A DNA stretch of 64,000 bases from Parcubacteria group bacterium Gr01-1014_8 (lineage in GTDB: Bacteria > Patescibacteriota > Minisyncoccia > Phycocordibacterales > UBA2100), in assembly GCA_007376385.1 (NCBI GenBank), contig VMGC01000001.1, positions 192,001 to 256,000 of the forward strand, given 5' to 3'. Below the pieces are notes generated by a model that saw only the letters and a program-made list of their open reading frames with translations, had not been told where the DNA came from and ran no database searches. Of the stretch, positions 1 through 64,000 are shown piece after piece; positions within the stretch are counted from its first letter, which is position 1; each line of letters starts with the position of its first letter. The translations under genes were made by a program, and so were the position numbers.

Positions 1-2172
1 CCAGGTAATGCGGAAAGGGTAATAGGACATGGACTCGGATCGGGGACCGAAAGTGCTCAATTAGGAGATCTTACAAATATAAATTTTCTAGGGATTCAGC
101 AGGGCGAGGATATGTTCGTGGCAATCTATGAAGAACGCCCATGGCTTGGCAGTTACGACATCGAACACTTCCGTCCTTTTTTTGCGACGGGCGGTACGGC
201 TCCTCATCAGAATTATGGGTTCATCAGATTTAAATACGGTGTAGCACCCCCACCCGAGCCGGACGAACCCGACCCCGTCATCATTATTCCTGGCATTCTA
301 GGTTCGGAACAGCACAATGGGGAATGGGTGATTGACCCGATATTGCACACGTATGACGACTTGATTGCGACACTGGATGCGAATGGATATACGCCAGGGG
401 TAGATTTGTTTCCTTTTCCATACAATTGGCGAAAGTCGAATGTGGAGACCGCGATATTGCTGAAGGCGAAGATCGATGAGGTCAAAGGTATTTGCAACTG
501 CGATAAGGTGGACCTTGTTGCGCATTCAATGGGTGGCCTTGTTGCTAGGCAATACATCCAATCGGATGCGTACGAGCAAGATGTCGACCAATTAATCTTT
601 CTCGGCACCCCCCACCTCGGCGCTCCGAAAGCGTATTTGATGTGGGAGGGAGGGGAGGTAGGGCCAGATTTCAGTGAGCGTCCCATGGAGTTGATTCTTG
701 AGCACGAAGCATATGAAAAAAGATATCCCACATTATTTGCATACCTTCGTACTGAACCCATAGAATCTGTTCGAGAACTCTTGCCGATTTATGATTACCT
801 TCTAGACGGGAGCGAAAAGAGATTGTACCCCGCTGGTTATCCGAAGAATGATTTTCTTGTGTCATTGAATGAAAACGTGGGAAAGTTAGAGACTTCAGGT
901 GCGCGCATTTATAATTTCGTCGGCGATGTTGGTACACAAAACACTATTACCGAAATTAAAGTTACAAATGAACATCTGCATGCGCCGATGTGGGGACACG
1001 GATATCCGGAGGGATTTTATGAAAATTCTGGAGCTCCAGGTCTTATCAAGGGGCACGGTGATGGGACAGTACCACTTTCAAGTGCGTCTCTCATAACGTC
1101 GAATCTCTCCGCGACTTCTAGTATGCACACCGCATTGCCATCACATACGCAAGGGAAAATATACGAGATTCTTTCGGGAAAGATTGCGCAAACTATTATT
1201 CACGGCATCAATTTTCCAAACGTTCGTCTCGTGCTCATTAAAATTCTTTCCCCAGCCGACCTGCTCGTCATTGCCCCCGATGGCAAAAAAATCGGCAAGG
1301 AGAATGGTCAAGAAGTGAATGAAATACCAAACGCTTTTTACACTGGTTTCAATACGGTCACCGAATACATCGCTATTCTTAATCCGCTTGACGGCGAATA
1401 CAAAGTATTCACCGAAGGGACTGATACAGGCTCGTACACTGTAGAAACGGCATATATAAGCAATGAAAACGTTGTCGACTCATCATTTACGGGGAATACG
1501 ACACTAGGACTCGTAACAGAGCTAAATGTGCCAATTAACAATCAAAATCCACAACCTGATATTCAACCTACAGATAATGAGGCGCCTGCCATAACCATCG
1601 TAGCTCCGGGCGAAGCAGAGTATCTTCGTTCCGAGCAATTACCCATAGAAGTAAGCGCAGTTGATGCAGATTCGGGACTGCACTTTTTGGAAACGAAGCT
1701 CGACGGCATGACTATTCCGAACATTGGCTCAGTTGATTTATTCTTCCACGATCTTGGAAATCACGCGTTGTTTGCATCCTCTACTGACAACGTGAACAAC
1801 GAATCCACAGAATCACGCGCATTCAAGGTCATCGCCAACGCAACAAGCACACGAGACGACATGTCGCGAGCATATTCTTTGGAGTGGGTCACACAGAAAG
1901 TTTACGACGACTTGCTCAAGAAATTTAATGCTTGTTATAAGAAAAAGACCACACTTACAAGCGTTACCAAGACTGTCGTCGTCGCAGGCAAGAATGGTAA
2001 GCCTCCCACAACCAAGAAAGTCAACGAGAAAGTGACGAAAGTGGAAATCTACTTCGACAAAAAAACGGCGCAAGATATGCTGAAGACGTTGGATAAGTAC
2101 CGAGGGAAAGGTCTGAGTGAGGGGGGATATCGGATTATCAAGGAAGATGTTCAGTGGTTGATTAACAACTAA
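1..2172 (+). CDS. secreted alpha/beta-hydrolase (lipase/esterase-like, GxSxG = GHSMGG), 5'-partial; C-terminal beta-rich/Ig-like region
   Basis: Frame 1 is open from nt 1 (first ATG at 112), so the gene probably starts upstream of the window. Motif VAHSMGGLVARQY is a classic lipase/PGAP1-like nucleophile elbow. Long Thr/Asn-rich C-terminal half. Confidence 0.55.
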   Translation, partial: PGNAERVIGHGLGSGTESAQLGDLTNINFLGIQQGEDMFVAIYEERPWLGSYDIEHFRPFFATGGTAPHQNYGFIRFKYGVAPPPEPDEPDPVIIIPGILGSEQHNGEWVIDPILHTYDDLIATLDANGYTPGVDLFPFPYNWRKSNVETAILLKAKIDEVKGICNCDKVDLVAHSMGGLVARQYIQSDAYEQDVDQLIFLGTPHLGAPKAYLMWEGGEVGPDFSERPMELILEHEAYEKRYPTLFAYLRTEPIESVRELLPIYDYLLDGSEKRLYPAGYPKNDFLVSLNENVGKLETSGARIYNFVGDVGTQNTITEIKVTNEHLHAPMWGHGYPEGFYENSGAPGLIKGHGDGTVPLSSASLITSNLSATSSMHTALPSHTQGKIYEILSGKIAQTIIHGINFPNVRLVLIKILSPADLLVIAPDGKKIGKENGQEVNEIPNAFYTGFNTVTEYIAILNPLDGEYKVFTEGTDTGSYTVETAYISNENVVDSSFTGNTTLGLVTELNVPINNQNPQPDIQPTDNEAPAITIVAPGEAEYLRSEQLPIEVSAVDADSGLHFLETKLDGMTIPNIGSVDLFFHDLGNHALFASSTDNVNNESTESRAFKVIANATSTRDDMSRAYSLEWVTQKVYDDLLKKFNACYKKKTTLTSVTKTVVVAGKNGKPPTTKKVNEKVTKVEIYFDKKTAQDMLKTLDKYRGKGLSEGGYRIIKEDVQWLINN

Positions 2173-2185
2173 TATTATTTTCCGC

Positions 2186-2629
2186 ATGGGATCAAAAAAC
2201 TTGCTTCACAATTTTATATCTCATTTGGTTTTGTTGGTGATTTCAGTTGGGCTTACTTACTATTTGACACCACGTACGTACGAATCTCTGTATTGCAAAT
2301 ATATAAGCAACTGTGGCGGCGGATGGGTAGATTACGGCCCTGTCTTATGGATGGTAGCTTCGTATACATTTCTCGTTACGTTTCTTTTTATGACTTTCGG
2401 TAGGGCATATCGATATTGGTGGATCGGAATTTGTCTTGCACCGATATTGTTTTTAATTTTATGGATGACAATGCCTCCACTTATTTACATTAGCTCATTC
2501 GATTTTTCAGGCACCGCACTTTTATTGGGTGCTTGGGGTATTTATATACTTGCCGGATTAATTCTCGGCACAATTGCCCACAAGACCCTCCAAAAACTCG
2601 CGCGTGCGTTTATGGCGAGATTGTCGTAG
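2186..2629 (+). CDS. small polytopic membrane protein (hypothetical)
   Basis: 147 aa ORF with 4 hydrophobic helices, tightly following the upstream gene. Confidence 0.5.
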   Translation: MGSKNLLHNFISHLVLLVISVGLTYYLTPRTYESLYCKYISNCGGGWVDYGPVLWMVASYTFLVTFLFMTFGRAYRYWWIGICLAPILFLILWMTMPPLIYISSFDFSGTALLLGAWGIYILAGLILGTIAHKTLQKLARAFMARLS

Positions 2630-2661
2630 ACAGAGGCAAGTAGGGCGGTTACCATAGCTAC

Positions 2662-3219
2662 ATGAATAAACAGTGGCTCACGCTTGGCATCGCGCTTGGC
2701 ATGCCCCTCCTCCTTATCGCCGTCGTAGCCGGCTCTATCAAGATATCCGAAATGCGCGTGAGCCCTGCGTATGACGTGCTATATGCAACTGGCTATGGCT
2801 ACGCCGGCAAGTACTACTATGTCCAGGGAACTCATATTTCTTCTGACATTGTCGATGAGAGCGGCCAAATGATAAAAAAAGGGCAGTCGGCTACGAATGA
2901 CTACTCGTATACGAATCAGCAAGAGTCCGTGAATCAAACTCGATTCTATCGCTATGATCCGGTCACGGATTCATCATCGTCCGTAGGAGGCTACGCCGAC
3001 GCGCGAAAGCTGGATATAATCAGTATTGATAAATCGCCAGATGGGTATCGTGTCATAAGGGGTACTGATAGCGGCGATGCGTTCTTCTTTCCCTTTTTCT
3101 ATGACGGCGGCCGTAATACGACCGGCTTCGTTATAGAAGGCGAGAACGGGCGCAAGAATATCAGGCTCACCGGCGATGACTATTACAGGACTGATATAAT
3201 CGGATGGATAGAGAAATAG
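2662..3219 (+). CDS. hypothetical exported protein (N-terminal signal/TM anchor)
   Basis: 185 aa ORF with N-terminal hydrophobic segment LTLGIALGMPLLLIAVVAG. No recognisable motif. Confidence 0.5.
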   Translation: MNKQWLTLGIALGMPLLLIAVVAGSIKISEMRVSPAYDVLYATGYGYAGKYYYVQGTHISSDIVDESGQMIKKGQSATNDYSYTNQQESVNQTRFYRYDPVTDSSSSVGGYADARKLDIISIDKSPDGYRVIRGTDSGDAFFFPFFYDGGRNTTGFVIEGENGRKNIRLTGDDYYRTDIIGWIEK

Positions 3220-3220
3220 C

Positions 3221-4201
3221 ATGGACAAACAACAGATACTTGACCTCATCAAGACAAAGCTTGCGTCAGGCGAGTTGACGCAGCAGGACTTGAAAAATCT
3301 GTCGAGCGGGACACCAGTTCACTCGCAAGCGGGCGTCGCGGTCATTTCGCGTCCTATTTCTCCTGAAGGAGCACATGTAAATATCTCCAAGATGCTTTAT
3401 TACATTGGCGGCCTCATTGTACTCATTGGGGTCGGCGTCTTTGTGTCACAATTCTGGGACGATTTTGGCTCAGAGATACGCGTTCTGATTTCACTCGGCG
3501 GTGCCGTCATTGCGTACGGTACCGGACTCGTGTTATCGAAAACAGATGAAAAGAGCGAGATTGCATCTGCGTTTCATCTTCTTGGCGGAGTATTGTTTCC
3601 GTTTGGCGCGATTACGCTTCTGTATGAAATGGGGATAGAGGCAGAATGGGGAACGTACGCATTGCTCTTCGGCGCACTGACGTTCCTGTATGTAATGACG
3701 ATGTTGATAGTCACGTATCCGCTCGTCACGTTCTTTGCAATAGCAAATGCGACGGCCGCGCTATTCGCACTGACACAGTTTGTATTTCAAGACAACATAA
3801 TCTTCGATTTCTACTATTACTTTGCAATCGTGATGGGAGCGAGTTATTTATACCTTGGTACGCAATTCATAGGCACACGAAACGAACAGATATGTCGGCT
3901 GCTTCTCCTCATCGGCTCTGCGTGGTTTCTTGGTGGCGCATTCATGCTCTACGACTCGCTTATCGGATGGGCGCTTCTATATCCATTTCTGATCGCGGGC
4001 ACCATGGCGCTCAGTATCTACGTTAAGCGGATGTCAGTGCTTCTCATGTCTACCGTGGCCATTATGTCGTACGTCGCATACATAACTGGTAAATATTTTG
4101 CCGACAGTGTCGGTTGGCCGCTCGCGTTGATTGTGATAGGGTTTCTGTTTATCGCGACGGGTTATTTCAGTTACTATCTGCATCAAAAGTATTTTAAATA
4201 A
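3221..4201 (+). CDS. polytopic membrane protein (hypothetical, ~8 TM)
   Basis: 326 aa, start overlaps previous stop (TAGCATG). Many hydrophobic helices. Confidence 0.55.
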   Translation: MDKQQILDLIKTKLASGELTQQDLKNLSSGTPVHSQAGVAVISRPISPEGAHVNISKMLYYIGGLIVLIGVGVFVSQFWDDFGSEIRVLISLGGAVIAYGTGLVLSKTDEKSEIASAFHLLGGVLFPFGAITLLYEMGIEAEWGTYALLFGALTFLYVMTMLIVTYPLVTFFAIANATAALFALTQFVFQDNIIFDFYYYFAIVMGASYLYLGTQFIGTRNEQICRLLLLIGSAWFLGGAFMLYDSLIGWALLYPFLIAGTMALSIYVKRMSVLLMSTVAIMSYVAYITGKYFADSVGWPLALIVIGFLFIATGYFSYYLHQKYFK

Positions 4202-4260
4202 CTTACGCCTTCGTTCATGGCGAAGATTTCGTGATTTTCAAAAGTGCCGCGTGCTAGAAT

Positions 4261-4986
4261 TTGCGGATGAAATTTCTCGTGTTTCAGCATGTGCCACATG
4301 AGCATCCGGGGATGCTGGGGGATGCGGCAAAAACGTGGGGAGTAGACCTAACCGTCATCGAGCTATGGAAACCGTACATCATGCCCGTTGCAGATGAGTT
4401 TGATGCGCTCGTTATCATGGGAGGACCTATGGGAGTGTACGAGGGGAAAGAGCAGTATTCGTCAAAAGACGATGAGCTCGCGTTTATAAAAGAGAATCTT
4501 GGAAAAATGTCGGTGATAGGGTTTTGCCTCGGCGGGCAACTGCTGGCGCATGCGCTGGGGAGCCGTGTGTACCCCAATCTCACCGACGGAAAACGGCAAA
4601 AAGAAGTTGGATATCATACTGTCGAACTTACTGCCGAAGGCGCTGCTGACCCGTTATTCAAAGGTTTTTCGAGTCCAATAAAAGTATTGCAATGGCATGG
4701 TGATGCGTTCGATCTCCCGAAAGATGCGACACTTCTTGCATTCTCGTCCGCCTGTCCGAATCAGGCGTTTCGTTGGGGCACGAACGTATATGGCATGCTT
4801 TTCCACAATGAGTTCACGCCGGAGATGATAAACATGCAGCTTTCGATAGATAAGGAATGGATCCATAAGGATTACGAAATAGACGAGCGGGCGCTTCGGG
4901 ACGAAGCGCGCGCCAATGCGCCCCTTATGCGTGAACAGTGTAATCGACTATTCGGCAATTTTTGCGAGACAGCGGCACGACATTGA
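4261..4986 (+). CDS. class I glutamine amidotransferase-like protein (GATase1)
   Basis: GFCLGGQLLAHALG (catalytic Cys elbow) and LFHNEF (His/Glu) motifs; GuaA-N-terminal-like. Confidence 0.7.
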   Translation: MRMKFLVFQHVPHEHPGMLGDAAKTWGVDLTVIELWKPYIMPVADEFDALVIMGGPMGVYEGKEQYSSKDDELAFIKENLGKMSVIGFCLGGQLLAHALGSRVYPNLTDGKRQKEVGYHTVELTAEGAADPLFKGFSSPIKVLQWHGDAFDLPKDATLLAFSSACPNQAFRWGTNVYGMLFHNEFTPEMINMQLSIDKEWIHKDYEIDERALRDEARANAPLMREQCNRLFGNFCETAARH

Positions 4987-5199
4987 CAGGTTTTTTCGTG
5001 ATACACTGGTGGCGAGTCGTGCGGTAACTCATATGGAATCTCCATTCGAGTCGTTCTTGCGATTCGTCGTCGGTTTTACGGTTTTTATCTCCGTGAGTTT
5101 CGGGGTGACCTATGCCGTCAATACGTATTCACAGATGCAAGAAGTGGAAAAGCAGACAGCATCGGCATTTCAGGCGATGATTATTCCAGAGATGTAGAT

Positions 5200-5640
5200 T
5201 TACCACCGCTTGTTTCGCACCTGCCACCTTGCAAGCGCGTAACAAAGTCCAATGACACAGGATAAAATAAAAGCGGCCAATGGAATCGCATAGACCGCAT
5301 CTGAAACGAGTAGATAGATGCCTGATACGTACACTGCCCCAGATGCAAGCGCTGCTGGCGCGATGTAGGGTAAGAATGGTCTGAATTCTTCGTTGGGATT
5401 TTTTGTTAACATTGGAAAGAATAACTTTCTCAATGTTGTACTCGGCTTTTCGCCTCGCGGATTGCCAGTCGCTAATCGTGTTGCACTCCATTTTAATTGA
5501 AGAGATTGCGTAAACAATGACCACATTAAATTGGTGAAAAGAACAATACCTATAAGCGTCCACCCCACGACCGTGTTGAGCGTCCACTCTACAGTCTCGA
5601 AATATGATGCTGTTTCCCCAAACGATTGCGACGGATCCAC
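5200..5640 (-). CDS. membrane protein (hypothetical)
   Basis: 146 aa ORF, 4 predicted TM helices. Coding-like composition. Confidence 0.45.
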   Translation of the reverse strand: MDPSQSFGETASYFETVEWTLNTVVGWTLIGIVLFTNLMWSLFTQSLQLKWSATRLATGNPRGEKPSTTLRKLFFPMLTKNPNEEFRPFLPYIAPAALASGAVYVSGIYLLVSDAVYAIPLAAFILSCVIGLCYALARWQVRNKRW

Positions 5641-5995
5641 CCGAAAATTCTAGCATGTAGGTTGACCGCAGAGACAATATGTGTAAAATGCGCACAACTG
5701 GGCCAGAGAAAGTGGGTTCTGCAGAAATGCAGAGTAATGTCGAAAGACGCCTATCGAGGTCGAACCACTCCTTAGGGAGGGCCTAGATAAAAATTAGTAG
5801 GCCATTTGGGCATAGCGATATTCTCCGCAGTTAAATACGGCTTCGCCTGCTTTTGCCTTCGGCAAAAGATTTAACGGGGCATAAGATCTTCTAACTCGCT
5901 TCGCTCATATGAGAATACTCATATCACGTCTTCGCTCGGATATCATGAAAGCAAGCTTTCGCGATAATCCTCGCTAGCCGTGATAACAAAATCTA

Positions 5996-6496
5996 ATGAA
6001 TAAAACTAAACAACAGAAAGTAGAGCTGGTAGAAAATATGGCGAAGTCTCTTAAAGAGGCTGCGTCCACTGTTTTCGTCGGCTTTAAGGGGATGAACGTT
6101 GCGGACGAAAGTGCTATGCGACGTTCTCTGAGAGGCGACAGTGTGAAGTACACCGTCTTTAAAAAGACGCTGCTTCGCCGCGCGCTCGAAAGTCTCGGTC
6201 ACGCACCGAGCGAAGTGCCGCTTGAAGGGGAGGTTGCTGTCGCATATGGCGGCGGGGACGATGTCACCGCAGCGGCGAGACTTATCCATGATTTCGGAAA
6301 GAAGTTCAAGGATAGACTCGTCATTCTCGGAGGTATCTTTGAGGGCAAGCTTGCGGGGGAAGCGCTGATGCAGGAGATCGCAACAATTCCGTCGATGCTG
6401 GGCTTGCGGGGCATGTTTGCGCAGGTTCTCAACTCTCCGCACCAACGATTTGCAGTTGTGCTCAGCGCTGTTGCCGAGAAAAAATCGCAGTCTTAA
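5996..6496 (+). CDS. rplJ: 50S ribosomal protein L10
   Basis: 166 aa; typical L10 N-terminus and synteny with L7/L12 immediately downstream. Confidence 0.9.
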   Translation: MNKTKQQKVELVENMAKSLKEAASTVFVGFKGMNVADESAMRRSLRGDSVKYTVFKKTLLRRALESLGHAPSEVPLEGEVAVAYGGGDDVTAAARLIHDFGKKFKDRLVILGGIFEGKLAGEALMQEIATIPSMLGLRGMFAQVLNSPHQRFAVVLSAVAEKKSQS

Positions 6497-6521
6497 TTAT
6501 CTAATTAATCCTAATTAACGT

Positions 6522-6878
6522 ATGTCAAACGAACAAATTATTGAAGCAGTAGAGAAAATGACAGTGCTCGAACTTAATACGCTTGTGAAGGCGATTGAGG
6601 AGAAGTGGGGAGTATCCGCTGCAGCAGTTGCGGTCGCAGGACCAGCAGCGGCAGCTGGGGAAGAGAAGACGGAATTCACTGTCGAATTGACGGCTGTAGG
6701 GGAACAAAAAGTTGCCGTCATCAAGGTAGTGAAAGAAGCTCTTGCGCTCGGATTGAAGGAAGCGAAAGACTTGGTAGACGCCGCTCCCAAGGTCCTCAAA
6801 GAGAATATGAAAAAGGAGGACGCAGAAGTTCTCAAGAAAAAGCTTGAGGAAGCCGGTGCCAAAGTAGCTCTGAAATAA
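6522..6878 (+). CDS. rplL: 50S ribosomal protein L7/L12
   Basis: 118 aa; Ala-rich hinge plus C-terminal [27 protein letters not shown], highly characteristic of L7/L12. Confidence 0.92.
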
Positions 6879-6884
6879 TATTTC

Positions 6885-7265
6885 AGAGTTTTTCACCGGC
6901 TTGGGAGGGGTGAGAAGCGAATACTTGGAGCTTCACAAGGCCGGAGCCCGACGGGGCGAGGCGGGGTCGCGCAATTCGCCAGCAGGCGAATATGTGTGGC
7001 GGGGAACAGTTGGTCTCCCGTGGGGGAATAAATTGCAGTTGACTGCGATTTATCCGCTGCCGGAGGTAAGCGCCGATGCGAGCTTGCGAGCAGGCGCTAG
7101 GGCGACTTCTTCTGGTGTCGCGTTGAAAACCATGGGTGACCAAGAAAATAACGAGTGCAACGAGTATATTTTCTGAAGTACTCTTGTGGTGTTTTCAAGG
7201 AGGAGTTCTGTGATAAGCAGAGCGACGACGGGTAGTGCTAAGGTAACTCTCAAATAATTTTCTCG
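6885..7265 (+). ncRNA. candidate structured noncoding RNA (unidentified) downstream of rplL
   Basis: ~380 nt GC-rich stretch with no convincing ORF and many local helices (e.g. ggtaagcgccg...cggcgct). Ends at a strong intrinsic terminator. Identity not established. Confidence 0.2.
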
Positions 7266-7296
7266 TTCTAAACAAAAAGCCCTCGTTGGGGCTTTT
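7266..7296 (+). terminator. intrinsic terminator (aaaaagccctcgttggggctttttgttt)
   Basis: Perfect 7-bp GC stem, 4-nt loop, T-run. A second hairpin ggcggccgaagccgcc follows at 7313-7328. Confidence 0.75.
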
Positions 7297-7335
7297 TGTT
7301 TAGAGTAGAGGAAAGGCGGCCGAAGCCGCCCTTCG

Positions 7336-7596
7336 TCAGTGCTTTAGAAGATACTCGAGGATCGCAAGAGTGATAATGGGGGAAACCGCGACCAGAGCGG
7401 CAATCGCCCAAAAGAGCGCAAAGATGATCTCATCGCGCTTCCAAGGCATGACACTTCTCCTTTGCCGTAGTTGGCTGCAAATATTGAGCATGTCGGCACT
7501 TGCAGCCAACAACGAGAAGAGGTCTAGGAGAAGTACGTTGGGTGAGCGTATATACGTCAACAAAGAGGAAAGCGGCCGTGAGGCCGCTCCCGTCAC
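7336..7596 (-). CDS. small hypothetical membrane protein
   Basis: 86 aa ORF with C-terminal hydrophobic helix. Weak support. Confidence 0.25.
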   Translation of the reverse strand: MTGAASRPLSSLLTYIRSPNVLLLDLFSLLAASADMLNICSQLRQRRSVMPWKRDEIIFALFWAIAALVAVSPIITLAILEYLLKH

Positions 7597-7806
7597 TTGC
7601 CCTTCCCAAAATAGGTGACAATAAGGGCAACTATTGTGCCGCCCCCGATGCCCATACCGATAATTATTAGGTCACGCATGACGGTGCTCCTCTTCCGAAA
7701 ACCGGACGCGGGAGGCGAGTTTCTCGCTTTCTGCGTCCGGTCAGAAAAGGTCTGGGCGGAACTATGCGCCAGGCGGACTTTTTTTGCAACACTGTATTTT
7801 TGAAGG

Positions 7807-8442
7807 GTGCTGCTATACAATCTCGCCATGTCTACGGATTTTCTAGCAGCATTTATAAAAAATCCGGCTCAGGCAAAAGTCTTGCGGGTTCTCGTATCGA
7901 ATGAGACTCTGCAATTGACCGTAACGACTATCGCAAAACGAGCTGAGGTAAGTGTCGCTCTTGCCGAGAGAGAATTGCATGTGCTTGCAAGACTGGAAAT
8001 CGTAAAGAAAATTGAACCGCAATTTTCAAAGCATAAAGCAAAACAGGAGCAAGTTGAACATTGGATGTTCAATAAAGAATTTAAATATGCTCTGTCACTT
8101 ACCGCATTCGTGCAAGAGACCTCCCCCGTGGAATTCAAGAACGTCGAGCGTGCGCTTAAAAGTTCAGGACGAATTTCTGCCGTCGTACTCTCAGGTATCT
8201 TCATGGGGGACCCTACGAGGCCTGCAGATCTTCTCATCGCGGGCGACGCCTTGAACGAGAGCCGTCTTGAGAAGGCAGTGAAAACGCTTGAGCCGATGTT
8301 CGGCCGCGAGATACGGTATGCCGCCTTTTCAACACCCGAATTTCGGTATCGACTGACTATTCAGGACCGCCTTTTTAGGGATACTCTGGAATTTCCGCAC
8401 CGTATCCTGATCAGCAAGAACGGAATCTTCAAAAAGGCTTAA
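7807..8442 (+). CDS. hypothetical protein (possible N-terminal winged-helix)
   Basis: 211 aa, coding-like. Helix-rich N-terminus; no firm motif. Confidence 0.45.
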   Translation: MLLYNLAMSTDFLAAFIKNPAQAKVLRVLVSNETLQLTVTTIAKRAEVSVALAERELHVLARLEIVKKIEPQFSKHKAKQEQVEHWMFNKEFKYALSLTAFVQETSPVEFKNVERALKSSGRISAVVLSGIFMGDPTRPADLLIAGDALNESRLEKAVKTLEPMFGREIRYAAFSTPEFRYRLTIQDRLFRDTLEFPHRILISKNGIFKKA

Positions 8443-8450
8443 ATTGAGGA

Positions 8451-8873
8451 TTGAATCATATCCACATCGCATATGGGTATTCTGTTCGGTTGCATTGGAT
8501 GTGTTACAATTTGCAGATCAGTTATACCGTTATGTCTCAACAGCGAGAAGATGCAGGTCCTGGTCAATTAACTCAGGCGGAACTTCGTCAGGCTGAAGAC
8601 CTCAAGACCTCTGTATTGAGACAGTTTCATAAATGGGATTCTTCACAAACGAGCTGTGGGCGACTTTTTGATGCAGCAATTCGTGAAGGCGGTAACGACA
8701 TAAAAGCTCTCGTAACTGCGAAAGCCGCTGAACAAGTTGATAAAGTTGTCGATAGTATGTATCAAAAATTCAGTCAGTTAAATCCGGTTGGCGGGGAACT
8801 CATGGAAGATGCCAGAGGTTCAATCAAATCTGCAATATACAAGGCAAAGGGGCTTAGGTCTTCTGCGAGTTAG
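8451..8873 (+). CDS. hypothetical protein (true start probably near 8531, MSQQRED...)
   Basis: 140 aa ORF; no recognisable domain. Confidence 0.35.
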   Translation: MNHIHIAYGYSVRLHWMCYNLQISYTVMSQQREDAGPGQLTQAELRQAEDLKTSVLRQFHKWDSSQTSCGRLFDAAIREGGNDIKALVTAKAAEQVDKVVDSMYQKFSQLNPVGGELMEDARGSIKSAIYKAKGLRSSAS

Positions 8874-9189
8874 AAATAGCCTCAAATGAGCAATCGCGTA
8901 GGTGGTAATCAGAAATGTAGACTGAATTTTGCATCCCCAACCTTCCTCTTTCTCACCCCTTGAGGTGGGCTTTTAGAGGGTGTCTCGCAGCGCGACGGCG
9001 CGAGAGTCAGCGCTCCGAGAGTACGCGGAGGCAGCGATCCGAGAAAAGCCCACAGATAAAGGGTTTTTCCACTTTTCCTGTATCCACACGACTATGCTCA
9101 AAACCGAAGGCTGACCGCCTGCGATGCTATCATCTGGGTATAGGGGTCGAAACCTTTAGTAGCCATTATTAGGTATCTTTTTTGTACAT

Positions 9190-9885
9190 ATGATAGTTGA
9201 ACAATCGGCGAATGTGCTCCAAAGCTCATTCAACGACGTCTGGTTCGCTGTCGCGTCTTTCGTGCCAAGCATCCTCGCCGCAATCGTCATTTTTGTCATC
9301 GGCTGGATAATCGGTGTGATTCTCGCGAAGATAATCGAACAAGTCGTCGAGGTATTGCGCGTTGACGAAGCGTTGAAAGCAACGGGTGCAAATGACGCGT
9401 TCAAGAACACGGGCTACCAGCTCCATGTCGGCGTGCTTCTTGGCACGCTCGTGAAGTGGTTCGTCATCATCGTGTTTCTGGTCGCATCGCTCGATGTCCT
9501 CGGACTGTACCAAGTTAACTCGTTCTTGCAGGGAGTTGTCTTGCTGTACCTCCCGAACGTTATCGTCGCGGTACTCTTCTTGATCCTCGCCGCAATCGTG
9601 GCGGAGATCGTGAAGAATGTGGTGAGCGGTTCTGCTCGCGCCGCTGGCGTCACATCGGCAAATCTTGCTGGTGTTGTTGCCAAGTGGGCGATATGGATCT
9701 TCGCGATCATTGCAGCTCTCACGCAACTCGGTGTTGCAAGTGCGCTCATCCAAACTCTGTTTACAGGTTTGGTCATCGCCATCTCTCTCGCGTTCGGACT
9801 CGCGTTCGGGCTCGGTGGGAAAGATGCGGCATCGCGCGCTATCGACCGCGTACGCTCGGAAGTGGCTCATCACAACAAAGACTGA
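9190..9885 (+). CDS. membrane protein with repeated conserved-TM-helix units (MscS-associated TM_helix-like)
   Basis: 231 aa; three similar hydrophobic units (ILAAIVIFVIGWIIGVILAKII / VAVLFLILAAIVAEIVKNVV / IWIFAIIAALTQLGVASALIQ). Confidence 0.55.
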   Translation: MIVEQSANVLQSSFNDVWFAVASFVPSILAAIVIFVIGWIIGVILAKIIEQVVEVLRVDEALKATGANDAFKNTGYQLHVGVLLGTLVKWFVIIVFLVASLDVLGLYQVNSFLQGVVLLYLPNVIVAVLFLILAAIVAEIVKNVVSGSARAAGVTSANLAGVVAKWAIWIFAIIAALTQLGVASALIQTLFTGLVIAISLAFGLAFGLGGKDAASRAIDRVRSEVAHHNKD

Positions 9886-9924
9886 TTCGACCCATTTCTC
9901 CTAGAACATTGAGGATTTTAGCCC

Positions 9925-9952
9925 CGCCAGGCCGCAGCCTGGCGGGGCTCCG
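9925..9952 (+). terminator. hairpin gccccgccaggccgcagcctggcggggc
   Basis: 11-bp perfect GC-rich stem downstream of 9190..9885. Weak T-tract. Confidence 0.45.
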
Positions 9953-10099
9953 TGCTTGTCCACCGGAAATCCACACTTTAAGCGCTCTTTTACCAAAATG
10001 CCCTCTTGACTTCCTCTTTTTCCCGTCTATACTCTCCCTTACGTATATGTGTTCGGAATTTAGCCTTAAAAAGTGGCAGATGTAGCCTAAGCGTTGCTT

Positions 10100-10132
10100 G
10101 TGCTACTGAAGCCGCTTATGAGCGGCTTTTTT
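10100..10132 (+). terminator. intrinsic terminator (aagccgcttatgagcggctttttt)
   Basis: Stem gccgct/agcggc followed by T6. Confidence 0.6.
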
Positions 10133-11110
10133 CGTGCCAAATACGATAGTCCTTTGACAACTGAAGAACGACACAATTCTTGCTCGTAAGAGCAGGAGAA
10201 AAAGAAAGAATAAGAAATTTTCTGAAAAGAAAATTTCTTTTCGCGCCGTCGCTCGCGGATCATGAGAATAAATTCTCGCGATACCGCTCGCTCGGCGCGA
10301 TCAACAACATTGATTCGGCTATTGTCTTTGGCCGGATCAGTGCAGGAAAAAATGTATTTTTGCGCAACCACTTTTCACAACCACAAGGTTGTAGAAAAGT
10401 GCAGTCCTGTAATAGGGAAAGCAAAAATCAAAAACAATCCGCCTTCGCACACGTTGTGTGCTATGGCGGGACAAAGAAAGTCCCGACACGCCAAAAGGTG
10501 TGACGGGCGCAATGCTTGTCCGTCTTGTAGCGGACAAGCAAAGTAATAAACCAATAACGCGGTTCTCAAATTTCCAAACGGGAATTCTGAGAAAGGGCGT
10601 GCGGCGGATGCCTTGACAGAAGAAGGCGATGAAGGACGCAGTTCGGCGGCGATACGCTTCGGGGAGGTGCCAAGCAACCTTCGATCCGGAGATTTCCGAA
10701 TGGGGAAACCCCATAGAGCAACCCTCTATGACTCATGCTCTAAACAGCATAGAGAGCAGACCTTGGGAAGTGAAACATCTCAGTACCAAGAGGAAAAGAG
10801 ACCAATAGGTATTCCCTTAGTAGCGGCGAGCGAAACGGGAAAAGCACAAACTCAGCCACAAAATCGAAGCGCGATTTATTTCGCGAATCGATTTTGGGGA
10901 TGGGGGTTATAAGGCTACAGCGCTAGCAATAGGTAGAGTAAAAAAATGCTTAGTTAGAGGAAGCGCCTGGGAAGGCGCGCAACACAGGGTAATAGCCCCG
11001 TACTCGAAAACGAAGCATCTCTATGGCTGTAGTTCTTGAGTAACTCGAGACATGAATAGCTCGGGTGAATTTGCCGGGACTAACCGGTAATGCTACATAC
11101 TTCTTCTGAT

Positions 11111-11153
<43 letters not shown>

Positions 11154-12660
11154 GGTGAGGGGAGTGAAATAGACCTGAAACCGCATGCCTACAAGGAGTC
11201 GGAGCGGGCACCACAGTGCTCTTGAAATTTTTTGCAGAATTTTTGCAAAAGATCTTTTCGGGTGCAGTGTGGTGTCCGTCACGGCGTGCCTATTGAAGAA
11301 TGAGCCAACGAGTTAATGCATACAGCTGGCTAAGCCCTTTTCGGGTGGAGCCGTAGCGAAAGCGAGTGTGAATAGCGCGACTATAGTTGTATGTATTAGA
11401 CCCGAAGCCAGGTGAGCTACCCATGAGCAGGCTGAAGTTTATAGAAATATAGATGGAGGGCCGAACCCGTAGATTGTGCAACATCTTGGGATGACTTGTG
11501 GGTTGGAGTGAAAAGCTTATCGAACCTGGTAATAGCTGGTTCTCTCCGAAAGAGCTTTCGGGCTCGCGTCATGGATTACATATGGGGGTAGAGCACTGGA
11601 AGAAGCGGATAGGCCGAAAGGCCACTGCCTCTATCAAACTCCGAATACCATATGCGTACCGTGGCAGTTAGACGATGGGGGCGAAGCTCCATTCGTCAAA
11701 AGGGAAACAGCCCAGACCGCCAGTTAAGGTCCCTAAATCTATGCTCAGTGCATTTCCAAGGAGGTGAAATTTCACAGACAGTGAGGATGTTGGCTTAGAA
11801 GCAGCCACCATTCAAAGAAAGCGTAACAGCTCACTCACTCAGAGATTTCGCGCCACAAATGATCGGGGCTTAAGCATAGTACCGAAACTGCGGATTCAGT
11901 ACGTCTTCGGATGTACTGTCTGGTAGGAGAGCGTTCTCTGTGCGATGAAGGTAAAGGGGTGACCCATGCTGGAGCGCAGGGAAGTGAAAATGTTGGCACG
12001 AGTAACCGCAAGGCAGGTGAGATTCCTGCCCGCCGAAAGAACAAGGTTTCCTTCGCAATGGAGATCAACGAAGGGTTAGTCGGTCCTAAGCCAATGGCGA
12101 ATGCCGCAGGCGATGGATTCATGGTTAATATTCCATGACTCGGAATTGGTGCGATGGAGTGACGGAGTGTTGTACCTCAAGCATATTATGGATTTATGTT
12201 CAGGCCGTGAGGATGCTTTTCAGGAAAATCCGGAGAGCACAGTCCAAGCGGAGTGGAAAAGTGGAGGCCTCGGCCGAAACTGATTTGAGGGAGCACGCTT
12301 CCAAGAAAAACTTCTAAGCTTATAACCAATGACGAACCGTACCGCAAACCGACACAGGTGTTCTGGTCGAATAGACTAAGGCGAACGGGTGAGAGATGCT
12401 CAAGGAACTCGGCAAAAAAGTGGCCGTACGTTAGCAATAAGGCCTGCCCAATACAGTGATGTATGGGGCCGCAGATAATTATTCCCAGGCGACTGTTTAC
12501 CAAAAACACAGCTCCCTGCAAACTCGTAAGAGGAAGTATAGGGGGTGATGCCTGACCAATGCCGGAAGGTCAAGTGTGGTCGGTCTCATATAGCAATATA
12601 TGTTGCTGGCACTACATAAGCCCCGGTCAATGTCGGCGATAACTATAATCGTCCTAAGGT

Positions 12661-13360
12661 TTCCCGCTTAAGAAATTGAGCGGGGAAGGACTGGGACGAT
12701 CATAGAATCGAATAAACAGCGAAAGAAAATACCAAAGCTGCCTCTCTGTGCAGTAATGCACAAGTGGTCCTAGAAACATGGCTATATGCTGGAAACCCTA
12801 TGGTATAATTATTCCATAGATGAGTAATCAGCAGGAAAGGCCAGAGATGAAAGGGTGGATCGTCGGTTTTACCGACGGCGAAGGATGCTTTTCAATAAGC
12901 ATGTTTCGCAACAAAACCACCAAGTTTGGTTGGCAAGTATTCCCAGAGTTTGTAATAACTCAGGGAAAGAAAAGTTTGCCAGCACTCGAAACTTTCCAAA
13001 ACTTCTTTAAGTGCGGAAAGATATACGAGAACGCTAGGTACGATAATCATCGTGAATATCTGTATCGATACTGTGTACGATCAATTTCGGATTTGCGGGA
13101 GAAAATAATCCCGTTTTTTCGAAAAAACAAATTGTATACAGCCAAACAAAAAGATTTCGAACTGTTTGCAGATGTCATAGAAAAGGTGTATCGAAAAGAA
13201 CATCTTTTAGAATCGGGATTGCGAGCGATAGCGCGCAAGATCGAACAGATGAATCGCAAGAAGAAATCAACATTTCTGGAATCCTCAGAGACTACACGCC
13301 ATGCCCCTAAATCTAAATAAGATCGGGTGAAGATATAGTCCAAAGGTAATAGGAACCTAG
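12661..13360 (+). mobile_element. group I-type intron in 23S at E. coli L1917-equivalent site, carrying a LAGLIDADG homing endonuclease gene
   Basis: Inserted between GGTCCTAAGGT and AGCGAAATTCCT. Contains ORF 12820..13320. Confidence 0.7.
12820..13320 (+). CDS. LAGLIDADG homing endonuclease (intron-encoded)
   Basis: 166 aa; motif GWIVGFTDGEGCFSI near N-terminus. Confidence 0.85.
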   Translation: MSNQQERPEMKGWIVGFTDGEGCFSISMFRNKTTKFGWQVFPEFVITQGKKSLPALETFQNFFKCGKIYENARYDNHREYLYRYCVRSISDLREKIIPFFRKNKLYTAKQKDFELFADVIEKVYRKEHLLESGLRAIARKIEQMNRKKKSTFLESSETTRHAPKSK

Positions 13361-13372
13361 AGCGAAATTCCT

Positions 13373-14142
13373 AGAAGACTGGGACTATCAGTCAAAAACT
13401 ACTGATAGCAAATTCTGCTATATGCTGGAAACTCCGAGTATCCAACAGTACCCTGACGAAATGGAAGGGTAAAAATCTGTTGGTGCGGACAATCAGCAGG
13501 GAAGTCGTAATTGACCCCTCAACGACTACACGCAGAACTCCACGAAGCTCATCAATCCGATGCTGTTTCGGGAGGTGATATAGTCTGAACTGCATGGCGA
13601 CATGCAGAGTTTGGCTCGCGCCAAACCGCTTCAAACAAATTGAAGTCATTATTCTCACTAGAGAATAGTAAGTAACAGAATGTGTCTGGTAACTGGATTG
13701 CCAGTTAGTACAGCGATGTACTACAAAAGATCCGCCTGTCAGCAATGACGGTAGTAATTCGGCTTATAACGGTGGAATCCTACTCGGAGCACTTTAGACG
13801 AGGTGCGTTGATGAAAGGATAATACCGTGGGAAGTCTTGTGAGTTTCGTGGAGGGCAACCTCCGTGCGAGAGCGCCTCGCCCGGTTGAGGGCGGTCGGTC
13901 GGCATTGGTGCTGACTGTCTGATCTGGAGCCTCTGTCCAGGCTCTCGCATCAATCTTCTCATCATGGTGATGGGAACTTCCACGAAACTCGCAATGACCC
14001 CGTAACGACTTAGCGCGAAAGCGCTGGAAGTGTCTCAAAAACACTTAACACGCCGACTCTGCAATGCGCAGAAGAAGATATAGTCTAATGCCCGAAGTAA
14101 TTCGGGGAGAGTGTCATATTGCGCGAAATATGACGATCAAAC
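13373..14142 (+). mobile_element. second intron-like insertion in 23S (L1931-equivalent), no intact ORF
   Basis: A 12-nt exon AGCGAAATTCCT separates it from intron 1; exon resumes near TGAAGTTCAGACGCGCACGAATGG. Only short or antisense ORFs inside. Boundaries approximate. Confidence 0.45.
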
Positions 14143-14700
14143 TCAAATGAAGTTCAGACGCGCACGAATGGTATAACGACTTGGGAACTGTCTCGAGCAT
14201 TTGCCCGGTGAAAATACAAGGGCGGTGAAGATGCCGCCTTCCTGCAGCTAGACGAAAAGACCCCAGAAGCTTTACTGTAATTTGGTATTGAGGATACGAT
14301 TTTTCCGCGTAGCGTAAGTGGGAGGCTTTGAAGCAAGGATCTCGGTTCTTGTGGAGCCGTCAATGCAACACCACTCCTAAAAATTGTATTTTCTAACTTC
14401 CATAGCAAAACTGTGGAAAGACAGTACCTGATGGACAGTTTCGGTGGGGCGCTGTCCTCCTAAAAAGTAACGGAGGAGCCTATTAAGGTCACCTAGGTGC
14501 GAATGGAAACCGTACCGGTAGTGCAATGGCAAAAGGTGGCTTGACTGCGAGTCGTACGTGACAAGCAGGCGCGAAAGCGGAGCATAATGAACCGATGGTT
14601 CGCATTAGATGCGACCAAAGATTAACGGATAAAAGTTACTCTGGGGATAACAGGCTGGTTTCGCCTAAGAGTCCAAATCGACGGCGAAGTTCGGCACCTT

Positions 14701-15552
14701 AACAAATCGGGGTGCGACGTAAGCAATTACGTAGCTTGGCTCACACATGAGACCAAGAACCAACATGTGTGCAGTTCAAATCGTGGCTTATAACGGTGAA
14801 CTCCATGGTATTATAGAACAATCGTTCTATAGTATATGGACAATACCGTGGGAAGTTTAACTCAATTACAGCGATCAATAATTATCGGTAGTCTCTTAGG
14901 TGATGGCTACTTACGGATCGTACCGCGCAGATACAATGCGTTTCTCGAGATCAATCATTCGTATTCACAAAAAGAATATGTTGATTGGACATTCGAGATG
15001 CTCAAATCGATCTGTAGAAGCGGTCCGAAGATGCGAAACGGAAATGGTGTGCGAATTGCATACCGTTTTACGACTCGTCAAATGCCGGAAATCACCGAAT
15101 TGTTCAAAGTGTTTTATGCCAATGGCAAGAAATAAATTTCGAACAATTTAAGATTAGATCCGATAATGCTTGCTGTATGGTTCATGGATGATGGAAGTAG
15201 GTGTAGCGTTGAGAACGTGTACCTTAATACTCAGCAGTTTAATTTCGATGATCAAGAAAAATGCAGGGCAATGCTCATGCGGCTTGGTATCGAAACAACT
15301 CTCAATAAGGACAAGAAGTATTTGAGAGTGAGGATAAAAACATCCTCAATCCCAAAACTTCATAAAATTATCTCACCGCACATCATTCCATCCATGAAAT
15401 ATAAATTGGGTTATAACCCCGTAGAGACTCGCTTCTTCGGAAGCGGAGTTACTGACTCTGTAATGAGCAGTAGCTAACACGCCACCTCCTTTCAATAGAA
15501 AGGATGATGATATAGTCCGATCCTTCCAGTAATGGAAGAAAAAATGACATTG
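14701..15552 (+). mobile_element. third intron-like insertion in 23S (near L2500-equivalent, GGCACCT|CGATGTCGGCTC) with split LAGLIDADG gene
   Basis: Exon resumes at CGATGTCGGCTCATC (~15553). Contains ORFs 14836..15135 and 15166..15477. Confidence 0.7.
14836..15477 (+). pseudogene. double-motif LAGLIDADG homing endonuclease interrupted by an in-frame TAA (two ORFs: 14836..15135 and 15166..15477)
   Basis: First half carries IIGSLLGDGYL; second half carries VWFMDDGS. Spacing fits a single ~210 aa enzyme. Stop codon at 15136-15138. Confidence 0.6.
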
Positions 15553-15786
15553 CGATGTCGGCTCATCTTAGCGCGGGGCTGGAGAAGGTCCCAAGCGTAT
15601 GGCTGTTCGCCATTTAAAAAGGTACGTGAGCTGGGTTCAAACCGTCGTGAGACAGGTTGGTCTTAATCTGCTGTAGGCGTTGATTCTTGAGGAGACTCAT
15701 TTTTAGTACGAGAGGACCGAAATGAACTGACCTCTGGTCTGGGGGCTGTAGTACCAACTGCATCGCCCCGTAGCTATGTCGGGATT

Positions 15787-15819
<33 letters not shown>

Positions 15820-16004
15820 GACTCCAAGATTAGGAATCGTTATAGACTCGTGGGAGATGACCACGTTGATAGGCACCAGGTGGAAGCGCAGTAATGCGTT
15901 GAGCCGAGGTGTACTAATTAGTCGACAGAATTCTCGAAAGGAATTTTGGGAGTCGCGATACTGGTTTATTGCGACGAGCGAGGACGAAGCGAAAATTTAT
16001 TGGC

Positions 16005-16094
16005 GACGTAGGGCGAGAGAAGCGAAAATGTACTCATTTTCATTTCCGAGCCGAGGAGCCAAAATAGGGTCGAATACCCTTTATTTTCATTTCG
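16005..16094. repeat. ~92 nt dispersed repeat, copy A (between 23S and 5S)
   Basis: ttattggcgacgtagggcgagagaagcgaaaatgtactcattttcatttccgagccgaggagcc...ctttattttcat; ~88% identical to 29877..29970. Confidence 0.8.
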
Positions 16095-16260
16095 TCCGAG
16101 CGAAGGCGCAACAAAGGGTTACTACCCTTTATTGCGAAGTAACAAAACGCATTCTTTCTTTCTGTGGTTCGCCGAAGCTCGCACAAGCGAGCGTAGGAGA
16201 CTGCATTGTGTCGTTCTTCGGTTGCCGAAGGCAAAGTTCATTGCAATTGAAGTTTTTGTT

Positions 16261-16363
16261 CTGGTGATTTATCGCTGGGGTCACACCTGTTCTCATTCCG
16301 AACACAGTAGTTAAGCCCAGTTGAGGCGATGGTAGTCGCAAGGCGAGAGTAGCTAGTCGCCAG
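16261..16363 (+). rRNA. rrf: 5S ribosomal RNA
   Basis: ctggtg...CCGAACACAGTAGTTAAGCCC...GAGAGTAGCTAGTCGCCAG with terminal helix pairing. Confidence 0.85.
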
Positions 16364-16379
16364 AACAAAGATTTCAAAG

Positions 16380-16410
16380 CAACAAAAACTCCCACTCCAG
16401 GAGTTTTTTG
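16380..16410 (+). terminator. terminator after 5S (aaaaactcccactccaggagttttttgtt)
   Basis: Stem actcc/ggagt plus T6. Confidence 0.55.
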
Positions 16411-16808
16411 TTGTGATACAGTATTTTCGTGACCGACCGAATGCAAAATCAACCTCAAATGCCGAAGGACGGGGAAGCGTTGAAAGATGTGCAGTGCGGT
16501 TGCTGCGGGGAGCTTGGTAATGTAACCGCAGCAATAGTGCCGCCTAAAAAACGCTGGAGAAGAGTCTAAGTATAAATTTGAGTGCGATCCGAGCAGTACT
16601 AACGATAAGGGCAAACAGGGTTGCGGCATGTCCGTTACGATTTCAGTCAAATAACTTTCACAGAGAAAAGTACCTTTGGACGCATATGTTGGCGCTGAAA
16701 TGGAACTCGCGTATAAAAAAGACCTAGGCTCGCTGCACCATCCGAAGTAAACATTAGATTCGGCGCGTTATACTTGCATTAGTCTCGCGGTACGCGGGGC
16801 AATCTATC

Positions 16809-19190
16809 ATGCTGAAACAAGATGAGCATTGGTGGTCGCCGGGGGTGCGTAAGCGGATCATGGACGGTCCCGCCGCTGATTCGAAAATTGTGGACAGCGG
16901 CGTAGGGTCCAAAACGCCCGAGGGAAGCGGATCGTGGTCCGAAACTGCGCAGCAAATTCTCGACTCTTTGTTCGCTACTAAAAACAGCAGGAGTTTCGAG
17001 GAATATCTCGAACGAAACTTCCTTACAGAACCTCGTATCTCCGACAAAGTGACATTACAATCACTAGCATATGCCCGCGACAAGCTGGCGGCGTTGGGTA
17101 GCGACCGCCGTAACAGAGAAGACGGCACAGATGCAGAACTTATTCAAAATGCGCATGTCGCACTCGTCCGAGCAATTATAAAGGTGCGTGTCGCGCAGGA
17201 ATCCACACCCAAATCGAATAAAGAACGGGAGCCGTATAAAGACCCGACTATTGTCACAGCAGCAGAAGTCCAACAATCGGCGATAGACACGCAGCGAGAC
17301 TTGCATATTCGCGCCGAACAGACCGAGCATGAAATTCGGGTTCTTCTGGATAAGTTATTTCACGCCAGTATTCTTGGGAAAAAAGAAAGACAATCAGTCG
17401 TAGATGAGATTGAAACCTACGTAAAAGAAGCCAAAGAGAGTATCGATGAGAGGCGCTATGCGTATCTGCAGATGTCGCTCGCTTCAGTTTGGCACTCGCT
17501 TCAGGATATTGAGAGAAAAAAAGAGCCAAGCGCTGAACTACTTGCAGAACTATCGAAACGCGCCTACGACGAACTCTATGGCAAGTTACGGGAGACTGCG
17601 CGCGCGCTTTTTAATGTTGAGCTTGATTCGTACGCACTTTCTGACGAGCGGGATGTTATTTCTGTTTTCACGAATACAAGCCACACATCTCGATTGCATG
17701 AGTTGGGTTTGACAGCGGAAGAAATTGACTCGTTCCGCATCGCGGCGGGGTTTCTCCAAAAACACCAATCAGATTATCGGTTGGTCGGCTCATCGGCATT
17801 TGCCACGAAGCTATTTCTAGGTTCGTTCAATAAAGTTACGTGCAGAAATCATATAGAAAATGTCACCGTTGCGCTTGATAAAGCACTTGTGCGTCGAATG
17901 AGAGATGAGCTCGTTCAATTACTTCCCGAGCTTTGGAATGCGGGGGTATATAAGTACACACCTGAAGTCATCATAGATAAAATGATGGAAAAAGCCGACG
18001 CACAGTATCAAGCGGGATTTCGGAATAGTTATTCAAGATTGCGCCCAAAACTGGAAGAAGCATTCCGCGATGCAGAAGAGAGACTTCGAGCAAGTGGCGT
18101 TGAAGCGACGGCTCGCAAAGTGGAATTTAACGAGGAAGAATGGGCACTCGATGCGATATTGAGCGAGAATCGGGCACGGCTTGAATATCTTGAATTCATC
18201 AATCCATCGAACGGTGCCGCAGAAAAAGCGAAATTCTTTGATGCGTTGAAAAGAGGCGAAGAATATAATCCGCAATTAGAATACGCGGTGAAGGAATCTC
18301 AGGAGCAAGCACTCAAGCTTGCGTCGCATACAATAGAAAGAGCAGGAAGAATGGTGAAAACGGGTCCAAACGTCGATATATTCGTTCGGGAAATAGTAGT
18401 GCAGGAGCGTACACTTGAGTTTATACGAGGCATTGGCGCGGAACACTGGTCGCAGCGTCGTGCCGAACGACTGTTCGGTCGCATCGACAGATTTCTTCTC
18501 GATGACACAGTTGCCGAGCTCAAAGAAATGCCAAGCGGTTTTTTTGAGAACGGAGGAGAGAATCTTTCGAAAGACGAGGTTAGAACGCAGGCAATGAAGG
18601 CTTTGAAAGATGTTGGCGCTTCAGATTGGTCATTCGACTTTCATGCGCAAGAAAATGTGCCATCTGTCGTGCTCGCGAGCAGGAAGCAAGTCTTTTTCCA
18701 GAAACGCGAAGTGTATCCGGAACAATTCGTGAACATTCTCATAGCGCATGAAATTTACGGCCATGTTGCACAAGATAATAATGCTTTGAAGCACGGAGTC
18801 GGACTTCTTCAGAGCGGTCTCGGCAATTACGAGCCACTGATGGAGGGTTTTGCGCTTGATCAGGAACGGAAAGTAAATCCTCTCACGGAACTTCGCATTA
18901 AGTTCTACTACGCTGCAGTCGCGCATGCAGCTAAACACTCCTTGCATGATACGTTCCAGTATCTCAAACGATGGCTTCCCGATGAGGATGCTTATGCACT
19001 GGCGTCACGGGTGAAGCGGGGGATGCGGGACACGAGTAAGCCCGGTACGTGGCTTAAGGACAAGATATATTTGGAGGGACTAACAGAACTGGATCATATG
19101 TCGGCTGAAGATCAGGCGCTTGTGAGGCACGGCAAGTTTGAAGGAGCTCTGACGGCGAACGTTCGTCGGCTCGTTTCCAATCGGCTCTAG
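16809..19190 (+). CDS. large protein with C-terminal DUF1704/QEGLA/MATCAP-like metallocarboxypeptidase domain (HExxxH ... EGxA)
   Basis: 793 aa. IAHEIYGHVAQ (HExxxH, nt 18748-18765) followed ~25 aa later by PLMEGFALDQE (QEGLA-type motif). N-terminal ~550 aa is helical, charged and of unknown function. Confidence 0.5.
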   Translation: MLKQDEHWWSPGVRKRIMDGPAADSKIVDSGVGSKTPEGSGSWSETAQQILDSLFATKNSRSFEEYLERNFLTEPRISDKVTLQSLAYARDKLAALGSDRRNREDGTDAELIQNAHVALVRAIIKVRVAQESTPKSNKEREPYKDPTIVTAAEVQQSAIDTQRDLHIRAEQTEHEIRVLLDKLFHASILGKKERQSVVDEIETYVKEAKESIDERRYAYLQMSLASVWHSLQDIERKKEPSAELLAELSKRAYDELYGKLRETARALFNVELDSYALSDERDVISVFTNTSHTSRLHELGLTAEEIDSFRIAAGFLQKHQSDYRLVGSSAFATKLFLGSFNKVTCRNHIENVTVALDKALVRRMRDELVQLLPELWNAGVYKYTPEVIIDKMMEKADAQYQAGFRNSYSRLRPKLEEAFRDAEERLRASGVEATARKVEFNEEEWALDAILSENRARLEYLEFINPSNGAAEKAKFFDALKRGEEYNPQLEYAVKESQEQALKLASHTIERAGRMVKTGPNVDIFVREIVVQERTLEFIRGIGAEHWSQRRAERLFGRIDRFLLDDTVAELKEMPSGFFENGGENLSKDEVRTQAMKALKDVGASDWSFDFHAQENVPSVVLASRKQVFFQKREVYPEQFVNILIAHEIYGHVAQDNNALKHGVGLLQSGLGNYEPLMEGFALDQERKVNPLTELRIKFYYAAVAHAAKHSLHDTFQYLKRWLPDEDAYALASRVKRGMRDTSKPGTWLKDKIYLEGLTELDHMSAEDQALVRHGKFEGALTANVRRLVSNRL

Positions 19191-20272
19191 CCCTTCTTAT
19201 CAGGAGTACGGTCGGGCACGATAGTCACAACTGCCGGTATGAGGCCGCCACTTTGTGAGATGTTGAGCTTTTCACCGGGCAGGTCGCGGCAAGTCCTCGA
19301 CATAAAAAATATGTTGTATTTTCCCGAGTGCTTGTCTTTCATGAGATACATGTCAAGGCCGTACTTGTACGTTACGCCCTTGAAATCAAATGTTGCAATA
19401 TCAATGAATTCTTGCAGTGCATACACTACGCCCCCCGGGTTTTTTTCTTTGTCCGGCACGGGAACTTGTTGGCCGGGAAAATACACATCGTCGCCCGCAA
19501 GGCCAACACTGGCTTTACATACCCAGCCTTCAGGGACGACAAAAGTCTCGCCGGGCACGATGACTTTCTTCTGCCCTTTGGGAAGAATTGGTGATTCGAT
19601 ATCCGTAAGTTGTGATTTGTCGCCTGCACGTACTGTGCCCTGTTTATTGACCACGTCCGCCAAAGCCTCTCGTATTAAATGGTGAGAATCGTTCAATTTC
19701 TGCAACTCGGCATCCAGTGTGAATCGTAGTGCCTTATTCATATCTATGCCGGCATCTACTGCTGTCTTGATGTTCTCAAGATCGGCAGGTACTTGTGTGA
19801 ATTTCCCTCCCCACATGTGATCACTAGCTATACGAGCTTCTGCCTCGCCGACTCTCTGGACTCCTGTGTTCTCATTCGACATTACCCATGTCGGAGTCGT
19901 CATATCTTCCATGTTTTGTCCTATCGTGTCGAACGTTTGCATTTCTCCGTATGCTGCGTGTGCAATTGCGTTGAACATAACGCCGCCGGGGATCTGAGCA
20001 TTTATTTCTATGAGACGCATATCCCCGTTCTTGGTCGGTGCGAGGTCAACCCGCATAAATTCCGGTGTATTGAGCAGCCCTGCTTTCTTTGAAACCGTTT
20101 CGACAACTCGTATCGTTTCATCGACAACTCGTCTGGGAAGTTCAACATACATCGGGGGGAAAGTCGGGAATACTTTCTCGCCAATCCTTACGTAGTTATG
20201 TAACAAATCCGGCATCTCGGGCTGTCTTTCAGGATCTGGGTGTCTGACATCTTTCGGCCGCAATTCACTCAT
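19187..20272 (-). CDS. ATP-grasp-like amidoligase (motif near N-terminus; possibly permuted or atypical)
   Basis: 361 aa; MRVDLAPTKNGDMRLIEINAQIPGG (nt ~19985-20060) matches the ATP-grasp D/E-x-N Mg-binding strand. Its 3' end overlaps the DUF1704 gene by 4 nt (convergent). Confidence 0.45.
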   Translation of the reverse strand: MSELRPKDVRHPDPERQPEMPDLLHNYVRIGEKVFPTFPPMYVELPRRVVDETIRVVETVSKKAGLLNTPEFMRVDLAPTKNGDMRLIEINAQIPGGVMFNAIAHAAYGEMQTFDTIGQNMEDMTTPTWVMSNENTGVQRVGEAEARIASDHMWGGKFTQVPADLENIKTAVDAGIDMNKALRFTLDAELQKLNDSHHLIREALADVVNKQGTVRAGDKSQLTDIESPILPKGQKKVIVPGETFVVPEGWVCKASVGLAGDDVYFPGQQVPVPDKEKNPGGVVYALQEFIDIATFDFKGVTYKYGLDMYLMKDKHSGKYNIFFMSRTCRDLPGEKLNISQSGGLIPAVVTIVPDRTPDKKG

Positions 20273-20442
20273 AGCGGAATAATATCACAGCCCGTTTTGC
20301 GCTTGTCTTGCACAGCTAAATTGCAAATGTTAGCGTGTCCGAATGCATCCAAACGGACTGCAGAACATCATTTCGATTATTACTCCCGAGGAAGCGGGGG
20401 AATTTTCGATTGTGTAGGAAGTAGGTAAACCAAAACAATCAG

Positions 20443-20466
20443 AAGCCCCCGCAAGGGGCTTTTTTG
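20443..20466 (+). terminator. hairpin plus T-run (agcccccgcaaggggcttttttg)
   Basis: GCCCC/GGGGC stem with T6, lying upstream of the minus-strand ATP-grasp gene. Confidence 0.5.
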
Positions 20467-21299
20467 ATGCTTCGGATTCGGCTCTTGCAAATCGAGATTC
20501 GAATCTGGGGTCGTCAGGGCTCCAGCCGGCTTGAGCCGGAAACTCGAATGGTCTGGAGGACCCATGGGAAAGTATCCCAAACCTGATCCTTTTGCTGCGC
20601 CATTTGGCATCAACTGTCGGCATGCCTCCGATTCGGAGCCGAGGAAGCCGAAAGTCCGCCAACGCCGGAGGATGAAAATCCGAAAAGCGAAAAAAAGCAA
20701 AGCATAAGGCAGCGCTCCACCGCCTCCTTTTAAGCTAAGGCTCGTCGCGCGACTCGTTCGTGCGGCGGCCTTTCTTTATAAAAACTCAGCCGTAGCGCGA
20801 GGAGCGCTACGGCCAAGGACGTCACTCCCAGATGATTTCGACATACTCGTGTGGGCGAGCTGGGTCGACACCTGCGGGACGCAGAACCACCCTCCGTGGG
20901 GTGCGCCGCCTCCGAACGGGTGAGTTCGGGGCAGACCCCGACGCTTTCGCGTCGTCAATCCGGCTCAGCGCCAAGATTTCTTGTTTATCAGTCGTGCAAT
21001 TCCTGGGCATTTGCCACCTCGCTTTCAGCACAGGCCGTGTTCCACCGGAATGGTCATACACGGAGTCTATGCGGAGTATTCTGCACAGGCCCCGGGCCAC
21101 CACAAGGGCACTTCCATTTTTGTAACGCCTTGCGGCTAACAAAAATTGGTCGCACCCATTAAAAAAGCCCTCCTAGGTGGAGGGCTTGTCTGTATCTACT
21201 TTATTTTTCTCAACTAGACACAAGCAAAACCTCCACCAGAGTGGGTAAGAAGGAGGCTAAGGAGAAGACCTTTTATATACTTGTCGGACATGGATTTGA

Positions 21300-21632
21300 T
21301 TGTATTGGACATTTGTATCCTGTCAACGATACAATCTGTTCATGAGCGATAAGTCGTGGAAGCCGGATGCGCAGAAGCTGCCAACTCTTTCGCGAGATAC
21401 AGCCAAGAAAATGATTGACGATTTTCCAACGATCAAGAGTGCGTATTTGGCTGAAACAAGCAAAGAGGGAGGCTTGATACTAGCGACAGAACTCGCGAGG
21501 GGATATTTAGAGGATATTTTAAATCTTCCCGAAAAAGAACGGAACACGTGGGATTCAGAAATAACAGGTCTCGGAAATATTCTGTGGTTTTGGGAGCATC
21601 GACATGATCCGAATCAACGCGAGCCTCGCTGA
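21300..21632 (+). CDS. hypothetical protein (likely start 21342, MSDKSWK...)
   Basis: 110 aa ORF, coding-like. Confidence 0.4.
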   Translation: MYWTFVSCQRYNLFMSDKSWKPDAQKLPTLSRDTAKKMIDDFPTIKSAYLAETSKEGGLILATELARGYLEDILNLPEKERNTWDSEITGLGNILWFWEHRHDPNQREPR

Positions 21633-22494
21633 GCATAGTGGCAGGCAACGGAGCAAACATCAGGACTCGCAACTTATAGAATCCATGACAAACGCATTTT
21701 TCGGACGACCCAGAGAGCCAGACAGAGCGGAACAACCGCTTTCGCATGAAGACATGGTGCGCATTGCCTCGCAGTTGCATCATGATGCAATATTATCCCC
21801 GAAGAGATTTGATGACGCTGCCGATGCACGACTGCGAGTCGTCAAAGCATTTGCGAATCTCGCAATACAAACGAAGGAGTATCTCAACACGTCGTGCGAT
21901 ACCCTGATCATCGACCAAAAGAGCGGCAATTTGCCGGGTCTGTTCTTCAAGCAATTGACGGCAGATATCTACCGCAATACGGGTAAGGTCGCACCTGCTA
22001 TCCACGACATCGTTGCAAGTCTTCGTCTTCCGGATCGCGTCAATGTTCTTGAAACATACTTTCGAGACGCTTTTGAGAATCAATTGATCGGCGACCACAT
22101 TCTCATCGTCACTGAACACGCAATATCTCGAAGTAGTGCGGGTCTCGTAACGTTTGCCGATATGATTAAGCGGATTGGCGCAGAGTTTGGGAAAGAGCCC
22201 GAGATCCGCTTTGCCGCGGTTTCAGTTGGCAGAGAATTCCCGACACGTGCGCAGCGGGCGGACAAGGGGCTTGAAAATTTGTATCAATGGTACGCCGGTG
22301 AACTTGGATACTCCATCGGCTCAATGGCGTTCCACCGGGCAAATGTAAATGATCTTGCGTATATGGAAGGAAGCGCTCGTCCTCGGATAGTACCTTCTTC
22401 GGAAGCGGGTCCGGATGCCGAGGCCGCAAAAGCCGACATGATCATGCTCGCCCGTGAACTCGCTCCGCTTGTCCTTGGTAAAAAATCAACGTAA
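21604..22494 (+). CDS. hypothetical protein
   Basis: 296 aa, no firm motif; sits between the ATP-grasp gene and a GATase1 gene. Confidence 0.5.
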   Translation: MIRINASLAEHSGRQRSKHQDSQLIESMTNAFFGRPREPDRAEQPLSHEDMVRIASQLHHDAILSPKRFDDAADARLRVVKAFANLAIQTKEYLNTSCDTLIIDQKSGNLPGLFFKQLTADIYRNTGKVAPAIHDIVASLRLPDRVNVLETYFRDAFENQLIGDHILIVTEHAISRSSAGLVTFADMIKRIGAEFGKEPEIRFAAVSVGREFPTRAQRADKGLENLYQWYAGELGYSIGSMAFHRANVNDLAYMEGSARPRIVPSSEAGPDAEAAKADMIMLARELAPLVLGKKST

Positions 22495-22503
22495 GGTAGG
22501 CAA

Positions 22504-23247
22504 ATGGCGGCCAGAATTCTCGTCATACAATTCCGCTTAAGAGATCAGGCGCGCGCGGAGCAGCAGCCCTTAGAGCGCGTGCTCGGAAGCGAAAAATGCT
22601 CACTGGTTTTTAAGAACGCTTTTGTGGAAGGTATCGATTGGAGTCGCCCGGAACGTGAATTGCATGGATTCGATGCGGTCATTTTGTCAGGCTCCGGCGA
22701 CCTTTATTTTGATGGCGGTTATGCCGAGACTCACCACGGTCGGATAATTACCAGCAGGCTCGCGGAAAACGCAAAACCGTTTGCTCAATACCTCATAGAA
22801 AACAATATTCCGACCCTCGGCATCTGTTTTGGCCATCAACTGCTCGGGTATGCGGCAGGTGTGAATGTCGGCCATTCACGAATTGAGAGTAAGACAGGCA
22901 CCTACGGGGTACGGTTGACGGACATAGGAAGAACAGATCCCCTCATGAAAGACATCTCAGACCGTTTTGCAGCTCATTACGGGCATAAAGACGTACTCTT
23001 TGATCTTCCGCCCGGTGCGGTGGTGCTTGCTCATGGGGAAGACAAATGCCGCTATTCAGCTCTTCGATACGCTCCGCGCGTCTACAGCGTGCAATTTCAT
23101 CCAGAACTTTCGCGAAAGGAGATCGAGAACATCATGAGGAAATATCCCGAATATATGCCTGACGATAAGGATTGTGATGAGTTGTTCGAAGATACGGAAG
23201 AAGCCGAGCATATTTTGAAGAATTTCGTTCGTGTAGCGACACGCTAG
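22504..23247 (+). CDS. class I glutamine amidotransferase-like protein (GATase1; PuuD/GuaA-N-like)
   Basis: LGICFGHQLLGYAAG (Cys elbow) and SVQFHPE (His-x-Glu). Confidence 0.7.
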   Translation: MAARILVIQFRLRDQARAEQQPLERVLGSEKCSLVFKNAFVEGIDWSRPERELHGFDAVILSGSGDLYFDGGYAETHHGRIITSRLAENAKPFAQYLIENNIPTLGICFGHQLLGYAAGVNVGHSRIESKTGTYGVRLTDIGRTDPLMKDISDRFAAHYGHKDVLFDLPPGAVVLAHGEDKCRYSALRYAPRVYSVQFHPELSRKEIENIMRKYPEYMPDDKDCDELFEDTEEAEHILKNFVRVATR

Positions 23248-23289
23248 CGGCGCTTTTGGCTGTGGCGTCTCTGCGCTACAATTGCCACC

Positions 23290-24075
23290 ATGACCTGGGC
23301 GTCCCGCCGTCGAACCATCTACGCCTCTGGCGTTACGCTGTTTTTTCTTATCGTACTCGGCGTTCCTCTCGCGATATGGTGGTACCAGCCCGCGAATTGT
23401 ACGGATGGAGAAATGAATGGAGCAGAGACCGATGTCGACCGCGGAGGCAATTGCCCGCTTCTCGATGAACGGACGCTCATCCCGCATGCTATCCAGTGGG
23501 CGAGGGCGTTTCCGGTTCGTGATGGGACGTGGAGCGCAGTTGCGTATGTCGAGAATCCTAACGACCAAGGCGGCGTCGCCGCAGTGCCGTATCGGTTCAA
23601 GCTCTATGACGACCGCAATATCATCGTTGCAGAACGCGAAGGCACGACCTACATTATGCCGGGAGCAGTGACCCCAATTTATGAAGGCGGCATTTCGACA
23701 GGGAACCGTTCTGTGGCCCGCGCATATTTTGAATTTGCGGCGCCGTTGGTGTGGGAGAGGATGTCAGACCGGTCTCGCGCAGTCGATGTCACCGGTAAGG
23801 CGGTTTCTGATGCCGACTCAATGCCGCGCGTGACTGCGTTCGCCGAAAATACCGAAGTATCAGATGCAAAGAATGTTGAATTCGTGTCGGTCATTTTCGA
23901 TCCGGCGGGCAACGCTATCGCGGCTTCCAGCACTGTCCTCCCCCTCCTAAAAGCGGGGGAGAGGGCGAATCTTGTCTTTACCTGGCCTGATCCGTACATT
24001 CGCGCAGTCGGTCGTGTTGATGTCATTCCGTTGCGCGCCCCTGTATTGAATACCGCGAACAATAGCTTCTTCTAG
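23290..24075 (+). CDS. hypothetical membrane-anchored extracytoplasmic protein
   Basis: 261 aa with N-terminal TM segment VTLFFLIVLGVPLAIWWY. Immediately upstream of ftsW/rodA. Confidence 0.5.
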   Translation: MTWASRRRTIYASGVTLFFLIVLGVPLAIWWYQPANCTDGEMNGAETDVDRGGNCPLLDERTLIPHAIQWARAFPVRDGTWSAVAYVENPNDQGGVAAVPYRFKLYDDRNIIVAEREGTTYIMPGAVTPIYEGGISTGNRSVARAYFEFAAPLVWERMSDRSRAVDVTGKAVSDADSMPRVTAFAENTEVSDAKNVEFVSVIFDPAGNAIAASSTVLPLLKAGERANLVFTWPDPYIRAVGRVDVIPLRAPVLNTANNSFF

Positions 24076-24077
24076 CC

Positions 24078-25232
24078 ATGATAGAAATGTTGAGAACGGG
24101 AGGTCGAGAGTATTCCCGGTGGTTTTCCCACATTGATTGGTTCCTGTTCGCCTCCGCACTCGCGATATCGCTCCTAGGCCTCATCACGATGAGGCCCTTT
24201 GCCGCAGACCCCGGCGCCTTTTTTGACCGGCAGATGTTCTGGATAGCTATCGCATGCGCGGTATTTTTTATAGCGAGTATTCCTGAATACAGTATGTTGC
24301 GGCGCTCGCGCTTCGTTGTCGTTCTCTATGCGTTCATCGTAACCTTGCTTGCATTCGTGTTCGTATTTGGCGCGGTGGTAAAAGGCGCCCAGCAGCGATT
24401 CGATCTAGGGTTCATCTCGTTCCAGCCCTCTGATCCTGCAAAGTTAGTTCTCATCATCGTCCTTGCAAAATATTTTGCGCGTCGTCATGTTGAGATCGGG
24501 CACATCCGGCATATATTGGTTTCAGGAGTTTACGCTTTTCTTCTCTGCATCATGGTCTTCTTGCAGCCGGACTTTGGCGGAGCCATCATCATTGCGTCAA
24601 TCTGGCTCGGCATGGTGTTGGTCGCCGGCATTTCGTGGCGGCATCTTGCGACACTCATCATTACAGGACTCGTGTGTGCGGGTGCTCTGTGGCAGTACGC
24701 GCTCGAGGATTATCAAAAAGATCGCATCCTCACGTTCATTCATCCCCTCGCAGATATACAGGGGGCTGGCTACAACGCGTACCAAGCGACCATTGCTGTT
24801 GGTTCTGGTGAGTGGATAGGCAAGGGTATCGGACAAGGAAGTCAGTCGAAGCTGCGGTTTCTCCCTGAATATCAGACAGATTTTATTTTCGCAGCGTATG
24901 CAGAGGAGTGGGGATTCGTTGGGGTAGTACTCCTGTTCGGCCTGTACGCGGTCCTTATTTTGCGCACGCTCGCGAGCGCGCTCCATGCGTCGGATAATTT
25001 CACAACGCTTCTTGGAGTCGGCATAGCTATCATGTTCACAACCAACTTTCTCGTTCACGTCGGTATGAACATCGGCCTTCTACCTGTTACGGGAACGACA
25101 ACTCCGTTCATGAGCTACGGCGGCTCGCATTTGCTTACGGAATTCGCTGCTATAGGCATCTTGATGGGACTTAGAAAACACACGCGTCCTGCGGCGCGAG
25201 CGAGAACTCAATCACTCATTGAGGAAGTCTGA
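24078..25232 (+). CDS. SEDS-family peptidoglycan glycosyltransferase (FtsW/RodA)
   Basis: 384 aa, 10 TM; GYNAYQATIAVGSGEWIGKGIGQGSQSKLRFLPEYQTDFIFAAYAEEWGFVG. Confidence 0.85.
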   Translation: MIEMLRTGGREYSRWFSHIDWFLFASALAISLLGLITMRPFAADPGAFFDRQMFWIAIACAVFFIASIPEYSMLRRSRFVVVLYAFIVTLLAFVFVFGAVVKGAQQRFDLGFISFQPSDPAKLVLIIVLAKYFARRHVEIGHIRHILVSGVYAFLLCIMVFLQPDFGGAIIIASIWLGMVLVAGISWRHLATLIITGLVCAGALWQYALEDYQKDRILTFIHPLADIQGAGYNAYQATIAVGSGEWIGKGIGQGSQSKLRFLPEYQTDFIFAAYAEEWGFVGVVLLFGLYAVLILRTLASALHASDNFTTLLGVGIAIMFTTNFLVHVGMNIGLLPVTGTTTPFMSYGGSHLLTEFAAIGILMGLRKHTRPAARARTQSLIEEV

Positions 25233-25235
25233 TTT

Positions 25236-26381
25236 CTAACGGCCAGTGCTTGCGTTATAGACAGCAAGCGTATTCCGTATCATTGCCGCGAGTGAGAATT
25301 TTTCTGTAACACGAGTCCTTAGCGCAGAGCCGAGTCGCTCTCTCGCAGCCTGGTTCGCATACAAGAACACAAGCGCATCACACAGAGCGCGCGCATCAGA
25401 CACTGGGGTCAGTATGCCTGTTTGCGACGAGATTATTTCAGCAATGCCGCCTGTATCGCTTGCGATGACAGGCACTCCTGCGCTGCCTGCTTCGAGGATA
25501 GCGTAATTGAGACCTTCAGAGAGAGAAGGGAGAAGGAATACATCGAATGCCTTCAGGGATTCAGATGCATCAGCGACAAAGTCTGTGAGATGTACTCGAT
25601 CAGAAAGATCCATGCTTCGTATTTGTTGTTCTAAGCGTCTCTTTTCAGCGCCGCCGCCGATCATTAAATATCTTGCGTCGGGATGGTCTTTTGAGAATTT
25701 ATGAAACGCCTCGATACCGAAGGAAAGCCCTTTCACCGGATGAAGTTCCGCAATGGTGCCTATCCAAAATTCGTTTTGTTCTTTGGGACAGTGTGCAATG
25801 GTTGCAAGGTGCTGCCGTGCTTCCTCTCGGGATTTGAACAAAATAGAGGGAATGCCATTGTGCACGACAGTTATTTTGCTCTGTAATGATGGTCCTATCT
25901 GCTCCTTGACCCTTTCCGAGACTGCGATCGTTGTATGGGAGAGCATGACCGTTAATTTTGCCAAGAGCCGAATAAAGATTCGGGAGGTCCCTGGGCGAGG
26001 TGCATTGAACTCCCATGCGTGAGCAGTAAAGATGATGTGGGGAACGCCGGCCAATCGTGCCGCGATTGCCCCGATGCCGCCCATCTTAGAACTATTTGTA
26101 TGCAATATCTGAGGGCGTTCCCGCCGGAGCAGGCGGTAAAAATCGAGAAAGGATCTGAGGTCCCCAAAAATACTGACATTTCGGACCAGGGATTCGAGAG
26201 AAATGGTTCGTATTCCGGCATTGTGGAGCTTGTCCATCAGTATCCCGCGTCCGCCAGCAACGACGACTGTCTCGTATGAATCTTTAGGAAGCGATGTCGC
26301 AAGGTCGTATACATATCGCTGCGCCCCGCCATAATTCGACTGCGTTATGGCAAGCATTATTTTTATAGTTTTTCCTTGCAC
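25236..26381 (-). CDS. glycosyltransferase family 4 (GT-B, group 1)
   Basis: 381 aa; C-terminal EGLNYAILEAGSAGVPVIASDTGG. Confidence 0.8.
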   Translation of the reverse strand: MQGKTIKIMLAITQSNYGGAQRYVYDLATSLPKDSYETVVVAGGRGILMDKLHNAGIRTISLESLVRNVSIFGDLRSFLDFYRLLRRERPQILHTNSSKMGGIGAIAARLAGVPHIIFTAHAWEFNAPRPGTSRIFIRLLAKLTVMLSHTTIAVSERVKEQIGPSLQSKITVVHNGIPSILFKSREEARQHLATIAHCPKEQNEFWIGTIAELHPVKGLSFGIEAFHKFSKDHPDARYLMIGGGAEKRRLEQQIRSMDLSDRVHLTDFVADASESLKAFDVFLLPSLSEGLNYAILEAGSAGVPVIASDTGGIAEIISSQTGILTPVSDARALCDALVFLYANQAARERLGSALRTRVTEKFSLAAMIRNTLAVYNASTGR

Positions 26382-26458
26382 ATAGCCATAATAGCTCTCT
26401 TTGGCAATCGAGAGAACTGTGGCTAAAAGTCGCGATTCCTGCTATACATTCCGAATAT

Positions 26459-27826
26459 ATGAGCTCGGTACGTATTCGAGAGCTCCTCATGCTGTTCTTG
26501 GGGGATCTGATTTTTCTTGTTCTCGCATTGTGGGTGACGCTCGCTGTGCGCTATTTTGAGATTCCTTCGCGGCCGCTTCTCGAAAGTCACCTCATCCCAT
26601 TCTCGCTCCTTTTCGTTGTCTGGCTCCTTTTATTTTTTATGGCAGGTCTCTATGACCAACACACGATGATATTCCGCGCGAAATTACCGGAGCGGATCTT
26701 GCGCGCGCAAGTCTTGAACATCATCATAGCTGGCCTCTTTTTCTTTTTTGTCCCTATCTTTGAGATAGCCCCGAAGAGAAATCTTCTTATTTATCTTGTT
26801 GTCTCCCTGGTTCTCATTGTGTACTGGCGTCTCGAGCTTTTCCCGCATTTTTTGTCGAGAAAGCGCGAAGACTCGCTTCTTATCGGTGGAGGGAGCGAGT
26901 TAAAGGAGTTGATGGAGGAAGTGAATAACAACGACCGGTACCCATTCATATTCAAAGAAAGTATTTCTGTCGATCATATGGACGGAGGAGCGCTTTCGAA
27001 CAAGGTTTTTGCGCTCCTGAGGGACGAAAAGATCAGCATGGTGGCAGTCGATCTGAAGCATCGAAAATTGGCCAACATTTTACCGCATTTGTACAAGCCT
27101 CTCTTTTCGAACACTAAATTCGTCGACTTGCGCGACTTGTATGCTGAGATTTTCGAGCGTCTTCCGCTCTCGATGCTTACGGATGCCGAATCCATTCAAC
27201 ACTCTGCCAACGGAACGCCGCACTTTGTGTATGCATCATTCAAGCGGATGATGGATATTTCCGGAGGCCTCATCATGGGTTTTATCGCCATGATTCTCGT
27301 GCCCGCAGTCTGGCTCGCGCAAAGATTCGAAGGCGATGGTCCTCTTTTTATCGCGCAGCAACGTCTCGGAATGAACGGAACAAAGATGACATCGTACAAA
27401 TTCCGAACGATGCGTCTCAATGATCCATCGAGTGCATCGTGGGTGCACGAAGGGGAGAATACAGTTACACGTGTTGGCTCCTTTTTACGGCGCACGAGCT
27501 TGGATGAATTTCCACAATTCATAAATATTCTGAAGGGCGAAATGTCTCTCATTGGACCGCGCAATGATATTGAGGGCTTGGGCAAACGACTTTCGGAAGC
27601 TATCCCTTTTTATGATTTTAGATACATCGTGAAGCCGGGACTCACTGGGTGGGCCCAAATAAACCAGAAGTATGAGCAGGGGAACATTTCCCCGCAATCG
27701 ATCGAAGAGACAAAAGTGCGTCTCGCGTATGATTTCTATTACATAAAAAATCGCTCGATAATGCTTGATATCATCATTGCTCTGAAGACCGTGAAGCGCA
27801 TGGTATTCCGGGTCAGTTCTTGGTAA
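26459..27826 (+). CDS. polyprenyl-phosphate sugar phosphotransferase (WbaP/bacterial sugar transferase family)
   Basis: 455 aa; N-terminal TMs; C-terminal DEFPQFINILKGEMSLIGPR...KPGLTGWAQIN. Confidence 0.8.
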   Translation: MSSVRIRELLMLFLGDLIFLVLALWVTLAVRYFEIPSRPLLESHLIPFSLLFVVWLLLFFMAGLYDQHTMIFRAKLPERILRAQVLNIIIAGLFFFFVPIFEIAPKRNLLIYLVVSLVLIVYWRLELFPHFLSRKREDSLLIGGGSELKELMEEVNNNDRYPFIFKESISVDHMDGGALSNKVFALLRDEKISMVAVDLKHRKLANILPHLYKPLFSNTKFVDLRDLYAEIFERLPLSMLTDAESIQHSANGTPHFVYASFKRMMDISGGLIMGFIAMILVPAVWLAQRFEGDGPLFIAQQRLGMNGTKMTSYKFRTMRLNDPSSASWVHEGENTVTRVGSFLRRTSLDEFPQFINILKGEMSLIGPRNDIEGLGKRLSEAIPFYDFRYIVKPGLTGWAQINQKYEQGNISPQSIEETKVRLAYDFYYIKNRSIMLDIIIALKTVKRMVFRVSSW

Positions 27827-27835
27827 AGTACGCAA

Positions 27836-28912
27836 ATGAGCCACAAAATCCTCATTACTGGCGCCGCCGGCTATGTCGGTTTTATGCTAGTAGAGCAATT
27901 TTCGAAGCGCTCCGATGTGGAGAAAATAATCGCACTTGATAAAGAGGTAATGCCCGAATCCTTCAAGAAAGACCCGAAAATTCTTTACATTCAGGCGAAT
28001 ACAAGTGATGAGTGGGAGGCAAAAGTCGCACAACAGGCGCCTGACATCATTGTCCATGCCGCATGGCATATCCGCGACATCTACGGCAATAGTTCGAAGC
28101 AGTGGAAGTGGAATATCGCTGGTTCAGACAAGGTATTCGATTTTGCCTTCTCGCAACATTCTGTGCAAAGGCTCGTCTATTTTTCGACGGTTGCATCCTA
28201 TGCGCCGTATCCGGAGAATGAAATATCCCACGTGTTCACGGAAGAATCGCCATTTCGTTCGAGCGATTATCGCTACGCAGAAGAAAAACGCATAAGCGAA
28301 ATGCATTTGGAAGAAAAATATAAGGTTGCTACTGCAAAAAGAAAAGACATTTCTGTGTTTGTCGTTCGTCCTGCAGCCATATCCGGACCGCGCGGACGTT
28401 TTTCAAGGATTCGATTTGGCTTGCAATCGGCGCTCTCGGGTCAGCTTTCAGGTTCTTTCGTGTACAGAATCGTGACGCTTCTTACGTCGTTCGTGCCTGC
28501 GACGCCAAAATGGGCCAGGCAGTTCGTGCACGAAGATGACGTCGTTGATATTGTCGAGCTTCTCGCGTTTGACGCACCGCAATCAGGATATGATGTATTC
28601 AATCTCTGCCCGCCTGGAGAGCCGGTCTTGGCGAAAGACATGGCGCAGGCGGTTGGGAAGCGCATCCTGCCAATGCACCCCCTGCTCATTCGTTTTGCTT
28701 TTTTCCTCATGTGGCATCTTTCCCTTGGAAAGATCCCGACGACGAGGGGCGCATGGAAAGGATACTCGTATCCGATAATTGTTGATGGGAGCAAGATAAC
28801 GAAAAAGTATGGATACACCTATCGTATGGCTTCTAAAGATGCGTTCGTCTACACTGATGGCAGGTATGAGGGTGCCATACCTCGCATGTACTTGAAAAGA
28901 AAAACAGCATGA
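27836..28912 (+). CDS. NAD-dependent epimerase/dehydratase family protein
   Basis: 358 aa; ILITGAAGYVGF Rossmann motif. Confidence 0.65.
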   Translation: MSHKILITGAAGYVGFMLVEQFSKRSDVEKIIALDKEVMPESFKKDPKILYIQANTSDEWEAKVAQQAPDIIVHAAWHIRDIYGNSSKQWKWNIAGSDKVFDFAFSQHSVQRLVYFSTVASYAPYPENEISHVFTEESPFRSSDYRYAEEKRISEMHLEEKYKVATAKRKDISVFVVRPAAISGPRGRFSRIRFGLQSALSGQLSGSFVYRIVTLLTSFVPATPKWARQFVHEDDVVDIVELLAFDAPQSGYDVFNLCPPGEPVLAKDMAQAVGKRILPMHPLLIRFAFFLMWHLSLGKIPTTRGAWKGYSYPIIVDGSKITKKYGYTYRMASKDAFVYTDGRYEGAIPRMYLKRKTA

Positions 28913-29862
28913 AGATACTTGTTACCGGTGCAGCAGGATTTATTGGTTCTCACTTGGCGGAGCGGTTGGTGAAGGACGGGCATATCGTAATAGCTCTTGA
29001 TTGCTTCACTGATTACTACGATGTGCGCATTAAAGAGATAAATGCAGGAGAAGTCCAAAGTGCAGGAGCGAAATTCTTGAAATTAGACCTCGCGGAGGAC
29101 GATCTCGTTGGTGCGGTCAGCGGCGTGGAGGCGATATTTCACTGTGCGGCACAACCGGGTATCTCTTCGTCAACGCCATTTGAATCGTATGTGCGAAACA
29201 ATATTGTCGCGACAGAGCGTTTGCTTCTCGCCGCGGAAAAAGAGCCGTCACTAAAAGTGTTCATTAACTTTGCGACCTCATCGGTCTATGGTGTGCACGC
29301 AAATGGCAATGAGACGATGGAGCCAAGGCCTGCATCATATTACGGCGTTACCAAGCTTGCTGCAGAACAGCTGGTTCTTGCGAGGGCGAGGAGCCGGGGT
29401 TTTCCGGGAATTTCACTCCGTATCTTTTCTGTGTACGGGGAGCGCGAACGGCCGGAGAAGCTCTATCATAAATTGACGAAGGCGATACTTGAAGACACGC
29501 CATTTCCGCTTTTTGATGGTTCACGAGAACACGTGCGAAGTTTTACGTATGTCGGGGACATCGTTGAAGCGTGCACGCAGGTTCTTGCCGCATACGAAGC
29601 ATGCATCGGGGAGATCTTCAATGTGGGCAACGATACAACACATACTACCGACGAAGGAATCAATTTGATCGAAGGTTTAGTCGGTAAAAAAGCTACATTC
29701 GAGATGCAACCAGCACGACCTGGCGACCAACATGATACTGCCGCGAATATTGCGAAAGCACATGCTGCATTTGGGTTTGCTCCTAAAACTGACCTTCGTG
29801 AAGGATTGAAACGAGAGGTGGACTGGTACAGAGCCAAAATTTATGGCAAGCTTCGTCCTTAG
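28909..29862 (+). CDS. NAD-dependent epimerase/dehydratase (UDP-sugar epimerase-like)
   Basis: 317 aa; MKILVTGAAGFIGSHL plus a YxxxK-type active site region. Confidence 0.8.
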   Translation: MKILVTGAAGFIGSHLAERLVKDGHIVIALDCFTDYYDVRIKEINAGEVQSAGAKFLKLDLAEDDLVGAVSGVEAIFHCAAQPGISSSTPFESYVRNNIVATERLLLAAEKEPSLKVFINFATSSVYGVHANGNETMEPRPASYYGVTKLAAEQLVLARARSRGFPGISLRIFSVYGERERPEKLYHKLTKAILEDTPFPLFDGSREHVRSFTYVGDIVEACTQVLAAYEACIGEIFNVGNDTTHTTDEGINLIEGLVGKKATFEMQPARPGDQHDTAANIAKAHAAFGFAPKTDLREGLKREVDWYRAKIYGKLRP

Positions 29863-29876
29863 AACCGCCTAAGTCT

Positions 29877-29970
29877 CTTATTAGCGACGTAGAGCGAGTG
29901 AAGTGAAAGTGTACTCATTTTCATTTCCGAGCCGAGGAGCTAACAAGGGTAGAATATCCTTTATTTTCAT
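29877..29970. repeat. ~92 nt dispersed repeat, copy B (upstream of folD)
   Basis: ttattagcgacgtagagcgagtgaagtgaaagtgtactcattttcatttccgagccgaggagc...ctttattttcat; pairs with 16005..16094. Confidence 0.8.
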
Positions 29971-30787
29971 GATCGTAGACGGGAAATCGATCGCAGAGAC
30001 ACTCTATTCAAAGCTAGTCGACGAGCGCGCAGCGTTCAGTGGCCCAGTTTCGCTGGGCATTTTAGTAGGTGACAAGAATCCAGTCACCGCATCATACGTG
30101 CGCATAAAAGAGAAGGCGGCGGAACGTTTGAGCGTCACAATGGTGAGAAAAGAACTTCCTGTAGGTGCGACAACTAAGGATGCACTCTTTGCTATTGAAG
30201 AACTTGTCGGATCTGCTGATGGCGTTATCCCGCAATTGCCGATGGTAAGTATCGACGTGGATGCGGTACGCAATGCAATTCCGAAAGAGAAAGATGTTGA
30301 TGTCCTGTCCGATGAGGCGTTCAAAGCATTCGAAAAGGGAGATTGGCCTGCAATACCGCCAGTTCCCGCTGCGCTTACATACATTCTCCAGCAAAAAAAC
30401 GTGACGATAAAAGACGCGAATGTCGTTGTTGTTGGGAAAGGCAGGTTGGTTGGAAAGCCAGCCGAGATCTTGTTTGCTCAATTAGGAGGCCACGTGACAG
30501 CGTTGATGAAAGGCGACGATGTCGCATTATATACGAGGGAGGCTGATATTATTGTCTTAGGGGCAGGTTCCGCAGGGCTTCTGAAACCGAATATGGTTAA
30601 AAAGGGTGTTGCAGTCGTTGATGCTGGCACGAGCGAACTTGGCGGCAAGGTAGTGGGGGATGCTGATCCGAGCGTTGCAGAAGTAGCCGCCGTCTTTACA
30701 CCGGTGCCCGGCGGCGTTGGGCCTGTCGCCATTGCAGAGATATACAAAAATCTTTTTGCACTCAAACGAGCATATGGAAACAAATAA
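29969..30787 (+). CDS. folD: bifunctional methylenetetrahydrofolate dehydrogenase/cyclohydrolase
   Basis: MIVDGKSIAETLY...; C-terminal PVPGGVGPVAIA. Longer ORF from 29903 runs through the repeat, so an internal start is preferred. Confidence 0.85.
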   Translation: MIVDGKSIAETLYSKLVDERAAFSGPVSLGILVGDKNPVTASYVRIKEKAAERLSVTMVRKELPVGATTKDALFAIEELVGSADGVIPQLPMVSIDVDAVRNAIPKEKDVDVLSDEAFKAFEKGDWPAIPPVPAALTYILQQKNVTIKDANVVVVGKGRLVGKPAEILFAQLGGHVTALMKGDDVALYTREADIIVLGAGSAGLLKPNMVKKGVAVVDAGTSELGGKVVGDADPSVAEVAAVFTPVPGGVGPVAIAEIYKNLFALKRAYGNK

Positions 30788-32333
30788 GATACAGCGGGCA
30801 TTACTTTCGGTCTACGACAAAACCGGGCTCGTTCCGTTTGCGGAAGTATTGCACGAAGCCGGAATAGAACTCATCTCCACCGGCGGCACCGCGAAAACGC
30901 TCAAGGAAGCGGGTCTACCCGTCATAGAACTGGGCGTTTATACGGACTATCCGGAGATGTTCGGGGGTCGAGTCAAAACATTGCACCCAAAAATTCACGG
31001 CGGGCTTCTCTATATTCGAGGGAATGCAGAACATGAGAAGATTGCAAAAGAAAACGGCATCGGACCAATTGATCTTGTTGTGGTGAATTTGTATCCATTT
31101 GAGAATATTGCCGCGAAGCAAGACGCAACATCTGAAGAAATCATCGAGAATATAGACATTGGCGGTCCCTCGATGATACGCAGCGGTTCAAAAAATCACG
31201 CATCTGTCACAGTCGTCGTCGATCCTGCAGATTATTCTTCTGTTGCGGAAGAGATACAGAAAAATGGAGAGGTCTCGTTTGAACGTCGCCGCGAACTTGC
31301 CGGAAAAGCATTTTCCCGCACCGCCGCTTATGATTCCGCCATCGCCTCCCACTTTAATAACCGACATCGTATGTCGGTCATTTCGGACACATCCGGCGCA
31401 CTTTCGATACATGCTCTGCTCGTTCAAACGCTTCGCTATGGAGAGAATCCGCACCAAAAAGCGGCTCTCTACGGAAAATTCAACGACTATTACAAACAAC
31501 TGCACGGCAAAGAACTTTCATACAACAATATTCTCGATTTGACTGCAGCCGCAGAACTTATCCACGAATTCAAAACGGACGAACCGACCATCGCGATTCT
31601 TAAGCACAACAACCCGTGCGGAGTCGGGCAGGCATCCTCGCTTCGCGAAGCGTGGGATAAAGCGTTTGCGACGGACAAGCAAGCTCCGTTTGGAGGCATT
31701 ATTGCTTCGAATGTGATTATGGATGGCGACACTGCGTCGGCTATTGCCGAATTATTCAGCGAGGTCGTAGTTGCCCCGGATTTTACACATGATGCACTCA
31801 TCATACTGCAGACAAAAAAGAATTTGCGCCTTATTAAGGTGCTAAAAGATATAACTTCCGGCTCGCCATGGCGAGTACGAAGTGTTGGACCGGATACGTA
31901 TGTCTCGCAGGAAGCAGATTTGCATGAACTAAAGGAGAACGATGTAAAAATTGTGACGAAACGTGCGCCAACGCCGGAAGACATGAAGGCACTTCTTTTT
32001 GGTTGGCGAGTCGCAAAACACGTCAAATCTAACGCAATAGTCTATTCCGCGCCTGACCGCACGCTCGGCATCGGCGCGGGGCAAATGAGCCGCATCGATT
32101 CCACAAAACTCGCTATCTGGAAGGCCAAGGAAGCCGGCCTCTCACTCCAGGGAAGTGCTCTCGCAAGCGACGCATTCTTTCCGTTTCCTGACGGTCTCAT
32201 CGCTGCCGCCGAAGCCGGTGCTACCGCTATCATCCAACCTGGTGGCGCGCTCAAAGATGCCGATGTCATCGCCGCAGCTGATGCGCGAAACCTCGCCATG
32301 GTGTTCACCGGCGTTCGGCATTTTAGGCACTAA
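30774..32333 (+). CDS. purH: bifunctional AICAR transformylase / IMP cyclohydrolase
   Basis: METNKIQRALLSVYDKTGLV...STGGTAK; overlaps folD stop by 14 nt. Confidence 0.9.
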   Translation: METNKIQRALLSVYDKTGLVPFAEVLHEAGIELISTGGTAKTLKEAGLPVIELGVYTDYPEMFGGRVKTLHPKIHGGLLYIRGNAEHEKIAKENGIGPIDLVVVNLYPFENIAAKQDATSEEIIENIDIGGPSMIRSGSKNHASVTVVVDPADYSSVAEEIQKNGEVSFERRRELAGKAFSRTAAYDSAIASHFNNRHRMSVISDTSGALSIHALLVQTLRYGENPHQKAALYGKFNDYYKQLHGKELSYNNILDLTAAAELIHEFKTDEPTIAILKHNNPCGVGQASSLREAWDKAFATDKQAPFGGIIASNVIMDGDTASAIAELFSEVVVAPDFTHDALIILQTKKNLRLIKVLKDITSGSPWRVRSVGPDTYVSQEADLHELKENDVKIVTKRAPTPEDMKALLFGWRVAKHVKSNAIVYSAPDRTLGIGAGQMSRIDSTKLAIWKAKEAGLSLQGSALASDAFFPFPDGLIAAAEAGATAIIQPGGALKDADVIAAADARNLAMVFTGVRHFRH

Positions 32334-32337
32334 TTCC

Positions 32338-32760
32338 ATGAATGAAAAAGTGAGGATGGTTGAACTTGAGAAAGGAGAGCATGCTTCTGTTATTGGCGTA
32401 TCTATTTTTAGAGATAACGCTGAAGGCAAAAAGGAGATTTTACTTGTTAAGGGTCCGTCAGGAAAATGGTATTTTCCGGGAGGGAAGATGCGTAAAGGTG
32501 AGAGTATGGATCAATGCGTGAGAAGAGAACTCAAGGAAGAGTTAGGCATCAATTATTCCGGATCCTTCTCGGCTTTTAATATCGGTTCATACGCAATCGG
32601 AGGCAAGTTACTCGCAATCGCGAATATAACAGCTCTTGATTCTCTCCCTTCGGAGCCACGCATACAAAAAAGTGATGTCATCCAGGATTTTGTATGGACC
32701 ACGAGTCCTTTGGATTATGATTTGACGGAACAAGCTCGCTTCCTCTTGCAAATCAGATGA
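32338..32760 (+). CDS. NUDIX hydrolase
   Basis: Nudix box GGKMRKGESMDQCVRRELKEELGI. Start MNEKVRM chosen just after purH stop. Confidence 0.75.
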   Translation: MNEKVRMVELEKGEHASVIGVSIFRDNAEGKKEILLVKGPSGKWYFPGGKMRKGESMDQCVRRELKEELGINYSGSFSAFNIGSYAIGGKLLAIANITALDSLPSEPRIQKSDVIQDFVWTTSPLDYDLTEQARFLLQIR

Positions 32761-32849
32761 GCAGTTCTCTCCTTATCGAGAAAAAGCAGACCAGGAGTTA
32801 GCAGAAGGAGTGTTGATTTAAGCCTTCCCTAGAGGCATACTAAGCCGTC

Positions 32850-34175
32850 ATGTGGAAAACTAGGCTTATAGCATTGGGGCTTCTGGCTTTTGGCGCCCTT
32901 GTTGGCTGGTACGTGTATAGCTCTGAAATCAGCGGCTCGCGGCCGTTCCGTCTTGGGCTCGATCTCTCAGGGGGTACCCAGCTTGTCTACAAGGCGGATC
33001 TCAGTGAAATAAACCCCACGAACACGAACGATTCGATGGCTTCGCTTCGCGACACCATCGAAAGACGAGTGAACCTTTTCGGTGTGGCTGAGCCTATAGT
33101 CCAGACTGAAAAAGGCGGTGCGCTTGCAGGAGAAACAGAGGAGCGGCTTATCGTTGAACTTCCGGGTGTCACCGACACAGAAGCGGCCATCGCGATGATA
33201 GGGCAAACGCCATCGCTTGAATTTCGCCTGTTGAAAAAGGATATGCAAAGTCCGCCAGAGGGAACTCCGCTCGAGCCAATAAAAGATCTTTTTGAACCTG
33301 CATCCGTTACGGGCAAGCATGTCGAACATGCGGAACTTCAATTCGGAAATGGGGGTGGCGGCCTCTCAAACGAGCCTGTCGTAGTCCTCAATTTCAACGA
33401 CGAGGGGAAGCAATTATTTGCTGATCTTACTCGCACAAACGTGGGTCGTCCGTTCGGCATCTTTCTCGACAACGTACTCATCTCTATTCCCGTGATCCGT
33501 GAAGCTATTCCGGATGGGACCGCTGTCATTTCCGGTAATTTCACGCCTGAATCAGCCCGCGAACTCGTTCGCAATTTGAATTTCGGCGCGCTCCCGGTTC
33601 CCATCGAACTCTTAACTACTGAAACTGTAGGCGGCACGCTCGGAGGAAAAGCAGTAGAGAGCGGCCTTATGGCAGGCCTTGGCGGCGTCATTGCGGTCAT
33701 CGTTTTCATGCTCCTCTGGTACCGGCTCCCTGGATTATTGGCGTCACTCGCGCTTACGCTCTATGTCCTCCTCTCGCTCGCAGTCTTTAAGCTCATTCCT
33801 GTTACGCTAACCGCCGCCGGCATCGCTGCTTTTATTCTATCTATCGGTATGGCGGTTGATGCGAACGTGCTCATCTTTGAGCGTATGAAAGAAGAGATGA
33901 AGAAAGGAAAGAACGCACACGATTCCATCAAAGATGGATTTGCGCGTGCATGGCTCTCCATTCGCGACTCGAATATCTCGAGCATCATTACCGCCATCAT
34001 TCTCTTCTGGTTCGGCACGTCGCTCGTGAAAGGCTTTGCGCTGGTGTTCGGACTCGGTGTCATAATTTCTATGCTTACAGCCATCTCCGTGTCACGCACA
34101 TTTTTGCTTGCCCTTGGCGTTTCAACTGAGAGCAGGCTTGGCCGCTGGTTTCTTAGCAGCGGCTTCTCTCGATAA
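32850..34175 (+). CDS. secD: protein translocase subunit SecD
   Basis: 441 aa; LGLDLSGGTQLVY, periplasmic domain, 6 C-terminal TMs. Confidence 0.85.
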   Translation: MWKTRLIALGLLAFGALVGWYVYSSEISGSRPFRLGLDLSGGTQLVYKADLSEINPTNTNDSMASLRDTIERRVNLFGVAEPIVQTEKGGALAGETEERLIVELPGVTDTEAAIAMIGQTPSLEFRLLKKDMQSPPEGTPLEPIKDLFEPASVTGKHVEHAELQFGNGGGGLSNEPVVVLNFNDEGKQLFADLTRTNVGRPFGIFLDNVLISIPVIREAIPDGTAVISGNFTPESARELVRNLNFGALPVPIELLTTETVGGTLGGKAVESGLMAGLGGVIAVIVFMLLWYRLPGLLASLALTLYVLLSLAVFKLIPVTLTAAGIAAFILSIGMAVDANVLIFERMKEEMKKGKNAHDSIKDGFARAWLSIRDSNISSIITAIILFWFGTSLVKGFALVFGLGVIISMLTAISVSRTFLLALGVSTESRLGRWFLSSGFSR

Positions 34176-34180
34176 AAGTT

Positions 34181-35089
34181 ATGCTGATTGTCACCTACAG
34201 AAATGTTTTCTTTGCAATAACGGGACTGTTCGTGGTTGTTTCGATTGCCGCGGTTCTCATTTTTGGATTGAAACTTGGTACAGATTTTACAGGGGGCGTC
34301 CTTGCGGAGGCTCGGTACGAGAACAGCCGCCCCTCTGTTGAAGAACTATCCGTATCGCTTCGCGAAGCAGGATACAGCGGCTTTGCGATTCGAGAAGCCA
34401 AAGACAACGGATACATTGTTCGCGCAGGAAACATTTCAAGCGAAATGCGCGCATCGCTTCCGCAAACGCTTTCCATAAACGGTGCGTATCCCGCGACAAT
34501 GGAGCGTTTTTCCGAGATAGGACCCACTATAGGGGTTGAACTTCGAAACAAATCTCTTATTGCCATATCGCTCGTTCTTCTTGCCATTCTGCTCTACATT
34601 GCCCTTGTCTTTCGAAAAGTCTCGAAGCCGGTGTCTTCGTGGATATATGGGCTTATCGCTCTTGTGACCTTAGTTCACGATGTCATCGTGCCTATAGGCT
34701 TTTTTGCGGTGCTCGGGTACGTGTTTGGGGCTCAAGTTGATACGTTGTTTGTAACTGCGGTCCTTACAATTCTCGGCTTTTCTGTTCACGATACGATAGT
34801 TGTATTCGACCGAGTGCGAGAGAATCTTCGTCTCAATCATGAAGCGAATCGGAGAGAAGATTTTGAGCTTACTGCTGGAAGGAGTTTGCAGCAGACATTT
34901 GTCCGTTCGGTGAATACGTCAGTGACGGTCTTGATTTCCCTCGGAGTTCTTTTCTTTGTGGGTCCAGAGAGCACGCAAGATTTTGCGCTAACTCTCATTG
35001 TCGGCATTATCGCAGGAACGTTCTCTTCTATCGCGCTTGCGACACCGCTTTTGGTTACGGTAGAAAAGTGGCGTCGTAAGGACAAATAA
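34181..35089 (+). CDS. secF: protein translocase subunit SecF
   Basis: 302 aa directly after secD; TDFTGG motif and C-terminal TMs. Confidence 0.85.
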   Translation: MLIVTYRNVFFAITGLFVVVSIAAVLIFGLKLGTDFTGGVLAEARYENSRPSVEELSVSLREAGYSGFAIREAKDNGYIVRAGNISSEMRASLPQTLSINGAYPATMERFSEIGPTIGVELRNKSLIAISLVLLAILLYIALVFRKVSKPVSSWIYGLIALVTLVHDVIVPIGFFAVLGYVFGAQVDTLFVTAVLTILGFSVHDTIVVFDRVRENLRLNHEANRREDFELTAGRSLQQTFVRSVNTSVTVLISLGVLFFVGPESTQDFALTLIVGIIAGTFSSIALATPLLVTVEKWRRKDK

Positions 35090-35092
35090 ACT

Positions 35093-35830
35093 ATGCGCGT
35101 TGGCTCGGTCGGTATCATTGGGTACGGTAATTTTGGCGCGTTTTTACACGTGCTATTGAAGCGTTTTGCGCCGCAGATCACCGTCCGCGTCTTCACGCCA
35201 GAAAAGAAACCAGATGGCGCCACATTCTTTTCGATGGAAGAAGCGGCTGTGTCAGACGTTGTTGTGCTTGCTGTTCCTATCAGCGAATTTGAGAACGTAT
35301 TGGAGGATGTATTGCCACACGTCAAAGAGACCAGTGTCATCGTGGATGTCGCCACCGTGAAAATGCATACCGCAGATGTGCTCAAGCGGCTCGCGCCACA
35401 TAGGTCATATATTGCAACTCATCCGATATTCGGGCCCGAGAGCTATGCAAAACGGGAGGGGAACGTATCCGGTTTCAGAGTCGTCATTACGGACCATACC
35501 CTGTCAAAAGATGTGTACAAGGCTACTGTATCGTTCTTAAGGAAAACAGGTTTTGCGGTCATTGAAGTGAGCGCGGATGAACATGATAAACGCTTGGCAC
35601 AAACGCTCTTCTTGACACATTTTATCGGGCAAACCATCACTGAAGCAGAATTTGACAGAACTGACATCGACTCGGTTTCATTCGGATTTCTGATGGATGC
35701 TGTAGAGAGCGTTAAGCACGACAAGCAATTATTTCAAGATGTCTATCGCTACAACCCGCACTGCAAGGCGACATTGGACCGGTTTGAAAAGGCAGAAGCA
35801 AACGTGCGCCGGATGCTCGATAAAAGCTAG
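35093..35830 (+). CDS. tyrA: prephenate/arogenate dehydrogenase
   Basis: VGIIGYGNFGAF NAD-binding motif; aromatic-pathway context. Confidence 0.6.
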   Translation: MRVGSVGIIGYGNFGAFLHVLLKRFAPQITVRVFTPEKKPDGATFFSMEEAAVSDVVVLAVPISEFENVLEDVLPHVKETSVIVDVATVKMHTADVLKRLAPHRSYIATHPIFGPESYAKREGNVSGFRVVITDHTLSKDVYKATVSFLRKTGFAVIEVSADEHDKRLAQTLFLTHFIGQTITEAEFDRTDIDSVSFGFLMDAVESVKHDKQLFQDVYRYNPHCKATLDRFEKAEANVRRMLDKS

Positions 35831-36969
35831 AGGTATTCGTCAATATTGTCTACGTTGATGCAAATACTGGCGCGCACATAGCGCTCACCGTTCGTCCCAT
35901 ATGCACTGCCAGGTGTAAAGAGCACTTGTTTTTCTTTGAGCAAGTCCATGCAAAAAGTCTCTGAATCTTTTGCCGAGTCAGGTATTTTCGCCCAAATATA
36001 GAGGCTTCCTTTCGGGATTTCCAAGATGAGCCCCAGTTTTTTCATTTTCTCAGCGATGACATCACGGCGTTTTTGATAGGAAGAAAGCATTGCCGCGTGC
36101 CACTTTTCGTCACGATTATTCAGGGCGTATGCGCCGAGGAGTTGCAAGGGAAGCGACATGCCGGAATCCATTTGCGACTTCACCTTCTGCATAGCCGCAA
36201 TGATGTCTTTATTTCCAACTATCCAGCCCATCCGGAAACCTGCAAACGAGAACGTCTTTGAAAATGATCCTATTTCGACGCAATGTTCTTTTGCGCCTGC
36301 AACCTGAAGAATACTCGGCGCGACGAACCCATCGAATGTTATTTCTGCGTATGCGTTGTCATAAATAATTGGGAGGTCGTGCTTTTTTGAGAACGCCGTG
36401 ATTTCTTTGAGCTCATCGAGCGATGCAACGGCTCCGGTCGGGTTTCCGGGGAAATTCACCCACATGTATTTTGTTTTGTTCGTGATTTGCCTTGCAACAG
36501 AATCAAACATCGGCTTGAAATCATGTTCTGGCAGCAAGTCGTAATAATTGGAAGTAACTCCGAACATTGGACCTGGTTCGCTGAAAGGGGGATATCCAGG
36601 GTTCGGCGCCAGTACGTTGTCGCCTTCGTCTGCCAAGGCAAGAGGTAAGTGGCTAATCCCATCTTTACCGCCCAGTAGCGGCAGCACTTCATCATCCTCG
36701 AGCACAACATCGAATCGTTTCTTGTACCATGCTCGCACTGCATCATTGAATTCTTTGACGCCTTTATATCCGGGGTAGAGATGCGCTTTTGGGTCCCGGA
36801 CAAACTCAAAGAATTTCTGGATATACTTCTCACTCGGTGGAAAATCTGGGCTTCCCGGACCGAAGTTCAAGACTTTTCTCGCAGTCGCTTTTTCAGTTTC
36901 TACTACAGCTCTATTTAGTCTCGAAAAGATGTATTCAGGAAACTTCTCGACACGGTTCGCGATTCTCAT
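35827..36969 (-). CDS. class I/II PLP-dependent aminotransferase (possibly aromatic/aspartate aminotransferase)
   Basis: 380 aa; GSFSKTFSFAGFRMGW (Lys-PLP region). Confidence 0.75.
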   Translation of the reverse strand: MRIANRVEKFPEYIFSRLNRAVVETEKATARKVLNFGPGSPDFPPSEKYIQKFFEFVRDPKAHLYPGYKGVKEFNDAVRAWYKKRFDVVLEDDEVLPLLGGKDGISHLPLALADEGDNVLAPNPGYPPFSEPGPMFGVTSNYYDLLPEHDFKPMFDSVARQITNKTKYMWVNFPGNPTGAVASLDELKEITAFSKKHDLPIIYDNAYAEITFDGFVAPSILQVAGAKEHCVEIGSFSKTFSFAGFRMGWIVGNKDIIAAMQKVKSQMDSGMSLPLQLLGAYALNNRDEKWHAAMLSSYQKRRDVIAEKMKKLGLILEIPKGSLYIWAKIPDSAKDSETFCMDLLKEKQVLFTPGSAYGTNGERYVRASICINVDNIDEYL

Positions 36970-37244
36970 AGTTTTATGTTCTTTTGGATTGCGACGGAGT
37001 TTTTGTGGATCCTAGAGAAGATCTCATTTGCGAGTTTTGTCGATATCTTCATCGCTTTCGCCATGGCGATCCGTGATTTTATGAGCTGCGTTTTTCGTGT
37101 CTTATCGAGCGCTCTCATTCCTTTCTCGAGCTTATATTTGCCTATCACTTTCGAGAGCTTAGCCCGCTTTGCGAGCGCAGAAAGGATAATGGTGTCCACG
37201 GTGTCTATCTCTTTTCTCAGGCTTTCCAGTTCTTTCTTCTGCAT
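36966..37244 (-). CDS. chorismate mutase (AroQ class)
   Basis: 92 aa; LRKEIDTVDTIILSALAKRAKLSKVIGKYK. Confidence 0.7.
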   Translation of the reverse strand: MQKKELESLRKEIDTVDTIILSALAKRAKLSKVIGKYKLEKGMRALDKTRKTQLIKSRIAMAKAMKISTKLANEIFSRIHKNSVAIQKNIKL

Positions 37245-37269
37245 AGTTCAGAATGTAGCGTATTTGGGG

Positions 37270-37560
37270 GCTTTTGTCGCGCCTACGTTGACAGAGGGAA
37301 GAAATGGGGTAGAGTCTGGTGAGTTAAAGCTGTTCAGGTCCCGTCCGCCAGTTGGCGGAGGGGGTTGGGCCTGGATTCCTTAAGTGGGAAAGTGGTCATT
37401 GCGTAAGTGGTGACTCGGACTCCTCCGTAATCAGGATAACTGATGTCCACCAGCTGGCGGAGTCAGCGAAAGTCCGCCTCTGGCGGAAAAGTAAGGTGGC
37501 ACCGTGTCGAGAGACGCCCTTACATCGTAACGAATAGTTGCGGCGTGAGGGCGTTTTTTA
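37270..37560 (+). promoter_or_regulatory. T-box-like riboswitch leader upstream of trpE
   Basis: AAGGTGGCACCGTG (37495-37508) matches T-box core AGGGUGGNACCGCG at 12/14 positions. It is followed by hairpin acgccct...agggcgtttttt; further upstream lie repeated helices ccgccagttggcgg / ccaccagctggcgg. Confidence 0.45.
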
Positions 37561-37702
37561 TTAGAAACTGTCCAAAAAAGTCCAATTGCGTCGTTGCGAG
37601 CTGTGGTACTCCCTCACAATACGTCATGTATTGTTCGGTTCGTTCCTCGCTCGCGCCTAGCATTCGGAGCTTTTTGAAACAGTTTCGGGGCATCAGAACA
37701 GC

Positions 37703-39049
37703 ATGAAAATTCCAAAAATAAAATTAGGGCAAAAACCGACTTACGTGAAGATCGCGGAGGATGTGGATTTCTTTGATTTGTTCAAAAAGGTGGAAGAGCA
37801 TTTTGAAACGTGCTTTATTTTCGAATCACTCGGAGAAGAGGGAAAATTCTCTCGCTATTCCATTATCGGTTTCGATCCAGCTCACGTGGTATCTGCCCGC
37901 GAGAAGATACTTACATTTGATGGCGAACGATACGATGTAGAAAATCCATACGCTGCTTTGAGGCAGATCATGCCGAGGCAAACCATTGCGCGGAATTACG
38001 CAGGGGGGCTCATCGGGTATTTAAGCTACGAGGCAGTGAACTATTTTGAGCCGAAGGTTTCGGTGAAGGTTCATGATTCATTCGAGCAATTCATGTTCGG
38101 CGTTTATTTAGACGGGCTCATACTGGACAAACTTACGAACGAGCTTTTTTACTTTTACTATGACAATGATAGAAGCGGCACTCTTAAGGAAGTAATGCAT
38201 AGAGTTCCCAATAAGAAATCGTTCACAGCGGAATTTATTAAGGATGGTCTCACCCAGAAAGAACATGCGACGATAGTAGAGCGCGTCAAAGAACATATTC
38301 GAGCGGGAAATACGTTCCAGTGCGAGGTCGGTTTCAAGAGCGCGTACAAGGTAGGTGGGGACGTTGTCGCTATTTACGAGAAGTTGCGGGATGTAAATCC
38401 TTCTCCTTTTATGTATCATCTCAAGTTCGGGGCAAAACACATCATCGGGGCAAGTCCCGAGCTTTTATTTTCTCTTCGAGACGGTGAAATGACGACGCGT
38501 CCTCTTGCGGGAACTATTCGTCGCGGAAGGGATGACAAAGAGGACCAGCTGCTCGCAAGAAAGCTTCTTAGCGATCCCAAAGAGCGAGCGGAGCATACGA
38601 TGCTCGTTGATATGCATCGGAATGACATCGGGCGTGTTGCGAGGTTTGGCACCGTCCGCGTCAAAGATCTGATGACAGTCAAGAAGTTTAGCCACGTACA
38701 GCACATGTCGAGCGAAGTCGTCGGCGTCATACGGCCGGGCGAGGACATGTTCTCGGGGCTCCAGAGCAATTTTCCAATGGGAACGATTTGCGGCACGCCG
38801 AAAGTGGAGACGCTGAAGATAATAGATGCAAATGAGCCTGAAGCGCGCGGACCGTATGGTGGAGGCGTTGGGCATTTTGGATTCAACGGTGACTGCACAT
38901 TCGCGCTTACACTTCGTTCAGTATTCATACACAACTCCAACGCATATACGCAGACATGCGGCGGAATCGTGTACGACTCGACACCGGAGAATGAATATGA
39001 GGAAATTCAAAGAAAATCAGCTGCGATGAAAAAAGTACTTGGCGTATGA
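37703..39049 (+). CDS. trpE: anthranilate synthase component I
   Basis: 448 aa chorismate-binding enzyme; LLFSLRDGEMTTRPLAGT...GGGVGHFGFNGD. Confidence 0.85.
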   Translation: MKIPKIKLGQKPTYVKIAEDVDFFDLFKKVEEHFETCFIFESLGEEGKFSRYSIIGFDPAHVVSAREKILTFDGERYDVENPYAALRQIMPRQTIARNYAGGLIGYLSYEAVNYFEPKVSVKVHDSFEQFMFGVYLDGLILDKLTNELFYFYYDNDRSGTLKEVMHRVPNKKSFTAEFIKDGLTQKEHATIVERVKEHIRAGNTFQCEVGFKSAYKVGGDVVAIYEKLRDVNPSPFMYHLKFGAKHIIGASPELLFSLRDGEMTTRPLAGTIRRGRDDKEDQLLARKLLSDPKERAEHTMLVDMHRNDIGRVARFGTVRVKDLMTVKKFSHVQHMSSEVVGVIRPGEDMFSGLQSNFPMGTICGTPKVETLKIIDANEPEARGPYGGGVGHFGFNGDCTFALTLRSVFIHNSNAYTQTCGGIVYDSTPENEYEEIQRKSAAMKKVLGV

Positions 39050-39642
39050 AAATACTTATCATAGATAATTACGATTCGTTCACCTACAACCTCTATCAAC
39101 TGGTGGGGGAAATTTTGAAAGCAGAACAAGGAGATTTCACTATTGATGTTGTGCGCAACGATGAGATAACCCTCGATGAAATACAAAGGCGCGCGTACGA
39201 CAGAATAATCATCTCCCCAGGGCCAGGTGACCCGAGTGACAAACACTATTTTGGTGTGTGTGCCGATGTCATCTTGCATGTTGGCAAAAAGACGCCAATT
39301 CTCGGTGTGTGCCTTGGAATGCAAGGAATTGCGCACTATTTTGGCGGGAAGGTTGTTCGCGCAAAAGTACCGATGCATGGCAAGACAAGTGAAATAGAGC
39401 ACGATGAAAAAGGTGTCTTTGCAGGACTTCCGCAGGGTCTCGAAGTCATGCGTTACCACTCGTTGGTGGCGGAAAAAGAATCACTGCCTAGTTCGCTTGT
39501 CGTCACATCAACGGCGAAAGATTCTGGTGAGATAATGGGACTTCGCCATGTGAAATATCCGATAGAAGGTATTCAATTCCATCCAGAGTCATTTGCAACA
39601 GAAGGAGGAAAAAGACTTCTGGAAAATTTCTTGAAGGTATGA
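39046..39642 (+). CDS. trpG: anthranilate synthase component II (GATase)
   Basis: 198 aa; ILGVCLGMQ, HPES motifs. Start overlaps trpE stop. Confidence 0.85.
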   Translation: MKILIIDNYDSFTYNLYQLVGEILKAEQGDFTIDVVRNDEITLDEIQRRAYDRIIISPGPGDPSDKHYFGVCADVILHVGKKTPILGVCLGMQGIAHYFGGKVVRAKVPMHGKTSEIEHDEKGVFAGLPQGLEVMRYHSLVAEKESLPSSLVVTSTAKDSGEIMGLRHVKYPIEGIQFHPESFATEGGKRLLENFLKV

Positions 39643-40649
39643 TACTGGACTTATTAAAGAAACTCGTTGAGAAAAAAGACCTGACTGTTTCGGAGTCGGA
39701 GCAATTCCTATTGGAAGTGATGAAAGGGGGAGTGAGCCCGACATGTATCGCAAGTATTCTCGTTGCACTGCGAATGAAAGGCGAGTCAGTTGATGAGATA
39801 GTCGGATTCCTCCGCGCGATGCGCGCGAACATGCTGAAAGTGAATGCGCCGGACGCGATTGATATCGTAGGAACCGGTGGGGACGGAAGCGGCACGTTCA
39901 ATATCTCGACTACCGCGGCTTTTGTGGTTGCAGGGGTGGGAGTAAAAGTGGCAAAGCACGGTAACCGTGCGGCAAGCAGCAAGTGCGGAAGCGCGGATGT
40001 TTTGGAAGCACTTGGCGTGAATATTCAGCTTACGAAGGAACAGGCGGAAGAAGTGTTTAAAAATGTCGGGCTCGTCTTTATGATGGCGCCTCTGTATCAC
40101 CCCGCGATGAAAGAGGTTGCCGCCGTCAGAGAAGAATTAAAGATACGAACTGTTTTTAATGTCCTAGGTCCATTCGCGAACCCTGCTTCGACGCAAACAC
40201 AATTAACTGGTGTTCCGAATAAGGCCATCGCAAAGAAATTGGCGGAGGTCGGCAAGCGGCTTGGCTACAAACGACTTCTCGTTGTCTCGAGCAATGATGG
40301 GATGGACGAGATAAGTTTGTCGTCAAAGACACATATGTTCGATGTCTATCGCGGCAAAGTAAAGAAATCGCTTATCGACCCGAAAAGATATGGATTCAAG
40401 CGCTCATCCAAGAAAGATATTCTTGGTGGGGATGCAACCGAGAACGCAGCTATTATCCGAGCGATTTTGAGTGGTGGAAGCGGGGCACAGCGTGACGTCG
40501 TTGTCTTTAACAGCGCGTTCGCGCTCTATGCTGCTGGCGCAGCCGCTTCAATTCAAGAGGGAATAGAGAAAGCTAAGCAGTCTATTGATAGCGGCAGCGC
40601 GCTTCGCGTATTAGAGTCATTGATACGGGAGACACAGAACTTCGCGTAA
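39639..40649 (+). CDS. trpD: anthranilate phosphoribosyltransferase
   Basis: 336 aa; IVGTGGDGSGTFNISTTAAFVVAGVGVKVAKHGNRA. Confidence 0.88.
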   Translation: MILDLLKKLVEKKDLTVSESEQFLLEVMKGGVSPTCIASILVALRMKGESVDEIVGFLRAMRANMLKVNAPDAIDIVGTGGDGSGTFNISTTAAFVVAGVGVKVAKHGNRAASSKCGSADVLEALGVNIQLTKEQAEEVFKNVGLVFMMAPLYHPAMKEVAAVREELKIRTVFNVLGPFANPASTQTQLTGVPNKAIAKKLAEVGKRLGYKRLLVVSSNDGMDEISLSSKTHMFDVYRGKVKKSLIDPKRYGFKRSSKKDILGGDATENAAIIRAILSGGSGAQRDVVVFNSAFALYAAGAAASIQEGIEKAKQSIDSGSALRVLESLIRETQNFA

Positions 40650-40656
40650 CTAACCT

Positions 40657-41937
40657 ATGATCAGTGTTCAACTACAGCCGCTAACTGGCCCCGCCAATAC
40701 GAGCGTCGATATACCCGGCTCTAAAAGCTATACAAACCGCGCACTCCTCATGGCGACGATGTGCCGTGAGGCTGTTCGGATCCTTAAACCGCTGGTGAGT
40801 GACGACACGAGGGCGATGCTCAACTGTTTAAAGACTCTTGGTATCAAGGTTGAGGAAAAGAGCGACGAGATAACGGTGATAGGGCATATAACGGACGTGA
40901 AGAATCAGGACTACGAACTTGATGCCGACCTCTCAGGCACAACGATTCGATTTATGCTCGCCCTTTCATGTGTTTTGCCCGGTGTTCAAACATTGGTTGG
41001 AAAAGAAGGTCTCAACAAGCGCCCTATCAAGGATCTCGTTGATGGTCTTAGACAGCTCGGTGCAAAGATAGAATACCTTGAAAAAGAAGGCTTTCCGCCT
41101 CTTCGAGTTTCTTCGTATGAATTGAATCCCGGGACTATCCGCCTGAAGGGAGGGGTAAGCAGTCAATTTTTGTCTGCCATTTTGATGATTGTTCCGCAGG
41201 TGGGGGATGTCACGCTCGAGGTCGAGGGTGAGCAAATATCAAAGCCCTACATAGACATGACAATAGATACTATGTCGCGCTTCGGTGTATCAGTTGCTAA
41301 TTTGAACTACCAGCGGTACCGCGTCTCGGTTGGACAGGTCTACCAAGGTACTGAATATACGGTCGAAGGGGACGTTTCGAGCGCTTCGTACTTCGCTGCG
41401 ATTGCCGCGCTCACGAAGTCTCGCATAACGCTCGCGAACATGAATCCGCAGTCCGTGCAGGCTGACATGCATTTTTTTCACATTCTTGAGGACATGGGCG
41501 CGTCTGTCAGCTATGAGAAAGACAGAATAGTCGTGGTGGGAAATGGCGTGATGCCAATGGAAGTAGATATGGAAAATTGTCCCGACCAGGCTCAAACAAT
41601 GGCGGTTCTCTCTGCGTTTGCTCCGGGCGTAACGAAACTTTCTGGGGTGCGCTCGCTTCGTCTGAAAGAGACAGAAAGGGTGAAAGCGCTTGAAGCGGAG
41701 CTTGCGAAGATGGGCATCAAGACCGAATCAACTGAAGATATGCTCACGATATACGGAGGTTCGCCAAAAGCCGCAGCAATAGACACCTACGGCGACCACA
41801 GGATGGCAATGTCTTTCGCGGTTGCGGGGGCAATGCTTGATGGCATGCAAATAAACGATTTCGGCGTTGTAGGAAAGACATTTCCTCAATTTTGGGAGAA
41901 ACTCGAATCAATTGGAGTCGGAGTAAAAAGGGTATGA
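40657..41937 (+). CDS. aroA: 3-phosphoshikimate 1-carboxyvinyltransferase (EPSP synthase)
   Basis: 426 aa; PGSKSYTNRALL, LRLKETERV, GDHRMAMSFAVAG. Confidence 0.88.
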   Translation: MISVQLQPLTGPANTSVDIPGSKSYTNRALLMATMCREAVRILKPLVSDDTRAMLNCLKTLGIKVEEKSDEITVIGHITDVKNQDYELDADLSGTTIRFMLALSCVLPGVQTLVGKEGLNKRPIKDLVDGLRQLGAKIEYLEKEGFPPLRVSSYELNPGTIRLKGGVSSQFLSAILMIVPQVGDVTLEVEGEQISKPYIDMTIDTMSRFGVSVANLNYQRYRVSVGQVYQGTEYTVEGDVSSASYFAAIAALTKSRITLANMNPQSVQADMHFFHILEDMGASVSYEKDRIVVVGNGVMPMEVDMENCPDQAQTMAVLSAFAPGVTKLSGVRSLRLKETERVKALEAELAKMGIKTESTEDMLTIYGGSPKAAAIDTYGDHRMAMSFAVAGAMLDGMQINDFGVVGKTFPQFWEKLESIGVGVKRV

Positions 41938-42458
41938 ATATCGTACTCATCGGAATGCGCGGGAGCGGTAAATCGACTGTTGCAAAAATGCTTGCGAAGA
42001 AGCTTGGCCGGAAATATATGGAATTGGACGACGAGATAGCCAAAAAAGCCGGCGCGCGCATCTCTGAAGTCGTGGAGCAGCAGGGTTGGAATTATTTCCG
42101 CGTGAGAGAAGCGGAGGTAGTCGAAGAAGCTGCTGCAGTAGACAATACGGTCATCTCCACCGGGGGTGGTGTTGTCTTGCAGAGTAAAAACGTTCAAGCA
42201 TTGAAGAAAAACGGTATCTGTATCTTTTTAAGCGCGCCAATCGAGGAACTGCTTCCACGCATTGGTGAATCGTCTACCAGACCGCGGCTTACAGGTGCAA
42301 AGACGATGAAAGAGGAATTGGAGAAAGTATGGGAAGAGCGCAAGCCGTTGTACGAAAAAGCAGCGGACGAGACTATTGATACTACAGGCATGAAACCGAA
42401 AGATATTGCCGAGGAAATAGTGCAGAGACTTAAAAAGAAGCATATAGTGCAAATCTGA
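41934..42458 (+). CDS. aroK: shikimate kinase
   Basis: MNIVLIGMRGSGKSTVAKMLA Walker A motif. Internal start chosen to overlap aroA stop (ATGA). Confidence 0.8.
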   Translation: MNIVLIGMRGSGKSTVAKMLAKKLGRKYMELDDEIAKKAGARISEVVEQQGWNYFRVREAEVVEEAAAVDNTVISTGGGVVLQSKNVQALKKNGICIFLSAPIEELLPRIGESSTRPRLTGAKTMKEELEKVWEERKPLYEKAADETIDTTGMKPKDIAEEIVQRLKKKHIVQI

Positions 42459-42459
42459 T

Positions 42460-43542
42460 ATGGCAGGAAATTCATTCGGACAACTTTTTAGAATAACGAC
42501 ATTTGGTGAATCGCACGGCGGGGCTGTTGGGGTTGTACTGGATGGATGTCCGCCGGGGATTCAAATAACCGAAGAAGAAATCCAAATTCAGCTCGACCGT
42601 CGGAAGCCGGGGCAAAGTCATATCACGACGTCTCGCAAAGAGGCAGATAAAATAAAGATACTTTCTGGCTACTATGAGGGAAAAACGACTGGGACACCGA
42701 TACTTCTTATCGCATACAACGAAGATGCTAAGTCGGGGGATTACAAGGAACTGATGAAAGCGTACCGCCCGTCGCATGCAGATTACACGTACGAAGCAAA
42801 ATACGGCTTCCGCGATTGGCGTGGAAGCGGCCGCGCTTCGGCGCGCGAGACGCTTGCGCGCGTAGCAGCCGCGGCGATTGCACAGAAATATCTACAAGAA
42901 AAAGAGGGAATTGAGTGCCTGAGTTTCGTTGAACAAGTCGGCGACATCAAGGCGGATGTTGATGTTGAGAAAGTGCAGATGAAAGACATAGAATCCAACA
43001 TCATTCGATGTCCCGACCAGAAAGTGGCGGAGAAGATGATCGCGCTTGTTGAGAAAACGAAAGCAGAGGGTGATTCCATCGGCGGTATCATTCAGGGTGT
43101 TATTCGTGGCGTGCCAGCGGGCCTAGGCGAGCCGGTATTCGATAAAATTCCTGCTGACCTTGCGAAAGCAATGTTAAGCATCAATGCAGTCAAGGGATTC
43201 GAAATGGGGCTTGGGTTTCGAAGCGTCGGCATGAAAGGAAGTCAGCACAACGACCCGATGGAAATCCGTGATGGGAAAATTCGGACGAAAAAGAATGACG
43301 CCGGAGGCACATATGGTGGCATTTCAAGCGGCGAAACGATTCATTTCCGCGTTGCGTTCAAACCTGTCTCAACTATTGCAAAAGAGCAGGACACTGTCAC
43401 AACTGAAAAGAAGGCAACAAAACTTGCAGCCGCCGGTCGCCACGACCCGTGCGTCCTCCCCCGCGCCGTCCCCATCGTCGACGCCATGTCCGCGCTCGTC
43501 ATCATGGATCACTATCTTCGCAACAAGGCGCAAAATAAGTAG
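42460..43542 (+). CDS. aroC: chorismate synthase
   Basis: 360 aa; FGESHG, GRSSARET-like (GRASARETLARV), GRHDPCV. Confidence 0.88.
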   Translation: MAGNSFGQLFRITTFGESHGGAVGVVLDGCPPGIQITEEEIQIQLDRRKPGQSHITTSRKEADKIKILSGYYEGKTTGTPILLIAYNEDAKSGDYKELMKAYRPSHADYTYEAKYGFRDWRGSGRASARETLARVAAAAIAQKYLQEKEGIECLSFVEQVGDIKADVDVEKVQMKDIESNIIRCPDQKVAEKMIALVEKTKAEGDSIGGIIQGVIRGVPAGLGEPVFDKIPADLAKAMLSINAVKGFEMGLGFRSVGMKGSQHNDPMEIRDGKIRTKKNDAGGTYGGISSGETIHFRVAFKPVSTIAKEQDTVTTEKKATKLAAAGRHDPCVLPRAVPIVDAMSALVIMDHYLRNKAQNK

Positions 43543-43554
43543 TACAATTTCCGA

Positions 43555-44058
43555 ATGAGCATGGAAGGCGGACCAAAACCTAGGAAAGGAATTCTTTCTG
43601 GTTTACAGAGATGGCTTGAACAACGAAAAGAACGAATAACGCTTGAAGAGGTAAGAGATCACTTGAGCTTTAATCTGTGGAAAACAGCCGATGCGGTGTG
43701 CACAGAAATCTTGGAAAATCGATTAGCGCAAGGCCGCACAGCTCCTAAATACACGAAGCTTAATCTCGATCGATCAAATTACTCTGAGTGGCAGTCGTAT
43801 TTTGATATGCGTTCGAGAACATCGAACTTTTGCATCCGCTTGTTTTCGATGAGGGAAGCGGATGTTAAGCAAGAAAATGAACTTACAGATCAGGAAAGGC
43901 AATGGGCTCGAACAGGTCCATCAGATGACGATCGCAGAAAGACTTATTTTGCTAATACTGGACATCATATCCCGTATTTTCGGCTTGTTCGAGGAGGTAG
44001 TCGACGTCGTGTTGAACAAAGTGAAGGAGATTCGTCGCCGATTACGGTTAAATCTTAA
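43555..44058 (+). CDS. hypothetical protein
   Basis: 167 aa ORF at the end of the trp/aro operon, charged; no motif. Confidence 0.4.
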   Translation: MSMEGGPKPRKGILSGLQRWLEQRKERITLEEVRDHLSFNLWKTADAVCTEILENRLAQGRTAPKYTKLNLDRSNYSEWQSYFDMRSRTSNFCIRLFSMREADVKQENELTDQERQWARTGPSDDDRRKTYFANTGHHIPYFRLVRGGSRRRVEQSEGDSSPITVKS

Positions 44059-44064
44059 TTTGAT

Positions 44065-44889
44065 CTATAATTTCAGTTGAGACATCGTTTTTTCCACCGC
44101 GGAAATCTTCTTGTTCTTCTTTAGGGCGACAACAAACACACTTCCTGCGATCACAATATCCGCTACTTTGGACAAATCTTTTACATCCTTTTTTGACTTA
44201 ACACCGAATCCAACGGCCACGGGAAGTTCAGAAGTGCTTCGCAGTGTTTTTATAAATGCGGGCAAATCGGACGCAAACACACTTGTTGCTCCGGTGATTC
44301 CTTGTCGCGTTGTGCAGTACCAGAACCCCGTTGCGTCTTTTGCGAGCGTTTCAAGGCGTTCCTTTGGAACGCCGGGGGATACAACAGGAATTAATGCAAT
44401 ACCAGCTGCCTTGCACGTCGCAAGCAGAGACCAGCCTTCCATCGTGTCGAACGGACAATCTGGAACAATTAATCCGACCGCCCCAGCGTTGGAGATGGTC
44501 TTGATGAATTTTGGGATGCCCATCCGGTAAATAGGGTTGGCGTAAGTCATCACAACGACCGGCTTCTTGAATTTCGCAACCTTTTTTACGACTTCTAGAG
44601 CTTTTTTGACTGTCGCGCCTTTCTTGAGCGCCTCTTCGCACGCGACCGCAATTGTTGGGCCATCAGCCATTGGGTCGGAGAAGGGGATTTGCACTTCGAT
44701 AATATCTGCTCCACCTTTGGCGAGTGCCTTTGCGACCTGGATGGATTCAGAAATCGTCGGAAGCCCCGCGATCATGTGCGCCATGAAAAGAGATTTTTTC
44801 CCTCTGTTTTCCAATAAAACCATCAAGGCGACGCCTTGATGGTTTTTCTCAATGGAAGTTGTCATTCTAGTCATAGCGGTTGTATTCAT
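44065..44889 (-). CDS. trpA: tryptophan synthase alpha chain
   Basis: Motifs PFSDPMADGPTI, CTTRQGITGA. Start may be the internal MVLLEN... at ~44823. Confidence 0.85.
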   Translation of the reverse strand: MNTTAMTRMTTSIEKNHQGVALMVLLENRGKKSLFMAHMIAGLPTISESIQVAKALAKGGADIIEVQIPFSDPMADGPTIAVACEEALKKGATVKKALEVVKKVAKFKKPVVVMTYANPIYRMGIPKFIKTISNAGAVGLIVPDCPFDTMEGWSLLATCKAAGIALIPVVSPGVPKERLETLAKDATGFWYCTTRQGITGATSVFASDLPAFIKTLRSTSELPVAVGFGVKSKKDVKDLSKVADIVIAGSVFVVALKKNKKISAVEKTMSQLKL

Positions 44890-46078
44890 CTTTGAGGAAG
44901 TCTCTGAAGCTTTTGTCTTTGAAGGCGCGGGCGAAGTTGAAAAGGTCTTTGTCGCCGCGGCCGGAGAGTGTAGCGACGATGATGTGATCCTTTTTCATTT
45001 TTGGGGCGATTTTTATCACATGTGCAAGTGCGTGCGCGCTCTCGAGCGCGGAAATTACTCCTTCGAGTTTCGCGAAGAAATCTACCGCCGCAACCGCTTC
45101 TGTATCCAGCGCATACGTAAGTTCCAAGCGCCCTTCTTGGTAGAGGTCTGCGAGTTCGGGACCAAGTCCTGGGTAATCGAGTCCGGCGGAAATAGAATGC
45201 GTGGGCGCAATTTGACCGTCGTCCGTCTGCAGAAAGAGAGATTTGTATCCCTGAAATATCCCCAACACTCCTGCTATTTTTCGGGATGCATGCTGTCCAA
45301 CCTTTTTTCCAATTCCTCCCGCCTCCACTCCTATCAATCGCACTGAAGATTCAGGCACAAAGTCATAAAAACTGCCGATGGCGTTTGAGCCTCCGCCGAC
45401 GCAGGCAACGACTACATCCGGGAGCTTGCCTTCGCGCTCCTGTAGTTCAGAACGAATTTCTCGTCCAATGATGGATTGGAAGTATCGGTTCATTTCGGGA
45501 TATGGTTTTGGGCCAAGCACGGAGCCGATGCAGTAATGCGCTTTCTCAAGATTTTCCATCCAGAATTTTAGCGCCTCGTTCACCGCGTCTTTCAGAGTCT
45601 TGCTTCCGTATTCAACGGGAATTACTTTCGCACCGAGTCGTTCCATCAAGAATACATTTGGTCTCTGGCGGCGTATGTCTTCGTTTCCCATGAATACTAC
45701 ACACTCAAGTCCTAGTTTTGCCGCTACCGTTGCTGTTGCGACGCCGTGTTGTCCTGCGCCAGTTTCTGCGATGAGCATCTTTTTGCCCAGTTTTTTCGCC
45801 AGGAGCCCTTGTCCGAGGCAGTGCGTTATCTTATGAGCACCAGTATGGTTTGCGCCCTCGTTCTTCAGATATATCTTCGCGCCGCCAAGTTTCTTCGTTG
45901 CCCGCTCTGCAAAAATGAGGGGAGTAGGACGGCCAGAAAAATTCTTTAAGAGGTCTCTGAATTCCTTTTGGAACTCGGGGTCTCTTTTTGCTTTCTCAAA
46001 TGCGGCGATAAGCTGCTGCAGGGTCTCCCATAGCATTTCGGGTATATATGCTCCGCCGAATGTCTCACGCTCTGTCAT
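44867..46078 (-). CDS. trpB: tryptophan synthase beta chain
   Basis: 403 aa; LKNEGANHTGAHKITHCLGQ (PLP Lys), GGGSNAIG. Confidence 0.9.
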   Translation of the reverse strand: MTERETFGGAYIPEMLWETLQQLIAAFEKAKRDPEFQKEFRDLLKNFSGRPTPLIFAERATKKLGGAKIYLKNEGANHTGAHKITHCLGQGLLAKKLGKKMLIAETGAGQHGVATATVAAKLGLECVVFMGNEDIRRQRPNVFLMERLGAKVIPVEYGSKTLKDAVNEALKFWMENLEKAHYCIGSVLGPKPYPEMNRYFQSIIGREIRSELQEREGKLPDVVVACVGGGSNAIGSFYDFVPESSVRLIGVEAGGIGKKVGQHASRKIAGVLGIFQGYKSLFLQTDDGQIAPTHSISAGLDYPGLGPELADLYQEGRLELTYALDTEAVAAVDFFAKLEGVISALESAHALAHVIKIAPKMKKDHIIVATLSGRGDKDLFNFARAFKDKSFRDFLKDEYNRYD

Positions 46079-46863
46079 ATCATTGCTTTCTGAAGTTCTC
46101 GTATCTTCTCGAGGGGGTCATTAGACTCCAGAATCGCAGTTCCAACAAGGATTCCTCGGACGCCGGTTTTGCGAACACGAAGCACATCATCAGCCGTGTA
46201 AATTCCTGATTCACTCACGACGGGTATGTCTTTGGGGATGGAGTTCATCAGCGTTTCTGTTGTGCTGAGGTCTATTTCCATAGTTCGGAGGTTGCGGTTG
46301 TTGATGCCGATGAGTTTTGCATTCGCTTCTATCGCCTTTTTCACATCTTCTTCGTCGTGCACTTCAACGAGACTTCCGATGCCAAGCGATTCTCCAAGGG
46401 ATATGAGTTCAGCGAGCTTGTCTTTCTCAAGCACCGCTGCGATGAGAAGAAACGCATCGCCACCCCCGGCAAGTGTTTCGTAGACCTGGTATTCATCAAC
46501 GATAAAATCTTTTCTTAGAATTGCTTGCGGAACTTTTTCTCGCACGTGCTGCAACAATTCAAGACTCCCGCCGAAATATTTGTTGTCAGTAAGAACGGAA
46601 ATCGCGTCCGCTGCACTTTCGGCGTACAGTTCTGCAACTTTGAGCGGGGAATCGATGAGTTTACCGGCGGAAGGAGAGCGCGGCTTTATCTCTGCAATGA
46701 GAACGCTTGATCCGGGGTCGCTAAATCGCGAGCGAAATGGTCTCGCTTTTCGGTATTGTTTTTGCTCCGATATACGTGCTCGCAAGACCTCAAGCGGCAC
46801 TTTCTTCATCCTCTCTTCCAGTTCGGAGCGGGTATTAGATACTATTTCATCGAGTACTGTCAT
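46075..46863 (-). CDS. trpC: indole-3-glycerol phosphate synthase
   Basis: 262 aa; LIAEIKPRSPSAG, GINNRNL. Overlaps trpB start. Confidence 0.85.
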   Translation of the reverse strand: MTVLDEIVSNTRSELEERMKKVPLEVLRARISEQKQYRKARPFRSRFSDPGSSVLIAEIKPRSPSAGKLIDSPLKVAELYAESAADAISVLTDNKYFGGSLELLQHVREKVPQAILRKDFIVDEYQVYETLAGGGDAFLLIAAVLEKDKLAELISLGESLGIGSLVEVHDEEDVKKAIEANAKLIGINNRNLRTMEIDLSTTETLMNSIPKDIPVVSESGIYTADDVLRVRKTGVRGILVGTAILESNDPLEKIRELQKAMI

Positions 46864-46935
46864 GCTCGGCTATTATAGTGATTATCACGAATTTACCTAG
46901 CGTTTTAGCCCTTTGCAGTCTACGATGGAGCATTC

Positions 46936-47574
46936 ATGGTTAAGGTGAAGATCTGCGGCAATACGAGCAAGGAAACTGCGCTTGCCGCGCTTTCGTATGG
47001 TGCAGATATGCTTGGATTCATTGTGAATGTTTCTGGATCAAAGACTTCCATAACGCCAGAGCAGGCGCGTGAAATTATTTCTGCGCTGCCGTCTGGCGAG
47101 ACTGTGGTGGTTACAACTGCAACAGATGCTCAGGAAATAAAAAGACTTGCACAGGAAACTGGCGTTTCAACAATTCAATACCATGGTGAAGTGTCACCGG
47201 AGACAATTGCAAAGATAAAAGATGAGCTACCGAATATCGCCGCGTGGAAAGTAATCCATGTGAAAGATGAGAGTGCGATTGATGAAGCAAGGAAATATGA
47301 AAGTATCGTAGACGCGATACTTTTGGACACAGCACAGGGCGGCCAAATCGGCGGAACTGGTACTACGCATGACTGGAATATTAGCCGCATAATTGCAGGT
47401 GATTATTCCAAACCGATCATCTTGGCCGGGGGACTGAATCCAGACAATGTGGAGGAAGCAATACGGGTCGTGAAGCCCTATGCGGTAGACGTGAACTCCG
47501 GTGTTACTAACTCGGATGGCTCAAAGGACCTTGAAAAAGTGAAGCTTTTCATAGAACGTGCAAAGGGCAAATGA
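46936..47574 (+). CDS. trpF: phosphoribosylanthranilate isomerase
   Basis: 212 aa; MVKVKICGNT...GFIV, LAGGLNPDNV. Confidence 0.8.
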   Translation: MVKVKICGNTSKETALAALSYGADMLGFIVNVSGSKTSITPEQAREIISALPSGETVVVTTATDAQEIKRLAQETGVSTIQYHGEVSPETIAKIKDELPNIAAWKVIHVKDESAIDEARKYESIVDAILLDTAQGGQIGGTGTTHDWNISRIIAGDYSKPIILAGGLNPDNVEEAIRVVKPYAVDVNSGVTNSDGSKDLEKVKLFIERAKGK

Positions 47575-47592
47575 GGCCTTAAAATCGTCGCT

Positions 47593-47620
47593 TGACAGGG
47601 GTCGCAAGTCGACTATACTG
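47593..47620 (+). promoter_or_regulatory. sigma70-like promoter TTGACA-N16-TATACT
   Basis: cTTGACAggggtcgcaagtcgacTATACTg. Followed immediately by hairpin plus T7 (47627-47650) and a second hairpin gaccctcctgtgaggagggac. Confidence 0.35.
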
Positions 47621-47626
47621 TCCTGA

Positions 47627-47671
47627 ACTACCGACCTCGGTGGTTTTTTTGACCCTCCTGTGAGGAGGGAC
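47627..47671 (+). terminator. tandem hairpins after trpF (ctaccgacctcggtggttttttt; gaccctcctgtgaggagggac)
   Basis: First has T7 tail. The second is a perfect 6-bp stem. Confidence 0.5.
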
Positions 47672-48340
47672 AGAAGGCTTGAACTTTGACAACTGAATAT
47701 GAAAAATTGTACGCAAAACCAAAAAAGAAATTGGTAAGTAAAATTGTTGCCGGCGCTCGCTCGGAATTGAAAATTTATTTTCATTTCGCTCGCTCGCATG
47801 GGCAATAAGAATTCTTGTTGTTCTCAAGTTAGGAACAATAAGACACACACAAAAGCAAGAAAACAGAAAATACATATTGAGGTTCCAGGAGGATCTCATG
47901 TGTAAGTAAACAGTAATAACGAGACAAAAGATCCCCCAAGGGGACTGCGACTTTCTACGATTCAAATGAATCGTGAAAGTCGGGAGATATACATTCTTTT
48001 GTTTCGTCCATCCTAGAGATATTGAAGCAATTCAAATTCTTGAAAGTGGTGTAAAAACCATTTTTACTTAGAGTTTGATCCTAGCTCAGGGTGAATGCTG
48101 GCGGTATGGATAAGGCATGCAAGTCGAATGGGTTAGACCCATGGCAGACGAGGTAGTAACAGGTAGGTACGTCCCCGGAAGTCGGGCATAACCAGCCGAA
48201 AGGTTGGATAATTCCCGATGGTCTCGCAAGAGTAAAGATTTATCGCTTCCGGAGCGGCCTGCTTTGTATCAGCTTGTTGGTGAGGTAACGGCTCACCAAG
48301 GCTATGACGCATAGGGGACCTGAGAGGGTGACCCCCACCG

Positions 48341-48377
<37 letters not shown>

Positions 48378-48891
48378 TGCAGCCGAGAATATTCGACAAT
48401 GGGCGAAAGCCTGATCGAGCGATACCGCGTGGTGGATGAAGCGCTTCGGCGCGTAAACACCTTTTATGAGGGAAGAAATTTTGACGGTACCTCATGAATA
48501 AGGGGCTCCTAACTCTGTGCCAGCAGGAGCGGTAATACAGAGGCCCCAAGCATTACCCGGAATTACTGGGCGTAAAGGGTGCGTAGGTGGTCATATTAGT
48601 CGCCTGTTAAAACCCACGGCTCAACTGTGGAACCGCGGGCGAAACGGTATGACTAGAGAGAGTGAGAGGTGAATGGAACTCATGGTGTAGGGGTGAAATC
48701 CGTTGATATCATGGGGAACACCGAAAGCGAAGGCAATTCACTGGCACTTTTCTGACACTCAAGCACGAAAGCGTGGGTAGCGAACGGGATTAGATACCCC
48801 GGTAGTCCACGCCCTAAACGATGATCGCTGGATTTGGGGAGTATCGACCCTCTCCGAGTCGAAGCTAACGCGTTAAGCGATCCGCCTGGGT

Positions 48892-48923
<32 letters not shown>

Positions 48924-49386
48924 AGACGGGGGCTTGCACAAGTGGTGGAGCGTGTGGCTCAATTCGTCGCTAAGCGAAGAACCTTACCAGGGCTAGAAAT
49001 CCAGCTGCATACTTTGGGAAACCTTAGTAGCCTTCGAGGGTGCTGGACAGGTGATGCATGGCTGTCGTCAGTTCGTGGTTTGAATCGTTCCCTTCAGTGG
49101 GGTAACGAACGCAACCCTCGTTGCCTGTTATATTTGTCAGGCGAGACTGCCCCCTCACGGGGGAGGAAGGTGAGGATGACGCCAAGTCAGCATGTCCCTC
49201 TGATGTCCTGGGCTGCACACGCGCTACAATCGCCGTTACAACGAGGCGCAACGTCGTAAGACCGAGCAAATCTTTCAAAAGCGGCGCCAGTTCGGATTGA
49301 GGTCTGCAACCCGACCTCATGAAGCCGGAATCACTAGTAATCGCGGGTCAGCCACACCGCGGTGAATACGTTCTCAAGCCTTGTAC

Positions 49387-50231
49387 TCACAATAAAAGCG
49401 CACAGCAGTGTACATATCTATGCGGTTAAAATCCGCACCTCTCTTTCGTACAGAGAGCGTAGCAGAAGGATAGTTGTTATCCGCGAGGATGATAATGGAG
49501 GATCCTAATGCAAAGAGCAGCCATTTCGCACAAAAGCCGACCGACCTGTCAATGGGTGGTGAGGATAGGGAAGGTCCTAGAAAGGCAAGAAAATGGATGC
49601 CTAGAACAGATACGCACATAACCTGTGGAGATCTGACGCTGTTATCCCAAAGATGGGATATGATGAATCTGACGCAGCGTCAGAAGTCAGCTGAGTCATA
49701 GTATTTGCAGATATGCAAAAAAGGACTCACTCAAAGCAAAATCTTAGTCCAGATTATGTTGTTGGACTCGTAGATGGTGAAGGAAGCTTTACTGTCTACG
49801 TAAGAAATCCAGACATAGAGAAAAAAGTCGCTCGAAGAGTGGTTGTAGAGCCAAAATTCTACATAAAACTAATCGAACGCGACAAAGATATTCTCTATGC
49901 ACTTCGAGATTTCTTCGGATGTGGAAGTATTTACTTCCAAAAAGATAATCGTCCGAATCATCAACATTGCTATCGTTACGAGGTCTTCCGGTGGGAAGAA
50001 CTTCAAACGATAATCATTCCGTTCTTCAAGCGGCACGTTCTCAAATTCGCGTCAAAACGGCACGACTTTGAAGTGTTTTGCATGATGATGGAGCTTCTCA
50101 AAAAAGAAGCACATCGAACGGAAAAAGGACTACGAGAGTTGTTTAAGTTGAAACAACGCATGCATTGAGCTCGCGTAGTGCGGGAAATCCGCTCGCTACG
50201 TGGGAACATCAATTCTTAGATTCAAGAAGAT
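49387..50231 (+). mobile_element. intron-like insertion in 16S (after CTTGTAC, ~E. coli 1392) carrying a LAGLIDADG gene
   Basis: Interrupts the universally conserved TTGTACACACCGCCCGTC. Contains ORF 49713..50168. Confidence 0.65.
49713..50168 (+). CDS. LAGLIDADG homing endonuclease (intron-encoded)
   Basis: 151 aa; YVVGLVDGEGSFTVYV motif. Similar architecture to the 12820..13320 protein. Confidence 0.85.
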   Translation: MQKRTHSKQNLSPDYVVGLVDGEGSFTVYVRNPDIEKKVARRVVVEPKFYIKLIERDKDILYALRDFFGCGSIYFQKDNRPNHQHCYRYEVFRWEELQTIIIPFFKRHVLKFASKRHDFEVFCMMMELLKKEAHRTEKGLRELFKLKQRMH

Positions 50232-50480
50232 AATCGCCCGTCAACTCAGGGAAGCCGGGAGTGTCCGAAGCACATACTCGTTATGTACCAAGGCAAACTC
50301 GGTGACAAAGAGTAAGTCGTAACAAGGCACGGCTAGCGGAAGCTGGTCGTGGATTCATTCAAAATTGATTTCGATTTTCAGGTTCGCCTGATAATCGGAG
50401 CAGTCGATTTCTGTATCTCGATCGAGTACAGAAGAAGGTATGACATTGATCCTCAAACATGTCGGACAACTTGGAAAGAC

Positions 50481-50600
50481 AAGTGGATAATGGACGGAAC
50501 AAAAGAGTGTGTATATAGATCAGGTTATAGGTTACAGCTTGTAGCTTGTAGGAAATGCGAACAAACAAAAACGCCGACTCGATATGAGCACGGCGTTTTT
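50481..50600. repeat. hairpin-ended intergenic repeat, copy 1
   Basis: aatggacggaacaaaagagtgt ... caaaaacgccgactcgatatgagcacggcgttttt; shares both ends with copy 3. Confidence 0.75.
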
Positions 50601-50620
50601 GCGTGTGCTAGATTAATGCC

Positions 50621-50968
50621 ATGGGAGGCGTACCATTTGGAGTTTTTACACTGTGGGGGGTGCTCATGCTCCTTGTTGTGATTTTTCTTGAAAAGTTTGG
50701 GGAAATGTCTCCAATCGTCGCTTTTTTCGTGGTTCCTGTTTTAACTGTAATTATTGCGTTTCGAGTTGCAAAAATACTCGAAAGTATTATTCCTGAAAAT
50801 GTACCTCGCTATGAGAATGTATTGATGCGGCGTTGGTATGGAAGCCGTCTCGATGATTTTTTAATGTATATTGTTGGTGGACCGGTAAATTTTGCTCTGA
50901 TACTAGGGACCGCGATAGTTCTCGGTGTTTTTCTATTGATATATTTCACAACCGGGTCATTCTTTTAA
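50621..50968 (+). CDS. small membrane protein (3 TM)
   Basis: 115 aa, strongly hydrophobic helices. Confidence 0.5.
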   Translation: MGGVPFGVFTLWGVLMLLVVIFLEKFGEMSPIVAFFVVPVLTVIIAFRVAKILESIIPENVPRYENVLMRRWYGSRLDDFLMYIVGGPVNFALILGTAIVLGVFLLIYFTTGSFF

Positions 50969-50984
50969 CTCGGCAGGGAAAAGA

Positions 50985-51070
50985 GTGTGTATGAAGAATA
51001 GCTGGTAGCTTGTAGCCAGCAGCTTGCAGCAAATACAAAACGCCCGAAAGGGTGGTTTTGTGTTGCAGCG
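50985..51070. repeat. hairpin-ended intergenic repeat, copy 2 (degenerate)
   Basis: aaaagagtgtgtat ... gtagcttgtag ... caaaacgcccgaaagggtggttttg; same modules as copy 1. Confidence 0.55.
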
Positions 51071-51113
51071 TTCACATGAGAGAAGTTGAAACCACTCCCG
51101 CTCTTGATACATC

Positions 51114-52778
51114 GTGATATGCTTTTTGTATATGACTGACGGGTTGAAAGAATGGAAGAAGCCGGAAGTAACAGACATTTCTTCTGAAGAGCCAGTAAAG
51201 GAGAAAGCGGAGCTGACAGAAGAATTAAAAGATCATATCAGGCAAGACTTGGAATTGGATACGTACGACACACCAGAGAAAGCGAAAAAACGCCGTACGC
51301 AATTGGCAATATTTTATGGTACGAACGTGCAGCAGATTGGGGCAGTTTCTGCGTATAAAAAGCGCGATGGTAAATTAAGCTTAGAGGCAAAATTTGAAAA
51401 ACTACCTCCCGCTCCACCGAAAATCGAAACAGAGTATGACAATTTTACAAAGCGTGCATGGCGGCAGAAAATCTTCAATGCTATAAAGAACGATTTTACT
51501 CAAGAGCAGCTGCAACGTGCTCGAGTCCTATGTTTTCCCGGACAAGCTTTACAAGAGGTGACCGAAGTTTATTTGCCACTAGGTATTCGACCAGAAAATA
51601 TTGTGTGTATTGAGAAGGATCCAGATGTTGTGAAAACCATGAGAAAAAACCTCAAGGCACTCATCCAAACGAAGGTGCTGAGCCAATCTGTCTCCATTTT
51701 CGAAGGAAGTGTCGAGGAATTTTTACAGAGCTCACATGAGCCCGTAACCATCGCTTCATTCGATCTTTTGGGGCCTATGTACGAGGGATTTTTGATGAGT
51801 ATTCCCAATCTCCGTGTCGCGGATAAATTCATGGTTATTACGAATTGTTTGCAGCGCAGGGAACAGAAAAATCAGCAAGATGCATTGAAGTCAATGACGT
51901 CAGCAACGCGTGCGGTAGGGAGCGCACTCGATGCGCTCCAGAATTATAAGCACATTCTCCCGGGTGTTGGCAGCACATCTTTCGACGTGAGTCACCTCAT
52001 GGCTCAAATTGCAAGGGCAAATCAACAACCGATAGACCTTTCAGAAGCGCGAGATGAAGGTGCGGCTATCACGATGATAGCTTTTCTCTTAGGAGGTCAA
52101 GCCAAACAGTCACTCGATGATCTCTACTCTGAAGCTAGCATCGTTCCACCGCGGTTCAAGTCAGATGACGACCGACAAGCTTTTGAAGATCACACGCTCG
52201 GAACACTGATACGTGGGATTGAACAATTAGTTATAAACTATTCTAGAGTGTATTCGCGATTGTCGCTGAAATCCGACGTAAACATATTGGAAAACACCCT
52301 TAGTAGAAGCGATACCGGAAAACATGGATTTTTATTGCACTTTCTCACCGTGGCGACGCATTGCATGAGCGATCTTACGATTTGCGATTTACAACGGTAT
52401 GAATATTCAAGCGAGAAATCCGGGTCTCCATATCAGACGGATGTGATCACGTTGTTTGATTGGAAGCGGAATTTCCGCGAGAAGCATCGGGAAGCATATC
52501 ATTTCATCCGAGATTGTTTTCGAGTGATCGGTCAACACTCGGTAGATCAGATTTCCTTCCAGTTTAAAAAAGGCATCACGGTTTTACCGAAAAACTATGC
52601 TGGCAGCAACGCAAAGATAGATTTAACGGTGAACGTAAACGGCAAGCAGTTTCTCAGTATATCGTTCAGCAAACTCCTTGAGCTAGTGGCTTACTTTAGG
52701 AAAACGGAGAAAATCGTTACAAAAGGAAAAATACCACAGGACTTTTTGGAACGGCCGCGAATCAAGATAGAAACATAG
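51114..52778 (+). CDS. hypothetical protein (possible Rossmann-fold SAM-methyltransferase-like core)
   Basis: 554 aa. Pattern ARVLCFPGQA (motif I-like) ... IVCIEKD (acidic end of beta2) ... IASFDLLGPM (motif IV-like) is suggestive only. Confidence 0.3.
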   Translation: MICFLYMTDGLKEWKKPEVTDISSEEPVKEKAELTEELKDHIRQDLELDTYDTPEKAKKRRTQLAIFYGTNVQQIGAVSAYKKRDGKLSLEAKFEKLPPAPPKIETEYDNFTKRAWRQKIFNAIKNDFTQEQLQRARVLCFPGQALQEVTEVYLPLGIRPENIVCIEKDPDVVKTMRKNLKALIQTKVLSQSVSIFEGSVEEFLQSSHEPVTIASFDLLGPMYEGFLMSIPNLRVADKFMVITNCLQRREQKNQQDALKSMTSATRAVGSALDALQNYKHILPGVGSTSFDVSHLMAQIARANQQPIDLSEARDEGAAITMIAFLLGGQAKQSLDDLYSEASIVPPRFKSDDDRQAFEDHTLGTLIRGIEQLVINYSRVYSRLSLKSDVNILENTLSRSDTGKHGFLLHFLTVATHCMSDLTICDLQRYEYSSEKSGSPYQTDVITLFDWKRNFREKHREAYHFIRDCFRVIGQHSVDQISFQFKKGITVLPKNYAGSNAKIDLTVNVNGKQFLSISFSKLLELVAYFRKTEKIVTKGKIPQDFLERPRIKIET

Positions 52779-52805
52779 TAAAGATATGTGTGACCTTAGG
52801 AAAGG

Positions 52806-52938
52806 CGGGGGAATGGACGGAACAAAAGAGTGTCCCGACGCGCGAGAGCGGTCGGGATCCCGACCGAAGCGTCGGGATGTATTGAAGAAAATGCTACAAC
52901 CAAAAACGCCGACTCAACATGAGCACGGCGTTTTTTTG
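52806..52938. repeat. hairpin-ended intergenic repeat, copy 3
   Basis: aatggacggaacaaaagagtgt, then two tandem hairpins with identical stems (tcccgac...gtcggga twice), then caaaaacgccgactcaacatgagcacggcgttttttt. Confidence 0.75.
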
Positions 52939-53657
52939 ATTTGGATTTGATATTCCTCCCGGCGGCAATGCAGGCACTGCCGCCAGGAAGACTTTCCCTC
53001 ACTGGGTTGGTCGTTTCTCAAAAGCCGTTGGCTTGGCTACGGTTTTTCGTGCCCACTGGCGTGACCGCCGGTTGGCTCCGTTGCTGGGCTTGCGCCCGCG
53101 CCTCTTCTTTCGAGTACTTGTCCTGTGCCCCATTCGGCACTCCCTATGTTCGAGTAAGCATTTGCAAAGAGCGGATTCCCTCTGCCACGTCGAACGTAGC
53201 ACGTATGTAGGTGCTTTGTCACGCTTTACTAAAGTAGAGTGGTGTATACGAACATAAAAAACACCGAGACAATTCTTAGGCACAGCAGCGCTTGAATGAA
53301 CGTGTCCCAACTAAGCACCGCCGACCCGGGAGGGTCGGCGGTGCTGGTTGTTGCCAGAGAGTGGGTATCCAGCGCGAGGGCTACTTACGTCCGTGCTTCT
53401 GTTTCTTCTTCCTCTTGCCGGCATTCTTCCCGCAACGAGGATTCCAATTGGAAGCCTGACGTGCTTTCGCCTCCGAATGGTTGTGACCGCGATGGCCCAT
53501 TTTCGTACCTCTCAACGTGGCATCATTGCCGCGGCTAAAGTAGCACATGAGCCATGGTTTTGCTACCATCGCGGGTACAAGCGCGTTTAGCTCCGGCGGA
53601 TGATACAGACACATCGGTCGCAGCGAGGCGCGGTTTGGAGTAGATTGGTTTGATAAC

Positions 53658-53729
53658 GCGCGTTTAGCTCAGTGGTAGAGCATCCCTCTGATAAGGGGAA
53701 GGCCGTAGGTTCAATCCCTACAACGCGCA
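53658..53729 (+). tRNA. tRNA-Ile (anticodon GAT)
   Basis: Cloverleaf folded by hand: acceptor GCGCGTT/AACGCGC, D arm GCTC-AGTGGTA-GAGC, anticodon stem TCCCT/GGGGA with loop CTGATAA, T arm GTAGG-TTCAATC-CCTAC. No encoded CCA. Confidence 0.8.
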
Positions 53730-53933
53730 CAAAAGACAGAAACACCTGCCGCAACGGCCAGGTTTTCTGCTTTTGTGGGAGCCGGAGCGATGTTGCGCGA
53801 GTACGCGCAACCGCGAGGCCGGGTCGGGAAAATTTGTTTGGGACGACAAACAAATTATTCCTGACCACAAGTCCATGTGTGACCACACTTCGACTCAAGA
53901 CGCACTCAGTGTACACTGAGTGCGACAATATCT

Positions 53934-55235
53934 ATGAACTATCACGTCATCGGCGGGAAAAAACTCTCTGGTTCTGTGCGGACCAATACTTCAAAGAACG
54001 CTGCAGTCGTACTGCTTGCGGCATCACTTTTGAATCGCGGAACTACAACGCTGAAGAGGATGCCGAAGATAGAGGAAGTGAACCGACTTATCGAGGTCAT
54101 GAAAAGTATCGGCGTGAAAATAGAGTGGACCGACAAGGAAATGACCATAATGCCTCCGAAAGAATTCGACCTGAAGAATGTAGACAAAGTCGCTGCGCAA
54201 AAAACCCGAAGCATAGCGCTTTTTATCGCCCCCCTTGCTCACGTGATGGATTCTTTTGACCTCCCCGCGCCAGCCGGATGCGATTTGGGCAAAAGAAGTC
54301 TCGGTGCGCACATTGACGCACTGGAGCGTCTCGGTATTTACATCAGCGGGGATGAAAAAAAGAATTCATATCACACTGAAGTTAAAGATAAGCAGCTGGC
54401 AGAAATAATCATGTATGAGGCGAGCGACACAGGCACAGAAAATGTGTTGATGGCTGCTGCTAAAATTCCCGGCAAGACGGTCATTAAATTCGCGAGTGCA
54501 AATTACATGGTTCAGGATCTATGTTTCTTTCTGGAAAAATGCGGTGTCAAAATTGAGGGCATCGGTACTTCAACGTTGGTTGTTCACGGAGTGAAAGACA
54601 TTGGTCTCGATGTTGTTGATGCGCCAAGCGAGGACCCGATTGAATCAATGTTTTTCATCTCCCTCGCCGCAACAACCGATTCGGAACTGACTATTGAAAG
54701 ATGCTCCATTGATTTTCTTGAGCTGGAGCTGCTTACTCTCGAACATATGGGCTTGAAATACAAAGTGGGAAAAAAATATCTGGCCGAAAATGGGCGCACG
54801 ACCTTATGCGATATCAAGATAAATAAATCAGAATTGCATGCACCGCCGGAGAAAATAGCTCCGCGTCCATATCCCGGCATCAACATCGATAACCTTCCGT
54901 ATTTCGTTTCTATTGCGACGCAAGCAAAAGGGGAGACGCTTATCCATGACTGGGTCTACGAGATACGCTCGTCCTACTATCTGGAAATGGCAAAGCTCGG
55001 CGCAGATGTAAAAAAACTAGACCAGCATCGCGTGTTAGTCAAAGGTCCCACGCCGTTACATGGCACAAATATCAAAGCGCCGCCTGCGTTTCGTCCTGCA
55101 TCTATCCTCCTCATCGGCATGCTCGCGGCCGAAGGCGAATCAACACTTTATGATGTGTATCCGATAAACCGCGGATATGAGAATTTGCACGAGCGATTGA
55201 AGTCGCTCGGTGCAAACATTGAAGCGATTGATTAA
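53934..55235 (+). CDS. murA: UDP-N-acetylglucosamine 1-carboxyvinyltransferase
   Basis: 433 aa; EPSP-synthase fold with MurA-type N-terminus (IGGKKLSGSVRTNTSKNAAVVLLAASLL). Confidence 0.85.
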   Translation: MNYHVIGGKKLSGSVRTNTSKNAAVVLLAASLLNRGTTTLKRMPKIEEVNRLIEVMKSIGVKIEWTDKEMTIMPPKEFDLKNVDKVAAQKTRSIALFIAPLAHVMDSFDLPAPAGCDLGKRSLGAHIDALERLGIYISGDEKKNSYHTEVKDKQLAEIIMYEASDTGTENVLMAAAKIPGKTVIKFASANYMVQDLCFFLEKCGVKIEGIGTSTLVVHGVKDIGLDVVDAPSEDPIESMFFISLAATTDSELTIERCSIDFLELELLTLEHMGLKYKVGKKYLAENGRTTLCDIKINKSELHAPPEKIAPRPYPGINIDNLPYFVSIATQAKGETLIHDWVYEIRSSYYLEMAKLGADVKKLDQHRVLVKGPTPLHGTNIKAPPAFRPASILLIGMLAAEGESTLYDVYPINRGYENLHERLKSLGANIEAID

Positions 55236-55240
55236 GGTGT

Positions 55241-55735
55241 ATGGACAGAGACTTGAAGTTGCGGCAAGAGCCGAATTTTAGTATTCGTTTGCTTGGGAAA
55301 GAGGACGGCGCTCAACTTCTTGCGCTATATACAGCAAACCTCTCTCGGCTCCAAGAACTTGGTCTGCACGAAGCGCGCATTCCTGTCGAAGAGCAAATTG
55401 ACGACGTTCTCACGCCAAAAGAAGGCAGCGATCTGTTTGGAATTTTTGATCAACAGGAGTTGATTGGAGCCGTTTACATAACACGAGATTTTAGCGCGCC
55501 GCGAAGTGCCCAAATTGGTCGTTTAATAGATTCTCATTATCAGAATAAGGGAATCGGCGGTAGGGCGCTCACCAGGATTATGAACGAACTTTCAAATCGT
55601 TATGACCGTTTTTGGGCGATGACAAGGGAGGATAACGTTCTTGCAAGAAAATCACTTGAACGAGCGGGTTTTGCGGCGATGTCAGAACCGTCAGACGATA
55701 GCCCGAATGTACTGTATGTTTGGGGTCGGCAATAA
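55241..55735 (+). CDS. GNAT-family N-acetyltransferase
   Basis: 164 aa; QNKGIGGRALTRIMNEL (acetyl-CoA-binding motif A). Confidence 0.7.
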   Translation: MDRDLKLRQEPNFSIRLLGKEDGAQLLALYTANLSRLQELGLHEARIPVEEQIDDVLTPKEGSDLFGIFDQQELIGAVYITRDFSAPRSAQIGRLIDSHYQNKGIGGRALTRIMNELSNRYDRFWAMTREDNVLARKSLERAGFAAMSEPSDDSPNVLYVWGRQ

Positions 55736-55752
55736 AGGGGCGTCATTTAGGT

Positions 55753-57015
55753 TTACGTGACTCTTACAGCCTTAGCTGATTTCATCGCTTTTTCTCGCGC
55801 TTTTCTTACATCCTTTCCAATTGCAAGAGCAACTCCCATACGGCGGTGGTCAGGGGAAGACGGTTTTCCGAAAATGCGTACCCACGTGCCTGGGGTTTTG
55901 AGCGCTTTTTCGACGCCAATATATACGGGATTATCCGTTTTCATGTTCGCGAGAATTGCGACACTTGCGCCTGGACAGCACGGAATTTCAGCCTGCCTGC
56001 CGCGCCCGCGGCGCAGGCAGGGAATCGGCAGACCAAGAATTGCACGCACATGCAATTCCATCTCGCTCATATTCTGCGAGACCATCGTGACCATGCCGGT
56101 GTCATGCGGGCGAGGGGACACTTCCGAGAACCAAACCATATCGCCCTTGACGAATAGCTCTACGCCAAAAATGCCGCGGCCTGCTTTTCTGCCTGCCTGC
56201 CGCGACGCACGCGGCGCAGGCAGGCAAAGTTCGTTCACGACTTTTTTTGCAATGTGCTGCGCCCGGGCAAGCGCTTTTTTCGACATCGGATGCGGTTGCC
56301 AGCTTTCGCGATAATCACCATCGATCTGAATATGCCCGACAGGCGCACAGAAACTTATCCCGCCCGCATGGCGAACGGTAAGCAACGTAATCTCATAATC
56401 AAAATTTATCTTTCCCTCGACAATAACTTTTCCAGTTTTTCCGCGTCCTGCCTCCATCGCATGCTCCCACGCCTTCTTTAATCCCGATGGATTTTTGACT
56501 TGAGACTGTCCATGACCGGACGATGACATAGTCGGCTTGATAAAGCAGGGGAATCCAACAGCCTCGGCTCCCGCTTCAAGCTCTTCCAAACTTCCCGCAA
56601 ACCGATACGGCGACGTCGGCAACTTCAACGTCTCGGCTGCAAGTTGCCGAATGCCTTGTCTGTCCATCGTAAGACGCGTCGCGCGCGCCGTCGGGATTAC
56701 GGTCCAACCTTCTTTTTCCAGTTCGACGAGCGTATCCGTCGCGATTGCTTCGATCTCGGGGACGATAAAATCCGGCTTCTCTTGTTCGACTATTTTTCGG
56801 ATCATCGTCCCGTCTCGCATGTTAAACACGTGCGACCGATGCGCCACCTGCATCGCCGGCGCGTTCTCGTATCTATCGCACGCAATCACCTCCACCCCCA
56901 ACCGCATCGTCTCGATAACGACCTCCTTTCCAAGTTCACCGCTGCCGAGCAGGAGTATTCTGGTAGCTGATGGTTTCAGGGGTGTTCCGAATCTCGTCAT
57001 GACCCAGAATAACAT
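55753..57015 (-). CDS. purT: formate-dependent phosphoribosylglycinamide formyltransferase (GAR transformylase 2, ATP-grasp) with two in-frame palindromic insertions
   Basis: 420 aa; [13 protein letters not shown]...PEIEAIATD...[15 protein letters not shown]. Two extra ~13 aa segments ([16 protein letters not shown]; [12 protein letters not shown]) encoded by GC-rich palindromes. Confidence 0.8.
55989..56022. repeat. GC-rich palindromic element copy A inside purT
   Basis: cagcctgcctgccgcgcccgcggcgcaggcaggg (imperfect inverted repeat). Confidence 0.7.
56190..56226. repeat. GC-rich palindromic element copy B inside purT
   Basis: ctgcctgcctgccgcgacgcacgcggcgcaggcaggc. Confidence 0.7.
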
Positions 57016-57033
57016 GGGCTGTATACTTTAGTC

Positions 57034-58080
57034 ATGGCAGAACGACTGACCTTGCGAGAAGAATTAGCGCAGCGTCACCCTGTACTTTTAAAGGACTGGT
57101 TACGTAACGAAGGGGTACCAATTGGGGATGATTTTTCATGCGAAATGGAGTTTAATCTTGGACGTCACTCGCTACGCAAGGATGCGCGTCGGTTTAGAGA
57201 GTACTCAAAAGAAGCTGATATTATTTTTTCTGAACGTTTGGACTGGACTCCACTACAAACCGATGTGTATCAGCAGGTAAGTGCGGGAACATTGGATGCT
57301 GTCGGCGCAGGTAAGACAATTACCAGCGACTATTCTAAATTTCAGCAGGGAGAACTAGAACAAATATTTGAAACCGGAGCGTCGATCTACCACCTCGATT
57401 TGCCTCTGGGTGAAGAGTCTGTGGCGTTACAAAAAGATATAATTGATAAAATAATGGAGCACATATTGCTCCACGAACCACCTTTGAGCCTCGAGGAAGC
57501 GCAAAAGACTTTTCTCAACAACCTAGATAAAGATGCGACTTTACACACCGCACGTGAAGAACATGCTGCAGCTGAATTTAGGTCACTTGTTAAAAAAGCG
57601 TTAACAGAACGACCGGAACTGCTAAACCGAAAGCCACTTAGGATTCTTGTGATTTACGGGTTGGCGCATACATCTTTAAAACATCGAATAACCACTACGT
57701 ATCCTGATGTATTGGCGAGACCGTCCACAGAATATAGTACATCGTACCGAGAAGAATATCTTCAGAACAGATTATGGGGCATTGAACCAACAGAGGAGTT
57801 GGAAAAGAAAGTCTTTTTCGAGGCATGGGCAGCTTCGTCTGTACCGAAGCGTTTGTTGTCGGTCTCCCAGGACGCGGCGCGTATTTGGGGGCGTAATGTC
57901 GTAGACGCGTTATCTATACAAGAATGGCAACGCATGTACGGGAGTTGGATGGAAGGAAGTGATAGAGGGGGCGTCACAAAATTCATAAAACATAAGTTAA
58001 AGGAAGCGGGTGTACCTGACTCACACACAGGGGCGATGAAGCTGAAGAAGTGGTATAAACAACAGACTGACAAAAAATGA
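57034..58080 (+). CDS. hypothetical protein
   Basis: 348 aa, coding-like, no motif. Lies between purT and purN. Confidence 0.45.
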   Translation: MAERLTLREELAQRHPVLLKDWLRNEGVPIGDDFSCEMEFNLGRHSLRKDARRFREYSKEADIIFSERLDWTPLQTDVYQQVSAGTLDAVGAGKTITSDYSKFQQGELEQIFETGASIYHLDLPLGEESVALQKDIIDKIMEHILLHEPPLSLEEAQKTFLNNLDKDATLHTAREEHAAAEFRSLVKKALTERPELLNRKPLRILVIYGLAHTSLKHRITTTYPDVLARPSTEYSTSYREEYLQNRLWGIEPTEELEKKVFFEAWAASSVPKRLLSVSQDAARIWGRNVVDALSIQEWQRMYGSWMEGSDRGGVTKFIKHKLKEAGVPDSHTGAMKLKKWYKQQTDKK

Positions 58081-58754
58081 GTAAACCGAAATTATTGATA
58101 TTCGCTTCCGGTACCAAAATCGGAGGAGGTTCGGGCTTCGAGAATTTGGTACAAGCAAGCAGGAGTGGCGCGCTTGGCACGGAAATCGTGGGTGTAGTTT
58201 CGAATCATGAGAACGGAGGGGTACGTGAGCGTGCGGACAGACTCGGAGTGCCATTCATATATTTTGGCGGACCATGGGAAGCAGAGCACTATCAGCGTGT
58301 GGTAAAAGATAGCGGTGCCGAGTGGGTCATGCTCTCTGGCTGGCTGAAATTTGTGAAAGGACTCGATCCGATGCGTACATTCAACATCCATCCCGCGCTC
58401 CTCTCATTCGATCATGGTCGTTTCGGGGGCCCCGGTATGTATGGCCACCATATTCACGAAGCAGTCGCTGAAGCGTTGGAAAAAGGGGAGATAACCAACT
58501 CAGGATGTTCAATGCATTTTACGACCGAAGAATATGACCGCGGACCGATATTTTTCGAATATCGCGTACCGCTCGAAAAAGGAATGACCGCCGAGACAAT
58601 AGCAAAAGTCGTGCAAGCGGCGGAACACGAATGGCAACCCAAGATCACAAACATGGTTGTGCACGAATTAATCCGTTGGGATGGGAAAGATGCAAATACA
58701 CTTGTTGTGCCGAAAGGCTACTCATTTCTTCCGAATCATGACGCCGTCGCATAG
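58077..58754 (+). CDS. purN: phosphoribosylglycinamide formyltransferase (formyl transferase family)
   Basis: 225 aa; NIHPALL motif and GTKIGGGSGF N-terminus. Confidence 0.7.
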   Translation: MSKPKLLIFASGTKIGGGSGFENLVQASRSGALGTEIVGVVSNHENGGVRERADRLGVPFIYFGGPWEAEHYQRVVKDSGAEWVMLSGWLKFVKGLDPMRTFNIHPALLSFDHGRFGGPGMYGHHIHEAVAEALEKGEITNSGCSMHFTTEEYDRGPIFFEYRVPLEKGMTAETIAKVVQAAEHEWQPKITNMVVHELIRWDGKDANTLVVPKGYSFLPNHDAVA

Positions 58755-59808
58755 ACTTGGTGCTGCTGTTGTCGCGCTGCTTGTATTCTCTGCGGGTGTT
58801 GCGCACATCTCCCAATTTCACAATAGCGTCGAAGGGTATGTATTTTCGGTAAAAGGTGAGAGTGATGTGATGGACATGATGCGGCGCGATTTGCCGGGCA
58901 TAGTTGATGAAAAAGGTGCGGCATTTGTTGTAAATGTTGTAGATTCTCTTATTAAAAAGAAGATGATCACTATAGATGATTGCCATTTGCTTCTGCACCT
59001 CGTGGGGCATAAGGCATATCAAGAGCACGGTTCTGATTTTGAGAGCATGCTTGGCGTGAATAAAAAGCGAATTTGCCTTAATGCATTTGTGCATGGCATC
59101 GAGGCAGAAATTGCGTCAAAGGGAGATAAAGCGGAAATATGGCGATTTTGCGCGTTCACGGAAAATGAACATATACAGAACGGTCCCTGTTATCACGGAG
59201 TCGGACATAGCATTTTTGAGCGCACAAAAGATATACACGGATCACTCACATACTGTGATTCTCTTACTGGAGGTCCTGAACAAGATCTGTCCAATTGCTA
59301 TCGAGGTGTTTTTAGTGAATTGGGGGCCCAAGTTGACGGGTATGATACGAATACCGGCCTTTCAATTCAGCCGCTCGATCTGGTGAGCCAAGGTTTCTAT
59401 GTCGACAAGCCCTATGCGTATTGCTCGAGACTCTCTGCACGGTATCAGGATTCGTGCTATTCTCAGCTATCGAAACTTTTATTTTCTTCAGATAACCCTC
59501 TCGGCAGTGTACAGAAATGCAATGTAGCGTCTACGGAACATGCGCGCAGTGAGTGTGTTAGTACGGTGACAGGCATGAGTGTCAGAATATTGCTTGATTC
59601 CGGCGGTGCGGAGGAGGCCGCAAATTTTTTGAATTCAATTGGGGTACGATCGCAAAAGAACGCCCTTCTTGGCGTACAGGACGGCTATATGTCACATTGC
59701 GATACAAAGGAAGACCTCTTTTCGTGGCGTTCTTTCTGCACATTGCTTACGAACGTGGATACGCGGCAGCAGTGTGGGGTGTTATCGCCGTGCTCGGGAA
59801 TCCATTAA
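58738..59808 (+). CDS. hypothetical Cys-rich exported protein (signal anchor)
   Basis: ORF from 58681. Preferred start MTPSHRLGAAVVALLVFSAGVAHI. 14 Cys; no motif. Confidence 0.45.
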   Translation: MTPSHRLGAAVVALLVFSAGVAHISQFHNSVEGYVFSVKGESDVMDMMRRDLPGIVDEKGAAFVVNVVDSLIKKKMITIDDCHLLLHLVGHKAYQEHGSDFESMLGVNKKRICLNAFVHGIEAEIASKGDKAEIWRFCAFTENEHIQNGPCYHGVGHSIFERTKDIHGSLTYCDSLTGGPEQDLSNCYRGVFSELGAQVDGYDTNTGLSIQPLDLVSQGFYVDKPYAYCSRLSARYQDSCYSQLSKLLFSSDNPLGSVQKCNVASTEHARSECVSTVTGMSVRILLDSGGAEEAANFLNSIGVRSQKNALLGVQDGYMSHCDTKEDLFSWRSFCTLLTNVDTRQQCGVLSPCSGIH

Positions 59809-59821
59809 AAAGCGTCCGGTA

Positions 59822-60202
59822 CTATTTTTTCTCGAAGTGACTGGCAACCATTTGGACTATCTCGCTTGGGTCGTGGTCAGCCTTTTGTACGAAAAGTGTA
59901 ATGTTCGCCTCCATTGCATCTGCAAGATTTTCCGCATTTATCGAGTTGGTTAAAATGACAAAGAATGTTTCAGGTGCGGATGCGCGAGTTTCTTTTACAA
60001 GCTCGATACCCGAGCGCTCAGGGAGCATTAGATCGACTATAGCGACGGCAGGAGAATCTTTCTTGATAGCTGTGAGACCTGCTTCGTATGAGATCGCTCC
60101 TTCAACTTCAGCACCCGCATCAGCGAATAATTTTGAGAGTACGTCAATAACACGCGGGTCGTCATCAACTATAAGCACCTTTTTTCCTTTCATTCGAGAC
60201 AT
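59822..60202 (-). CDS. response regulator receiver-domain protein (CheY-like, stand-alone)
   Basis: KKVLIVDDDPRVIDV...VAIVDLMLPERSGIELV. Start ATG overlaps the kinase stop (TAATG). Confidence 0.8.
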   Translation of the reverse strand: MSRMKGKKVLIVDDDPRVIDVLSKLFADAGAEVEGAISYEAGLTAIKKDSPAVAIVDLMLPERSGIELVKETRASAPETFFVILTNSINAENLADAMEANITLFVQKADHDPSEIVQMVASHFEKK

Positions 60203-61569
60203 TATACATTGGCAGGAAGCGTGACAGTGAATGTCGTGCCGTTTGCTTCTGACGAATTGCACGTGATAGTGCCCCTGTGAAAATCAACTATTTTTTTGGA
60301 GATATACAAGCCGAATCCAGTCCCCATCGCGCCTGACTCTTCGGCATTGGTGCCTCGGAATCCCTTGAATATCGAGTCGAGGTCAGTTTTTGAAATACTG
60401 ATGCCGCGATTGTGCACTTGGAACATTCTGGATGTTTGATCGTCTACATAGGAGATTGAGACCACTGAACCGGGGGGAGAATATTTAACTGCATTGGATA
60501 GCAGATTATCGAATACAAGGCGCAGTTTCTCTGCGTCGCCCATAACCATCGCCGACGTGTCCGGCCCGATATCGGACTGAATGGTGATATTTTTGGCTTT
60601 TCCTAAGGAAAGCCCGTCGGCGATAGCACTTCTGAGGACACGGGCAACATTGACCGGCTTGAAATCAGCCCTACGCATGAGACCGTGGTCGGCTGACGTT
60701 GTCAGCAGGAACGTGGAGGTCAAGTCGATGAGCGAACATATGCGGAGGTAAATGTCGTTCAATGTGTCTCGCATTTCTGGTCTCAGCGAGGTGTCCAGCC
60801 TCAGTGTCGAAAGGCTCCATCGCAAAGAAGCGAGCGGTGAGCGCAGTTCGTGCGATGCGACGGCTACGAAGTCTTCTTTCATTTTGACGAGGTCTTGCTC
60901 TCTCTTATTAAAAACGTATAGCATGCTGACGAGCGAGAGCAGTGCGATGGTTGCTAGGAGTACAAGACCCGATTGCAGGTAGAAAACTAAGCGGTGGGTG
61001 TCTGCATTTTGATCAAATCCAATGAGTGCAACTGTTGTTCCGCTGGCATTCACGACAGGTGCCAGGGCAGATATCCAATTGCCCCAGCGGTCTGCGTATA
61101 TTTCTAGGACGAAGGGAACATTGGGGTTCCATCCATTTATCAGAGCCGGAGATGCCTCTACATACTCCTGCCCAGGAGGAGAGTAATCTTCGGACGAAGG
61201 GTCCTCCGAATCGAGCATGAAGTACACGCGGCCATTCCGCATTGCCATCAAGTACGCAAAACGCAGGTCTTTGTTGGCATCCTTTAGTGCGGTGATCTTT
61301 TTCTTCAGCAAGATGTATACGGGGTTGTCGAGGTCTGCTTCAGACAGTGTTAGTTGAGACATCTCCGCAGGCTCAAGAACAGTAGCAACAGACTGCACGC
61401 GCCTCACCAACTGCTCGTAGGTCTGGGTGTTTGTTGTGTGGCCGACATAAAAGAATGCGAGCGCACTTACTGCAAGTATCGCTACGCACGCGACGTAGTA
61501 GAGAATATCCTCTCTCTTCAAGCCCCGCTTGCCGAAAGGCATAGAGGAATTATACGGGACATTTAGCAT
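60202..61569 (-). CDS. sensor histidine kinase
   Basis: 455 aa; N-terminal TM plus extracytoplasmic domain; H-box VASHELRSPLASL; HATPase_c motifs NLLSNAVKYSP, GTGFGLYISKKIV. Confidence 0.85.
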   Translation of the reverse strand: MLNVPYNSSMPFGKRGLKREDILYYVACVAILAVSALAFFYVGHTTNTQTYEQLVRRVQSVATVLEPAEMSQLTLSEADLDNPVYILLKKKITALKDANKDLRFAYLMAMRNGRVYFMLDSEDPSSEDYSPPGQEYVEASPALINGWNPNVPFVLEIYADRWGNWISALAPVVNASGTTVALIGFDQNADTHRLVFYLQSGLVLLATIALLSLVSMLYVFNKREQDLVKMKEDFVAVASHELRSPLASLRWSLSTLRLDTSLRPEMRDTLNDIYLRICSLIDLTSTFLLTTSADHGLMRRADFKPVNVARVLRSAIADGLSLGKAKNITIQSDIGPDTSAMVMGDAEKLRLVFDNLLSNAVKYSPPGSVVSISYVDDQTSRMFQVHNRGISISKTDLDSIFKGFRGTNAEESGAMGTGFGLYISKKIVDFHRGTITCNSSEANGTTFTVTLPANV

Positions 61570-61630
61570 GGAGCTTTTACTGTGTGGATAAATTGGTAGA
61601 CGCTACTAGTCTCAGGATAAAATTGAGAAT

Positions 61631-62386
61631 GTGAAAAGAGGACCGAAACCGAAAGGGCAGGTAAGTACAAATTGGTCATCGGACTTTGCTTACGTCATTG
61701 GATTAATTACTGCCGATGGTTGTCTGCTTAATGATGGCCGACACATTGATTTTACTTCAAAAGATCGAGAGCAAGTTGCAACGTTCAAAAAATGCTTAAA
61801 GCTCAAAGCCAAGATCGGCATCAAACATTCTGGGATCGGAAACGAGTACTACCGCATACAATTTGGCGATGTTTTGTTTTATGCATTTCTTGTTAGCATC
61901 GGCTTATCTCCTGCAAAATCAAAAACAATCTCTCACGTGCTTGTTCCTGATGAATATTTTCTGGATTTTCTCAGAGGTTACTTCGATGGAGATGGCACAA
62001 GTTATTCTTTTTACGATTCAATCTTCCCAAAAAGTTACCGATTCTATATATCGTTTATGTCGGCAAGTCCCGTCTATATTCATTGGCTAAGAAAAAAGAT
62101 AAGTGATTTTTTACACATTCAGGGGCATCTCGACCGCAGTGGTAACAAGCCGTACATTCAACTCAAATTCTCAAAGAAAGAAGCAGTGATACTAGCCAAA
62201 GGTATGTACTATTCTAGCGGCATTCCGTGGTTAACGCGGAAGCATTTGAAGATTCAGCGATCTTTACGCATAATCGAGGCAGGCCGCGGTGGTGAAATTG
62301 GTAAACACGCTGCGTTCAGAACGCAGTTCTCGCAAGGGGTTGGGAGTTCGAGTCTCCCCCGCGGCACATCAAAATTTGCTCATTAA
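61631..62386 (+). CDS. free-standing double-motif LAGLIDADG homing endonuclease whose reading frame runs through tRNA-Leu
   Basis: VIGLITADGCLL (motif 1) and LRGYFDGDGTSY (motif 2). No in-frame stop before the tRNA, so the last ~35 codons overlap the tRNA. Confidence 0.7.
   Translation: MKRGPKPKGQVSTNWSSDFAYVIGLITADGCLLNDGRHIDFTSKDREQVATFKKCLKLKAKIGIKHSGIGNEYYRIQFGDVLFYAFLVSIGLSPAKSKTISHVLVPDEYFLDFLRGYFDGDGTSYSFYDSIFPKSYRFYISFMSASPVYIHWLRKKISDFLHIQGHLDRSGNKPYIQLKFSKKEAVILAKGMYYSSGIPWLTRKHLKIQRSLRIIEAGRGGEIGKHAAFRTQFSQGVGSSSLPRGTSKFAH
62283..62366 (+). tRNA. tRNA-Leu (anticodon CAG), type II with long variable arm
   Basis: Acceptor GCCGCGG/CCGCGGC, D stem GTG/CAC with 11-nt loop, anticodon stem CTGCG/CGCAG with loop TTCAGAA, long variable arm, T arm GGGAG-TTCGAGT-CTCCC. 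Confidence 0.7.
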
Positions 62387-62792
62387 CTGGCGCGGAATTC
62401 CGAGATACACTCTGTTCGCCAGCGGATATTCTCCGAAGATGGCAAAGCCCTGAGGTCTTGGCACTCCCTTTTCTTGTATTGGCAGTTTGTATCCTGAAGG
62501 CGTTCCTGTCATGCCAGCATCTACTACGACGACCGGAGTTACCCCTCCTTTAAATATCACCACCCTCATTTTTTTTGTGATCGCCGCTGACTATCAAAAT
62601 TCTCACCGTAACATCCTCGCCTGCAAGTTGTAGTGGAAAAAGTTTCTCTTTGATGTGCTCAGTATCTGGGTAAACTTGAATTCCGTGTTGCAAAACGTGA
62701 GCGAAAAGTTCCTCAGCCAATTTCCGTCGCTCTTCCTGCGTGCCTTCGGTCGCCGCGACGAAGTCGACTATTTTGAAATACTTTTCGGGCAA
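62369..62792 (-). pseudogene. possible dCTP deaminase/dUTPase-family gene split by a frameshift (ORFs 62550..62792 and 62369..62569)
   Basis: C-terminal piece VVVDAGMTGTPSGYKLPIQEKGVPRPQGFAIFGEYPL loosely resembles Dcd DPGWSG...KLPL.LRPG..IGAL.FEPL. Two overlapping frames. Confidence 0.25.
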
Positions 62793-62977
62793 GGGAATTC
62801 CTTGCTAGACTGAAGGCTTCTCAATCAGCTCTTCTGCTCGTGGAGTTTCAGGAGCATCTTTTTCTCCTGCGCGTCCGCCGACCCAGCGAGAACCCCCCAC
62901 AATGCCTACTGCCCCGAGCGTTCTTCTTATCCCCCTGGCAAGGTCGTCTAATCCCATTGGCCCATTATACTGTCAGC

Positions 62978-63430
62978 ATGGACATCAAGGAGCACACACA
63001 GCCAGCGAAACTCGAGCGGTATAGCTTTCTCTGGTCCGAAGTTCGTCTCGTCATCGCTGCCGTGGCGCTTCTTCTGGGCGGGATCCCGCCAGCATTGTAT
63101 CTTCTGCCGATTCCCGCTCTGTACGGTCTTATCATAGTTCTTTTAAAACTTGCGTGGATTGTTTCAGGTGCGGCGTCTGCTTACTTGCTCTACCGATGGT
63201 ACATCGGGGGGCGGAAAGTATTCGGCGGTAATGACATGAAAGATAACGTTGCGTTCTTCGTGAGTGTCATTTCCGGCATTAATCTTGGCATCGTGGGGCT
63301 GCTCGGCACGAATATCGGCATGTCCATAACGAGCAACTATATCGTTTTTGTCATCGTCGCGCTCCTCTATCTTGCGGCAGCGTATCAACTCTACACGCGT
63401 TGGAAATCACACGGAGAGAAGATTTCCTAG
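62978..63430 (+). CDS. membrane protein (4 TM, hypothetical)
   Basis: ORF from 62840. Preferred start MDIKEHTQ. Hydrophobic helices. Confidence 0.45.
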   Translation: MDIKEHTQPAKLERYSFLWSEVRLVIAAVALLLGGIPPALYLLPIPALYGLIIVLLKLAWIVSGAASAYLLYRWYIGGRKVFGGNDMKDNVAFFVSVISGINLGIVGLLGTNIGMSITSNYIVFVIVALLYLAAAYQLYTRWKSHGEKIS

Positions 63431-63489
63431 ATAATCCGCGTTCCTCCTCTTTCCTTGCTCTCAACATATTACTCAGTTAGAGTCCGAGA

Positions 63490-64000
63490 ATGATTGCGTT
63501 CCTTAGAGTCATCGGGTTTTTGCTCGTGTGCCTACTTTTGCTTATCGCGGGAATCGCTGTATTTTTTGTAATTAAAGATTACCCAATAGTTCGCCAAGTG
63601 CCTGAACACGTTGAATGGATCGAGAATTTCTATACAGCGAATTCACGTTTTCCAAGTAAAGCAGAGTTTGAAAGTCAGTTTCCCGGCGTATTAAGTTCCA
63701 ATCCTCATTGGCATACTGGCACACATTACCGCATGTATGGAGACCAGGAATCAGCGCAGCATTACTATTATTCATACCCCATTTCGCATATAGGGAAATG
63801 GCTTGGAATTGCAGACCAAGGCTCTCCTTTCACGGGCGTTCTTGGATATGAGGGCTATTACACCGTTGATCCATGTCCTCGATGGGCAGATGTCGGGTTG
63901 GGTGACTCGTATCCTCACGATGCGTACGTGTATCCTCCTGAGGGCTTAATTCGAAGCAACTTCCATAAAGGCACCATTTATTTTTGGGATAGTAAGATAA
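63490..64000 (+). CDS. hypothetical membrane-anchored protein, 3'-partial (runs off window)
   Basis: ATG at 63490 (MIAFLRVIGFLLVCLLLLIAG...). Open to the end of the window; Tyr/His/Gly-rich ectodomain. Confidence 0.45.
   Translation, partial: MIAFLRVIGFLLVCLLLLIAGIAVFFVIKDYPIVRQVPEHVEWIENFYTANSRFPSKAEFESQFPGVLSSNPHWHTGTHYRMYGDQESAQHYYYSYPISHIGKWLGIADQGSPFTGVLGYEGYYTVDPCPRWADVGLGDSYPHDAYVYPPEGLIRSNFHKGTIYFWDSKI

Follow-up and report, generated by a model that had tools for sequence, protein, structure and literature searches.

The interrupted 16S gene

The stretch of DNA analysed here, 64,000 nucleotides in all and called the window below, contains a bacterial SSU rRNA gene that runs from 48063 onward and was recognized by its match to RF00177 in an Rfam search of the window. 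Rfam also places the 23S at 10579-15938, along with the 5S, and because these sit 32 kb upstream the 16S is unlinked from both. The sequence is that of a normal 16S until ...GGTGAATACGTTCTCAAGCCTTGTACTCAC, is then foreign for 844 nt, and is 16S again from CGCCCGTCAACTC to AAGTCGTAACAAGG. Cut at the boundaries we argue for, the layout is ...GGTGAATACGTTCTCAAGCCTTGTAC TCAC, then the insert AATAAAAGCGC ... GATAAT, then exon 2, CGCCCGTCA ... AAGTCGTAACAAGG. We believe the insert is very probably a mobile, IIC-like group II intron that encodes a LAGLIDADG protein and lies between E. coli positions 1399 and 1400 of the 16S. The gene and its parts are as follows.

48063 to about 50360, forward strand: 16S rRNA gene, interrupted by an 844-nt insert
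48063 to 49390, forward strand: 16S exon 1 (E. coli 1-1399), placed by RF00177, BLAST against rrsH and A921/U1396 covariation
49386 to 49390, forward strand: IBS1, CUCAC, the final 5 nt of exon 1, which pairs with EBS1
49391 to 50234, forward strand: very probable group II (IIC-like) intron, 844 nt, placed by the boundaries shared in 35 loci, the intron-less alleles and the ribozyme structure
50235 to 50360, forward strand: 16S exon 2, from E. coli 1400 to an approximate 3' end, beginning CGCCCGUCA

A BLAST alignment against E. coli rrsH matches window positions 48268-49390 to E. coli 243-1399. Because this alignment ends at E. coli 1399, which is 49390, the insert lies between C1399 and C1400 and occupies 49391..50234. 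A preliminary description of this DNA had the size of the insert right, but its frame (49387..50231) was off by 3-4 nt, and the site it gave, about E. coli 1392, has to be replaced by the 1399/1400 junction that the rrsH alignment indicates.

We assign the TCAC that follows TTGTAC to the exon because of the covariation between A921 and T1396, the intron-less alleles and a colinear spliced alignment. The T at 49387 corresponds to E. coli 1396, and an A is found at E. coli position 921 in 99 of the 101 sequences that have T1396; E. coli carries T921/A1396 at these positions. We take 921 to be the helix-28 partner of 1396 in the 16S fold. Intron-less alleles are easy to find, with at least 120 metagenome contigs carrying an uninterrupted TTGTACTCACCGCCCGTCA. 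When the 16S of the window is spliced in silico and compared with an intron-less relative, the two align as one colinear HSP with 84% identity over 1-1439.

A genome scan found the identical junction, ACTCAC/AA...T/CGCCCGTCA, in 35 of 35 related loci as well as in the window. The names of the hosts of these loci include Nomurabacteria, Kaiserbacteria and Paceibacterota. The structure tests given below use the 33 usable sequences from these related loci of the intron. A 5' splice site directly before AAGCG was also considered; the mature rRNA would then retain AAUAA. We reject this placement because the intron-less alleles read TCAC-CGCCC and because EBS1 pairs with CUCAC.

The class of the intron

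Within the insert RF01998 (group-II-D1D4-1) matches at 49639-49726 with 42.3 bits, where the gathering score is 35. This D2, J2/3 and D3 segment of the intron is of the IIC type. Neither the group I model (RF00028) nor the general group II model for D5-D6 (RF00029) has a match in the insert even at E<=10, and RF02001 has none there either. The preliminary description had proposed the Rfam group I and group II models as a check on the element; of the group II models RF01998 responds and the other two are silent. The signs of a group I boundary are absent, the last nucleotide of exon 1 being C rather than U and that of the intron U rather than G. The boundaries also depart from the group II rule, 5'-GUGYG...AY-3', with AAUAA-AAGCG at the start and (A/U/C)U at the end; introns with 5'-terminal insertions are a known exception to this rule (PMC4424553, PMC13190283).

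The insert folds into six helical domains around a central wheel, with domain I closed by a long-range stem. Compensatory changes are present in 72 of 90 pairs in D1-D3 and in 12 of 23 pairs in D5-D6, and the controls are far lower. The D1-D3 test used alignment A2, RNAalifold, column shuffles (n=500) and sliding of the partner strands. It found 94.1% of cells paired, compared with 73.4% in the shuffles, none of which (0/500) reach the observed value, and 34-43% when partners are slid. For D5-D6, where alignment A1 was compared with shuffles, 97.7-99.5% of cells are paired and the covariation score is 0.456, versus 0.14 shuffled. The anatomy is as follows.

49391 to 49395, forward strand: 5' linker AAUAA, from the alignment
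49396 to 49400, forward strand: AAGCG at the GUGYG position, directly 5' of the domain I stem, from the alignment
49401 to 49627, forward strand: domain I, with closing stem CACAG/CUGUG (49401-05 / 49623-27) and 10 internal helices
49554 to 49563, forward strand: exon-binding loop GGGUGGUGAG, the terminal loop of the D1 hairpin 49545-50/49564-69
49628 to 49688, forward strand: domain II, with stem UCUGAC/GUCAGA (49632-37 / 49679-84), from the RF01998 alignment
49689 to 49692, forward strand: J2/3 linker AGCU, invariant in the alignment
49693 to 49728, forward strand: domain III, GAGUC AUAGUA (hairpin) AAAGG GACUC, from helices 15-16 and RF01998
49713 to 50168, forward strand: single-motif LAGLIDADG_1 homing-endonuclease ORF, 151 aa, from PF00961
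49730 to 50169, forward strand: domain IV, with basal stem CUCAA/UUGAG (49730-34 / 50165-69) and the ORF in its loop
50170 to 50204, forward strand: domain V, CUCGCGUAGU-GCGG-GAAAU-CCGC-(UC bulge)-GCUACGUGGG, from covariation
50205 to 50207, forward strand: J5/6, AAC
50208 to 50231, forward strand: domain VI, 8-bp helix AUC-(AA bulge)-UUCUU / AAGAA-GAU, from covariation
50232 to 50234, forward strand: 3' tail AAU, with the last U invariant and the penultimate nt A, U or C

The 5' end of the intron, AAUAA-AAGCG, is homologous to AAAUAAAUGCG of the Thiomargarita seed FR690945. Helices 1-12 are 87-100% paired and have compensatory changes in nearly all of their pairs, as judged by RNAalifold and pair counts. 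The pairs of the D2 stem (helix 13) are either invariant or change only by wobble. This stem surrounds a variable hairpin and a second copy of CUGACG. We take the first copy as the D2 strand because it varies by wobble only; the second copy (49669-74), if paired with CGUCAG, would have an uncompensated G to U change in about half of the loci, and it was rejected. The AGC of J2/3 recurs in the consensus of RF01998, and the IIC intron of phage Nanz197 has it too. Compensatory changes are seen in both helices of D3 (15-16). The basal stem of D4 contains the stop codon of the ORF and its pairing is preserved in most loci; its fourth pair swaps between A-U and U-A alongside a TGA versus a TAG or TAA stop. 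The AGC of GAGCUCG was considered as the canonical triad and rejected, as it faces A.A and G.A mismatches and is part of the D4 stem.

Domain V has a lower helix of 10 bp and an upper helix of 4 bp, separated by a 2-nt bulge in the 3' strand, and its loop, GAAAU, is a pentaloop and not a GNRA loop. It is paired in 99.6% of cells and has compensatory changes in 6 pairs. Six pairs below the 2-nt bulge there is an invariant G.U wobble. The triad is C-G-C, with a U as the third base in 5 of 32 relatives. One relative, L024, carries a 51-nt insertion inside the 3' strand of D5. The D6 helix is 94% paired, with compensatory changes in 6 of its 8 pairs. No bulged branch-point A, expected 7-8 nt from the 3' splice site, is found on the 3' strand of D6; this strand is paired throughout and the sole bulge, AA, belongs to the 5' strand.

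The encoded endonuclease

The ORF at 49713..50168 is present as the preliminary description had it. Its 151-aa product (...YVVGLVDGEGSFTV...) matches PF00961, LAGLIDADG_1, over residues 17-125 with an E of 5.5e-15, and its LAGLIDADG motif reads VVGLVDGEG. The ATG lies inside the D3 hairpin. The ORF is intact in 31 of 33 loci. We found 1620 homologues of the protein, up to 91% identical and many of them in the range 70-91%, in Paceibacteria-type CPR. It is also similar to both halves of the monomeric I-OnuI-family enzymes I-PanMI, I-OnuI and I-SmaMI, with a best E of 1.4e-30. Because the protein has a single PF00961 domain, a homodimer is implied.

The 23S of the same genome carries LAGLIDADG_1 genes as well, and by Rfam these adjoin a group I core. 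The protein of the 23S ORF 12820..13320 and that of the 16S intron, both of them single-domain PF00961 proteins, share 32% identity with an E of 5e-20. The kinship between the two that the preliminary description proposed is therefore upheld, as they are homologues, but the 23S site is not the one it gave: the 23S ORF is in an insertion after E. coli 1931 and not at 1917.

Recognition of the exons

In the exon-binding loop EBS1 is GUGAG (49559-63) and is complementary to IBS1, CUCAC (49386-90). The adjoining G at 49558 is complementary to the first nucleotide of exon 2, and the next four nucleotides of the loop (GGGU, 49554-57) are complementary to the GCCC of exon 2. The loop GGGUGGUGAG is thus complementary to the ligated junction CUCAC/CGCCC over 10 nt, and this holds in all loci. 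In two of them, L014 and L020, the first nucleotide of exon 2 has changed from C to U, and a G to A change in the loop offsets it; since these two loci are related, this compensated change is perhaps a single evolutionary event. This complementarity of the loop supports the boundaries drawn from the intron-less alleles.

When the intron was searched for segments complementary to exon sequence farther upstream than IBS1, no loop offered a candidate for EBS2. Candidates for EBS2 within helix strands were rejected, as these strands covary independently of the invariant exon.

Relationship to known introns

Insertions of the kind called 16IS9 were reportedly first seen by Brown et al. in 2015. The window intron shares with 16IS9 a CPR host, a position near 1400 of the 16S, an Rfam group II match, a single-domain LAGLIDADG_1 ORF and the lack of an RT. 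In their survey of CPR rRNA insertions, Tsurumaki et al. (2024, J Bacteriol, PMC11270868) give 16S position 1400 as the only site of group-II-intron-like insertions, their 16IS9, in CPR. They report LAGLIDADG proteins encoded in 39 of 53 of these and RT in none, and the authors inferred DNA-based homing for them. They also place CPR LAGLIDADG_1 genes at 23S 1917, 1931, 1952, 2593 and other sites, and state, citing Brown 2015, that CPR insertions in general are removed from transcripts (PMC11270868). The idea in the preliminary description that one HEG family occupies several rDNA sites fits this published distribution of LAGLIDADG_1 across 16S-1400 and several 23S sites. What sets our analysis apart is that the account of 16IS9, in the passages of PMC11270868 compared here, comes without a secondary structure, the exact 1399/1400 junction or the EBS-IBS pairing. 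The window intron is one more instance of 16IS9, and so of an already published kind.

A second body of work concerns the rns-1396 intron, which is said to have been first described in Thiomargarita by Salman et al. (2012, PNAS). The seed FR690945 starts AAAUAAAUGCGCCUGGCAG and aligns with the window ribozyme at 49% identity. Liu et al. (2026, GBE, PMC13190283) define an rns-1396 (S1396) IIC-LHE family in Thiomargarita, its relatives and a few CPR. The backbone of these introns is IIC, their D4 encodes a single-motif LHE, every member has a 5' linker, and EBS2 is missing (PMC13190283). Their site is UUGUACA/CACCGC and their EBS1 is ..GUGUAC.. (Table S4 of PMC13190283).

The similarities to the window intron are extensive. 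Both have a 5' linker (AAAUAAA-UGCG in the seed and AAUAA-AAGCG here), the D1 stem, the J2/3-D3 motif GAAGUCAGC.GA.UC.UAGUA and an IIC-type core. The EBS1 of each lies in the same hairpin loop of D1, the D4 of each encodes a single-motif LHE, and in neither has an EBS2 been found. Unlike rns-1396, which is inserted after 1396, the window lineage is inserted after 1399, UACUCAC/CGCCCG, 3 nt downstream. Its hosts have U1396, its EBS1 is GUGAG, and the complementarity of its loop extends 5 nt into exon 2, all of which is different from rns-1396. Our reading of these sequence comparisons is that the window intron belongs to the same ribozyme-plus-LHE lineage as rns-1396.

A more specific scenario would have the lineage be a Thiomargarita-type IIC-LHE intron, common in Patescibacteria, that was retargeted 3 nt downstream by rewriting EBS1 and that uses a junction-spanning 10-nt guide. 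We are evenly divided on whether this is correct. If it is, the 10-nt guide would resemble the internal guide sequence of group I introns or the delta-delta' pairing of IIA introns, and not the pairing of a IIC intron.

The window intron also invites comparison with group II introns of fungi. The fungal LAGLIDADG group II introns with 5'-terminal insertions (Toor & Zimmerly 2002; Mullineux et al. 2010; Li et al. 2011) are reviewed in PMC4424553. According to Zimmerly & Semper (2015, PMC4424553), group II introns of fungal rRNA genes are spliced 1-33 nt upstream of GUGYG, and neither EBS2 nor the branch site survives in them. Like the fungal mitochondrial rRNA introns, the window intron has an rRNA host, encodes an LHE and not an RT, has its predicted splice site upstream of the GUGYG position, is without EBS2 and a branch-point A, and has a protein related to the I-OnuI family. 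The fungal mitochondrial introns, however, are IIB1, sit in organelles and mostly encode double-motif monomeric LHEs, whereas the window element has an IIC-like backbone and a single-motif LHE and is on a bacterial chromosome. The literature itself is in conflict over the class assignment, with IIB1 in one source (PMC4424553) and IIC in another (PMC13190283).

The window intron is like canonical IIC introns in the sequence and fold of D2/J2-3/D3 (RF01998), its CGC-type triad, its small D1 and its short EBS1. The J2/3-D3 sequence of the O. iheyensis I1 IIC intron is, we assume, nearly identical to that of the window intron, and we offer this as a lead only. Canonical IIC introns differ from the window intron in that they begin with GUGYG, carry an RT gene, sit downstream of terminator hairpins and are recognized by both RF00029 and RF02001. 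RF01998 also matches the D2-D3 region of an RT-encoding intron in mycobacteriophage Nanz197, which has a CGC triad in D5 and was classed as IIC-like in a published survey (PMC12350094). Among 72,556 plasmids a blastn search for relatives of the ribozyme without its ORF gave only D5-like matches of about 34 nt, with E>=1. A 2026 survey that used RF00029 alone reported no group II introns in Patescibacteria (PMC13011429). We believe this absence is explained by the model, because RF00029 does not detect the window intron.

Splicing and mobility

From the sequence we infer splicing, its chemistry, endonuclease activity and homing of the 16S intron along the following lines. The ribozyme would excise itself after transcription and join the exons to give ...UUGUACUCAC-CGCCCGUCA..., and ligation of the exons would let helix 28/44 and the decoding centre form. 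The preliminary description had argued that the 16S is interrupted by a LAGLIDADG intron that needs to be removed from the decoding-centre strand, and the covariation-backed ribozyme fold and the existence of intron-less alleles agree with it. The first step would probably be hydrolysis with release of a linear intron rather than a lariat. Hydrolysis seems most likely because of the 5-nt linker, the degenerate GUGYG (AAGCG) and a D6 without a bulged A. A hydrolytic first step has likewise been proposed for other group II introns of rRNA genes that have extra nucleotides at the 5' terminus. For canonical IIC introns, hydrolytic splicing in vitro is described in PMC4748821.

The endonuclease, as a homodimer, would cut the intron-less 16S around TTGTACTCAC/CGCCCGTCAA. 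Its predicted target DNA contains TTGTACTCACCGCCCGTCAA. Repair of the double-strand break would then copy the intron into the cut gene. We favor this DNA homing over retrohoming; no reverse transcriptase is present.

It is possible, though we consider it unlikely, that the element is a degenerate relic of a group II intron which does not splice itself and needs the LAGLIDADG protein as a maturase, or a host factor. The non-canonical 5' end, the missing branch A, the pentaloop in D5, the variable third base of the triad and the silence of RF00029 would all fit such a relic, as would L024 with its tolerated insertion in D5, and LAGLIDADG proteins of group I introns are known to include maturases (PMC4424553). 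Against this, all helices of D1-D6 show strong purifying selection in 33 lineages. A dependence on the encoded protein is also hard to square with the 14 of 53 published CPR examples that lack an ORF (PMC11270868), or with the group II LHE of Leptographium, which gave splicing no help (PMC4424553).

We think it very improbable that RNase III or another nuclease of the host removes the insert as an intervening sequence and leaves the ends unligated, so that the 16S would consist of a piece of about 1.4 kb and a 3' piece of about 125 nt. Unligated IVSs do exist in bacterial rRNA and are discussed for CPR (PMC11270868), and the site falls between helix 28 and helix 44. But a conserved group II fold with a loop that matches both exons would be pointless in a substrate of RNase III, the ends of the intron are without the long terminal stem typical of IVSs, and cleavage would sever the decoding-centre strand 1397-1405. 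LAGLIDADG genes usually reside in group I introns, but that the insert is one of these, belonging to a subtype missed by Rfam, is extremely unlikely. The 23S of the same genome has a group I core beside its LAGLIDADG_1 genes, and more than half of CPR rRNA insertions are group I-like (PMC11270868). In the insert, however, RF00028 is silent even at E<=10, the ends are wrong (C for exon 1, U for the intron), and the covariation-backed fold shows the D5 hairpin, central wheel and EBS1 loop of group II and not P3-P9.

What the locus adds

The established picture, in which CPR rRNA genes are riddled with introns that carry homing endonucleases, is unchanged by the IIC-like group II intron described here, and comparable elements have already been catalogued in CPR bacteria and in giant sulfur bacteria. 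In the literature that we compared we did not find the exact 1399/1400 junction, the apparently retargeted loop that spans it, or a six-domain model backed by covariation. The window locus and its 35 relatives form a clean, covariation-rich alignment of a group II intron that is free of RT. The features of the family include the 5' linker, the lack of a branch A and an exon-binding loop apparently re-aimed by 3 nt. The locus also shows why a search that uses RF00029 alone finds no group II introns in Patescibacteria, where they appear to be frequent.

There are practical consequences for annotation too. The 16S gene of this genome and those of its relatives are 844 nt longer than the predicted mature rRNA. 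The split falls inside the 1391/1392 universal primer site, so PCR surveys would miss the gene or give it the wrong size. Gene callers truncate the 16S as well; the Rfam SSU match stops at 49422.

Detection of the intron family

The model RF00029 from Rfam, which describes domains D5 and D6 of group II introns, does not match positions 50170-50234 of the 16S intron in the window, even at E ≤ 10. A 2026 survey that relied on RF00029 only concluded that group II introns are missing from Patescibacteria (PMC13011429). The intron family of the window is a false negative of searching with RF00029 only.

Variation in the ribozyme and its endonuclease

The endonuclease ORF does not begin at the same place in all copies of the intron. 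In the window its ATG (49713) lies within the D3 hairpin at 49704-49719, and in the closest relatives as well the ATG is inside D3, either in the hairpin or in a AUAGUAUGG internal loop. Most other relatives have the ATG 3' of D3, after GGACTCACTCAATG, where the corresponding position in the window is AAG. The start codon has shifted between relatives, and the ORF now overlaps the ribozyme structure. The ORF is broken in 2 of the 33 related introns, leaving 111 aa (L015) and 43 aa (L029) before a stop; the ribozyme parts of both are intact. Decay in the homing cycle usually passes through such a stage, with the ORF lost and the ribozyme intact.

The ribozyme itself is interrupted in one relative, the Lloydbacteria MAG L024. 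Here 51 nt (approximately 952-1002) are inserted into the lower helix of D5, where they separate GCTACGT from GGGAAC on the 3' strand. This is either a nested element or the mark of an inactivated intron copy.

D2 contains a repeat. The first CUGACG (49633-49638) is the 5' strand of the helix, and a conserved second copy (49669-49674) sits immediately 5' of the CGUCAG 3' strand. The second copy could form an alternative hairpin, but about half of the relatives carry a G to U change in it without compensation.

The rRNA genes of the window

The rRNA genes are unlinked, as located by Rfam: 23S-5S (10579-16365) lies about 32 kb upstream of 16S (48063-50360) on the same strand. The 23S gene (10579-15938) has at least three insertions, within 12661-14149 and 14700-15552.

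Insertions in the 23S rRNA gene
12661-13360: first insertion, after Ec 1931 (E. coli numbering), containing a LAGLIDADG_1 ORF (12820-13320)
From 13361: 12-nt mini-exon AGCGAAATTCCT, following the first insertion
After the mini-exon, ending at 14149: second insertion, with an Rfam group I match at 13363-13607
Between Ec 2500 and 2501: third insertion, 853 nt, containing two neighbouring LAGLIDADG-like ORFs (14836-15135 and 15166-15477)

The two ORFs of the third insertion look like a single gene broken by a frameshift or stop.

The 3' end of the 16S gene (50351-50365) reads GGATTCATTCAAAA, not GGATCACCTCCTTA, so the anti-Shine-Dalgarno CCUCC is missing. It is also missing in most relatives (among loci L002-L035, L056, L075 and others), whereas L014, L020 and L028 retain GGATCACCTCCTTTCT there, which suggests that Shine-Dalgarno-dependent initiation was lost in particular lineages.

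What the first reader, a model, noticed from the sequence alone, without database searches (positions are those of the whole stretch)
50481..52938. Two-gene cassette bracketed and subdivided by three copies of a ~100-nt hairpin-ended repeat
Seen in sequence:
- Copies at 50481-50600 and 52806-52938 share a 22-nt left module (aatggacggaacaaaagagtgt) and a ~38-nt right module forming a terminator hairpin (caaaaacgccgactcNaNatgagcacggcgttttt), with divergent centres.
- A third degenerate copy (50985-51070) with the same module order lies between the two ORFs.
- The ORFs are a 3-TM membrane protein and a 554-aa protein with a possible methyltransferase-like Rossmann core.
- Copy 3 contains two tandem hairpins with identical stems (tcccgac/gtcggga).
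Inference: this is a cassette-like mobile or recombination-prone unit. The alternative is a family of gene-end terminator elements specific to this genome. The location immediately 3' of 16S hints that the 554-aa protein could be an rRNA-modifying enzyme.
Basis: partly seen in the sequence, partly recalled or inferred. Interest (0 to 1): 0.65.

Follow-up and report, generated by a model that had tools for sequence, protein, structure and literature searches.

The report
Gene cassettes bounded by 16S-trailer copies
The repeat is the tail that follows the 16S ribosomal RNA gene (one strand of its processing helix plus a terminator), and extra copies of it mark the edges of accessory genes inserted between 16S and tRNA-Ile, a pattern that recurs in many related Parcubacteria and that I did not find described.

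Summary
The 22-nt left module (50489-50510, 52812-52833) and the terminator hairpin (50566-50600, 52901-52935) are repeated, and a degenerate third copy starts at 50979. The left module is not an arbitrary repeat. It is complementary to 47987-48011, just upstream of 16S, so it is the 3' strand of the pre-16S processing helix. The same 19-mer lies about 110-170 nt after 16S in most of more than 120 metagenome contigs. The clade keeps the order 16S, module, variable stretch (0.4 to over 10 kb), tRNA-Ile(GAT), murA. In 38 of 122 loci, extra same-strand module copies, each followed by a terminator, delimit 58 small cassettes (median 694 nt). Their cargo is accessory: GNAT acetyltransferases, toxins, Fic, a transposase, many orphans. 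Each junction also carries an extended -10 box 6-8 nt before the ATG, which suggests leaderless transcripts. The window's two genes are two such cassettes. A close relative (L008) lacks exactly the 478-nt membrane-protein cassette. The 554-aa protein has an RsmD-like methyltransferase core but lacks the catalytic motif. Its more distant homologues examined are not next to a detected rRNA gene. I favour homology-driven recombination at the conserved module, but an integron-like site-specific system is not excluded. I found no recombinase.

The parts
47592..47619 (+). Sigma-70-like promoter (TTGACA, 16 nt, TATACT), the probable 16S promoter
   Evidence: 11 of 12 consensus positions, the best site in 47500-54000. 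Function is inferred.
47987..48011 (+). 5' strand of the pre-16S processing helix (leader), ATATACATTCTTTTGTTTCGTCCAT
   Evidence: Longest inverted repeat in 47500-53700. All 25 positions pair with 50490-50514 once G-U pairs are allowed. The helix is conserved and its edges covary in 11 loci.
48063..50364 (+). 16S rRNA gene, interrupted by an insertion of about 845 nt (about 49391-50234) that carries a LAGLIDADG ORF (49713-50168)
   Evidence: Rfam SSU hits at 48063-49422 and 50300-50364. Uninterrupted relatives join window ~49390 to ~50235. Pfam LAGLIDADG_1 E 5.5e-15.
50469..50484 (+). GAAAGA-loop hairpin of the 16S trailer (acttg-gaaaga-caagt)
   Evidence: The stem covaries with L008 (cgcgg/ccgcg) and L009 (cctcg/cgagg). 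An AAAG-loop hairpin precedes 97 of 121 first module copies in relatives.
50489..50514 (+). Copy 1 left module: the 3' strand of the 16S processing helix
   Evidence: The same 19-mer lies after 16S in most of more than 120 metagenome contigs.
50515..50565 (+). Copy 1 centre: a tract with periodic TAG triplets
   Evidence: Similar TAG-periodic tracts follow the module in many relatives. Function unknown.
50566..50600 (+). Copy 1 terminator hairpin (AAAAACGCCGAC...CACGGCGTTTTT), the type also found after single-copy 16S trailers
   Evidence: This hairpin type follows 25 of 70 single-copy and 16 of 47 first-copy modules.
50606..50614 (+). Extended -10 box TGcTAGATT, 6 nt before the ATG at 50621 (leaderless promoter of the membrane-protein gene)
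   Evidence: A TAnnnT box ends 6 nt before the ATG in 9 of 55 window ORFs and 63 of 348 ORFs in relatives, against about 5 at other offsets. Function is inferred.
50621..50968 (+). Cassette 1 cargo: 115-aa hydrophobic orphan protein
   Evidence: Three hydrophobic segments. No Pfam or PHROG hit. The only database hit is the same sequence from the same locus.
50979..51063 (+). Copy 2: right half of a split module (ggcaggGAAAAGAGTGTGTAT), a TAG-periodic centre and a weaker hairpin
   Evidence: Its sequence is about 90% identical to the 16S-proximal element of L008. Split modules are common in relatives.
50515..50992 (+). 478-nt segment present here and absent in relative L008, flanked by the 14-nt direct repeat AAAAGAGTGTGTAT
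   Evidence: Alignment of the window with L008. The repeat spacing is 478 nt.
51115..51123 (+). Extended -10 box TGaTATGCT, 8 nt before the ATG at 51132
   Evidence: Conserved in L008 and L009. Function is inferred.
51132..52778 (+). Cassette 2 cargo: 548-aa protein (554 aa from the GTG at 51114) with a class I methyltransferase-like core (about residues 135-250) and unassigned N- and C-terminal parts
52812..52833 (+). Copy 3 left module (second full copy of the helix strand)
   Evidence: It gives a more stable predicted duplex with the leader than copy 1 does (-61.3 against -40.7 kcal/mol).
52833..52877 (+). Copy 3 centre: two tandem hairpins with identical stems (TCCCGAC/GTCGGGA). TCCCGAC is complementary to leader 47977-47983.
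52901..52935 (+). Copy 3 terminator hairpin
52940..53657 (+). GC-rich (55%) non-coding stretch before tRNA-Ile. Only its last ~120 nt are conserved in relatives.
   Evidence: fold z-score -5.4. No Rfam family matched.
53658..53730 (+). tRNA-Ile(GAT), the conserved distal border of the variable region
   Evidence: tRNA-Ile lies between 16S and murA in all 38 related loci that hold both a module and murA.
53934..55235 (+). murA-like gene (my assignment from its translation; no family search was run on it), the conserved gene beyond the variable region
   Evidence: Its homologue follows the 16S trailer at 0.56 to 11.5 kb in 38 loci.

Best explanation
The repeat is the distal 16S trailer of a Parcubacteria lineage whose 16S is unlinked from 23S-5S. 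Its left module is the 3' strand of the pre-16S processing helix, which pairs with the leader at 47987-48011. By analogy with other bacteria this helix would be the RNase III substrate. Its right module is an intrinsic terminator, followed directly by an extended -10 promoter that starts a leaderless mRNA. The 16S to tRNA-Ile spacer is a clade-wide hot spot for accessory genes. Each inserted unit is a small autonomous transcription unit: promoter, gene, a further copy of the module, then a terminator. The window holds two such units, the 115-aa membrane protein and the 548/554-aa methyltransferase-fold protein. I commit to homology-driven recombination as the way the copies arise and turn over. 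The module is conserved because rRNA processing needs it, so it supplies a short shared sequence next to the long 16S homology. DNA exchange between relatives, deletion and tandem duplication can all occur there. Shown: the identity of the module, the synteny, the cassette structure, the presence/absence difference, and a tandem duplication. Inferred: RNase III cleavage, terminator and promoter function, and above all the recombination mechanism. About 0.9 for what the repeat is, about 0.5 for homology-driven rather than site-specific recombination.
For: Leader-trailer helix: 25 nt pair when G-U pairs are allowed. In 11 loci, 93.1% of cells pair, against 37-55% in shifted registers, and 4 edge pairs show compensatory changes. 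The reverse complement sits about 50 nt before 16S in L072 and L088. Clade-wide position after 16S. Synteny of 16S, module, variable spacer, tRNA-Ile and murA in 38 loci, with module-to-murA distances of 559 nt to 11.5 kb. Cassettes: the 11-mer [CG]AAAAGAGTG[TC] has 180 plus-strand and 0 minus-strand hits in 628 kb; 38 of 122 loci have two or more; 58 intervals have a median of 694 nt. Cargo is diverse and accessory; 626 ORFs fall into 381 clusters. Turnover at the module: a 478-nt indel bounded by a 14-nt repeat against L008; different cassettes precede the same gene in L009; a 1560-nt cassette is tandemly duplicated at 96% identity in L125/L136. For homology rather than a fixed site: the duplicated length ranges from 14 nt to at least 195 nt. 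Later copies decay: 25 of 46 have 1-5 mismatches when the first copy is exact. No recombinase appeared in the listed Pfam families for cassettes, spacers or the window. No phage copy of the module was found. Promoter.
Against: Two thirds of later copies (30 of 45) share nothing with the 16S trailer beyond the roughly 20-25-nt module and begin sharply at (A/T)TGGACGG. That sharp edge looks like a defined site. Split modules keep both halves (TGGACGGAAC and CAAAAGAGTGT) around a variable hairpin in many loci, which suggests selection on the copies themselves. A 25-nt homology is close to the lower limit I know for RecA-type recombination. How a gene first acquires a module at its 3' end is unexplained. 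The common 16S-type terminator follows first copies (16 of 47) far more often than last copies (2 of 47), which a simple crossover inside the module does not predict. Many genes in the spacer are not bounded by a recognisable module. The Pfam summaries list only the top 25 families, so a recombinase could have been missed.
Confidence: 0.55

Rival explanations
1. An integron-like site-specific system. The module plus its hairpin would be an attachment site carried by each cassette, and the 16S trailer would be the primary site. A recombinase encoded elsewhere in the genome would insert and excise circular cassettes.
For: Cassette sizes (median 694 nt) and cargo (toxins, GNAT, Fic, many orphans) resemble integron cassettes as I know them. 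All copies are in direct orientation (180 against 0). The left edge of most later copies is sharp. Split modules keep two conserved half-sites around a variable hairpin. GNAT cassettes in L023, L133 and L137 keep the module as the last codons of the ORF (...FGTEQKSV*) although the L023 and L133 proteins have clearly diverged. The 16S-type terminator stays at the first copy, as if cassettes own their 3' site.
Against: No recombinase appears in the listed families for cassettes, spacers or the 64-kb window. By my reading of the sequences, the element lacks the inverted RYYYAAC/GTTRRRY core sites and is not an imperfect palindrome. ORFs face both ways, roughly 22 plus and 13 minus by my count. 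The duplicated length varies from 14 to at least 195 nt. Many later copies are decayed. Many spacer genes have no module boundary.
Confidence: 0.25
2. The extra copies are kept for a function in RNA or transcription, not for mobility. For example, they could pair with the 16S leader, or with the excised leader fragment, so that RNase III processes read-through or cassette transcripts. Or they could simply be insulating terminator units needed next to a very highly transcribed gene.
For: Copy 3 gives a more stable predicted duplex with the leader than copy 1 (-61.3 against -40.7 kcal/mol). A hairpin inserted in one strand of a helix need not abolish pairing of both module halves with the leader (this is inference). 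Every junction combines a terminator and a promoter.
Against: About a third of cassette ORFs lie on the opposite strand, so the module is not in their transcript in the sense orientation. Later copies decay. Function alone does not explain presence/absence differences or tandem duplication. In L068 the nearest copy, not a later one, pairs best with the leader.
Confidence: 0.12
3. An ordinary dispersed family of gene-end terminator repeats (REP/MITE-like), specific to this genome and seen here three times by chance of location.
For: Each copy ends in a terminator-like hairpin placed after a gene.
Against: Within 64 kb the module occurs only at this locus and, as its complement, in the 16S leader. 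In relatives the module lies after a detected 16S 3' end in most loci, and it is always on the 16S-sense strand. It is conserved across organisms whose 16S differs by about 8-15% from the window's, so it is not genome-specific. The rest of the source genome could not be searched.
Confidence: 0.05

Closest known systems
Bacterial pre-16S rRNA processing helix (leader-trailer stem cleaved by RNase III, as in E. coli and B. subtilis; from my own knowledge)
   Same: Sequences flanking 16S on both sides form a long helix. The helix is conserved and its edges covary. It is followed by an intrinsic terminator because 16S is a separate transcription unit here.
   Different: The 3' strand is present in two to nine or more copies downstream of 16S, and protein genes lie between the copies. 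I know of no description of a duplicated processing-helix strand that bounds genes, and four literature searches found none.
[quoted passage not shown]
   Same: A hypervariable gene region sits inside a split rRNA operon. [quoted passage not shown]
   Different: HVR2 is one 48-kb island of cell-surface genes. That paper describes no internal repeats for it, reports an integrase gene in it, and found no attC sites. Here the region is 0.4 to over 10 kb of small single-gene units, many of them individually bounded by copies of the rRNA trailer.
Integron gene-cassette arrays (attI, attC, IntI)
   Same: Arrays of small, mostly single-gene cassettes sit at a fixed chromosomal position. Each carries a conserved-ends, variable-centre hairpin element of about 60-130 nt at its 3' side. 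The cargo is rich in toxins, acetyltransferases and orphans.
   Different: There are no attC core sites and no IntI was found. Cassettes carry their own promoters and face both ways. The repeated site is a functional part of an rRNA precursor.
Genomic islands integrated at tRNA/tmRNA gene 3' ends, including integrase-less cis-mobilisable remnants in tandem arrays (from my own knowledge)
   Same: Direct repeats that copy the end of a conserved RNA locus bound successive inserted segments.
   Different: The repeat lies outside the mature RNA, in the precursor trailer. The units are ten to a hundred times smaller. No integrase is present in or beside the arrays examined.
RsmD (YhhF)-type and Trm1-type N2-guanine RNA methyltransferases, for the 554-aa cargo protein
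   Different: Only about 150 of 554 residues align. No Pfam or PDB sequence match was found. Motif IV reads FD(L/F)LGP instead of DPPF/NPPY, and motif I lacks GxGxG. The large N- and C-terminal parts have no structural match.

Membership tests
Pre-16S rRNA processing helix | Complementarity between the sequences flanking the 5' and 3' ends of 16S | tested here: met
   47987-48011 pairs with 50490-50514 over 25 nt when G-U pairs are allowed. It is the top inverted repeat in the region.
Pre-16S rRNA processing helix | The helix is kept across relatives, with compensatory changes | tested here: met
   In 11 loci, 93.1% of cells pair against 37-55% in shifted registers. 17 of 25 pairs never vary and 4 pairs show changes on both sides, all at the helix edges.
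Pre-16S rRNA processing helix | Cleavage by RNase III in vivo | not testable with these tools
   Needs RNA end mapping.
Intrinsic (Rho-independent) terminator | G+C-rich hairpin followed by a run of T | tested here: met
   Copies 1 and 3: stem AAAAACGCCG/CGGCGTTTTT followed by 5-7 T. Copy 2: a 5-bp stem plus GTTTTGTGTT. Activity was not tested.
Integron (attC / IntI) | attC with inverted core sites RYYYAAC ... GTTRRRY and an imperfect palindrome | tested here: not met
   Read directly from the three copies and their predicted folds. The left end ACGGAAC and the right end after the hairpin do not fit, and the two ends are not complementary. No attC covariance model was available.
Integron (attC / IntI) | An integron integrase gene beside the array | tested here: inconclusive
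   No recombinase appears among the listed Pfam families for 30 cassette ORFs, 116 spacer ORFs and 54 window ORFs. For the spacer and window sets only the top 25 families are listed, and the rest of the genome is unseen.
Integron (attC / IntI) | Small cassettes, co-oriented and mostly without promoters | tested here: not met
   The size fits (median 694 nt). Orientation is mixed, roughly 22 plus and 13 minus by my count. The genes also have their own -10 boxes.
Hypervariable region inside a split rRNA operon (SAR11 HVR2 type) | Variable gene content between conserved rRNA/tRNA genes in otherwise syntenic genomes | tested here: met
   The order 16S, module, variable stretch, tRNA-Ile, murA holds in 38 loci. 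The module-to-murA distance is 559 nt to 11.5 kb. 626 ORFs fall into 381 clusters.
Dispersed gene-end repeat family (REP/MITE-like) | Copies scattered through the genome after unrelated genes, on both strands | tested here: not met
   In the window the element occurs only at this locus. In 122 loci there are 180 plus-strand and 0 minus-strand copies. The whole source genome was not available.
tRNA-type integrase-mediated genomic island | An integrase gene at one edge of each island or of the array | tested here: not met
   None among the listed families. No phage contig carries the module.
RsmD/Trm1-like amino-methyltransferase (554-aa protein) | Class I SAM-methyltransferase fold | tested here: met
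RsmD/Trm1-like amino-methyltransferase (554-aa protein) | Catalytic motif IV (D/N/S)PP(F/Y/W) and a sequence-family match | tested here: not met
   The invariant motif is FD(L/F)LGP. There is no Pfam, NCBIfam or PDB sequence hit. The only hit is a weak PADLOC mad2 match, E 0.0066.

The most novel reading that the evidence does not exclude
The conserved 16S processing-helix strand plus its hairpin is the attachment site of a dedicated cassette-capture system that is not an integron. It would be an array anchored to an RNA precursor, in which small self-expressed genes are inserted and excised next to 16S by a recombinase not yet identified. The retained module copies might also tie cassette transcripts to rRNA synthesis through pairing with the excised leader.
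Probability: 0.2. Interest if true: 0.85.

Novelty: new variant of a known kind. Interest (0 to 1): 0.62.

Why it matters
If the pattern holds, the most conserved locus in the genome is also a shared entry point for accessory genes in a large group of ultra-small bacteria. A sequence kept constant for ribosome biogenesis would be reused as the border of exchangeable gene units. This gives a concrete, searchable signature (16S, module, cassettes, tRNA-Ile, murA) for following gene flow in Parcubacteria. It could help explain why assemblies break and 16S genes are hard to bin in this group. It also offers a simple natural system for asking how gene cassettes acquire their flanking sites, which to my knowledge is still open for integrons. 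For annotation, the two window genes should be read as hot-spot cargo, not as partners of the rRNA gene.

Tried and rejected
1. I scanned genome contigs with AAAAGAGTGTGYAT..CAAAA..GCC. It returned only chance hits and an unrelated inverted-repeat element in one MAG. The pattern was badly chosen, because it would not have matched the window's own copies.
2. I scanned viral contigs for the 19-mer (0 hits) and the 15-mer (75 hits, none extending to the full module). There is no sign of a phage attachment site.
3. The canonical attC reading was rejected on the core-site sequences.
4. I tested the idea that the farthest copy is the native trailer and that new cassettes enter next to 16S. The window supports it, L068 contradicts it, and the terminator-type distribution contradicts it. 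I dropped it.
5. Sequence-based annotation of the 554-aa protein gave nothing beyond a weak mad2 hit (Pfam, PHROGs, NCBIfam, PADLOC, PDB). Ten distant homologues also have no Pfam domain.
6. The afdb50 fold library was unavailable.
7. Homologues of the 115-aa protein: none other than the protein itself.
8. Five literature searches found no description of the phenomenon.
9. A dif/Xer-like or inverted-repeat core within the module: I saw none by eye.
Full report
**Observation**

- The 22-mer AATGGACGGAACAAAAGAGTGT is exact at 50489-50510 and 52812-52833. Shuffles expect 0.00 matches.
- The 35-nt hairpin is exact at 50566-50600 and 52901-52935, apart from two loop bases.
- A third, partial copy shares an exact 14-mer (50501-14 and 50979-92) and a 72%-identical 61-nt stretch. 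It has its own weaker hairpin.
- The two identical-stem hairpins in copy 3 are visible in the sequence.
- An independently assembled contig is 100% identical to window 50326-53694.

**What the left module is**

The same search found a near-match on the opposite strand at 47991-48012, about 50 nt upstream of the 16S gene. The longest inverted repeat in the region pairs 47987-48011 with 50490-50514. All 25 positions pair once G-U pairs are allowed. The module is therefore the 3' strand of the leader-trailer helix that encloses 16S in its precursor.

In all 11 related loci that hold both flanks, the helix is present. There, 93.1% of cells pair, against 37-55% in shifted registers, and four edge pairs show compensatory changes. 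That RNase III cleaves this helix is an inference from other bacteria.

**Surroundings**

The closest protein hit names the organism as Parcubacteria group bacterium Gr01-1014_8.
- 16S (48063-50364) carries a LAGLIDADG-encoding insertion and lies 32 kb from 23S-5S.
- tRNA-Ile(GAT) follows at 53658 and a murA-like gene at 53934. The murA name is my reading of the translation.
- The two-gene block therefore sits in what used to be the 16S-23S spacer.

**Relatives**

- In most of them it lies about 110-170 nt after a 16S 3' end on the same strand. In two it appears as the complement just before 16S.
- Thirty-eight loci show the order 16S, module, variable stretch, tRNA-Ile, murA. The module-to-murA distance ranges from 559 nt (an effectively empty site) to 11.5 kb.
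- The variable stretch holds small genes on both strands. These include DUF2975, 3-dmu-9_3-mt, AbiTii, TIR, GNAT, YafQ, PemK, Fic and many without any family. In all, 626 ORFs fall into 381 clusters.

**Cassettes**

- The 11-mer [CG]AAAAGAGTG[TC] occurs 180 times on the 16S-sense strand and never on the other strand in 628 kb.
- Of 122 loci, 38 have two or more copies. The 58 intervals have a median of 694 nt and an interquartile range of 569-1024 nt.
- Later copies read (A/T)TGGACGGAACAAAAGAGTGT(A/G)TA(A/T), then usually a simple terminator.
- A common variant is split: TGGACGGAAC, a 14-45-nt hairpin, then CAAAAGAGTGT. The window's copy 2 is the right half of such a split module. One locus (L068) has seven to nine boundaries, depending on the pattern used.
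- Cassette cargo includes GNAT acetyltransferases, a PemK toxin, Fic/DOC, a HepT-like protein, a DDE transposase, a hydrolase and many orphans.
- In the GNAT cassettes of L023, L133 and L137 the module encodes the last codons of the ORF (...FGTEQKSV*).

**Transcription signals**

After each terminator there is typically a TGnTAnnnT box. A TAnnnT box ends exactly 6 nt before the ATG in 9 of 55 window ORFs and in 63 of 348 ORFs in relatives. Other offsets have about 5. The 16S 3' end lacks CCUCC. I infer that mRNAs are leaderless and that each junction is a terminator-plus-promoter insulator. The window's two genes fit this: TGcTAGATT lies 6 nt before ATG 50621, and TGaTATGCT lies 8 nt before ATG 51132.

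**Evidence of turnover**

- L008 (its protein is 79% identical) has 16S, a module, a copy-2-like centre and then the 549-aa gene. It lacks exactly the 478 nt at 50515-50992, which are bounded by the 14-nt repeat. The flanks are about 90% identical.
- L009 (73% identical) has two different cassettes before the same gene. Its small membrane protein is unrelated to the window's.
- L125 and L136 carry a tandemly duplicated 1560-nt cassette whose copies are 96% identical.

**Mechanism**

Evidence for homology-driven recombination:
- The duplicated length ranges from 14 nt to at least 195 nt.
- Later copies decay.
- No recombinase or phage copy of the module was found.

Evidence for a defined site:
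- Most later copies share only the module and have a sharp left edge.
- Split modules keep both halves.
- The common 16S-type terminator stays with the first copy, in 16 of 47 first copies against 2 of 47 last copies.

I favour homology-driven exchange at about even odds and keep an integron-like system as the main rival. How a gene first acquires a 3' module is unexplained under either model.

**The 554-aa protein**

- It has only 13 close homologues, none with a Pfam domain.
- A profile search finds 587 distant relatives that share the N-terminal half. Ten of them also have no Pfam domain.
- Motif IV is FD(L/F)LGP, not DPPF.
- No 16S was detected in the seven loci of more distant homologues whose DNA could be read. 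Those homologues, and two more for which only gene tables were returned, sit among the same kinds of small accessory genes.
- Its position next to 16S therefore reflects the hot spot, not a functional link to rRNA.

**Comparison with known systems**

- The helix and the terminator are standard.
- The nearest precedent for a variable region inside a split rRNA operon is SAR11 HVR2, where the flanking rRNA genes were proposed as recombination sites (PMC2217521).
- The resemblance to integrons covers size, cargo, fixed position and a conserved-ends, variable-centre element. It fails on core sites, integrase, orientation and promoters.
- Five searches of the paper library found no description of trailer copies bounding cassettes.

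**Limits**

- The locus set is a truncated scan, and about a third of it comes from one metagenome project.
- The rest of the source genome was not searched.
- Pfam summaries list only the top families.
- All functional statements about RNA cleavage, termination and promoters are inferences from sequence.

Noticed in passing
window 49391-50234: The 16S gene is interrupted by an insertion of about 845 nt. It carries a LAGLIDADG endonuclease ORF (49713-50168, Pfam E 5.5e-15) and a weak Rfam group-II-D1D4-1 match at 49639-49726. Related loci show insertions at several other 16S positions.
   Followed up: partly
window 10579-15938: The 23S gene spans 5360 nt for a 2925-nt model. It contains a group I intron (13363-13607) and a 166-aa ORF at 12820-13320 that I did not examine.
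   Followed up: no
window 50340-50364 and start codons throughout: The 16S 3' end reads ...GGATTCATTC, with no CCUCC anti-Shine-Dalgarno. A TAnnnT box ends 6 nt before the ATG in 9 of 55 window ORFs and 63 of 348 ORFs in relatives, about twelve times the background. This suggests that leaderless mRNAs are the norm in this clade.
   Followed up: partly
window 15997-16090 and 29878-29970: A repeat of about 95 nt (91-92% identical) lies in the 23S-5S spacer and again 13.9 kb downstream. Its TTTATTTTCATTTCG motif also occurs in the 16S leader (from 47774). It may be a second case of rRNA-flank duplication, or a shared promoter or processing element.
   Followed up: partly
window 52940-53657: A GC-rich (55%) stretch with no credible ORF or homologue. 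Its predicted RNA fold has a z-score of -5.4 and it has no Rfam match. Only the last ~120 nt are conserved upstream of tRNA-Ile in relatives.
   Followed up: partly
window 50530-50555 and 51003-51030; many loci: Tracts with TAG recurring every 7-8 nt follow the module here and in many relatives' 16S trailers. Their function is unknown.
   Followed up: no
window 47931-47986; L036, L049, L053, L065, L133: The 16S leader has two hairpins just before the helix strand. A reverse-complement-like element of about 55 nt (ctcccgatttgt...acaaatcgcagtccccttgggggat) sits right after the module in several relatives. This suggests that the processing helix is longer in some lineages.
   Followed up: no
L125 1354-2914 and L136 1851-3411: A 1560-nt cassette (a 307-aa DUF1402-like protein plus a 160-aa protein) is tandemly duplicated, and the copies are 96% identical.
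   Followed up: partly
window 30717-47574: The window encodes tryptophan and shikimate pathway enzymes (chorismate synthase, EPSP synthase, IGPS, TrpA, PRAI and others). That seemed a lot of biosynthesis for a Parcubacteria genome.
   Followed up: no
L001-L003 (homologue P0005): A more distant homologue of the 554-aa protein lies about 20 nt from a tRNA gene on the opposite strand, among small accessory genes (DUF1801, OmdA). This may be a second RNA-gene-associated variable region.
   Followed up: no

Follow-up and report, generated by a model that had tools for sequence, protein, structure and literature searches.

The purT gene of Parcubacteria group bacterium Gr01-1014_8 raises the question of how two short, GC-rich palindromes have come to lie inside a formate-dependent GAR transformylase without breaking its reading frame. 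In the window, by which we mean the whole 64,000-nt stretch of DNA that was analysed, purT occupies positions 55753-57015 of the minus strand and encodes a protein of 420 aa. Its identity is clear from the HMMER match to E. coli PurT (1eyz, E = 3.6e-135), and its sequence is 100% identical to P0001, 'phosphoribosylglycinamide formyltransferase 2 [Parcubacteria group bacterium Gr01-1014_8]'. An identical purT is present on a Logan assembly contig of SRR8863434. The initial annotation, made from the letters alone, had described two in-frame palindromes about 200 nt apart, and we confirm that a single imperfect palindrome is present twice, as E1 and E2, within an unbroken ORF. E1 (30 nt, 55992-56021, minus strand; plus strand CCTGCCTGCCGCGCCCGCGGCGCAGGCAGG) encodes residues C333-A342, and E2 (33 nt, 56192-56224, minus strand; plus strand CCTGCCTGCCGCGACGCACGCGGCGCAGGCAGG) encodes residues L265-G275, with a start-to-start distance of 200 nt. 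Their GC contents of 0.87 and 0.82, respectively, stand well above the 0.44-0.53 of the window, as had been noted. The peptides quoted at the time are found in the PurT translation, but the estimate of about 13 residues per copy was too high, the true additions being 11 (E2) and 10 (E1).

Read in the mRNA sense, E2 (CCTGCCTGCGCCGCGTGCGTCGCGGCAGGCAGG) can be parsed as CCTGCCTG-CG-CCGCG-TGCGT-CGCGG-CAGGCAGG and E1 (CCTGCCTGCGCCGCGGGCGCGGCAGGCAGG) as CCTGCCTG-CG-CCGCG-GG-CGCGG-CAGGCAGG. In both cases a conserved C follows (plus strand bases 56191 and 55991, respectively). The two copies have arms of 14 and 15 nt in common, and since they are read in different frames, they encode unrelated peptides. 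The exact 14-mer GCCTGCCTGCCGCG occurs at two sites in the 64 kb, namely in E1 and E2; allowing up to 2 mismatches gives 3 matches, where 0.51 would be expected from shuffled sequence. Four further perfect GC-rich palindromes in the window are not in-frame inserts: two (9920-9949 and 20789-20813) fall within none of the listed ORFs of 100 aa or more, and two (52849-52866 and 53314-53345) are in a region that has no convincing gene. A permissive Rfam scan of positions 55700-56500 returned only chance-level matches (E > 4), so that no known RNA family is present there. A CRISPR repeat was considered and rejected because there is one copy per locus and no array.

The alignment with E. coli PurT that the initial annotation had proposed demonstrates that both segments are insertions: the HMMER alignment has gaps of 14 and 9 residues exactly at these two places. 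Both sites are also empty in the closest PurT homologues (P0002, P0003 and P0005; L004/L125), which are about 85-89% identical. E2 was not found in any of 16 related purT loci. The same segments might have turned up in unrelated orthologues, as native loops should; in fact one related, Kaiserbacteria-like PurT (L002/P0004), from the independent sample ERZ27254756, shares E1, at the same codon and with a 27-nt palindrome nested in the E1 loop. In a neighbour-joining tree of 120 PurTs, inserts at the E1 site are scattered among nearest relatives that lack them. That this site is filled in the window and in L002, and empty in the closer P0002, P0003 and P0005, fits repeated gain or loss rather than a native loop. 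None of the 120 homologues contains the longer, nuclease-bearing form of the element described below; the extra length of P0031, P0053, P0076 and P0079 is due to N-terminal extensions. The DNA flanking purT (786 kb from 82 loci) has no hairpin copy outside purT itself.

The suggested placement in surface loops is supported by an AlphaFold model, in which both inserts are predicted to fall between secondary-structure elements at low model confidence. E2 would lie in the loop 264-280, between H246-263 and E281-290, with pLDDT below 50 at 269-276, and E1 between H318-327 and E342-344, with a mean pLDDT of 59 for residues 331-340. The same two loops differ in length among other Kaiserbacteria-like PurTs.

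The DNA of E1 and E2 is not confined to purT. We searched genome contigs, one genome per species, with the pattern CCTGCCTGCGCCGCN{0,30}GCGGCAGGCAGG, which has 26 fixed bases, and found at least 120 loci. Arm conservation is not measurable from this genome scan, because the pattern required exact arms and only the matches listed were analysed. In shuffled sequence of about 1 Mb of hairpin loci, even a looser pattern gave 0 matches. Among the matches listed, the family spans more than 15 phylum-level groups, including CPR bacteria, Proteobacteria, Planctomycetota, Omnitrophota and Latescibacterota; most of these carriers are metagenome-assembled genomes, but cultured organisms such as Thiorhodospira and Pelomicrobium and complete long-read chromosomes are represented as well. 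IMG/VR contains 17 loci with the family pattern, and a 34-nt hairpin had no match among PLSDB plasmids. The 30-mer of E1 is the commonest variant among the matches listed, with 9 independent loci, followed there by a 27-mer at 8 loci and a 33-mer at 7. At least 5 independent loci from other phyla, that of Thiorhodospira sibirica ATCC 700588 among them, have the 33-mer of E2 unchanged. The presence of this DNA in unrelated genes elsewhere indicates an element rather than a native loop, and supports the earlier description of a selfish palindromic element.

The short forms measure 27-54 nt and consist of two arms of 13-15 nt, CCTGCCTGCGCCGCG and CGCGGCAGGCAGG, the latter followed by C, around a short variable loop. 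Among the matches listed, 131 unique copies have 87 distinct loop sequences, the searched arm segments being 0 to 28 bases apart, and 120 of the copies have lengths divisible by three (p = 2e-44). Related, AAAGCGAAGCGGC-like loops are shared by a 39-nt subfamily that is found in different hosts. Host ORFs of at least 250 aa belong to 83 Pfam families among the matches listed, and the host genes include those for topoisomerase, DnaE, LigA, TsaD, NAD synthase, a release factor, UvrC, an amidase and restriction-modification proteins; the GC content of hosts at element-bearing loci ranges from 0.38 to 0.73 in the same matches. All six frames are used there, and 33 copies are sense and 38 antisense to the host ORF. 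As both orientations are equally frequent, a function at the RNA level is unlikely.

Among the matches listed, 128 copies show only a weak target preference and no conserved tetranucleotide 5' of the palindrome, and in 88 of the 128 the right arm is followed by a C. The flanks of these listed copies have no base in common in 76 cases, one in 41, two in 9 and three in 2, which we judge to be no more than expected by chance for short GC-rich flanks, and thus no sign of a target-site duplication. In L013 and L042, two methyltransferases with 62% identity that come from Acidobacteria and Thermodesulfobacteriota, the codon occupied by the element is the same. Nested or adjacent copies are present in L002, L013, L030 and L082, and palindromes of several layers in L069, L082 and L107. 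We take the shared codon of the methyltransferases, the nested or adjacent copies and the wide range of host GC as signatures of mobility. The number of hairpin copies per genome looks low.

Elsewhere, the same arms enclose a nuclease module. At six loci (L030, L043, L045, L222, L223 and L224), a form of 282-291 nt carries an in-frame UPF0213-like GIY-YIG module, which is enclosed by the left and right arm of one inverted repeat, without further half-sites nearby. The cargo, a nuclease of about 80 aa, has neither a start nor a stop codon of its own. It matches Pfam GIY-YIG, and its nearest solved structures are the UPF0213 proteins 1zg2 and 1ywl, followed by SLX1. When a cargo profile was run against a set of 5.8 billion proteins, arm-encoded peptides (LPAPRP...ARQAG) were found next to the domain in 43 of 68 protein clusters, and the orientation and frame of the arms relative to the cargo (LPAP...RQAG) are nearly fixed in the large majority of these 43. 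Long forms lie mostly in type I restriction-modification genes; one HsdM site is filled by a long form in P0126, P0132, P0135 and P0158, and in many of the 'GIY-YIG nuclease family proteins' of 100-170 aa recovered here, residues of type I restriction-modification subunits are present on one side or on both. Exceptions are L223/P0133, in which the arms are reversed relative to the cargo, and L057, in which the GIY-YIG module adjoins a complete 20-nt hairpin instead of lying inside one. In about 1 Mb of loci, this nuclease is the sole large cargo found between arms. IMG/VR yielded no match to the full-length pattern with a 250-280-nt gap and no confirmed locus for the cargo profile. A GIY-YIG module of the cargo type is present neither in the window nor in the fetched purT loci, so that the link between E1, E2 and the nuclease is one at the level of the family.

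As the same arms flank the GIY-YIG modules, our reading is that a cargo-less miniature of a horizontally spreading inverted-repeat element was inserted twice, independently, to give E1 and E2; we put the probability of this reading at roughly 0.6. Because the arms are free of stop codons in every frame, copies with a length that is a multiple of three would be transcribed and translated within the host protein. The copies that survive would be those whose 9-18 added residues land in a tolerant surface loop, as in PurT. The GIY-YIG nuclease might recognise the hairpin or cruciform formed by the arms, in a manner resembling that of the hairpin-specific single-strand Ssn GIY-YIG nucleases, or the structure-specific cleavage of SLX1-type enzymes. 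Breakage followed by repair or copying could then place the element at new or homologous sites, and short copies may have been moved in trans or may have been born by loss of the cargo. To our knowledge, GIY-YIG nucleases form no covalent intermediate and have no strand-transfer activity, which leaves the chemistry of insertion unexplained. The two or more insertions in purT look more like site- or gene-specific homing than like free transposition.

An alternative that starts from the same two forms is that the short hairpins are immobile scars, left where full-length GIY-YIG elements lost their cargo through an event such as slippage of replication across the paired arms. Short copies do resemble directly joined arms (e.g. 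CCGCGA+GC+GTCGCGG, against full-length ends ...CGCCGCGACC and GGTCGGGCGCGG...), and both the diversity of loops (87 in 131 copies among the matches listed) and the site-specific occupancy of full-length elements in conserved genes are as expected for such scars. We nevertheless consider this unlikely, since identical short variants, loops included, turn up again in unrelated genes and phyla (9, 8 and 7 loci among the matches listed), and the 39-nt subfamily has related loops in different hosts. Moreover, the full-length element is found in 0 of 120 PurT homologues, and short copies span far more kinds of genes than full-length ones.

It is also conceivable that the palindromes spread by other means, with the GIY-YIG gene as a selfish module in its own right whose target is hairpin loops. 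A transposase like those of IS200/IS605 or RAYT, as yet unseen, might then be at work, or else homologous recombination after DNA uptake. Hairpin loops do take further insertions, as seen for the 27-nt palindrome in E1 of L002 and the layered palindromes of L069, L082 and L107, and the flipped arms of the full-length L223 and the position of the L057 module beside a complete 20-nt hairpin would suit this reading. The nearly fixed arrangement of arms and cargo in the large majority of the 43 clusters speaks against it, as does the fact that one nuclease is the only large cargo in about 1 Mb. Clustering of the ORFs near 137 copies among the matches listed (5-8 kb each, with the 5 top cluster representatives compared with Pfam) did not reveal a recurrent transposase family. 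On balance, we regard an independent hairpin as quite improbable.

That the two segments are lineage-specific PurT extensions under selection, with palindromic DNA as an incidental feature, is already contradicted and highly improbable: the variable length of both loops in other Kaiserbacteria-like PurTs would be in its favour, but the closest relatives lack both segments, 30 and 33 nt are identical to DNA in unrelated genes of other phyla, and the shared arms of E1 and E2 give unrelated peptides in their different frames. An artefact of assembly or sequencing, such as chimeric reads or adapter-derived hairpins, would suit the preponderance of metagenome-assembled genomes among the matches listed, but deserves practically no credence in view of the strong multiple-of-three bias, the recurrence of E1 at the same site in an independent sample, the identical purT on the Logan contig, and the copies in cultured isolates and complete long-read chromosomes.

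Keyword searches of the literature by concept did not retrieve a description of the hairpin family, and searches by arm sequence led to nothing but eukaryotic oligonucleotides, all of them unrelated. Of published systems, the Ssn nucleases with their NTS/SRM hairpin repeats come closest; in that system, a small single-domain GIY-YIG nuclease is associated with hairpin-forming repeats of 20-50 nt (Chenal et al. 2025, Nat Commun, PMC11893778). In both systems, a small GIY-YIG nuclease is physically linked to such repeats. The loop sequence of NTS is dispensable, and no nucleotide is more critical for nuclease binding than the C that directly follows the palindrome (PMC11893778); here, a C follows the right arm in 88 of 128 copies among the matches listed, and in both E1 and E2. 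The authors also remarked on the IS-like architecture of their system, in which complete hairpins with a 5' (C)GTC tag stand on each side of the gene, and hundreds of copies lie around genes (PMC11893778). The family described here differs in motif, architecture and location. The nuclease ORF sits between the two arms of one hairpin, and the whole unit and its miniatures lie in-frame inside genes. The SRM pattern HGTCWYN(0-2)YYVSBRHN(0-5)WNVSBRGN(0-2)RNCYNB is matched by 0 of 131 copies among the matches listed (with 20 nt on each side), and E1 and E2 fail it on both strands. In comparison with Pfam and solved structures, the nearest solved relatives of the cargo are UPF0213 proteins.

The initial annotation had likened the purT palindromes to Rickettsia palindromic elements (RPEs). 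As described in PMC10969869, RPEs are palindromic selfish DNA inserted in-frame in unrelated housekeeping genes and translated, at positions compatible with the protein fold. To this extent the analogy stands: here, too, in-frame palindromic DNA in unrelated coding genes is apparently translated with the host protein. It does not extend to size and range, since RPEs have a length of about 150 bp and occur in Rickettsia alone (Ogata et al. 2000 and 2002, summarised in PMC10969869), whereas E1 and E2 have 30 and 33 nt, and their GC-rich family of 27-54 nt is found with identical arms in more than 15 phylum-level groups among the matches listed. The family also has a nuclease-bearing long form, and the passages of PMC10969869 used here mention no nuclease associated with RPEs.

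With MITEs, the family shares terminal inverted repeats, here in the form of the 13-15 nt arms, and the existence of a longer element with the same ends (282-291 nt). In contrast to MITEs, the long form encodes a GIY-YIG nuclease and not a DDE transposase, and the hairpin copies (128 among the matches listed) show no sign of a target-site duplication.

REPs are species-specific, and the RAYT and IS200/IS605 enzymes are HUH Y1 transposases. The family resembles these systems in having short GC-rich imperfect palindromes, repeats that bracket an enzyme gene, and no target-site duplication; recognition of a single-stranded hairpin is plausible as well (see the discussion in PMC11893778). The enzyme, however, is a GIY-YIG nuclease. 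According to PMC3733652, REPs are extragenic and occur in high copy number, and in most of them one end is marked by a GTAG or CGTC tag. The hairpin copies, by contrast, are intragenic, apparently few per genome and common to several phyla; only 2 are present in the 64-kb window, and they have no conserved 5' tetranucleotide.

Homing endonuclease genes provide a further parallel, in that a selfish nuclease gene lies within conserved genes and leaves the host gene intact. The same site can be filled in orthologues of distant lineages (L013/L042 and HsdM) and empty in close relatives, as for PurT, and many of the hosts are DNA-metabolism or restriction-modification genes. In this family, however, the insert is probably not removed by way of an intron or intein; no Rfam intron family matches at the PurT insert site, and the length bias suggests that the element is translated through. 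The cargo, at only about 80 aa, has no separate DNA-binding domain. We know of no classical homing endonuclease genes with inverted-repeat ends or miniature derivatives. Among organellar elements, the GC clusters of yeast mitochondria and the Magnusiomyces 'byp' elements are likewise short, mobile and GC-rich palindromes, and they enter coding sequence in a genome of lower GC. The ribosome skips byps, which have no need to be multiples of three in length, in contrast to the hairpin copies, which are under a strong multiple-of-three constraint.

Taken further, E1 and E2 may belong to an undescribed, pan-bacterial class of mobile elements with an autonomous form of about 285 nt and miniature forms of 27-54 nt, which are translated through and cross phyla; we offer this only tentatively, at slightly less than even odds. 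The autonomous form would be a stop-free, in-frame UPF0213-type GIY-YIG module with inverted repeats of about 15 nt on each side. Such elements would persist inside host proteins, including essential ones, without splicing, and would move between phyla, possibly on phages. If so, the miniature form would be among the smallest mobile elements known, and the widespread UPF0213/YhbQ/YazA nuclease family would acquire its first biological role.

If our reading of E1 and E2 is right, short GC-rich 'odd loops' in proteins of uncultivated bacteria may often be a tiny, translated element that crosses phyla, and not a product of protein evolution. For annotation, this would mean that gene callers split or extend host genes at element sites, and for structure prediction and protein engineering, that permissive loops are mapped naturally by the sites of insertion. 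For the biology of mobile elements, it would add a GIY-YIG-based, hairpin-ended element that is harmless without an intron or intein. Directly testable predictions would follow for UPF0213 and Ssn-like small nucleases, the latter type being of interest as single-strand DNA tools (PMC11893778). Finally, the 30- and 33-mers, being identical in a CPR bacterium and the cultured Thiorhodospira, would then be a marker of DNA exchange among lineages of groundwater and sediment.

The contig that contains the window (407,897 bp, Parcubacteria group bacterium Gr01-1014_8) belongs to the candidate phyla radiation (CPR). Its purT gene (55753-57015, minus strand) encodes a 420-residue PurT (E = 3.6e-135 against E. 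coli PurT, 1eyz) and contains two copies of one imperfect palindrome, E1 (55992-56021, 30 nt) and E2 (56192-56224, 33 nt). In the mRNA sense, E1 reads CCTGCCTG-CG-CCGCG-GG-CGCGG-CAGGCAGG and E2 reads CCTGCCTG-CG-CCGCG-TGCGT-CGCGG-CAGGCAGG; each folds into an outer stem of 8 bp, a 2 nt bulge, an inner stem of 4-5 bp and a short loop. The GC content is 0.87 for E1 and 0.82 for E2, compared to 0.44-0.53 for the window. The 14-mer arm is absent from the rest of the 64-kb window. The elements are clustered, as one gene of 1.26 kb has two copies and the remaining 63 kb have none. An identical purT is present in a Logan assembly contig of SRR8863434. Positions, hairpin structure, GC contrast, arm uniqueness and the Logan copy therefore largely bear out the initial annotation of two palindromes in purT, except that 10 and 11 residues are added, and not about 13.

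The two segments had also been taken for insertions, and the alignment to E. coli PurT indeed has gaps of 14 and 9 residues precisely at both of them. Both sites are empty in the closest homologues (P0002, P0003 and P0005, 85-89% identical) and in 15 other related purT loci, and when the 33 nt and 30 nt are taken out, the sequences again read C-(R/G)-K-x-G-R-G and IP-EIP, as is typical of the family. An AlphaFold model (mean pLDDT 81) places E2 in a loop (264-280) that connects helix 246-263 to strand 281-290 and has pLDDT values under 50 at residues 269-276. E1 lies between helix 318-327 and strand 342-344, in a block (331-340) of mean pLDDT 59. E1 and E2 are thus insertions, and the model puts both in loops of PurT.

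In this lineage, purT is a repeated target. A Kaiserbacteria-like PurT from a different sample (P0004, locus L002) carries E1 at the identical codon, with an additional 27-nt palindrome nested in the loop. At a third purT site, P0078 (L003) has a minimal 18-nt version, CCTGCCTGTGCAGGCAGG, and P0094 has, at the protein level, the insert LPAQAGA. The E1 position (site 2) is occupied by different 30-nt GC-rich inserts in other PurTs, such as LLRQGFGGLAS (seen in DNA, L126 and L127) or PASPRLRRAS (seen in protein only). Sequences with an insert are spread over a neighbour-joining tree of 120 PurTs, and their closest neighbours lack one, which indicates repeated gain or loss of inserts at a hotspot. 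No other CCTGCCTG-type hairpin was found in 786 kb around purT from 82 loci; several or adjacent hairpin copies do occur in L013, L030 and L082. The insert of L126 and L127 is itself an imperfect hairpin (CCCTCCTTCGCCAAGGCTTCGGAGGG...) at precisely the codon position of E1, and LLRQGFGGLAS or a similar peptide is found in several separate PurT branches (alternative site-2 inserts: P0009, P0010, P0021, P0030, P0047, P0052, P0025 and P0065). This hairpin is about 60% identical to E1, so it could be an E1 copy that has decayed or belong to a second element family at the same hotspot.

CPR genomes typically have interrupted, unlinked rRNA genes. In the window, the 23S rRNA gene (10579-15938) spans 5.36 kb, compared to a 2.9-kb model, contains a group I intron (13363-13607) and is followed by 5S rRNA (16260-16365). 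About 32 kb separate the 23S gene from the match to 16S rRNA, which is only 1.36 kb long (48063-49422) and has a match to group II intron D1-D4 after it (49639-49726). Short dispersed direct repeats are found at 15997-16090 and 29878-29970 (about 90 nt, 91-92% identity, one copy between the 23S and 5S genes), at 50561-50600 and 52896-52935 (40 nt, 93% identity, terminator-like, AAAAACGCCGACTC...GAGCACGGCGTTTTT), and at 50501-50561 and 50979-51039. A stretch of about 850 nt (52800-53650) that precedes tRNA-Ile (53658-53730) lacks a convincing ORF, has two GC-rich palindromes that are perfect (52849-52866 and 53314-53345) and gives no Rfam match at the gathering threshold; it could be a spacer or encode a structured RNA not yet recognised.

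The hairpin element is not confined to one lineage. When GTDB genomes, one per species, were scanned with the exact-arm pattern CCTGCCTGCGCCGCN{0,30}GCGGCAGGCAGG (26 fixed bases), at least 120 loci were identified; IMG/VR viral contigs added 17 more, and shuffled sequence gave none. Among the matches listed, carriers belong to Omnitrophota, Latescibacterota (complete chromosomes), Planctomycetota including Brocadiaceae, Verrucomicrobiota, Lentisphaerota, Acidobacteriota, Methylomirabilota, Chloroflexota, Nitrospirota, Bipolaricaulota, WOR-3, Armatimonadota, several delta-, beta- and gammaproteobacterial groups, Parcubacteria and Saccharibacteria. Many are metagenome-assembled genomes, and cultured carriers include Thiorhodospira sibirica ATCC 700588 and a Pelomicrobium sp. 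Within the same matches, host loci range in GC from 0.38 to 0.73, the most frequent variant is the exact 30-mer of E1 (9 independent loci), and E2's exact 33-mer occurs at 5 loci, Thiorhodospira among them. Related sub-families with ends CCTGTCTG/CAGACAGG are present in the same loci as the main hairpin. One sister family (L044, L049, L072, L082, L102, L108 and others) has ends CCTGTCTG...CAGGCAGG or CCTGCCTG...CAGACAGG and inner arms GCGTGCG/CGCACGC. Its T/C asymmetry gives a G-T (G-U) wobble on one strand and a C-A mismatch on the opposite one, so that folding may depend on the strand. In the Latescibacterota chromosome OZ240239.1, the 33-nt hairpin forms part of a repeat of about 200 nt, whose flanks on either side of the hairpin (about 84 nt left, about 100 nt right) are identical in at least 7 copies (L019, L022, L023, L052, L060, L068 and L112); the hairpin was apparently carried along by the larger repeat or acted as its seed.

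Copies among the matches listed are 26-54 nt long and mostly lie in long open frames; in 120 of 131 unique cases the length is divisible by three (p = 2e-44). The 75 listed host ORFs of at least 250 residues match 83 Pfam families; hosts include DNA topoisomerase, DNA polymerase III alpha, NAD-dependent ligase, TsaD, NAD synthase, release factor, UvrC, amidase, a phage tape-measure protein and many restriction-modification or defence proteins. With respect to the host ORF, the copies of this set are evenly split between sense (33) and antisense (38) and use every one of the six frames, which argues against a function at the RNA level and for a DNA element with arms that are free of stops in every frame. 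Judged from sequence, the copies appear to be translated and to behave as elements at the DNA level. No target-site duplication was found at hairpin copies. The right arm is directly followed by C in 88 of 128 listed copies, including E1 and E2, and two methyltransferases from different phyla (62% identical) carry the element at the identical codon.

The same arms also enclose a nuclease domain. In a type I HsdR-like ORF (L030), they flank 291 nt that encode, in frame, a GIY-YIG domain, with 282-nt versions in L043 and L045; this domain is the sole large cargo between arms in about 1 Mb. It matches Pfam GIY-YIG, is 31-42% identical to standalone YazA-type 'GIY-YIG nuclease family proteins', and has as nearest solved structures the UPF0213 proteins 1zg2 and 1ywl, followed by SLX1. 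Searching with a profile built from the cargo yielded 68 protein clusters, of which at least 43 have arm-encoded peptides beside the domain, typically LPAPRP...GIY-YIG...ARQAG(G). In several of these, residues of type I HsdM, HsdS or HsdR, a type IIG-like methyltransferase or a ketoacyl synthase flank the element. At the DNA level, exact arms are spaced 282 or 291 nt in L222, L223 (arm orientation opposite) and L224. The window and the purT loci contain no GIY-YIG gene of this type. Insertions are extremely clustered in the L030 ORF (WOR-3, 3958-7494, 1179 residues), which has four further hairpin-like inserts beside the full-length element (inserts HLPAPQSEAARQAG, DLPAQAGG, LSAGQAGG and the arms of the full-length copy). 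Beside the full-length elements of L222 (1930-2420) and L224 (3930-4440), the last 15-30 host-gene codons occur twice, with differing codons (first pair, LYGLTEDEIKIIENK and LY[element]GLTPEEIEMVEGKKHA; second pair, ...NSFGFGGKNSALVVKRYES and [element]...NSFGFGGKNSALVVRKYES; all ending at the stop). The upstream copy completes an intact host gene, and the downstream copy with the element is a separate overlapping ORF, which may reflect the integration route or host escape from the element.

The closest published system is the Ssn nuclease with NTS/SRM. Ssn proteins are small GIY-YIG single-strand nucleases with flanking hairpin repeats of 20-50 nt, and the C after the NTS/SRM palindrome is critical (PMC11893778). 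However, the Ssn gene lies between two hairpins, whereas the gene here lies inside one, and the copies described here are in-frame and intragenic; 0 of the 131 listed copies match the published SRM pattern. The RPEs, to which the purT insertions had initially been likened, share the in-frame lifestyle, but differ in size (~150 bp) and in their confinement to Rickettsia (PMC10969869). REP/RAYT and MITE elements do not fit, as they differ in location, in the terminal tag, in target-site duplication or in the enzyme. A partial coverage of the literature, by arm sequence and keyword, did not find a description of the hairpin family.

The short hairpins consist of both ends of the GIY-YIG element with a short loop between them, and so relate to it as a miniature derivative does to its autonomous parent. 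Of the two main rivals, one makes the hairpin the target of a separate GIY-YIG module, but the arms have a nearly constant orientation and frame with respect to the cargo, which weakens this model. In the other, the short copies would be footprints left by deletion, which is made less likely by the recurrence of identical short variants in unrelated genes. In the favoured reading, the nuclease would act on the hairpin, short copies would be mobilised in trans instead of arising as deletion scars, and the family would spread by break and repair, in a homing-like manner, rather than by transposition.

Follow-up and report, generated by a model that had tools for sequence, protein, structure and literature searches.

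A probable LAGLIDADG homing endonuclease cassette between a partial and a complete copy of tRNA-Leu(CAG)

The window analysed here, a 64,000-nucleotide stretch of DNA from a Parcubacteria group bacterium, contains an endonuclease gene that reads into a tRNA-Leu gene and has a tRNA-like fragment in front of it. How did such a gene come to lie between two pieces of what looks like the same tRNA? A first-pass annotation proposed that the gene had inserted next to, or within, a duplicated copy of the tRNA and left a 5' remnant behind, and gave a tRNA intron relic as the alternative. Our analyses indicate that the tRNA-Leu(CAG) locus was probably colonised by a LAGLIDADG homing endonuclease cassette that is free-standing and intron-less, through a mechanism that we infer from comparison with related loci. 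In order, the cassette consists of an S-type relic (A), the endonuclease gene, a putative tRNA promoter within the last codons of that gene, and an R-type tRNA-Leu (B) (Table 1).

Table 1. Positions of the cassette features in the window
Feature	Position	Strand	Basis and details
Relic (A), partial tRNA-Leu(CAG) copy	61582-61617	+	Family consensus match; alignment with 28 other loci
Candidate endonuclease-gene promoter	61593-61623	+	-35-like TTGGTA 61593-61598, 19-nt spacer, -10-like TAAAAT 61618-61623
LAGLIDADG homing endonuclease ORF	61631-62386	+	251 aa, GTG start, listed ORF
Promoter-like site for the tRNA	62246-62274	+	Promoter scan: TTGAAG-17 nt-CATAAT
Complete tRNA-Leu(CAG), R-type allele (B)	62283-62367	+	ARAGORN; Rfam 60.4 bits

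The ORF product matches the Pfam family LAGLIDADG_3 (PF14528; E=6e-8, above the family cut-off) and carries the motif pair VIGLITADG (Asp29) and LRGYFDGDG (Asp121). Both catalytic aspartates are invariant among relatives (81 of 81 for Asp29 and 79 of 79 for Asp121), and only 2 of 81 relatives have truncated ORFs. An AF2 model of the protein (pLDDT 82) predicts a two-domain fold over residues ~1-219, corresponding to DNA up to about 62287, with residues 222-251 below 50. Residues 218-251 are translated tRNA gene with predicted disorder; the tRNA-encoded tail lies outside the folded enzyme in the model. The best Foldseek match was I-Tsp061I (PDB 2DCH; E=2e-11, TM 0.59/0.71), the top 50 comprised LAGLIDADG enzymes, inteins, maturases and WhiA, and a PDB sequence search gave a match at E=2.5e-8. 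By motifs, profile and predicted fold, in which the alpha-beta-beta-alpha-beta-beta-alpha unit is present twice, the enzyme is a monomeric two-domain LAGLIDADG protein.

The gene is free-standing, being situated outside any intron or intein and adjoining a conserved gene. It is the only ORF in a unit of ~0.8 kb, and its neighbours are a histidine kinase gene on one side and the tRNA on the other. The rRNA genes of the window (LSU 10579-15938, SSU 48063-49422) do not include it, and the initial description of an ORF with both LAGLIDADG motifs lying outside rRNA introns was borne out by the PF14528 match and these coordinates. As a separate observation, the window also holds two single-motif LAGLIDADG genes tied to rRNA (12820-13320 and 49713-50168), and a group I intron is present in its LSU rRNA.

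Downstream, both ARAGORN and the Rfam tRNA model (cut-off 29 bits) recognised the tRNA-Leu(CAG) cloverleaf proposed earlier, which has the acceptor GCCGCGG and the D-stem GTG/CAC. The endonuclease frame indeed stays open across this entire tRNA and ends at a TAA at 62384-62386. The frame of the closest relatives is closed 44 nt into the tRNA by an anticodon-stem TAG, which the tRNA of the window does not have; full read-through was found in the window's genome and a few others. An open frame across 34 codons is not improbable by itself. The ORF/tRNA overlap is characteristic of the family as a whole and no accident of this genome: of 80 related loci, most of them in CPR bacteria, 73 have a same-strand tRNA, and the ORF stop lies between -30 and +114 nt from the tRNA 5' end in 71 of these 73, the remaining two (L066 and L068) being shortened by early stops. 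The ORF enters the tRNA because the cassette abuts tRNA position +1. The C-termini of homologues, ...RRGGEIGKHASFRS, are the translation of the tRNA 5' half, which explains the annotation oddity of proteins that end in translated tRNA.

The promoter-like site for the tRNA lies within the 3' end of the endonuclease coding sequence and stops 8 nt short of the tRNA. Its two hexamers translate into the conserved residues L-K and R-I-I, and the window, L002-L006 and L008 all retain TTGAAR...CATAAT in their DNA, with codon choice fixed. The site probably acts as the promoter of the tRNA.

Species-representative genomes contain at least 492 loci of the family, and the database contains 930 homologous proteins. 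The linked tRNA is Leu with anticodon CAG, GAG, AAG, TAG or TAA, and distant members precede Asp or Cys tRNA genes. Members were also found in MAGs labelled as other phyla; many of the source genomes are MAGs, so that errors are possible in the taxonomic labels and in some of the contexts. A tblastn search of 50,697 phage records for a phage carrier returned only relatives of <30% identity, annotated as inteins or endonucleases, with no hint of such a vector.

Relic A spans about tRNA positions 6-38, that is, the D-arm, the 5' strand of the anticodon stem and the anticodon loop, with the anticodon CAG at 61613-61615. It carries one extra base, T61604, between tRNA positions 25 and 26, and has neither acceptor stem nor 3' half. 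The first-pass annotation was right that a tRNA-Leu-like fragment exists upstream and placed it at 61596-61632, about 12 nt too far right; the string that it quoted, gtggataaattggtagacgct, is located at 61584-61604. The similarity that it expected to see in an alignment is modest when relic A is compared with its own downstream tRNA (local-alignment z=3.2), and such pairwise comparisons are weak at most loci (z mostly <3). The signal becomes clear when the relics are aligned with one another and with empty-site tRNAs. A 25-nt family consensus, AATTGGTAKACGCTANNNNNYTSAG, built from 29 relic sequences including that of the window itself, has a single exact match in the window (61591-61615, 0 mismatches) and no match in 100 shuffles. 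The Rfam tRNA model gave no match to the relic, even when presented with 61572-61619 alone: with its +1 base and without an acceptor strand, the relic has diverged too far for that general model.

A relic is kept in about 29-40 of the related Leu loci, where it spans tRNA positions ~14-40, and its anticodon matches that of the downstream tRNA (CAG/CAG in 11 loci and L009, GAG/GAG in about 20, TAG/TAG in L062 and L069). This recurrence supports the idea of an insertion by or within a duplicated tRNA-Leu. Among 29 aligned Leu relics, the core ATTGGTAKACGC together with T33, A35 and G36 is nearly invariant, the anticodon-stem strand, acceptor region and downstream flank are variable, and the distance from D-stem to anticodon is always 9 nt, not 8. 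The D-arm of relic A is that of the S-type tRNA-Leu genes found at loci without the endonuclease gene. In Kaiserbacteria, the relic and an additional inverted fragment match the S-type tRNA of empty loci (acceptor GGGTGCG), and the endonuclease-linked tRNA has the acceptor GCCGCGG. The relic is a copy of the empty-locus allele type and not a decayed form of the downstream tRNA, and it is too conserved, with too constant a +1 insertion, for a passive footprint. The +1 base in all relics fits a single origin carried along by the element and is a poor fit to relics newly produced from each recipient; it is hard to reconcile with the covariation of the anticodons. No relic was found in the Asp and Cys members.

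The relic may also contribute to expression of the endonuclease gene. The -35-like TTGGTA of the candidate promoter is the D-loop of the relic, and the -10-like box lies 7 nt before the GTG. In the window this candidate is weak, with its 19-nt spacer, and a consensus scan made no call there. Relatives have a TATAAT or TATACT box after the relic anticodon loop, and L050, L062 and L069 read TTGGCA/ATGGCA-17 nt-TATAAT. The segment in the window may serve as the endonuclease-gene promoter. The D-loop TTGGTA was rejected as a universal -35 box, since its spacing to the -10 box ranges from 17 to 23 nt; with such variation, a promoter role alone cannot explain the conservation of the relic.

Comparison with the tRNA-Leu loci of relatives, suggested at the outset, revealed alleles of the same chromosomal locus that lack the endonuclease gene. 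The arrangement rluA-rplS-tRNA-Leu(GAG) occurs without the gene in L085-L090 and with it in L015, L016, L018, L091 and L094, and filled and empty loci are interleaved by L19 identity (L015-L085 92%, L094-L089 89%). Similarly, purN-tRNA-Leu(CAG)-DHFR occurs without the gene in L103-L110. The empty sites come from sister clades, anchored by L19 in the GAG clade and by a DHFR-family gene in the CAG clade, so the homologous locus without the gene is documented for sister clades with L19 identity up to 92%. An empty allele was not found in the window's own lineage, where a metagenome scan with the histidine kinase returned only distant relatives, 25-44% identical.

The tRNA genes of filled and empty loci tend to differ in the D-arm: most of the empty ones have that of the upstream fragment, and those behind the endonuclease gene have altered forms. 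All four GAG empties examined read GGCGAAAYTGGTAGACGY, the D-arm of the relic, and the S-type tRNA-Leu(CAG) gene of L108 reads GGGTGCGTGGCGCAATTGGTAGACGCGCACGGTTCAGAACCGTG. The tRNAs of L015 and the empty L085 show 7 differences in the D-arm and 7 in the variable arm, and none in the acceptor, anticodon or T arms. The R-type allele lies behind 12 of 13 closely related endonuclease genes and was found once at a locus without the gene (L103). Across tRNA-Leu(NAG) genes, the motif GGTA[GT]ACGC is present in 10 of 18 that are free of the endonuclease gene versus 7 of 66 that are linked to it (Fisher p=1.5e-4, in a test that ignores phylogenetic non-independence). The D-arm type is an imperfect predictor because those 7 linked genes keep the S-type core and L103 is empty yet R-type; exceptions to the pattern include L008, L039 and L103, and the D-arm type in part tracks lineage.

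We propose that the enzyme recognises and cuts about 22-25 bp, from D-arm to anticodon loop, in S-type tRNA-Leu genes, a candidate target that is conserved in the relic and in the empty loci. The break would be repaired off a cassette-bearing donor, which would set the direction of transfer, and repair would copy in the endonuclease gene along with the presumably cleavage-insensitive R-type tRNA, whole or in part. With the R-type tRNA copied in alongside the gene, the essential tRNA function would never be lost. The 5' part of the old tRNA would stay upstream, where the +1 base at the presumed centre of the site would keep the relic uncleavable, and the relic would be co-opted as the promoter region of the endonuclease gene, possibly also as an operator.

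A bolder version, which we put forward tentatively and at somewhat less than even chances, is that the cassette works as a naturally occurring 'cleave-and-rescue' drive directed at an essential tRNA gene, destroying S-type tRNA-Leu and carrying a cleavage-proof R-type copy. The R-type tRNA would then be inseparable from the drive, its promoter being written into the last codons of the endonuclease gene, and the +1-disabled copy of the target would be a portable homology arm and/or an auto-repression site. If this is true, the family would drive replacement of tRNA-Leu (and of Asp and Cys tRNAs) and D-arm diversification across CPR bacteria and into other phyla.

A different possibility is that the LAGLIDADG protein is domesticated. 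It would then be inherited vertically and serve the host, for instance as a DNA-binding regulator like WhiA or as an RNA maturase, being co-expressed with tRNA-Leu and having the relic as its operator or promoter. This would sit well with the high protein conservation (60-74% identity across >100 homologues), the syntenic positions across divergent CPR lineages, the nearly always intact ORFs, the tRNA promoter embedded in the gene, the conserved relic beside a -10 box and the presence of WhiA among the structural matches. We nevertheless consider it unlikely. Both catalytic aspartates are invariant, the gene is present or absent among genomes with 89-92% identical L19, the linked tRNAs carry altered target-like sequences, and several tRNA genes are occupied (Leu with five anticodons, Asp and Cys), also in MAGs labelled as other phyla; such features are those of a mobile nuclease. 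WhiA lacks the catalytic acidic residues and has a C-terminal helix-turn-helix domain. A WhiA-like regulator in particular was rejected, since the present protein keeps the catalytic Asp, its C-terminal 30 residues are tRNA-encoded and disordered, and WhiA is a fold neighbour only. The selfish and the domesticated readings may both hold, since an enzyme that regulated itself at the relic would resemble I-TevI, which is reportedly an autoregulating homing endonuclease.

Less likely again is an insertion between tandem tRNA-Leu paralogues of which the upstream one decayed, with the S and R types reflecting paralogue or lineage divergence, or anti-recombination selection, unrelated to cleavage. 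A complete tRNA does lie directly upstream of the endonuclease gene in L024, L045, L048, L058 and L073, and the R-type tRNA without the gene in L103 and the partial fit of D-arm type to lineage would be expected on such a history. Against it, every empty locus has a single tRNA-Leu and never a tandem pair, the end position and the +1 base of the relic are identical across the 29 aligned loci, and the differences between L015 and L085 are confined to the D-arm and variable arm. The D-arm of the relic is, moreover, more conserved than that of real tRNAs, which makes neutral decay unlikely.

The tRNA intron relic of the first-pass annotation, in which a group I or other intron with an endonuclease gene sat in the anticodon loop of tRNA-Leu and has since degenerated to leave the fragment as its 5' exon, is very improbable. 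The fragment does end in or just after the anticodon loop, the site of bacterial tRNA group I introns (33/34 to 36/37; PMC13011429), and introns abound in the tRNA and rRNA genes of Patescibacteria, the one in the LSU rRNA of the window included. An Rfam cmscan at E<=10 over 61300-62600, however, matched only the tRNA and no intron family, group I or II; non-coding DNA is limited to the 13 nt between relic and start codon, with 0 nt at the 3' end, where the ORF continues into the tRNA. A ribozyme core would not fit there, and a unit without a ribozyme is not an intron relic. In addition, the downstream tRNA is complete (60 bits), the acceptor region and anticodon-stem strand of the fragment cannot pair with the downstream 3' half, and upstream of the Asp and Cys members lie a terminator and a promoter of the ordinary kind, with no exon-like fragment. 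A group I intron bearing the endonuclease gene in a tRNA gene was rejected likewise, as neither a ribozyme core nor split exons were found. An integrase-type tRNA-targeting element was dismissed because the LAGLIDADG ORF is the only one in the ~0.8 kb and what is repeated is the tRNA's 5' part, not its 3' end.

Bacterial LAGLIDADG genes are usually regarded as passengers of introns or inteins. The loci described here make up an extensive family of LAGLIDADG enzymes in bacteria that are free-standing and linked to tRNA genes, and we found no published description of the arrangement in the open-access literature. The homing cassette that we favour would represent a route for a selfish nuclease into an essential structural RNA gene without a ribozyme, by bringing a replacement copy and recycling a piece of the old gene as regulatory DNA. 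An arms race with the nuclease is a candidate explanation for the unusual D-arm variation in CPR tRNA-Leu genes. As monomers of ~217 aa with presumed targets of ~22 bp conserved across bacteria, the enzymes are candidates for meganuclease engineering, and the element may offer a natural model for cleave-and-rescue drives.

Parallels exist in several known systems. Synthetic 'cleave and rescue' drives combine a nuclease against an essential gene with a linked, cleavage-insensitive copy, and tRNA-targeting integrative elements restore the tRNA that they split and leave a partial repeat. The present element resembles the former in its putative linked and cleavage-insensitive essential copy and the latter in that a complete tRNA is rebuilt and a partial repeat left; it differs in being natural, in lacking an integrase and in having the 5' part of the tRNA, not the 3' end, as its repeat. 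The closest solved structures, I-Tsp061I (PDB 2DCH) and I-DmoI, are likewise two-motif monomers of ~200 aa, but they come from archaeal rRNA introns and share ~22% sequence identity with the present enzyme, which presumably targets a tRNA gene. CPR bacteria also have LAGLIDADG genes in rRNA insertions; these share host group and superfamily with the present gene, yet lie inside rRNA genes and mostly encode single-domain LAGLIDADG_1 or _2 proteins (PMC11270868). In that study, LAGLIDADG_3 is reported from 16S insertions only and tRNA goes unmentioned (PMC11270868).

Free-standing LAGLIDADG and GIY-YIG genes of mitochondria also accompany a partial duplicate of the host gene (pseudogene pieces of atp6, cox1 and atp9) with one functional copy, in protein-coding hosts and fungal mitochondria (PMC7487136). 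Here the host is a bacterial tRNA gene, the remnant is a strongly conserved 5' part with its +1 base, and a distinct allele provides the functional copy. Endonuclease genes in bacterial tRNA group I introns share the tRNA target, a boundary in or near the anticodon loop and Patescibacteria as hosts (PMC13011429). A survey of tRNA introns found HNH, PD-(D/E)XK and LAGLIDADG (PF03161) genes in Asn, fMet and Arg tRNA introns, with the PF14528 family and tRNA-Leu(NAG) unreported (PMC13011429). In the present cassette, ribozyme and splicing are absent and a second, complete tRNA preserves function.

The nearest precedent in lifestyle is SegB of phage T4, a free-standing GIY-YIG homing endonuclease of the T4 tRNA gene cluster (PMC2330249). 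Like the present gene, segB is free-standing beside tRNA genes and is absent from the locus of relatives; as we propose for the present enzyme, SegB is directed at DNA that encodes a conserved tRNA element, and its gene spreads with neighbouring tRNA genes by break repair, a process termed 'intronless homing' (PMC2330249). SegB differs in its GIY-YIG fold class, its recognition of the T-psi-C element and its phage host, and it comes without a relic of a displaced tRNA, an ORF/tRNA overlap or an embedded tRNA promoter (PMC2330249). The family described here, in contrast, resides in cellular CPR hosts and has hundreds of members.

The window carries a LAGLIDADG homing endonuclease ORF (HEG) that lies far away from the rRNA genes and contains two motifs, VIGLITADG and LRGYFDGDG. 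Its frame is open across an entire tRNA-Leu gene and closes only at a TAA at 62384-62386. The first-pass annotation had described the two-motif ORF outside rRNA, the read-through and the tRNA-Leu(CAG) cloverleaf, and all three were confirmed. The upstream tRNA-like string that it placed at 61596-61632 also exists, at 61584-61604; the observation thus holds, with the coordinates corrected. Similarity between this fragment (the relic) and the window's own tRNA is modest (z=3.2) and becomes clear across loci. The source is a CPR bacterium, and in a database homologue search the ORF product was 100% identical to a protein of the MAG Gr01-1014_8.

Features of the window, with positions on its own numbering
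Feature	Position	Details
LSU rRNA gene	10579-15938	5.4 kb
LAGLIDADG ORF and group I intron in LSU gene; 5S rRNA	12820-13320, 13363-13607, 16260-16365	
16S rRNA match	48063-49422	model positions 1-1533 within only 1360 nt
Group II intron D1-D4 match, 3' of 16S	49639-49726	42 bits vs cut-off 35
Single-motif LAGLIDADG ORF, 3' of 16S	49713-50168	151 aa
Exact match to relic family consensus	61591-61615	
LAGLIDADG ORF (HEG)	61631-62386	251 aa, GTG start; Pfam LAGLIDADG_3 match
TTGAAG-17 nt-CATAAT	62246-62274	promoter scan; ends 8 nt before tRNA
tRNA-Leu(CAG), complete	62283-62367	ARAGORN and Rfam, 60.4 bits vs cut-off 29

The window protein has 930 database homologues, the closest of them 60-74% identical and mostly 231 aa in length, and nearly all terminate in ...RRGGEIGKHASFRS, the translated 5' half of a tRNA-Leu(CAG) gene. 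A scan of one genome per species gave at least 492 loci, of which 80 were retained for analysis. A same-strand tRNA gene follows the HEG in 73 of the 80, and in 71 of these 73 the ORF stop codon falls between -30 and +114 nt relative to the first base of the tRNA; at two loci (L066 and L068) early stops shorten the ORFs, ~470 nt upstream of the tRNA. The downstream tRNA is Leu(CAG) in the closest relatives, Leu(GAG) in the next group, then Leu AAG, TAG and TAA, and tRNA-Asp(GTC) or tRNA-Cys(GCA) in the most distant members (31-36% identity). Read-through of a complete tRNA is limited to the window and a few other loci; CAG-clade ORFs usually end at an anticodon-stem TAG that the window tRNA does not have. 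Hosts are mostly Patescibacteria, with a few records labelled Chloroflexi, Omnitrophota or Planctomycetia that MAG binning may have mislabelled. At one locus (L009, 851-1602) the HEG has a normal upstream relic and the tRNA-Leu(CAG) (1518-1602) lies on the opposite strand, an apparent local inversion.

Across 29 aligned Leu loci, the relic core ATTGGTA[T/G]ACGC and the anticodon-loop bases T33, A35 and G36 are nearly invariant, while the five-base anticodon-stem strand, the acceptor region and all downstream sequence vary. The consensus derived from these 29 sequences, the window's own among them, has one exact match in the window, with none expected by chance. The relic anticodon is always that of the downstream tRNA (CAG/CAG, GAG/GAG, and TAG/TAG in L062 and L069). 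Every relic has nine bases from D-stem to anticodon, against eight in the tRNA, the additional base (usually T) lying between positions 25 and 26. The entire 5' half, including the acceptor strand, is kept at a few loci (L013, L023, L028 and L050). The Asp and Cys members lack a relic and have only an ordinary promoter and terminator upstream. In two CAG-clade loci (L002, 2918-2940; L004, about 217-237), TGGGTGCGGGGAGACTCGA immediately precedes the relic. It equals, in reverse complement, the final 19 nt of S-type tRNA-Leu(CAG), the allele type of empty loci, and is therefore a second piece of the displaced gene, so that two pieces of it remain here, one in inverted orientation. In L002, purN is immediately upstream of the cassette; in the window, purN (58077-58751) is separated from the relic by a ~2.9-kb block with genes for a histidine kinase (60202-61569), a response regulator and a protein of 378 aa. 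The kinase gene starts 13 nt away from the relic, and any acceptor-stem part of the relic has thereby been removed.

Loci without the HEG were found in two clades. In the GAG clade the order is rluA, rplS, relic-HEG-tRNA-Leu(GAG) and, farther on, tRNA-His. Using L19 as an anchor, we found six empty loci in related genomes (L085-L090), with tRNA-Leu(GAG) 70-90 nt after rplS and no HEG between, and three filled ones (L091, L094 and L095). Filled and empty alleles interleave by L19 identity, which reaches 92% over the matched part for filled L015 and empty L085, and 89% for filled L094 and empty L089. For the CAG clade, the DHFR-family neighbour of L002 led to eight loci with purN, tRNA-Leu(CAG) and DHFR and no HEG by tblastn; in these empties the tRNA begins 13 nt past the purN stop. 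An empty allele of the window's own lineage was not found in the metagenome collection, where the neighbouring histidine kinase had distant relatives only.

The flanks of these loci show further variation. The S-type tRNA is oriented oppositely in the empties L105/L106 and L108-L110. L085 has an L19 identical to that of L086/L087, and the contigs diverge just past the tRNA-Leu(GAG) terminator (from about 3110), with genes for an HTH protein and two DNA methylases downstream in L085 and a second tRNA 3' end and terminator copy ~200 nt downstream in L086 and L087. This suggests that the 3' flank of tRNA-Leu(GAG) is an integration hot spot. Past the same terminator, three species (L088 ~3075-3200, L089 ~3100-3230 and L090 ~3105-3260) share a stretch that, read by eye, repeats the acceptor 3' strand and T-arm of the tRNA in inverted and interrupted form (e.g. 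GAGGACTTGAAC); it may represent either a tRNA relic in inverse orientation or some small structured element. In the Paceibacterota locus L095 (same contig as L016; 520-1925), a bAvd accessory protein and an RVT_1 reverse transcriptase, the signature of a diversity-generating retroelement, lie directly 5' of rplS.

Empty and filled loci mostly carry different tRNA alleles. The CAG-clade empties L105-L110 have an S-type tRNA (acceptor GGGTGCG, D-arm GGCGCAATTGGTAGACGC), whereas those linked to an HEG in this clade, the window's among them, belong to the R-type (acceptor GCCGNGG, D-arm GGTGAAATTGGYAAACAC). An R-type tRNA also occurs at one empty locus, L103. All four GAG empties examined read GGCGAAAYTGGTAGACGY-A-CTACC-TTGAGGT, which is the relic D-arm minus its additional base. 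HEG-linked tRNAs have altered D-arms (e.g. GTG...CAC, GAG...CTC, CTG...CAG, TTG...CAT), and since the changes are compensatory, stem pairing is kept. Between the tRNAs of L015 and L085, the D-arm and the variable arm each show seven differences, and the acceptor, anticodon and T arms show none. Among tRNA-Leu(NAG) genes of all fetched loci, the core GGTA[GT]ACGC occurs in 10/18 HEG-free and 7/66 HEG-linked genes (Fisher p=1.5e-4, uncorrected for relatedness).

Promoter-like elements lie inside the 3' end of the gene and after the relic. The hexamers found before the window tRNA are shared with L002-L006 and L008, and the codons that form them are fixed as TTG-AAR (Leu-Lys) and CGC/AGC-ATA-ATY (Arg/Ser-Ile-Ile); many other family members have a TATAAT-like box 10-20 nt 5' of the tRNA. 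In empty alleles the box is ~32 nt upstream, within ordinary intergenic DNA. Because its promoter-like site lies inside the 3' end of the gene, the tRNA and the HEG look like one integrated module. Another TATAAT-like box lies 3' of the relic, 17-23 nt from the D-loop, with the start codon ~8-20 nt further; in L050, L062 and L069 a D-loop hexamer, 17-nt spacer and TATAAT form a putative promoter of textbook arrangement. The conserved relic D-arm could be needed as a homology arm, a promoter part or an auto-repression site, as in I-TevI.

The protein appears to be an active nuclease that is under purifying selection. The catalytic Asp is invariant in motif 1 (81/81 members) and in motif 2 (79/79 members having that region), and only two of 81 ORFs are truncated. 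A sequence profile of 24 homologues matched one solved structure, 2DCH (E=2.5e-8). The AlphaFold model (pLDDT 82) consists of two alpha-beta-beta-alpha-beta-beta-alpha halves and a disordered tail, residues 222-251, which the tRNA gene encodes; its top Foldseek match was the archaeal intron enzyme I-Tsp061I (2DCH, E=2e-11), followed by I-DmoI, I-SceI, I-OnuI-type enzymes, intein endonuclease domains, maturases and WhiA. The product may have an added role as a domesticated regulator, but a mobile nuclease is favoured by the invariance of the catalytic residues, by the patchy distribution of the gene in close relatives and by the several tRNA genes that the family occupies.

We consider a free-standing homing endonuclease cassette at a tRNA-Leu locus the probable explanation, and the first-pass proposal of an HEG beside or within a duplicated tRNA-Leu, with a 5' remnant left, is supported. 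In the simplest account, the target would be the DNA for D-arm to anticodon loop of S-type genes. In the carrier allele both copies of this stretch are altered at the presumed centre of a ~22-bp LAGLIDADG site: the functional tRNA would escape through compensated substitutions or as an altogether different allele, and the non-functional relic through its one-base insertion. That S-type genes would be cut and R-type genes would resist is about as likely as not. Break repair from the carrier would copy in the HEG and an insensitive tRNA, the old 5' part staying upstream. The additional base common to all relics suggests that the element carries the relic's right half, if not more, and the complete, locus-specific acceptor strands of some relics suggest that the left half comes from the recipient; the two origins would be compatible if the junction lay near position 25/26. 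RNase P would be expected to cut transcripts from the HEG promoter at the tRNA 5' end and, if ORF and tRNA overlap as they do in the window, to remove the stop codon, which may limit expression. Insertion between tandem tRNA paralogues is at odds with the presence of just one tRNA at each empty site, with the uniform end point of the relics and with their shared additional base. The tRNA intron relic, offered in the first pass as the alternative, is excluded, there being neither a ribozyme nor space for one and the downstream tRNA being complete.

Other insertions lie in the rRNA genes of the window. Those of the LSU gene total ~2.4 kb, as its span indicates, and include a group I intron (Rfam 67 bits) with a 166-aa single-motif LAGLIDADG ORF just 5' of it. 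The 5S rRNA is downstream of the LSU gene, and the 16S gene is unlinked, 32 kb apart. No group II introns were reported in complete Patescibacteria genomes (PMC13011429); in contrast, the window has a group II D1-D4 match after its 16S gene.

The closest functional analogue of the cassette is T4 SegB, a GIY-YIG enzyme whose free-standing gene sits among clustered tRNA genes; it recognises DNA of a conserved tRNA element and spreads together with adjacent tRNA genes (PMC2330249). Partial host-gene duplication, like the relic here, is already known in fungal mitochondria, where free-standing endonuclease genes lie beside partial duplicates of host genes (PMC7487136). A 2026 survey of Patescibacteria tRNA introns described group I introns of tRNA-Asn and tRNA-Asp and a small number of endonuclease genes carried by introns, and did not report the relic-HEG-tRNA arrangement (PMC13011429); a 2024 paper on rRNA insertions of CPR bacteria and the associated LAGLIDADG genes makes no mention of tRNA (PMC11270868). 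A full-text search of the open-access literature found no description of the arrangement. The principle has precedents; the novelty lies in joining this target class, enzyme family and host group to a conserved disabled target, a linked variant tRNA and an embedded promoter.
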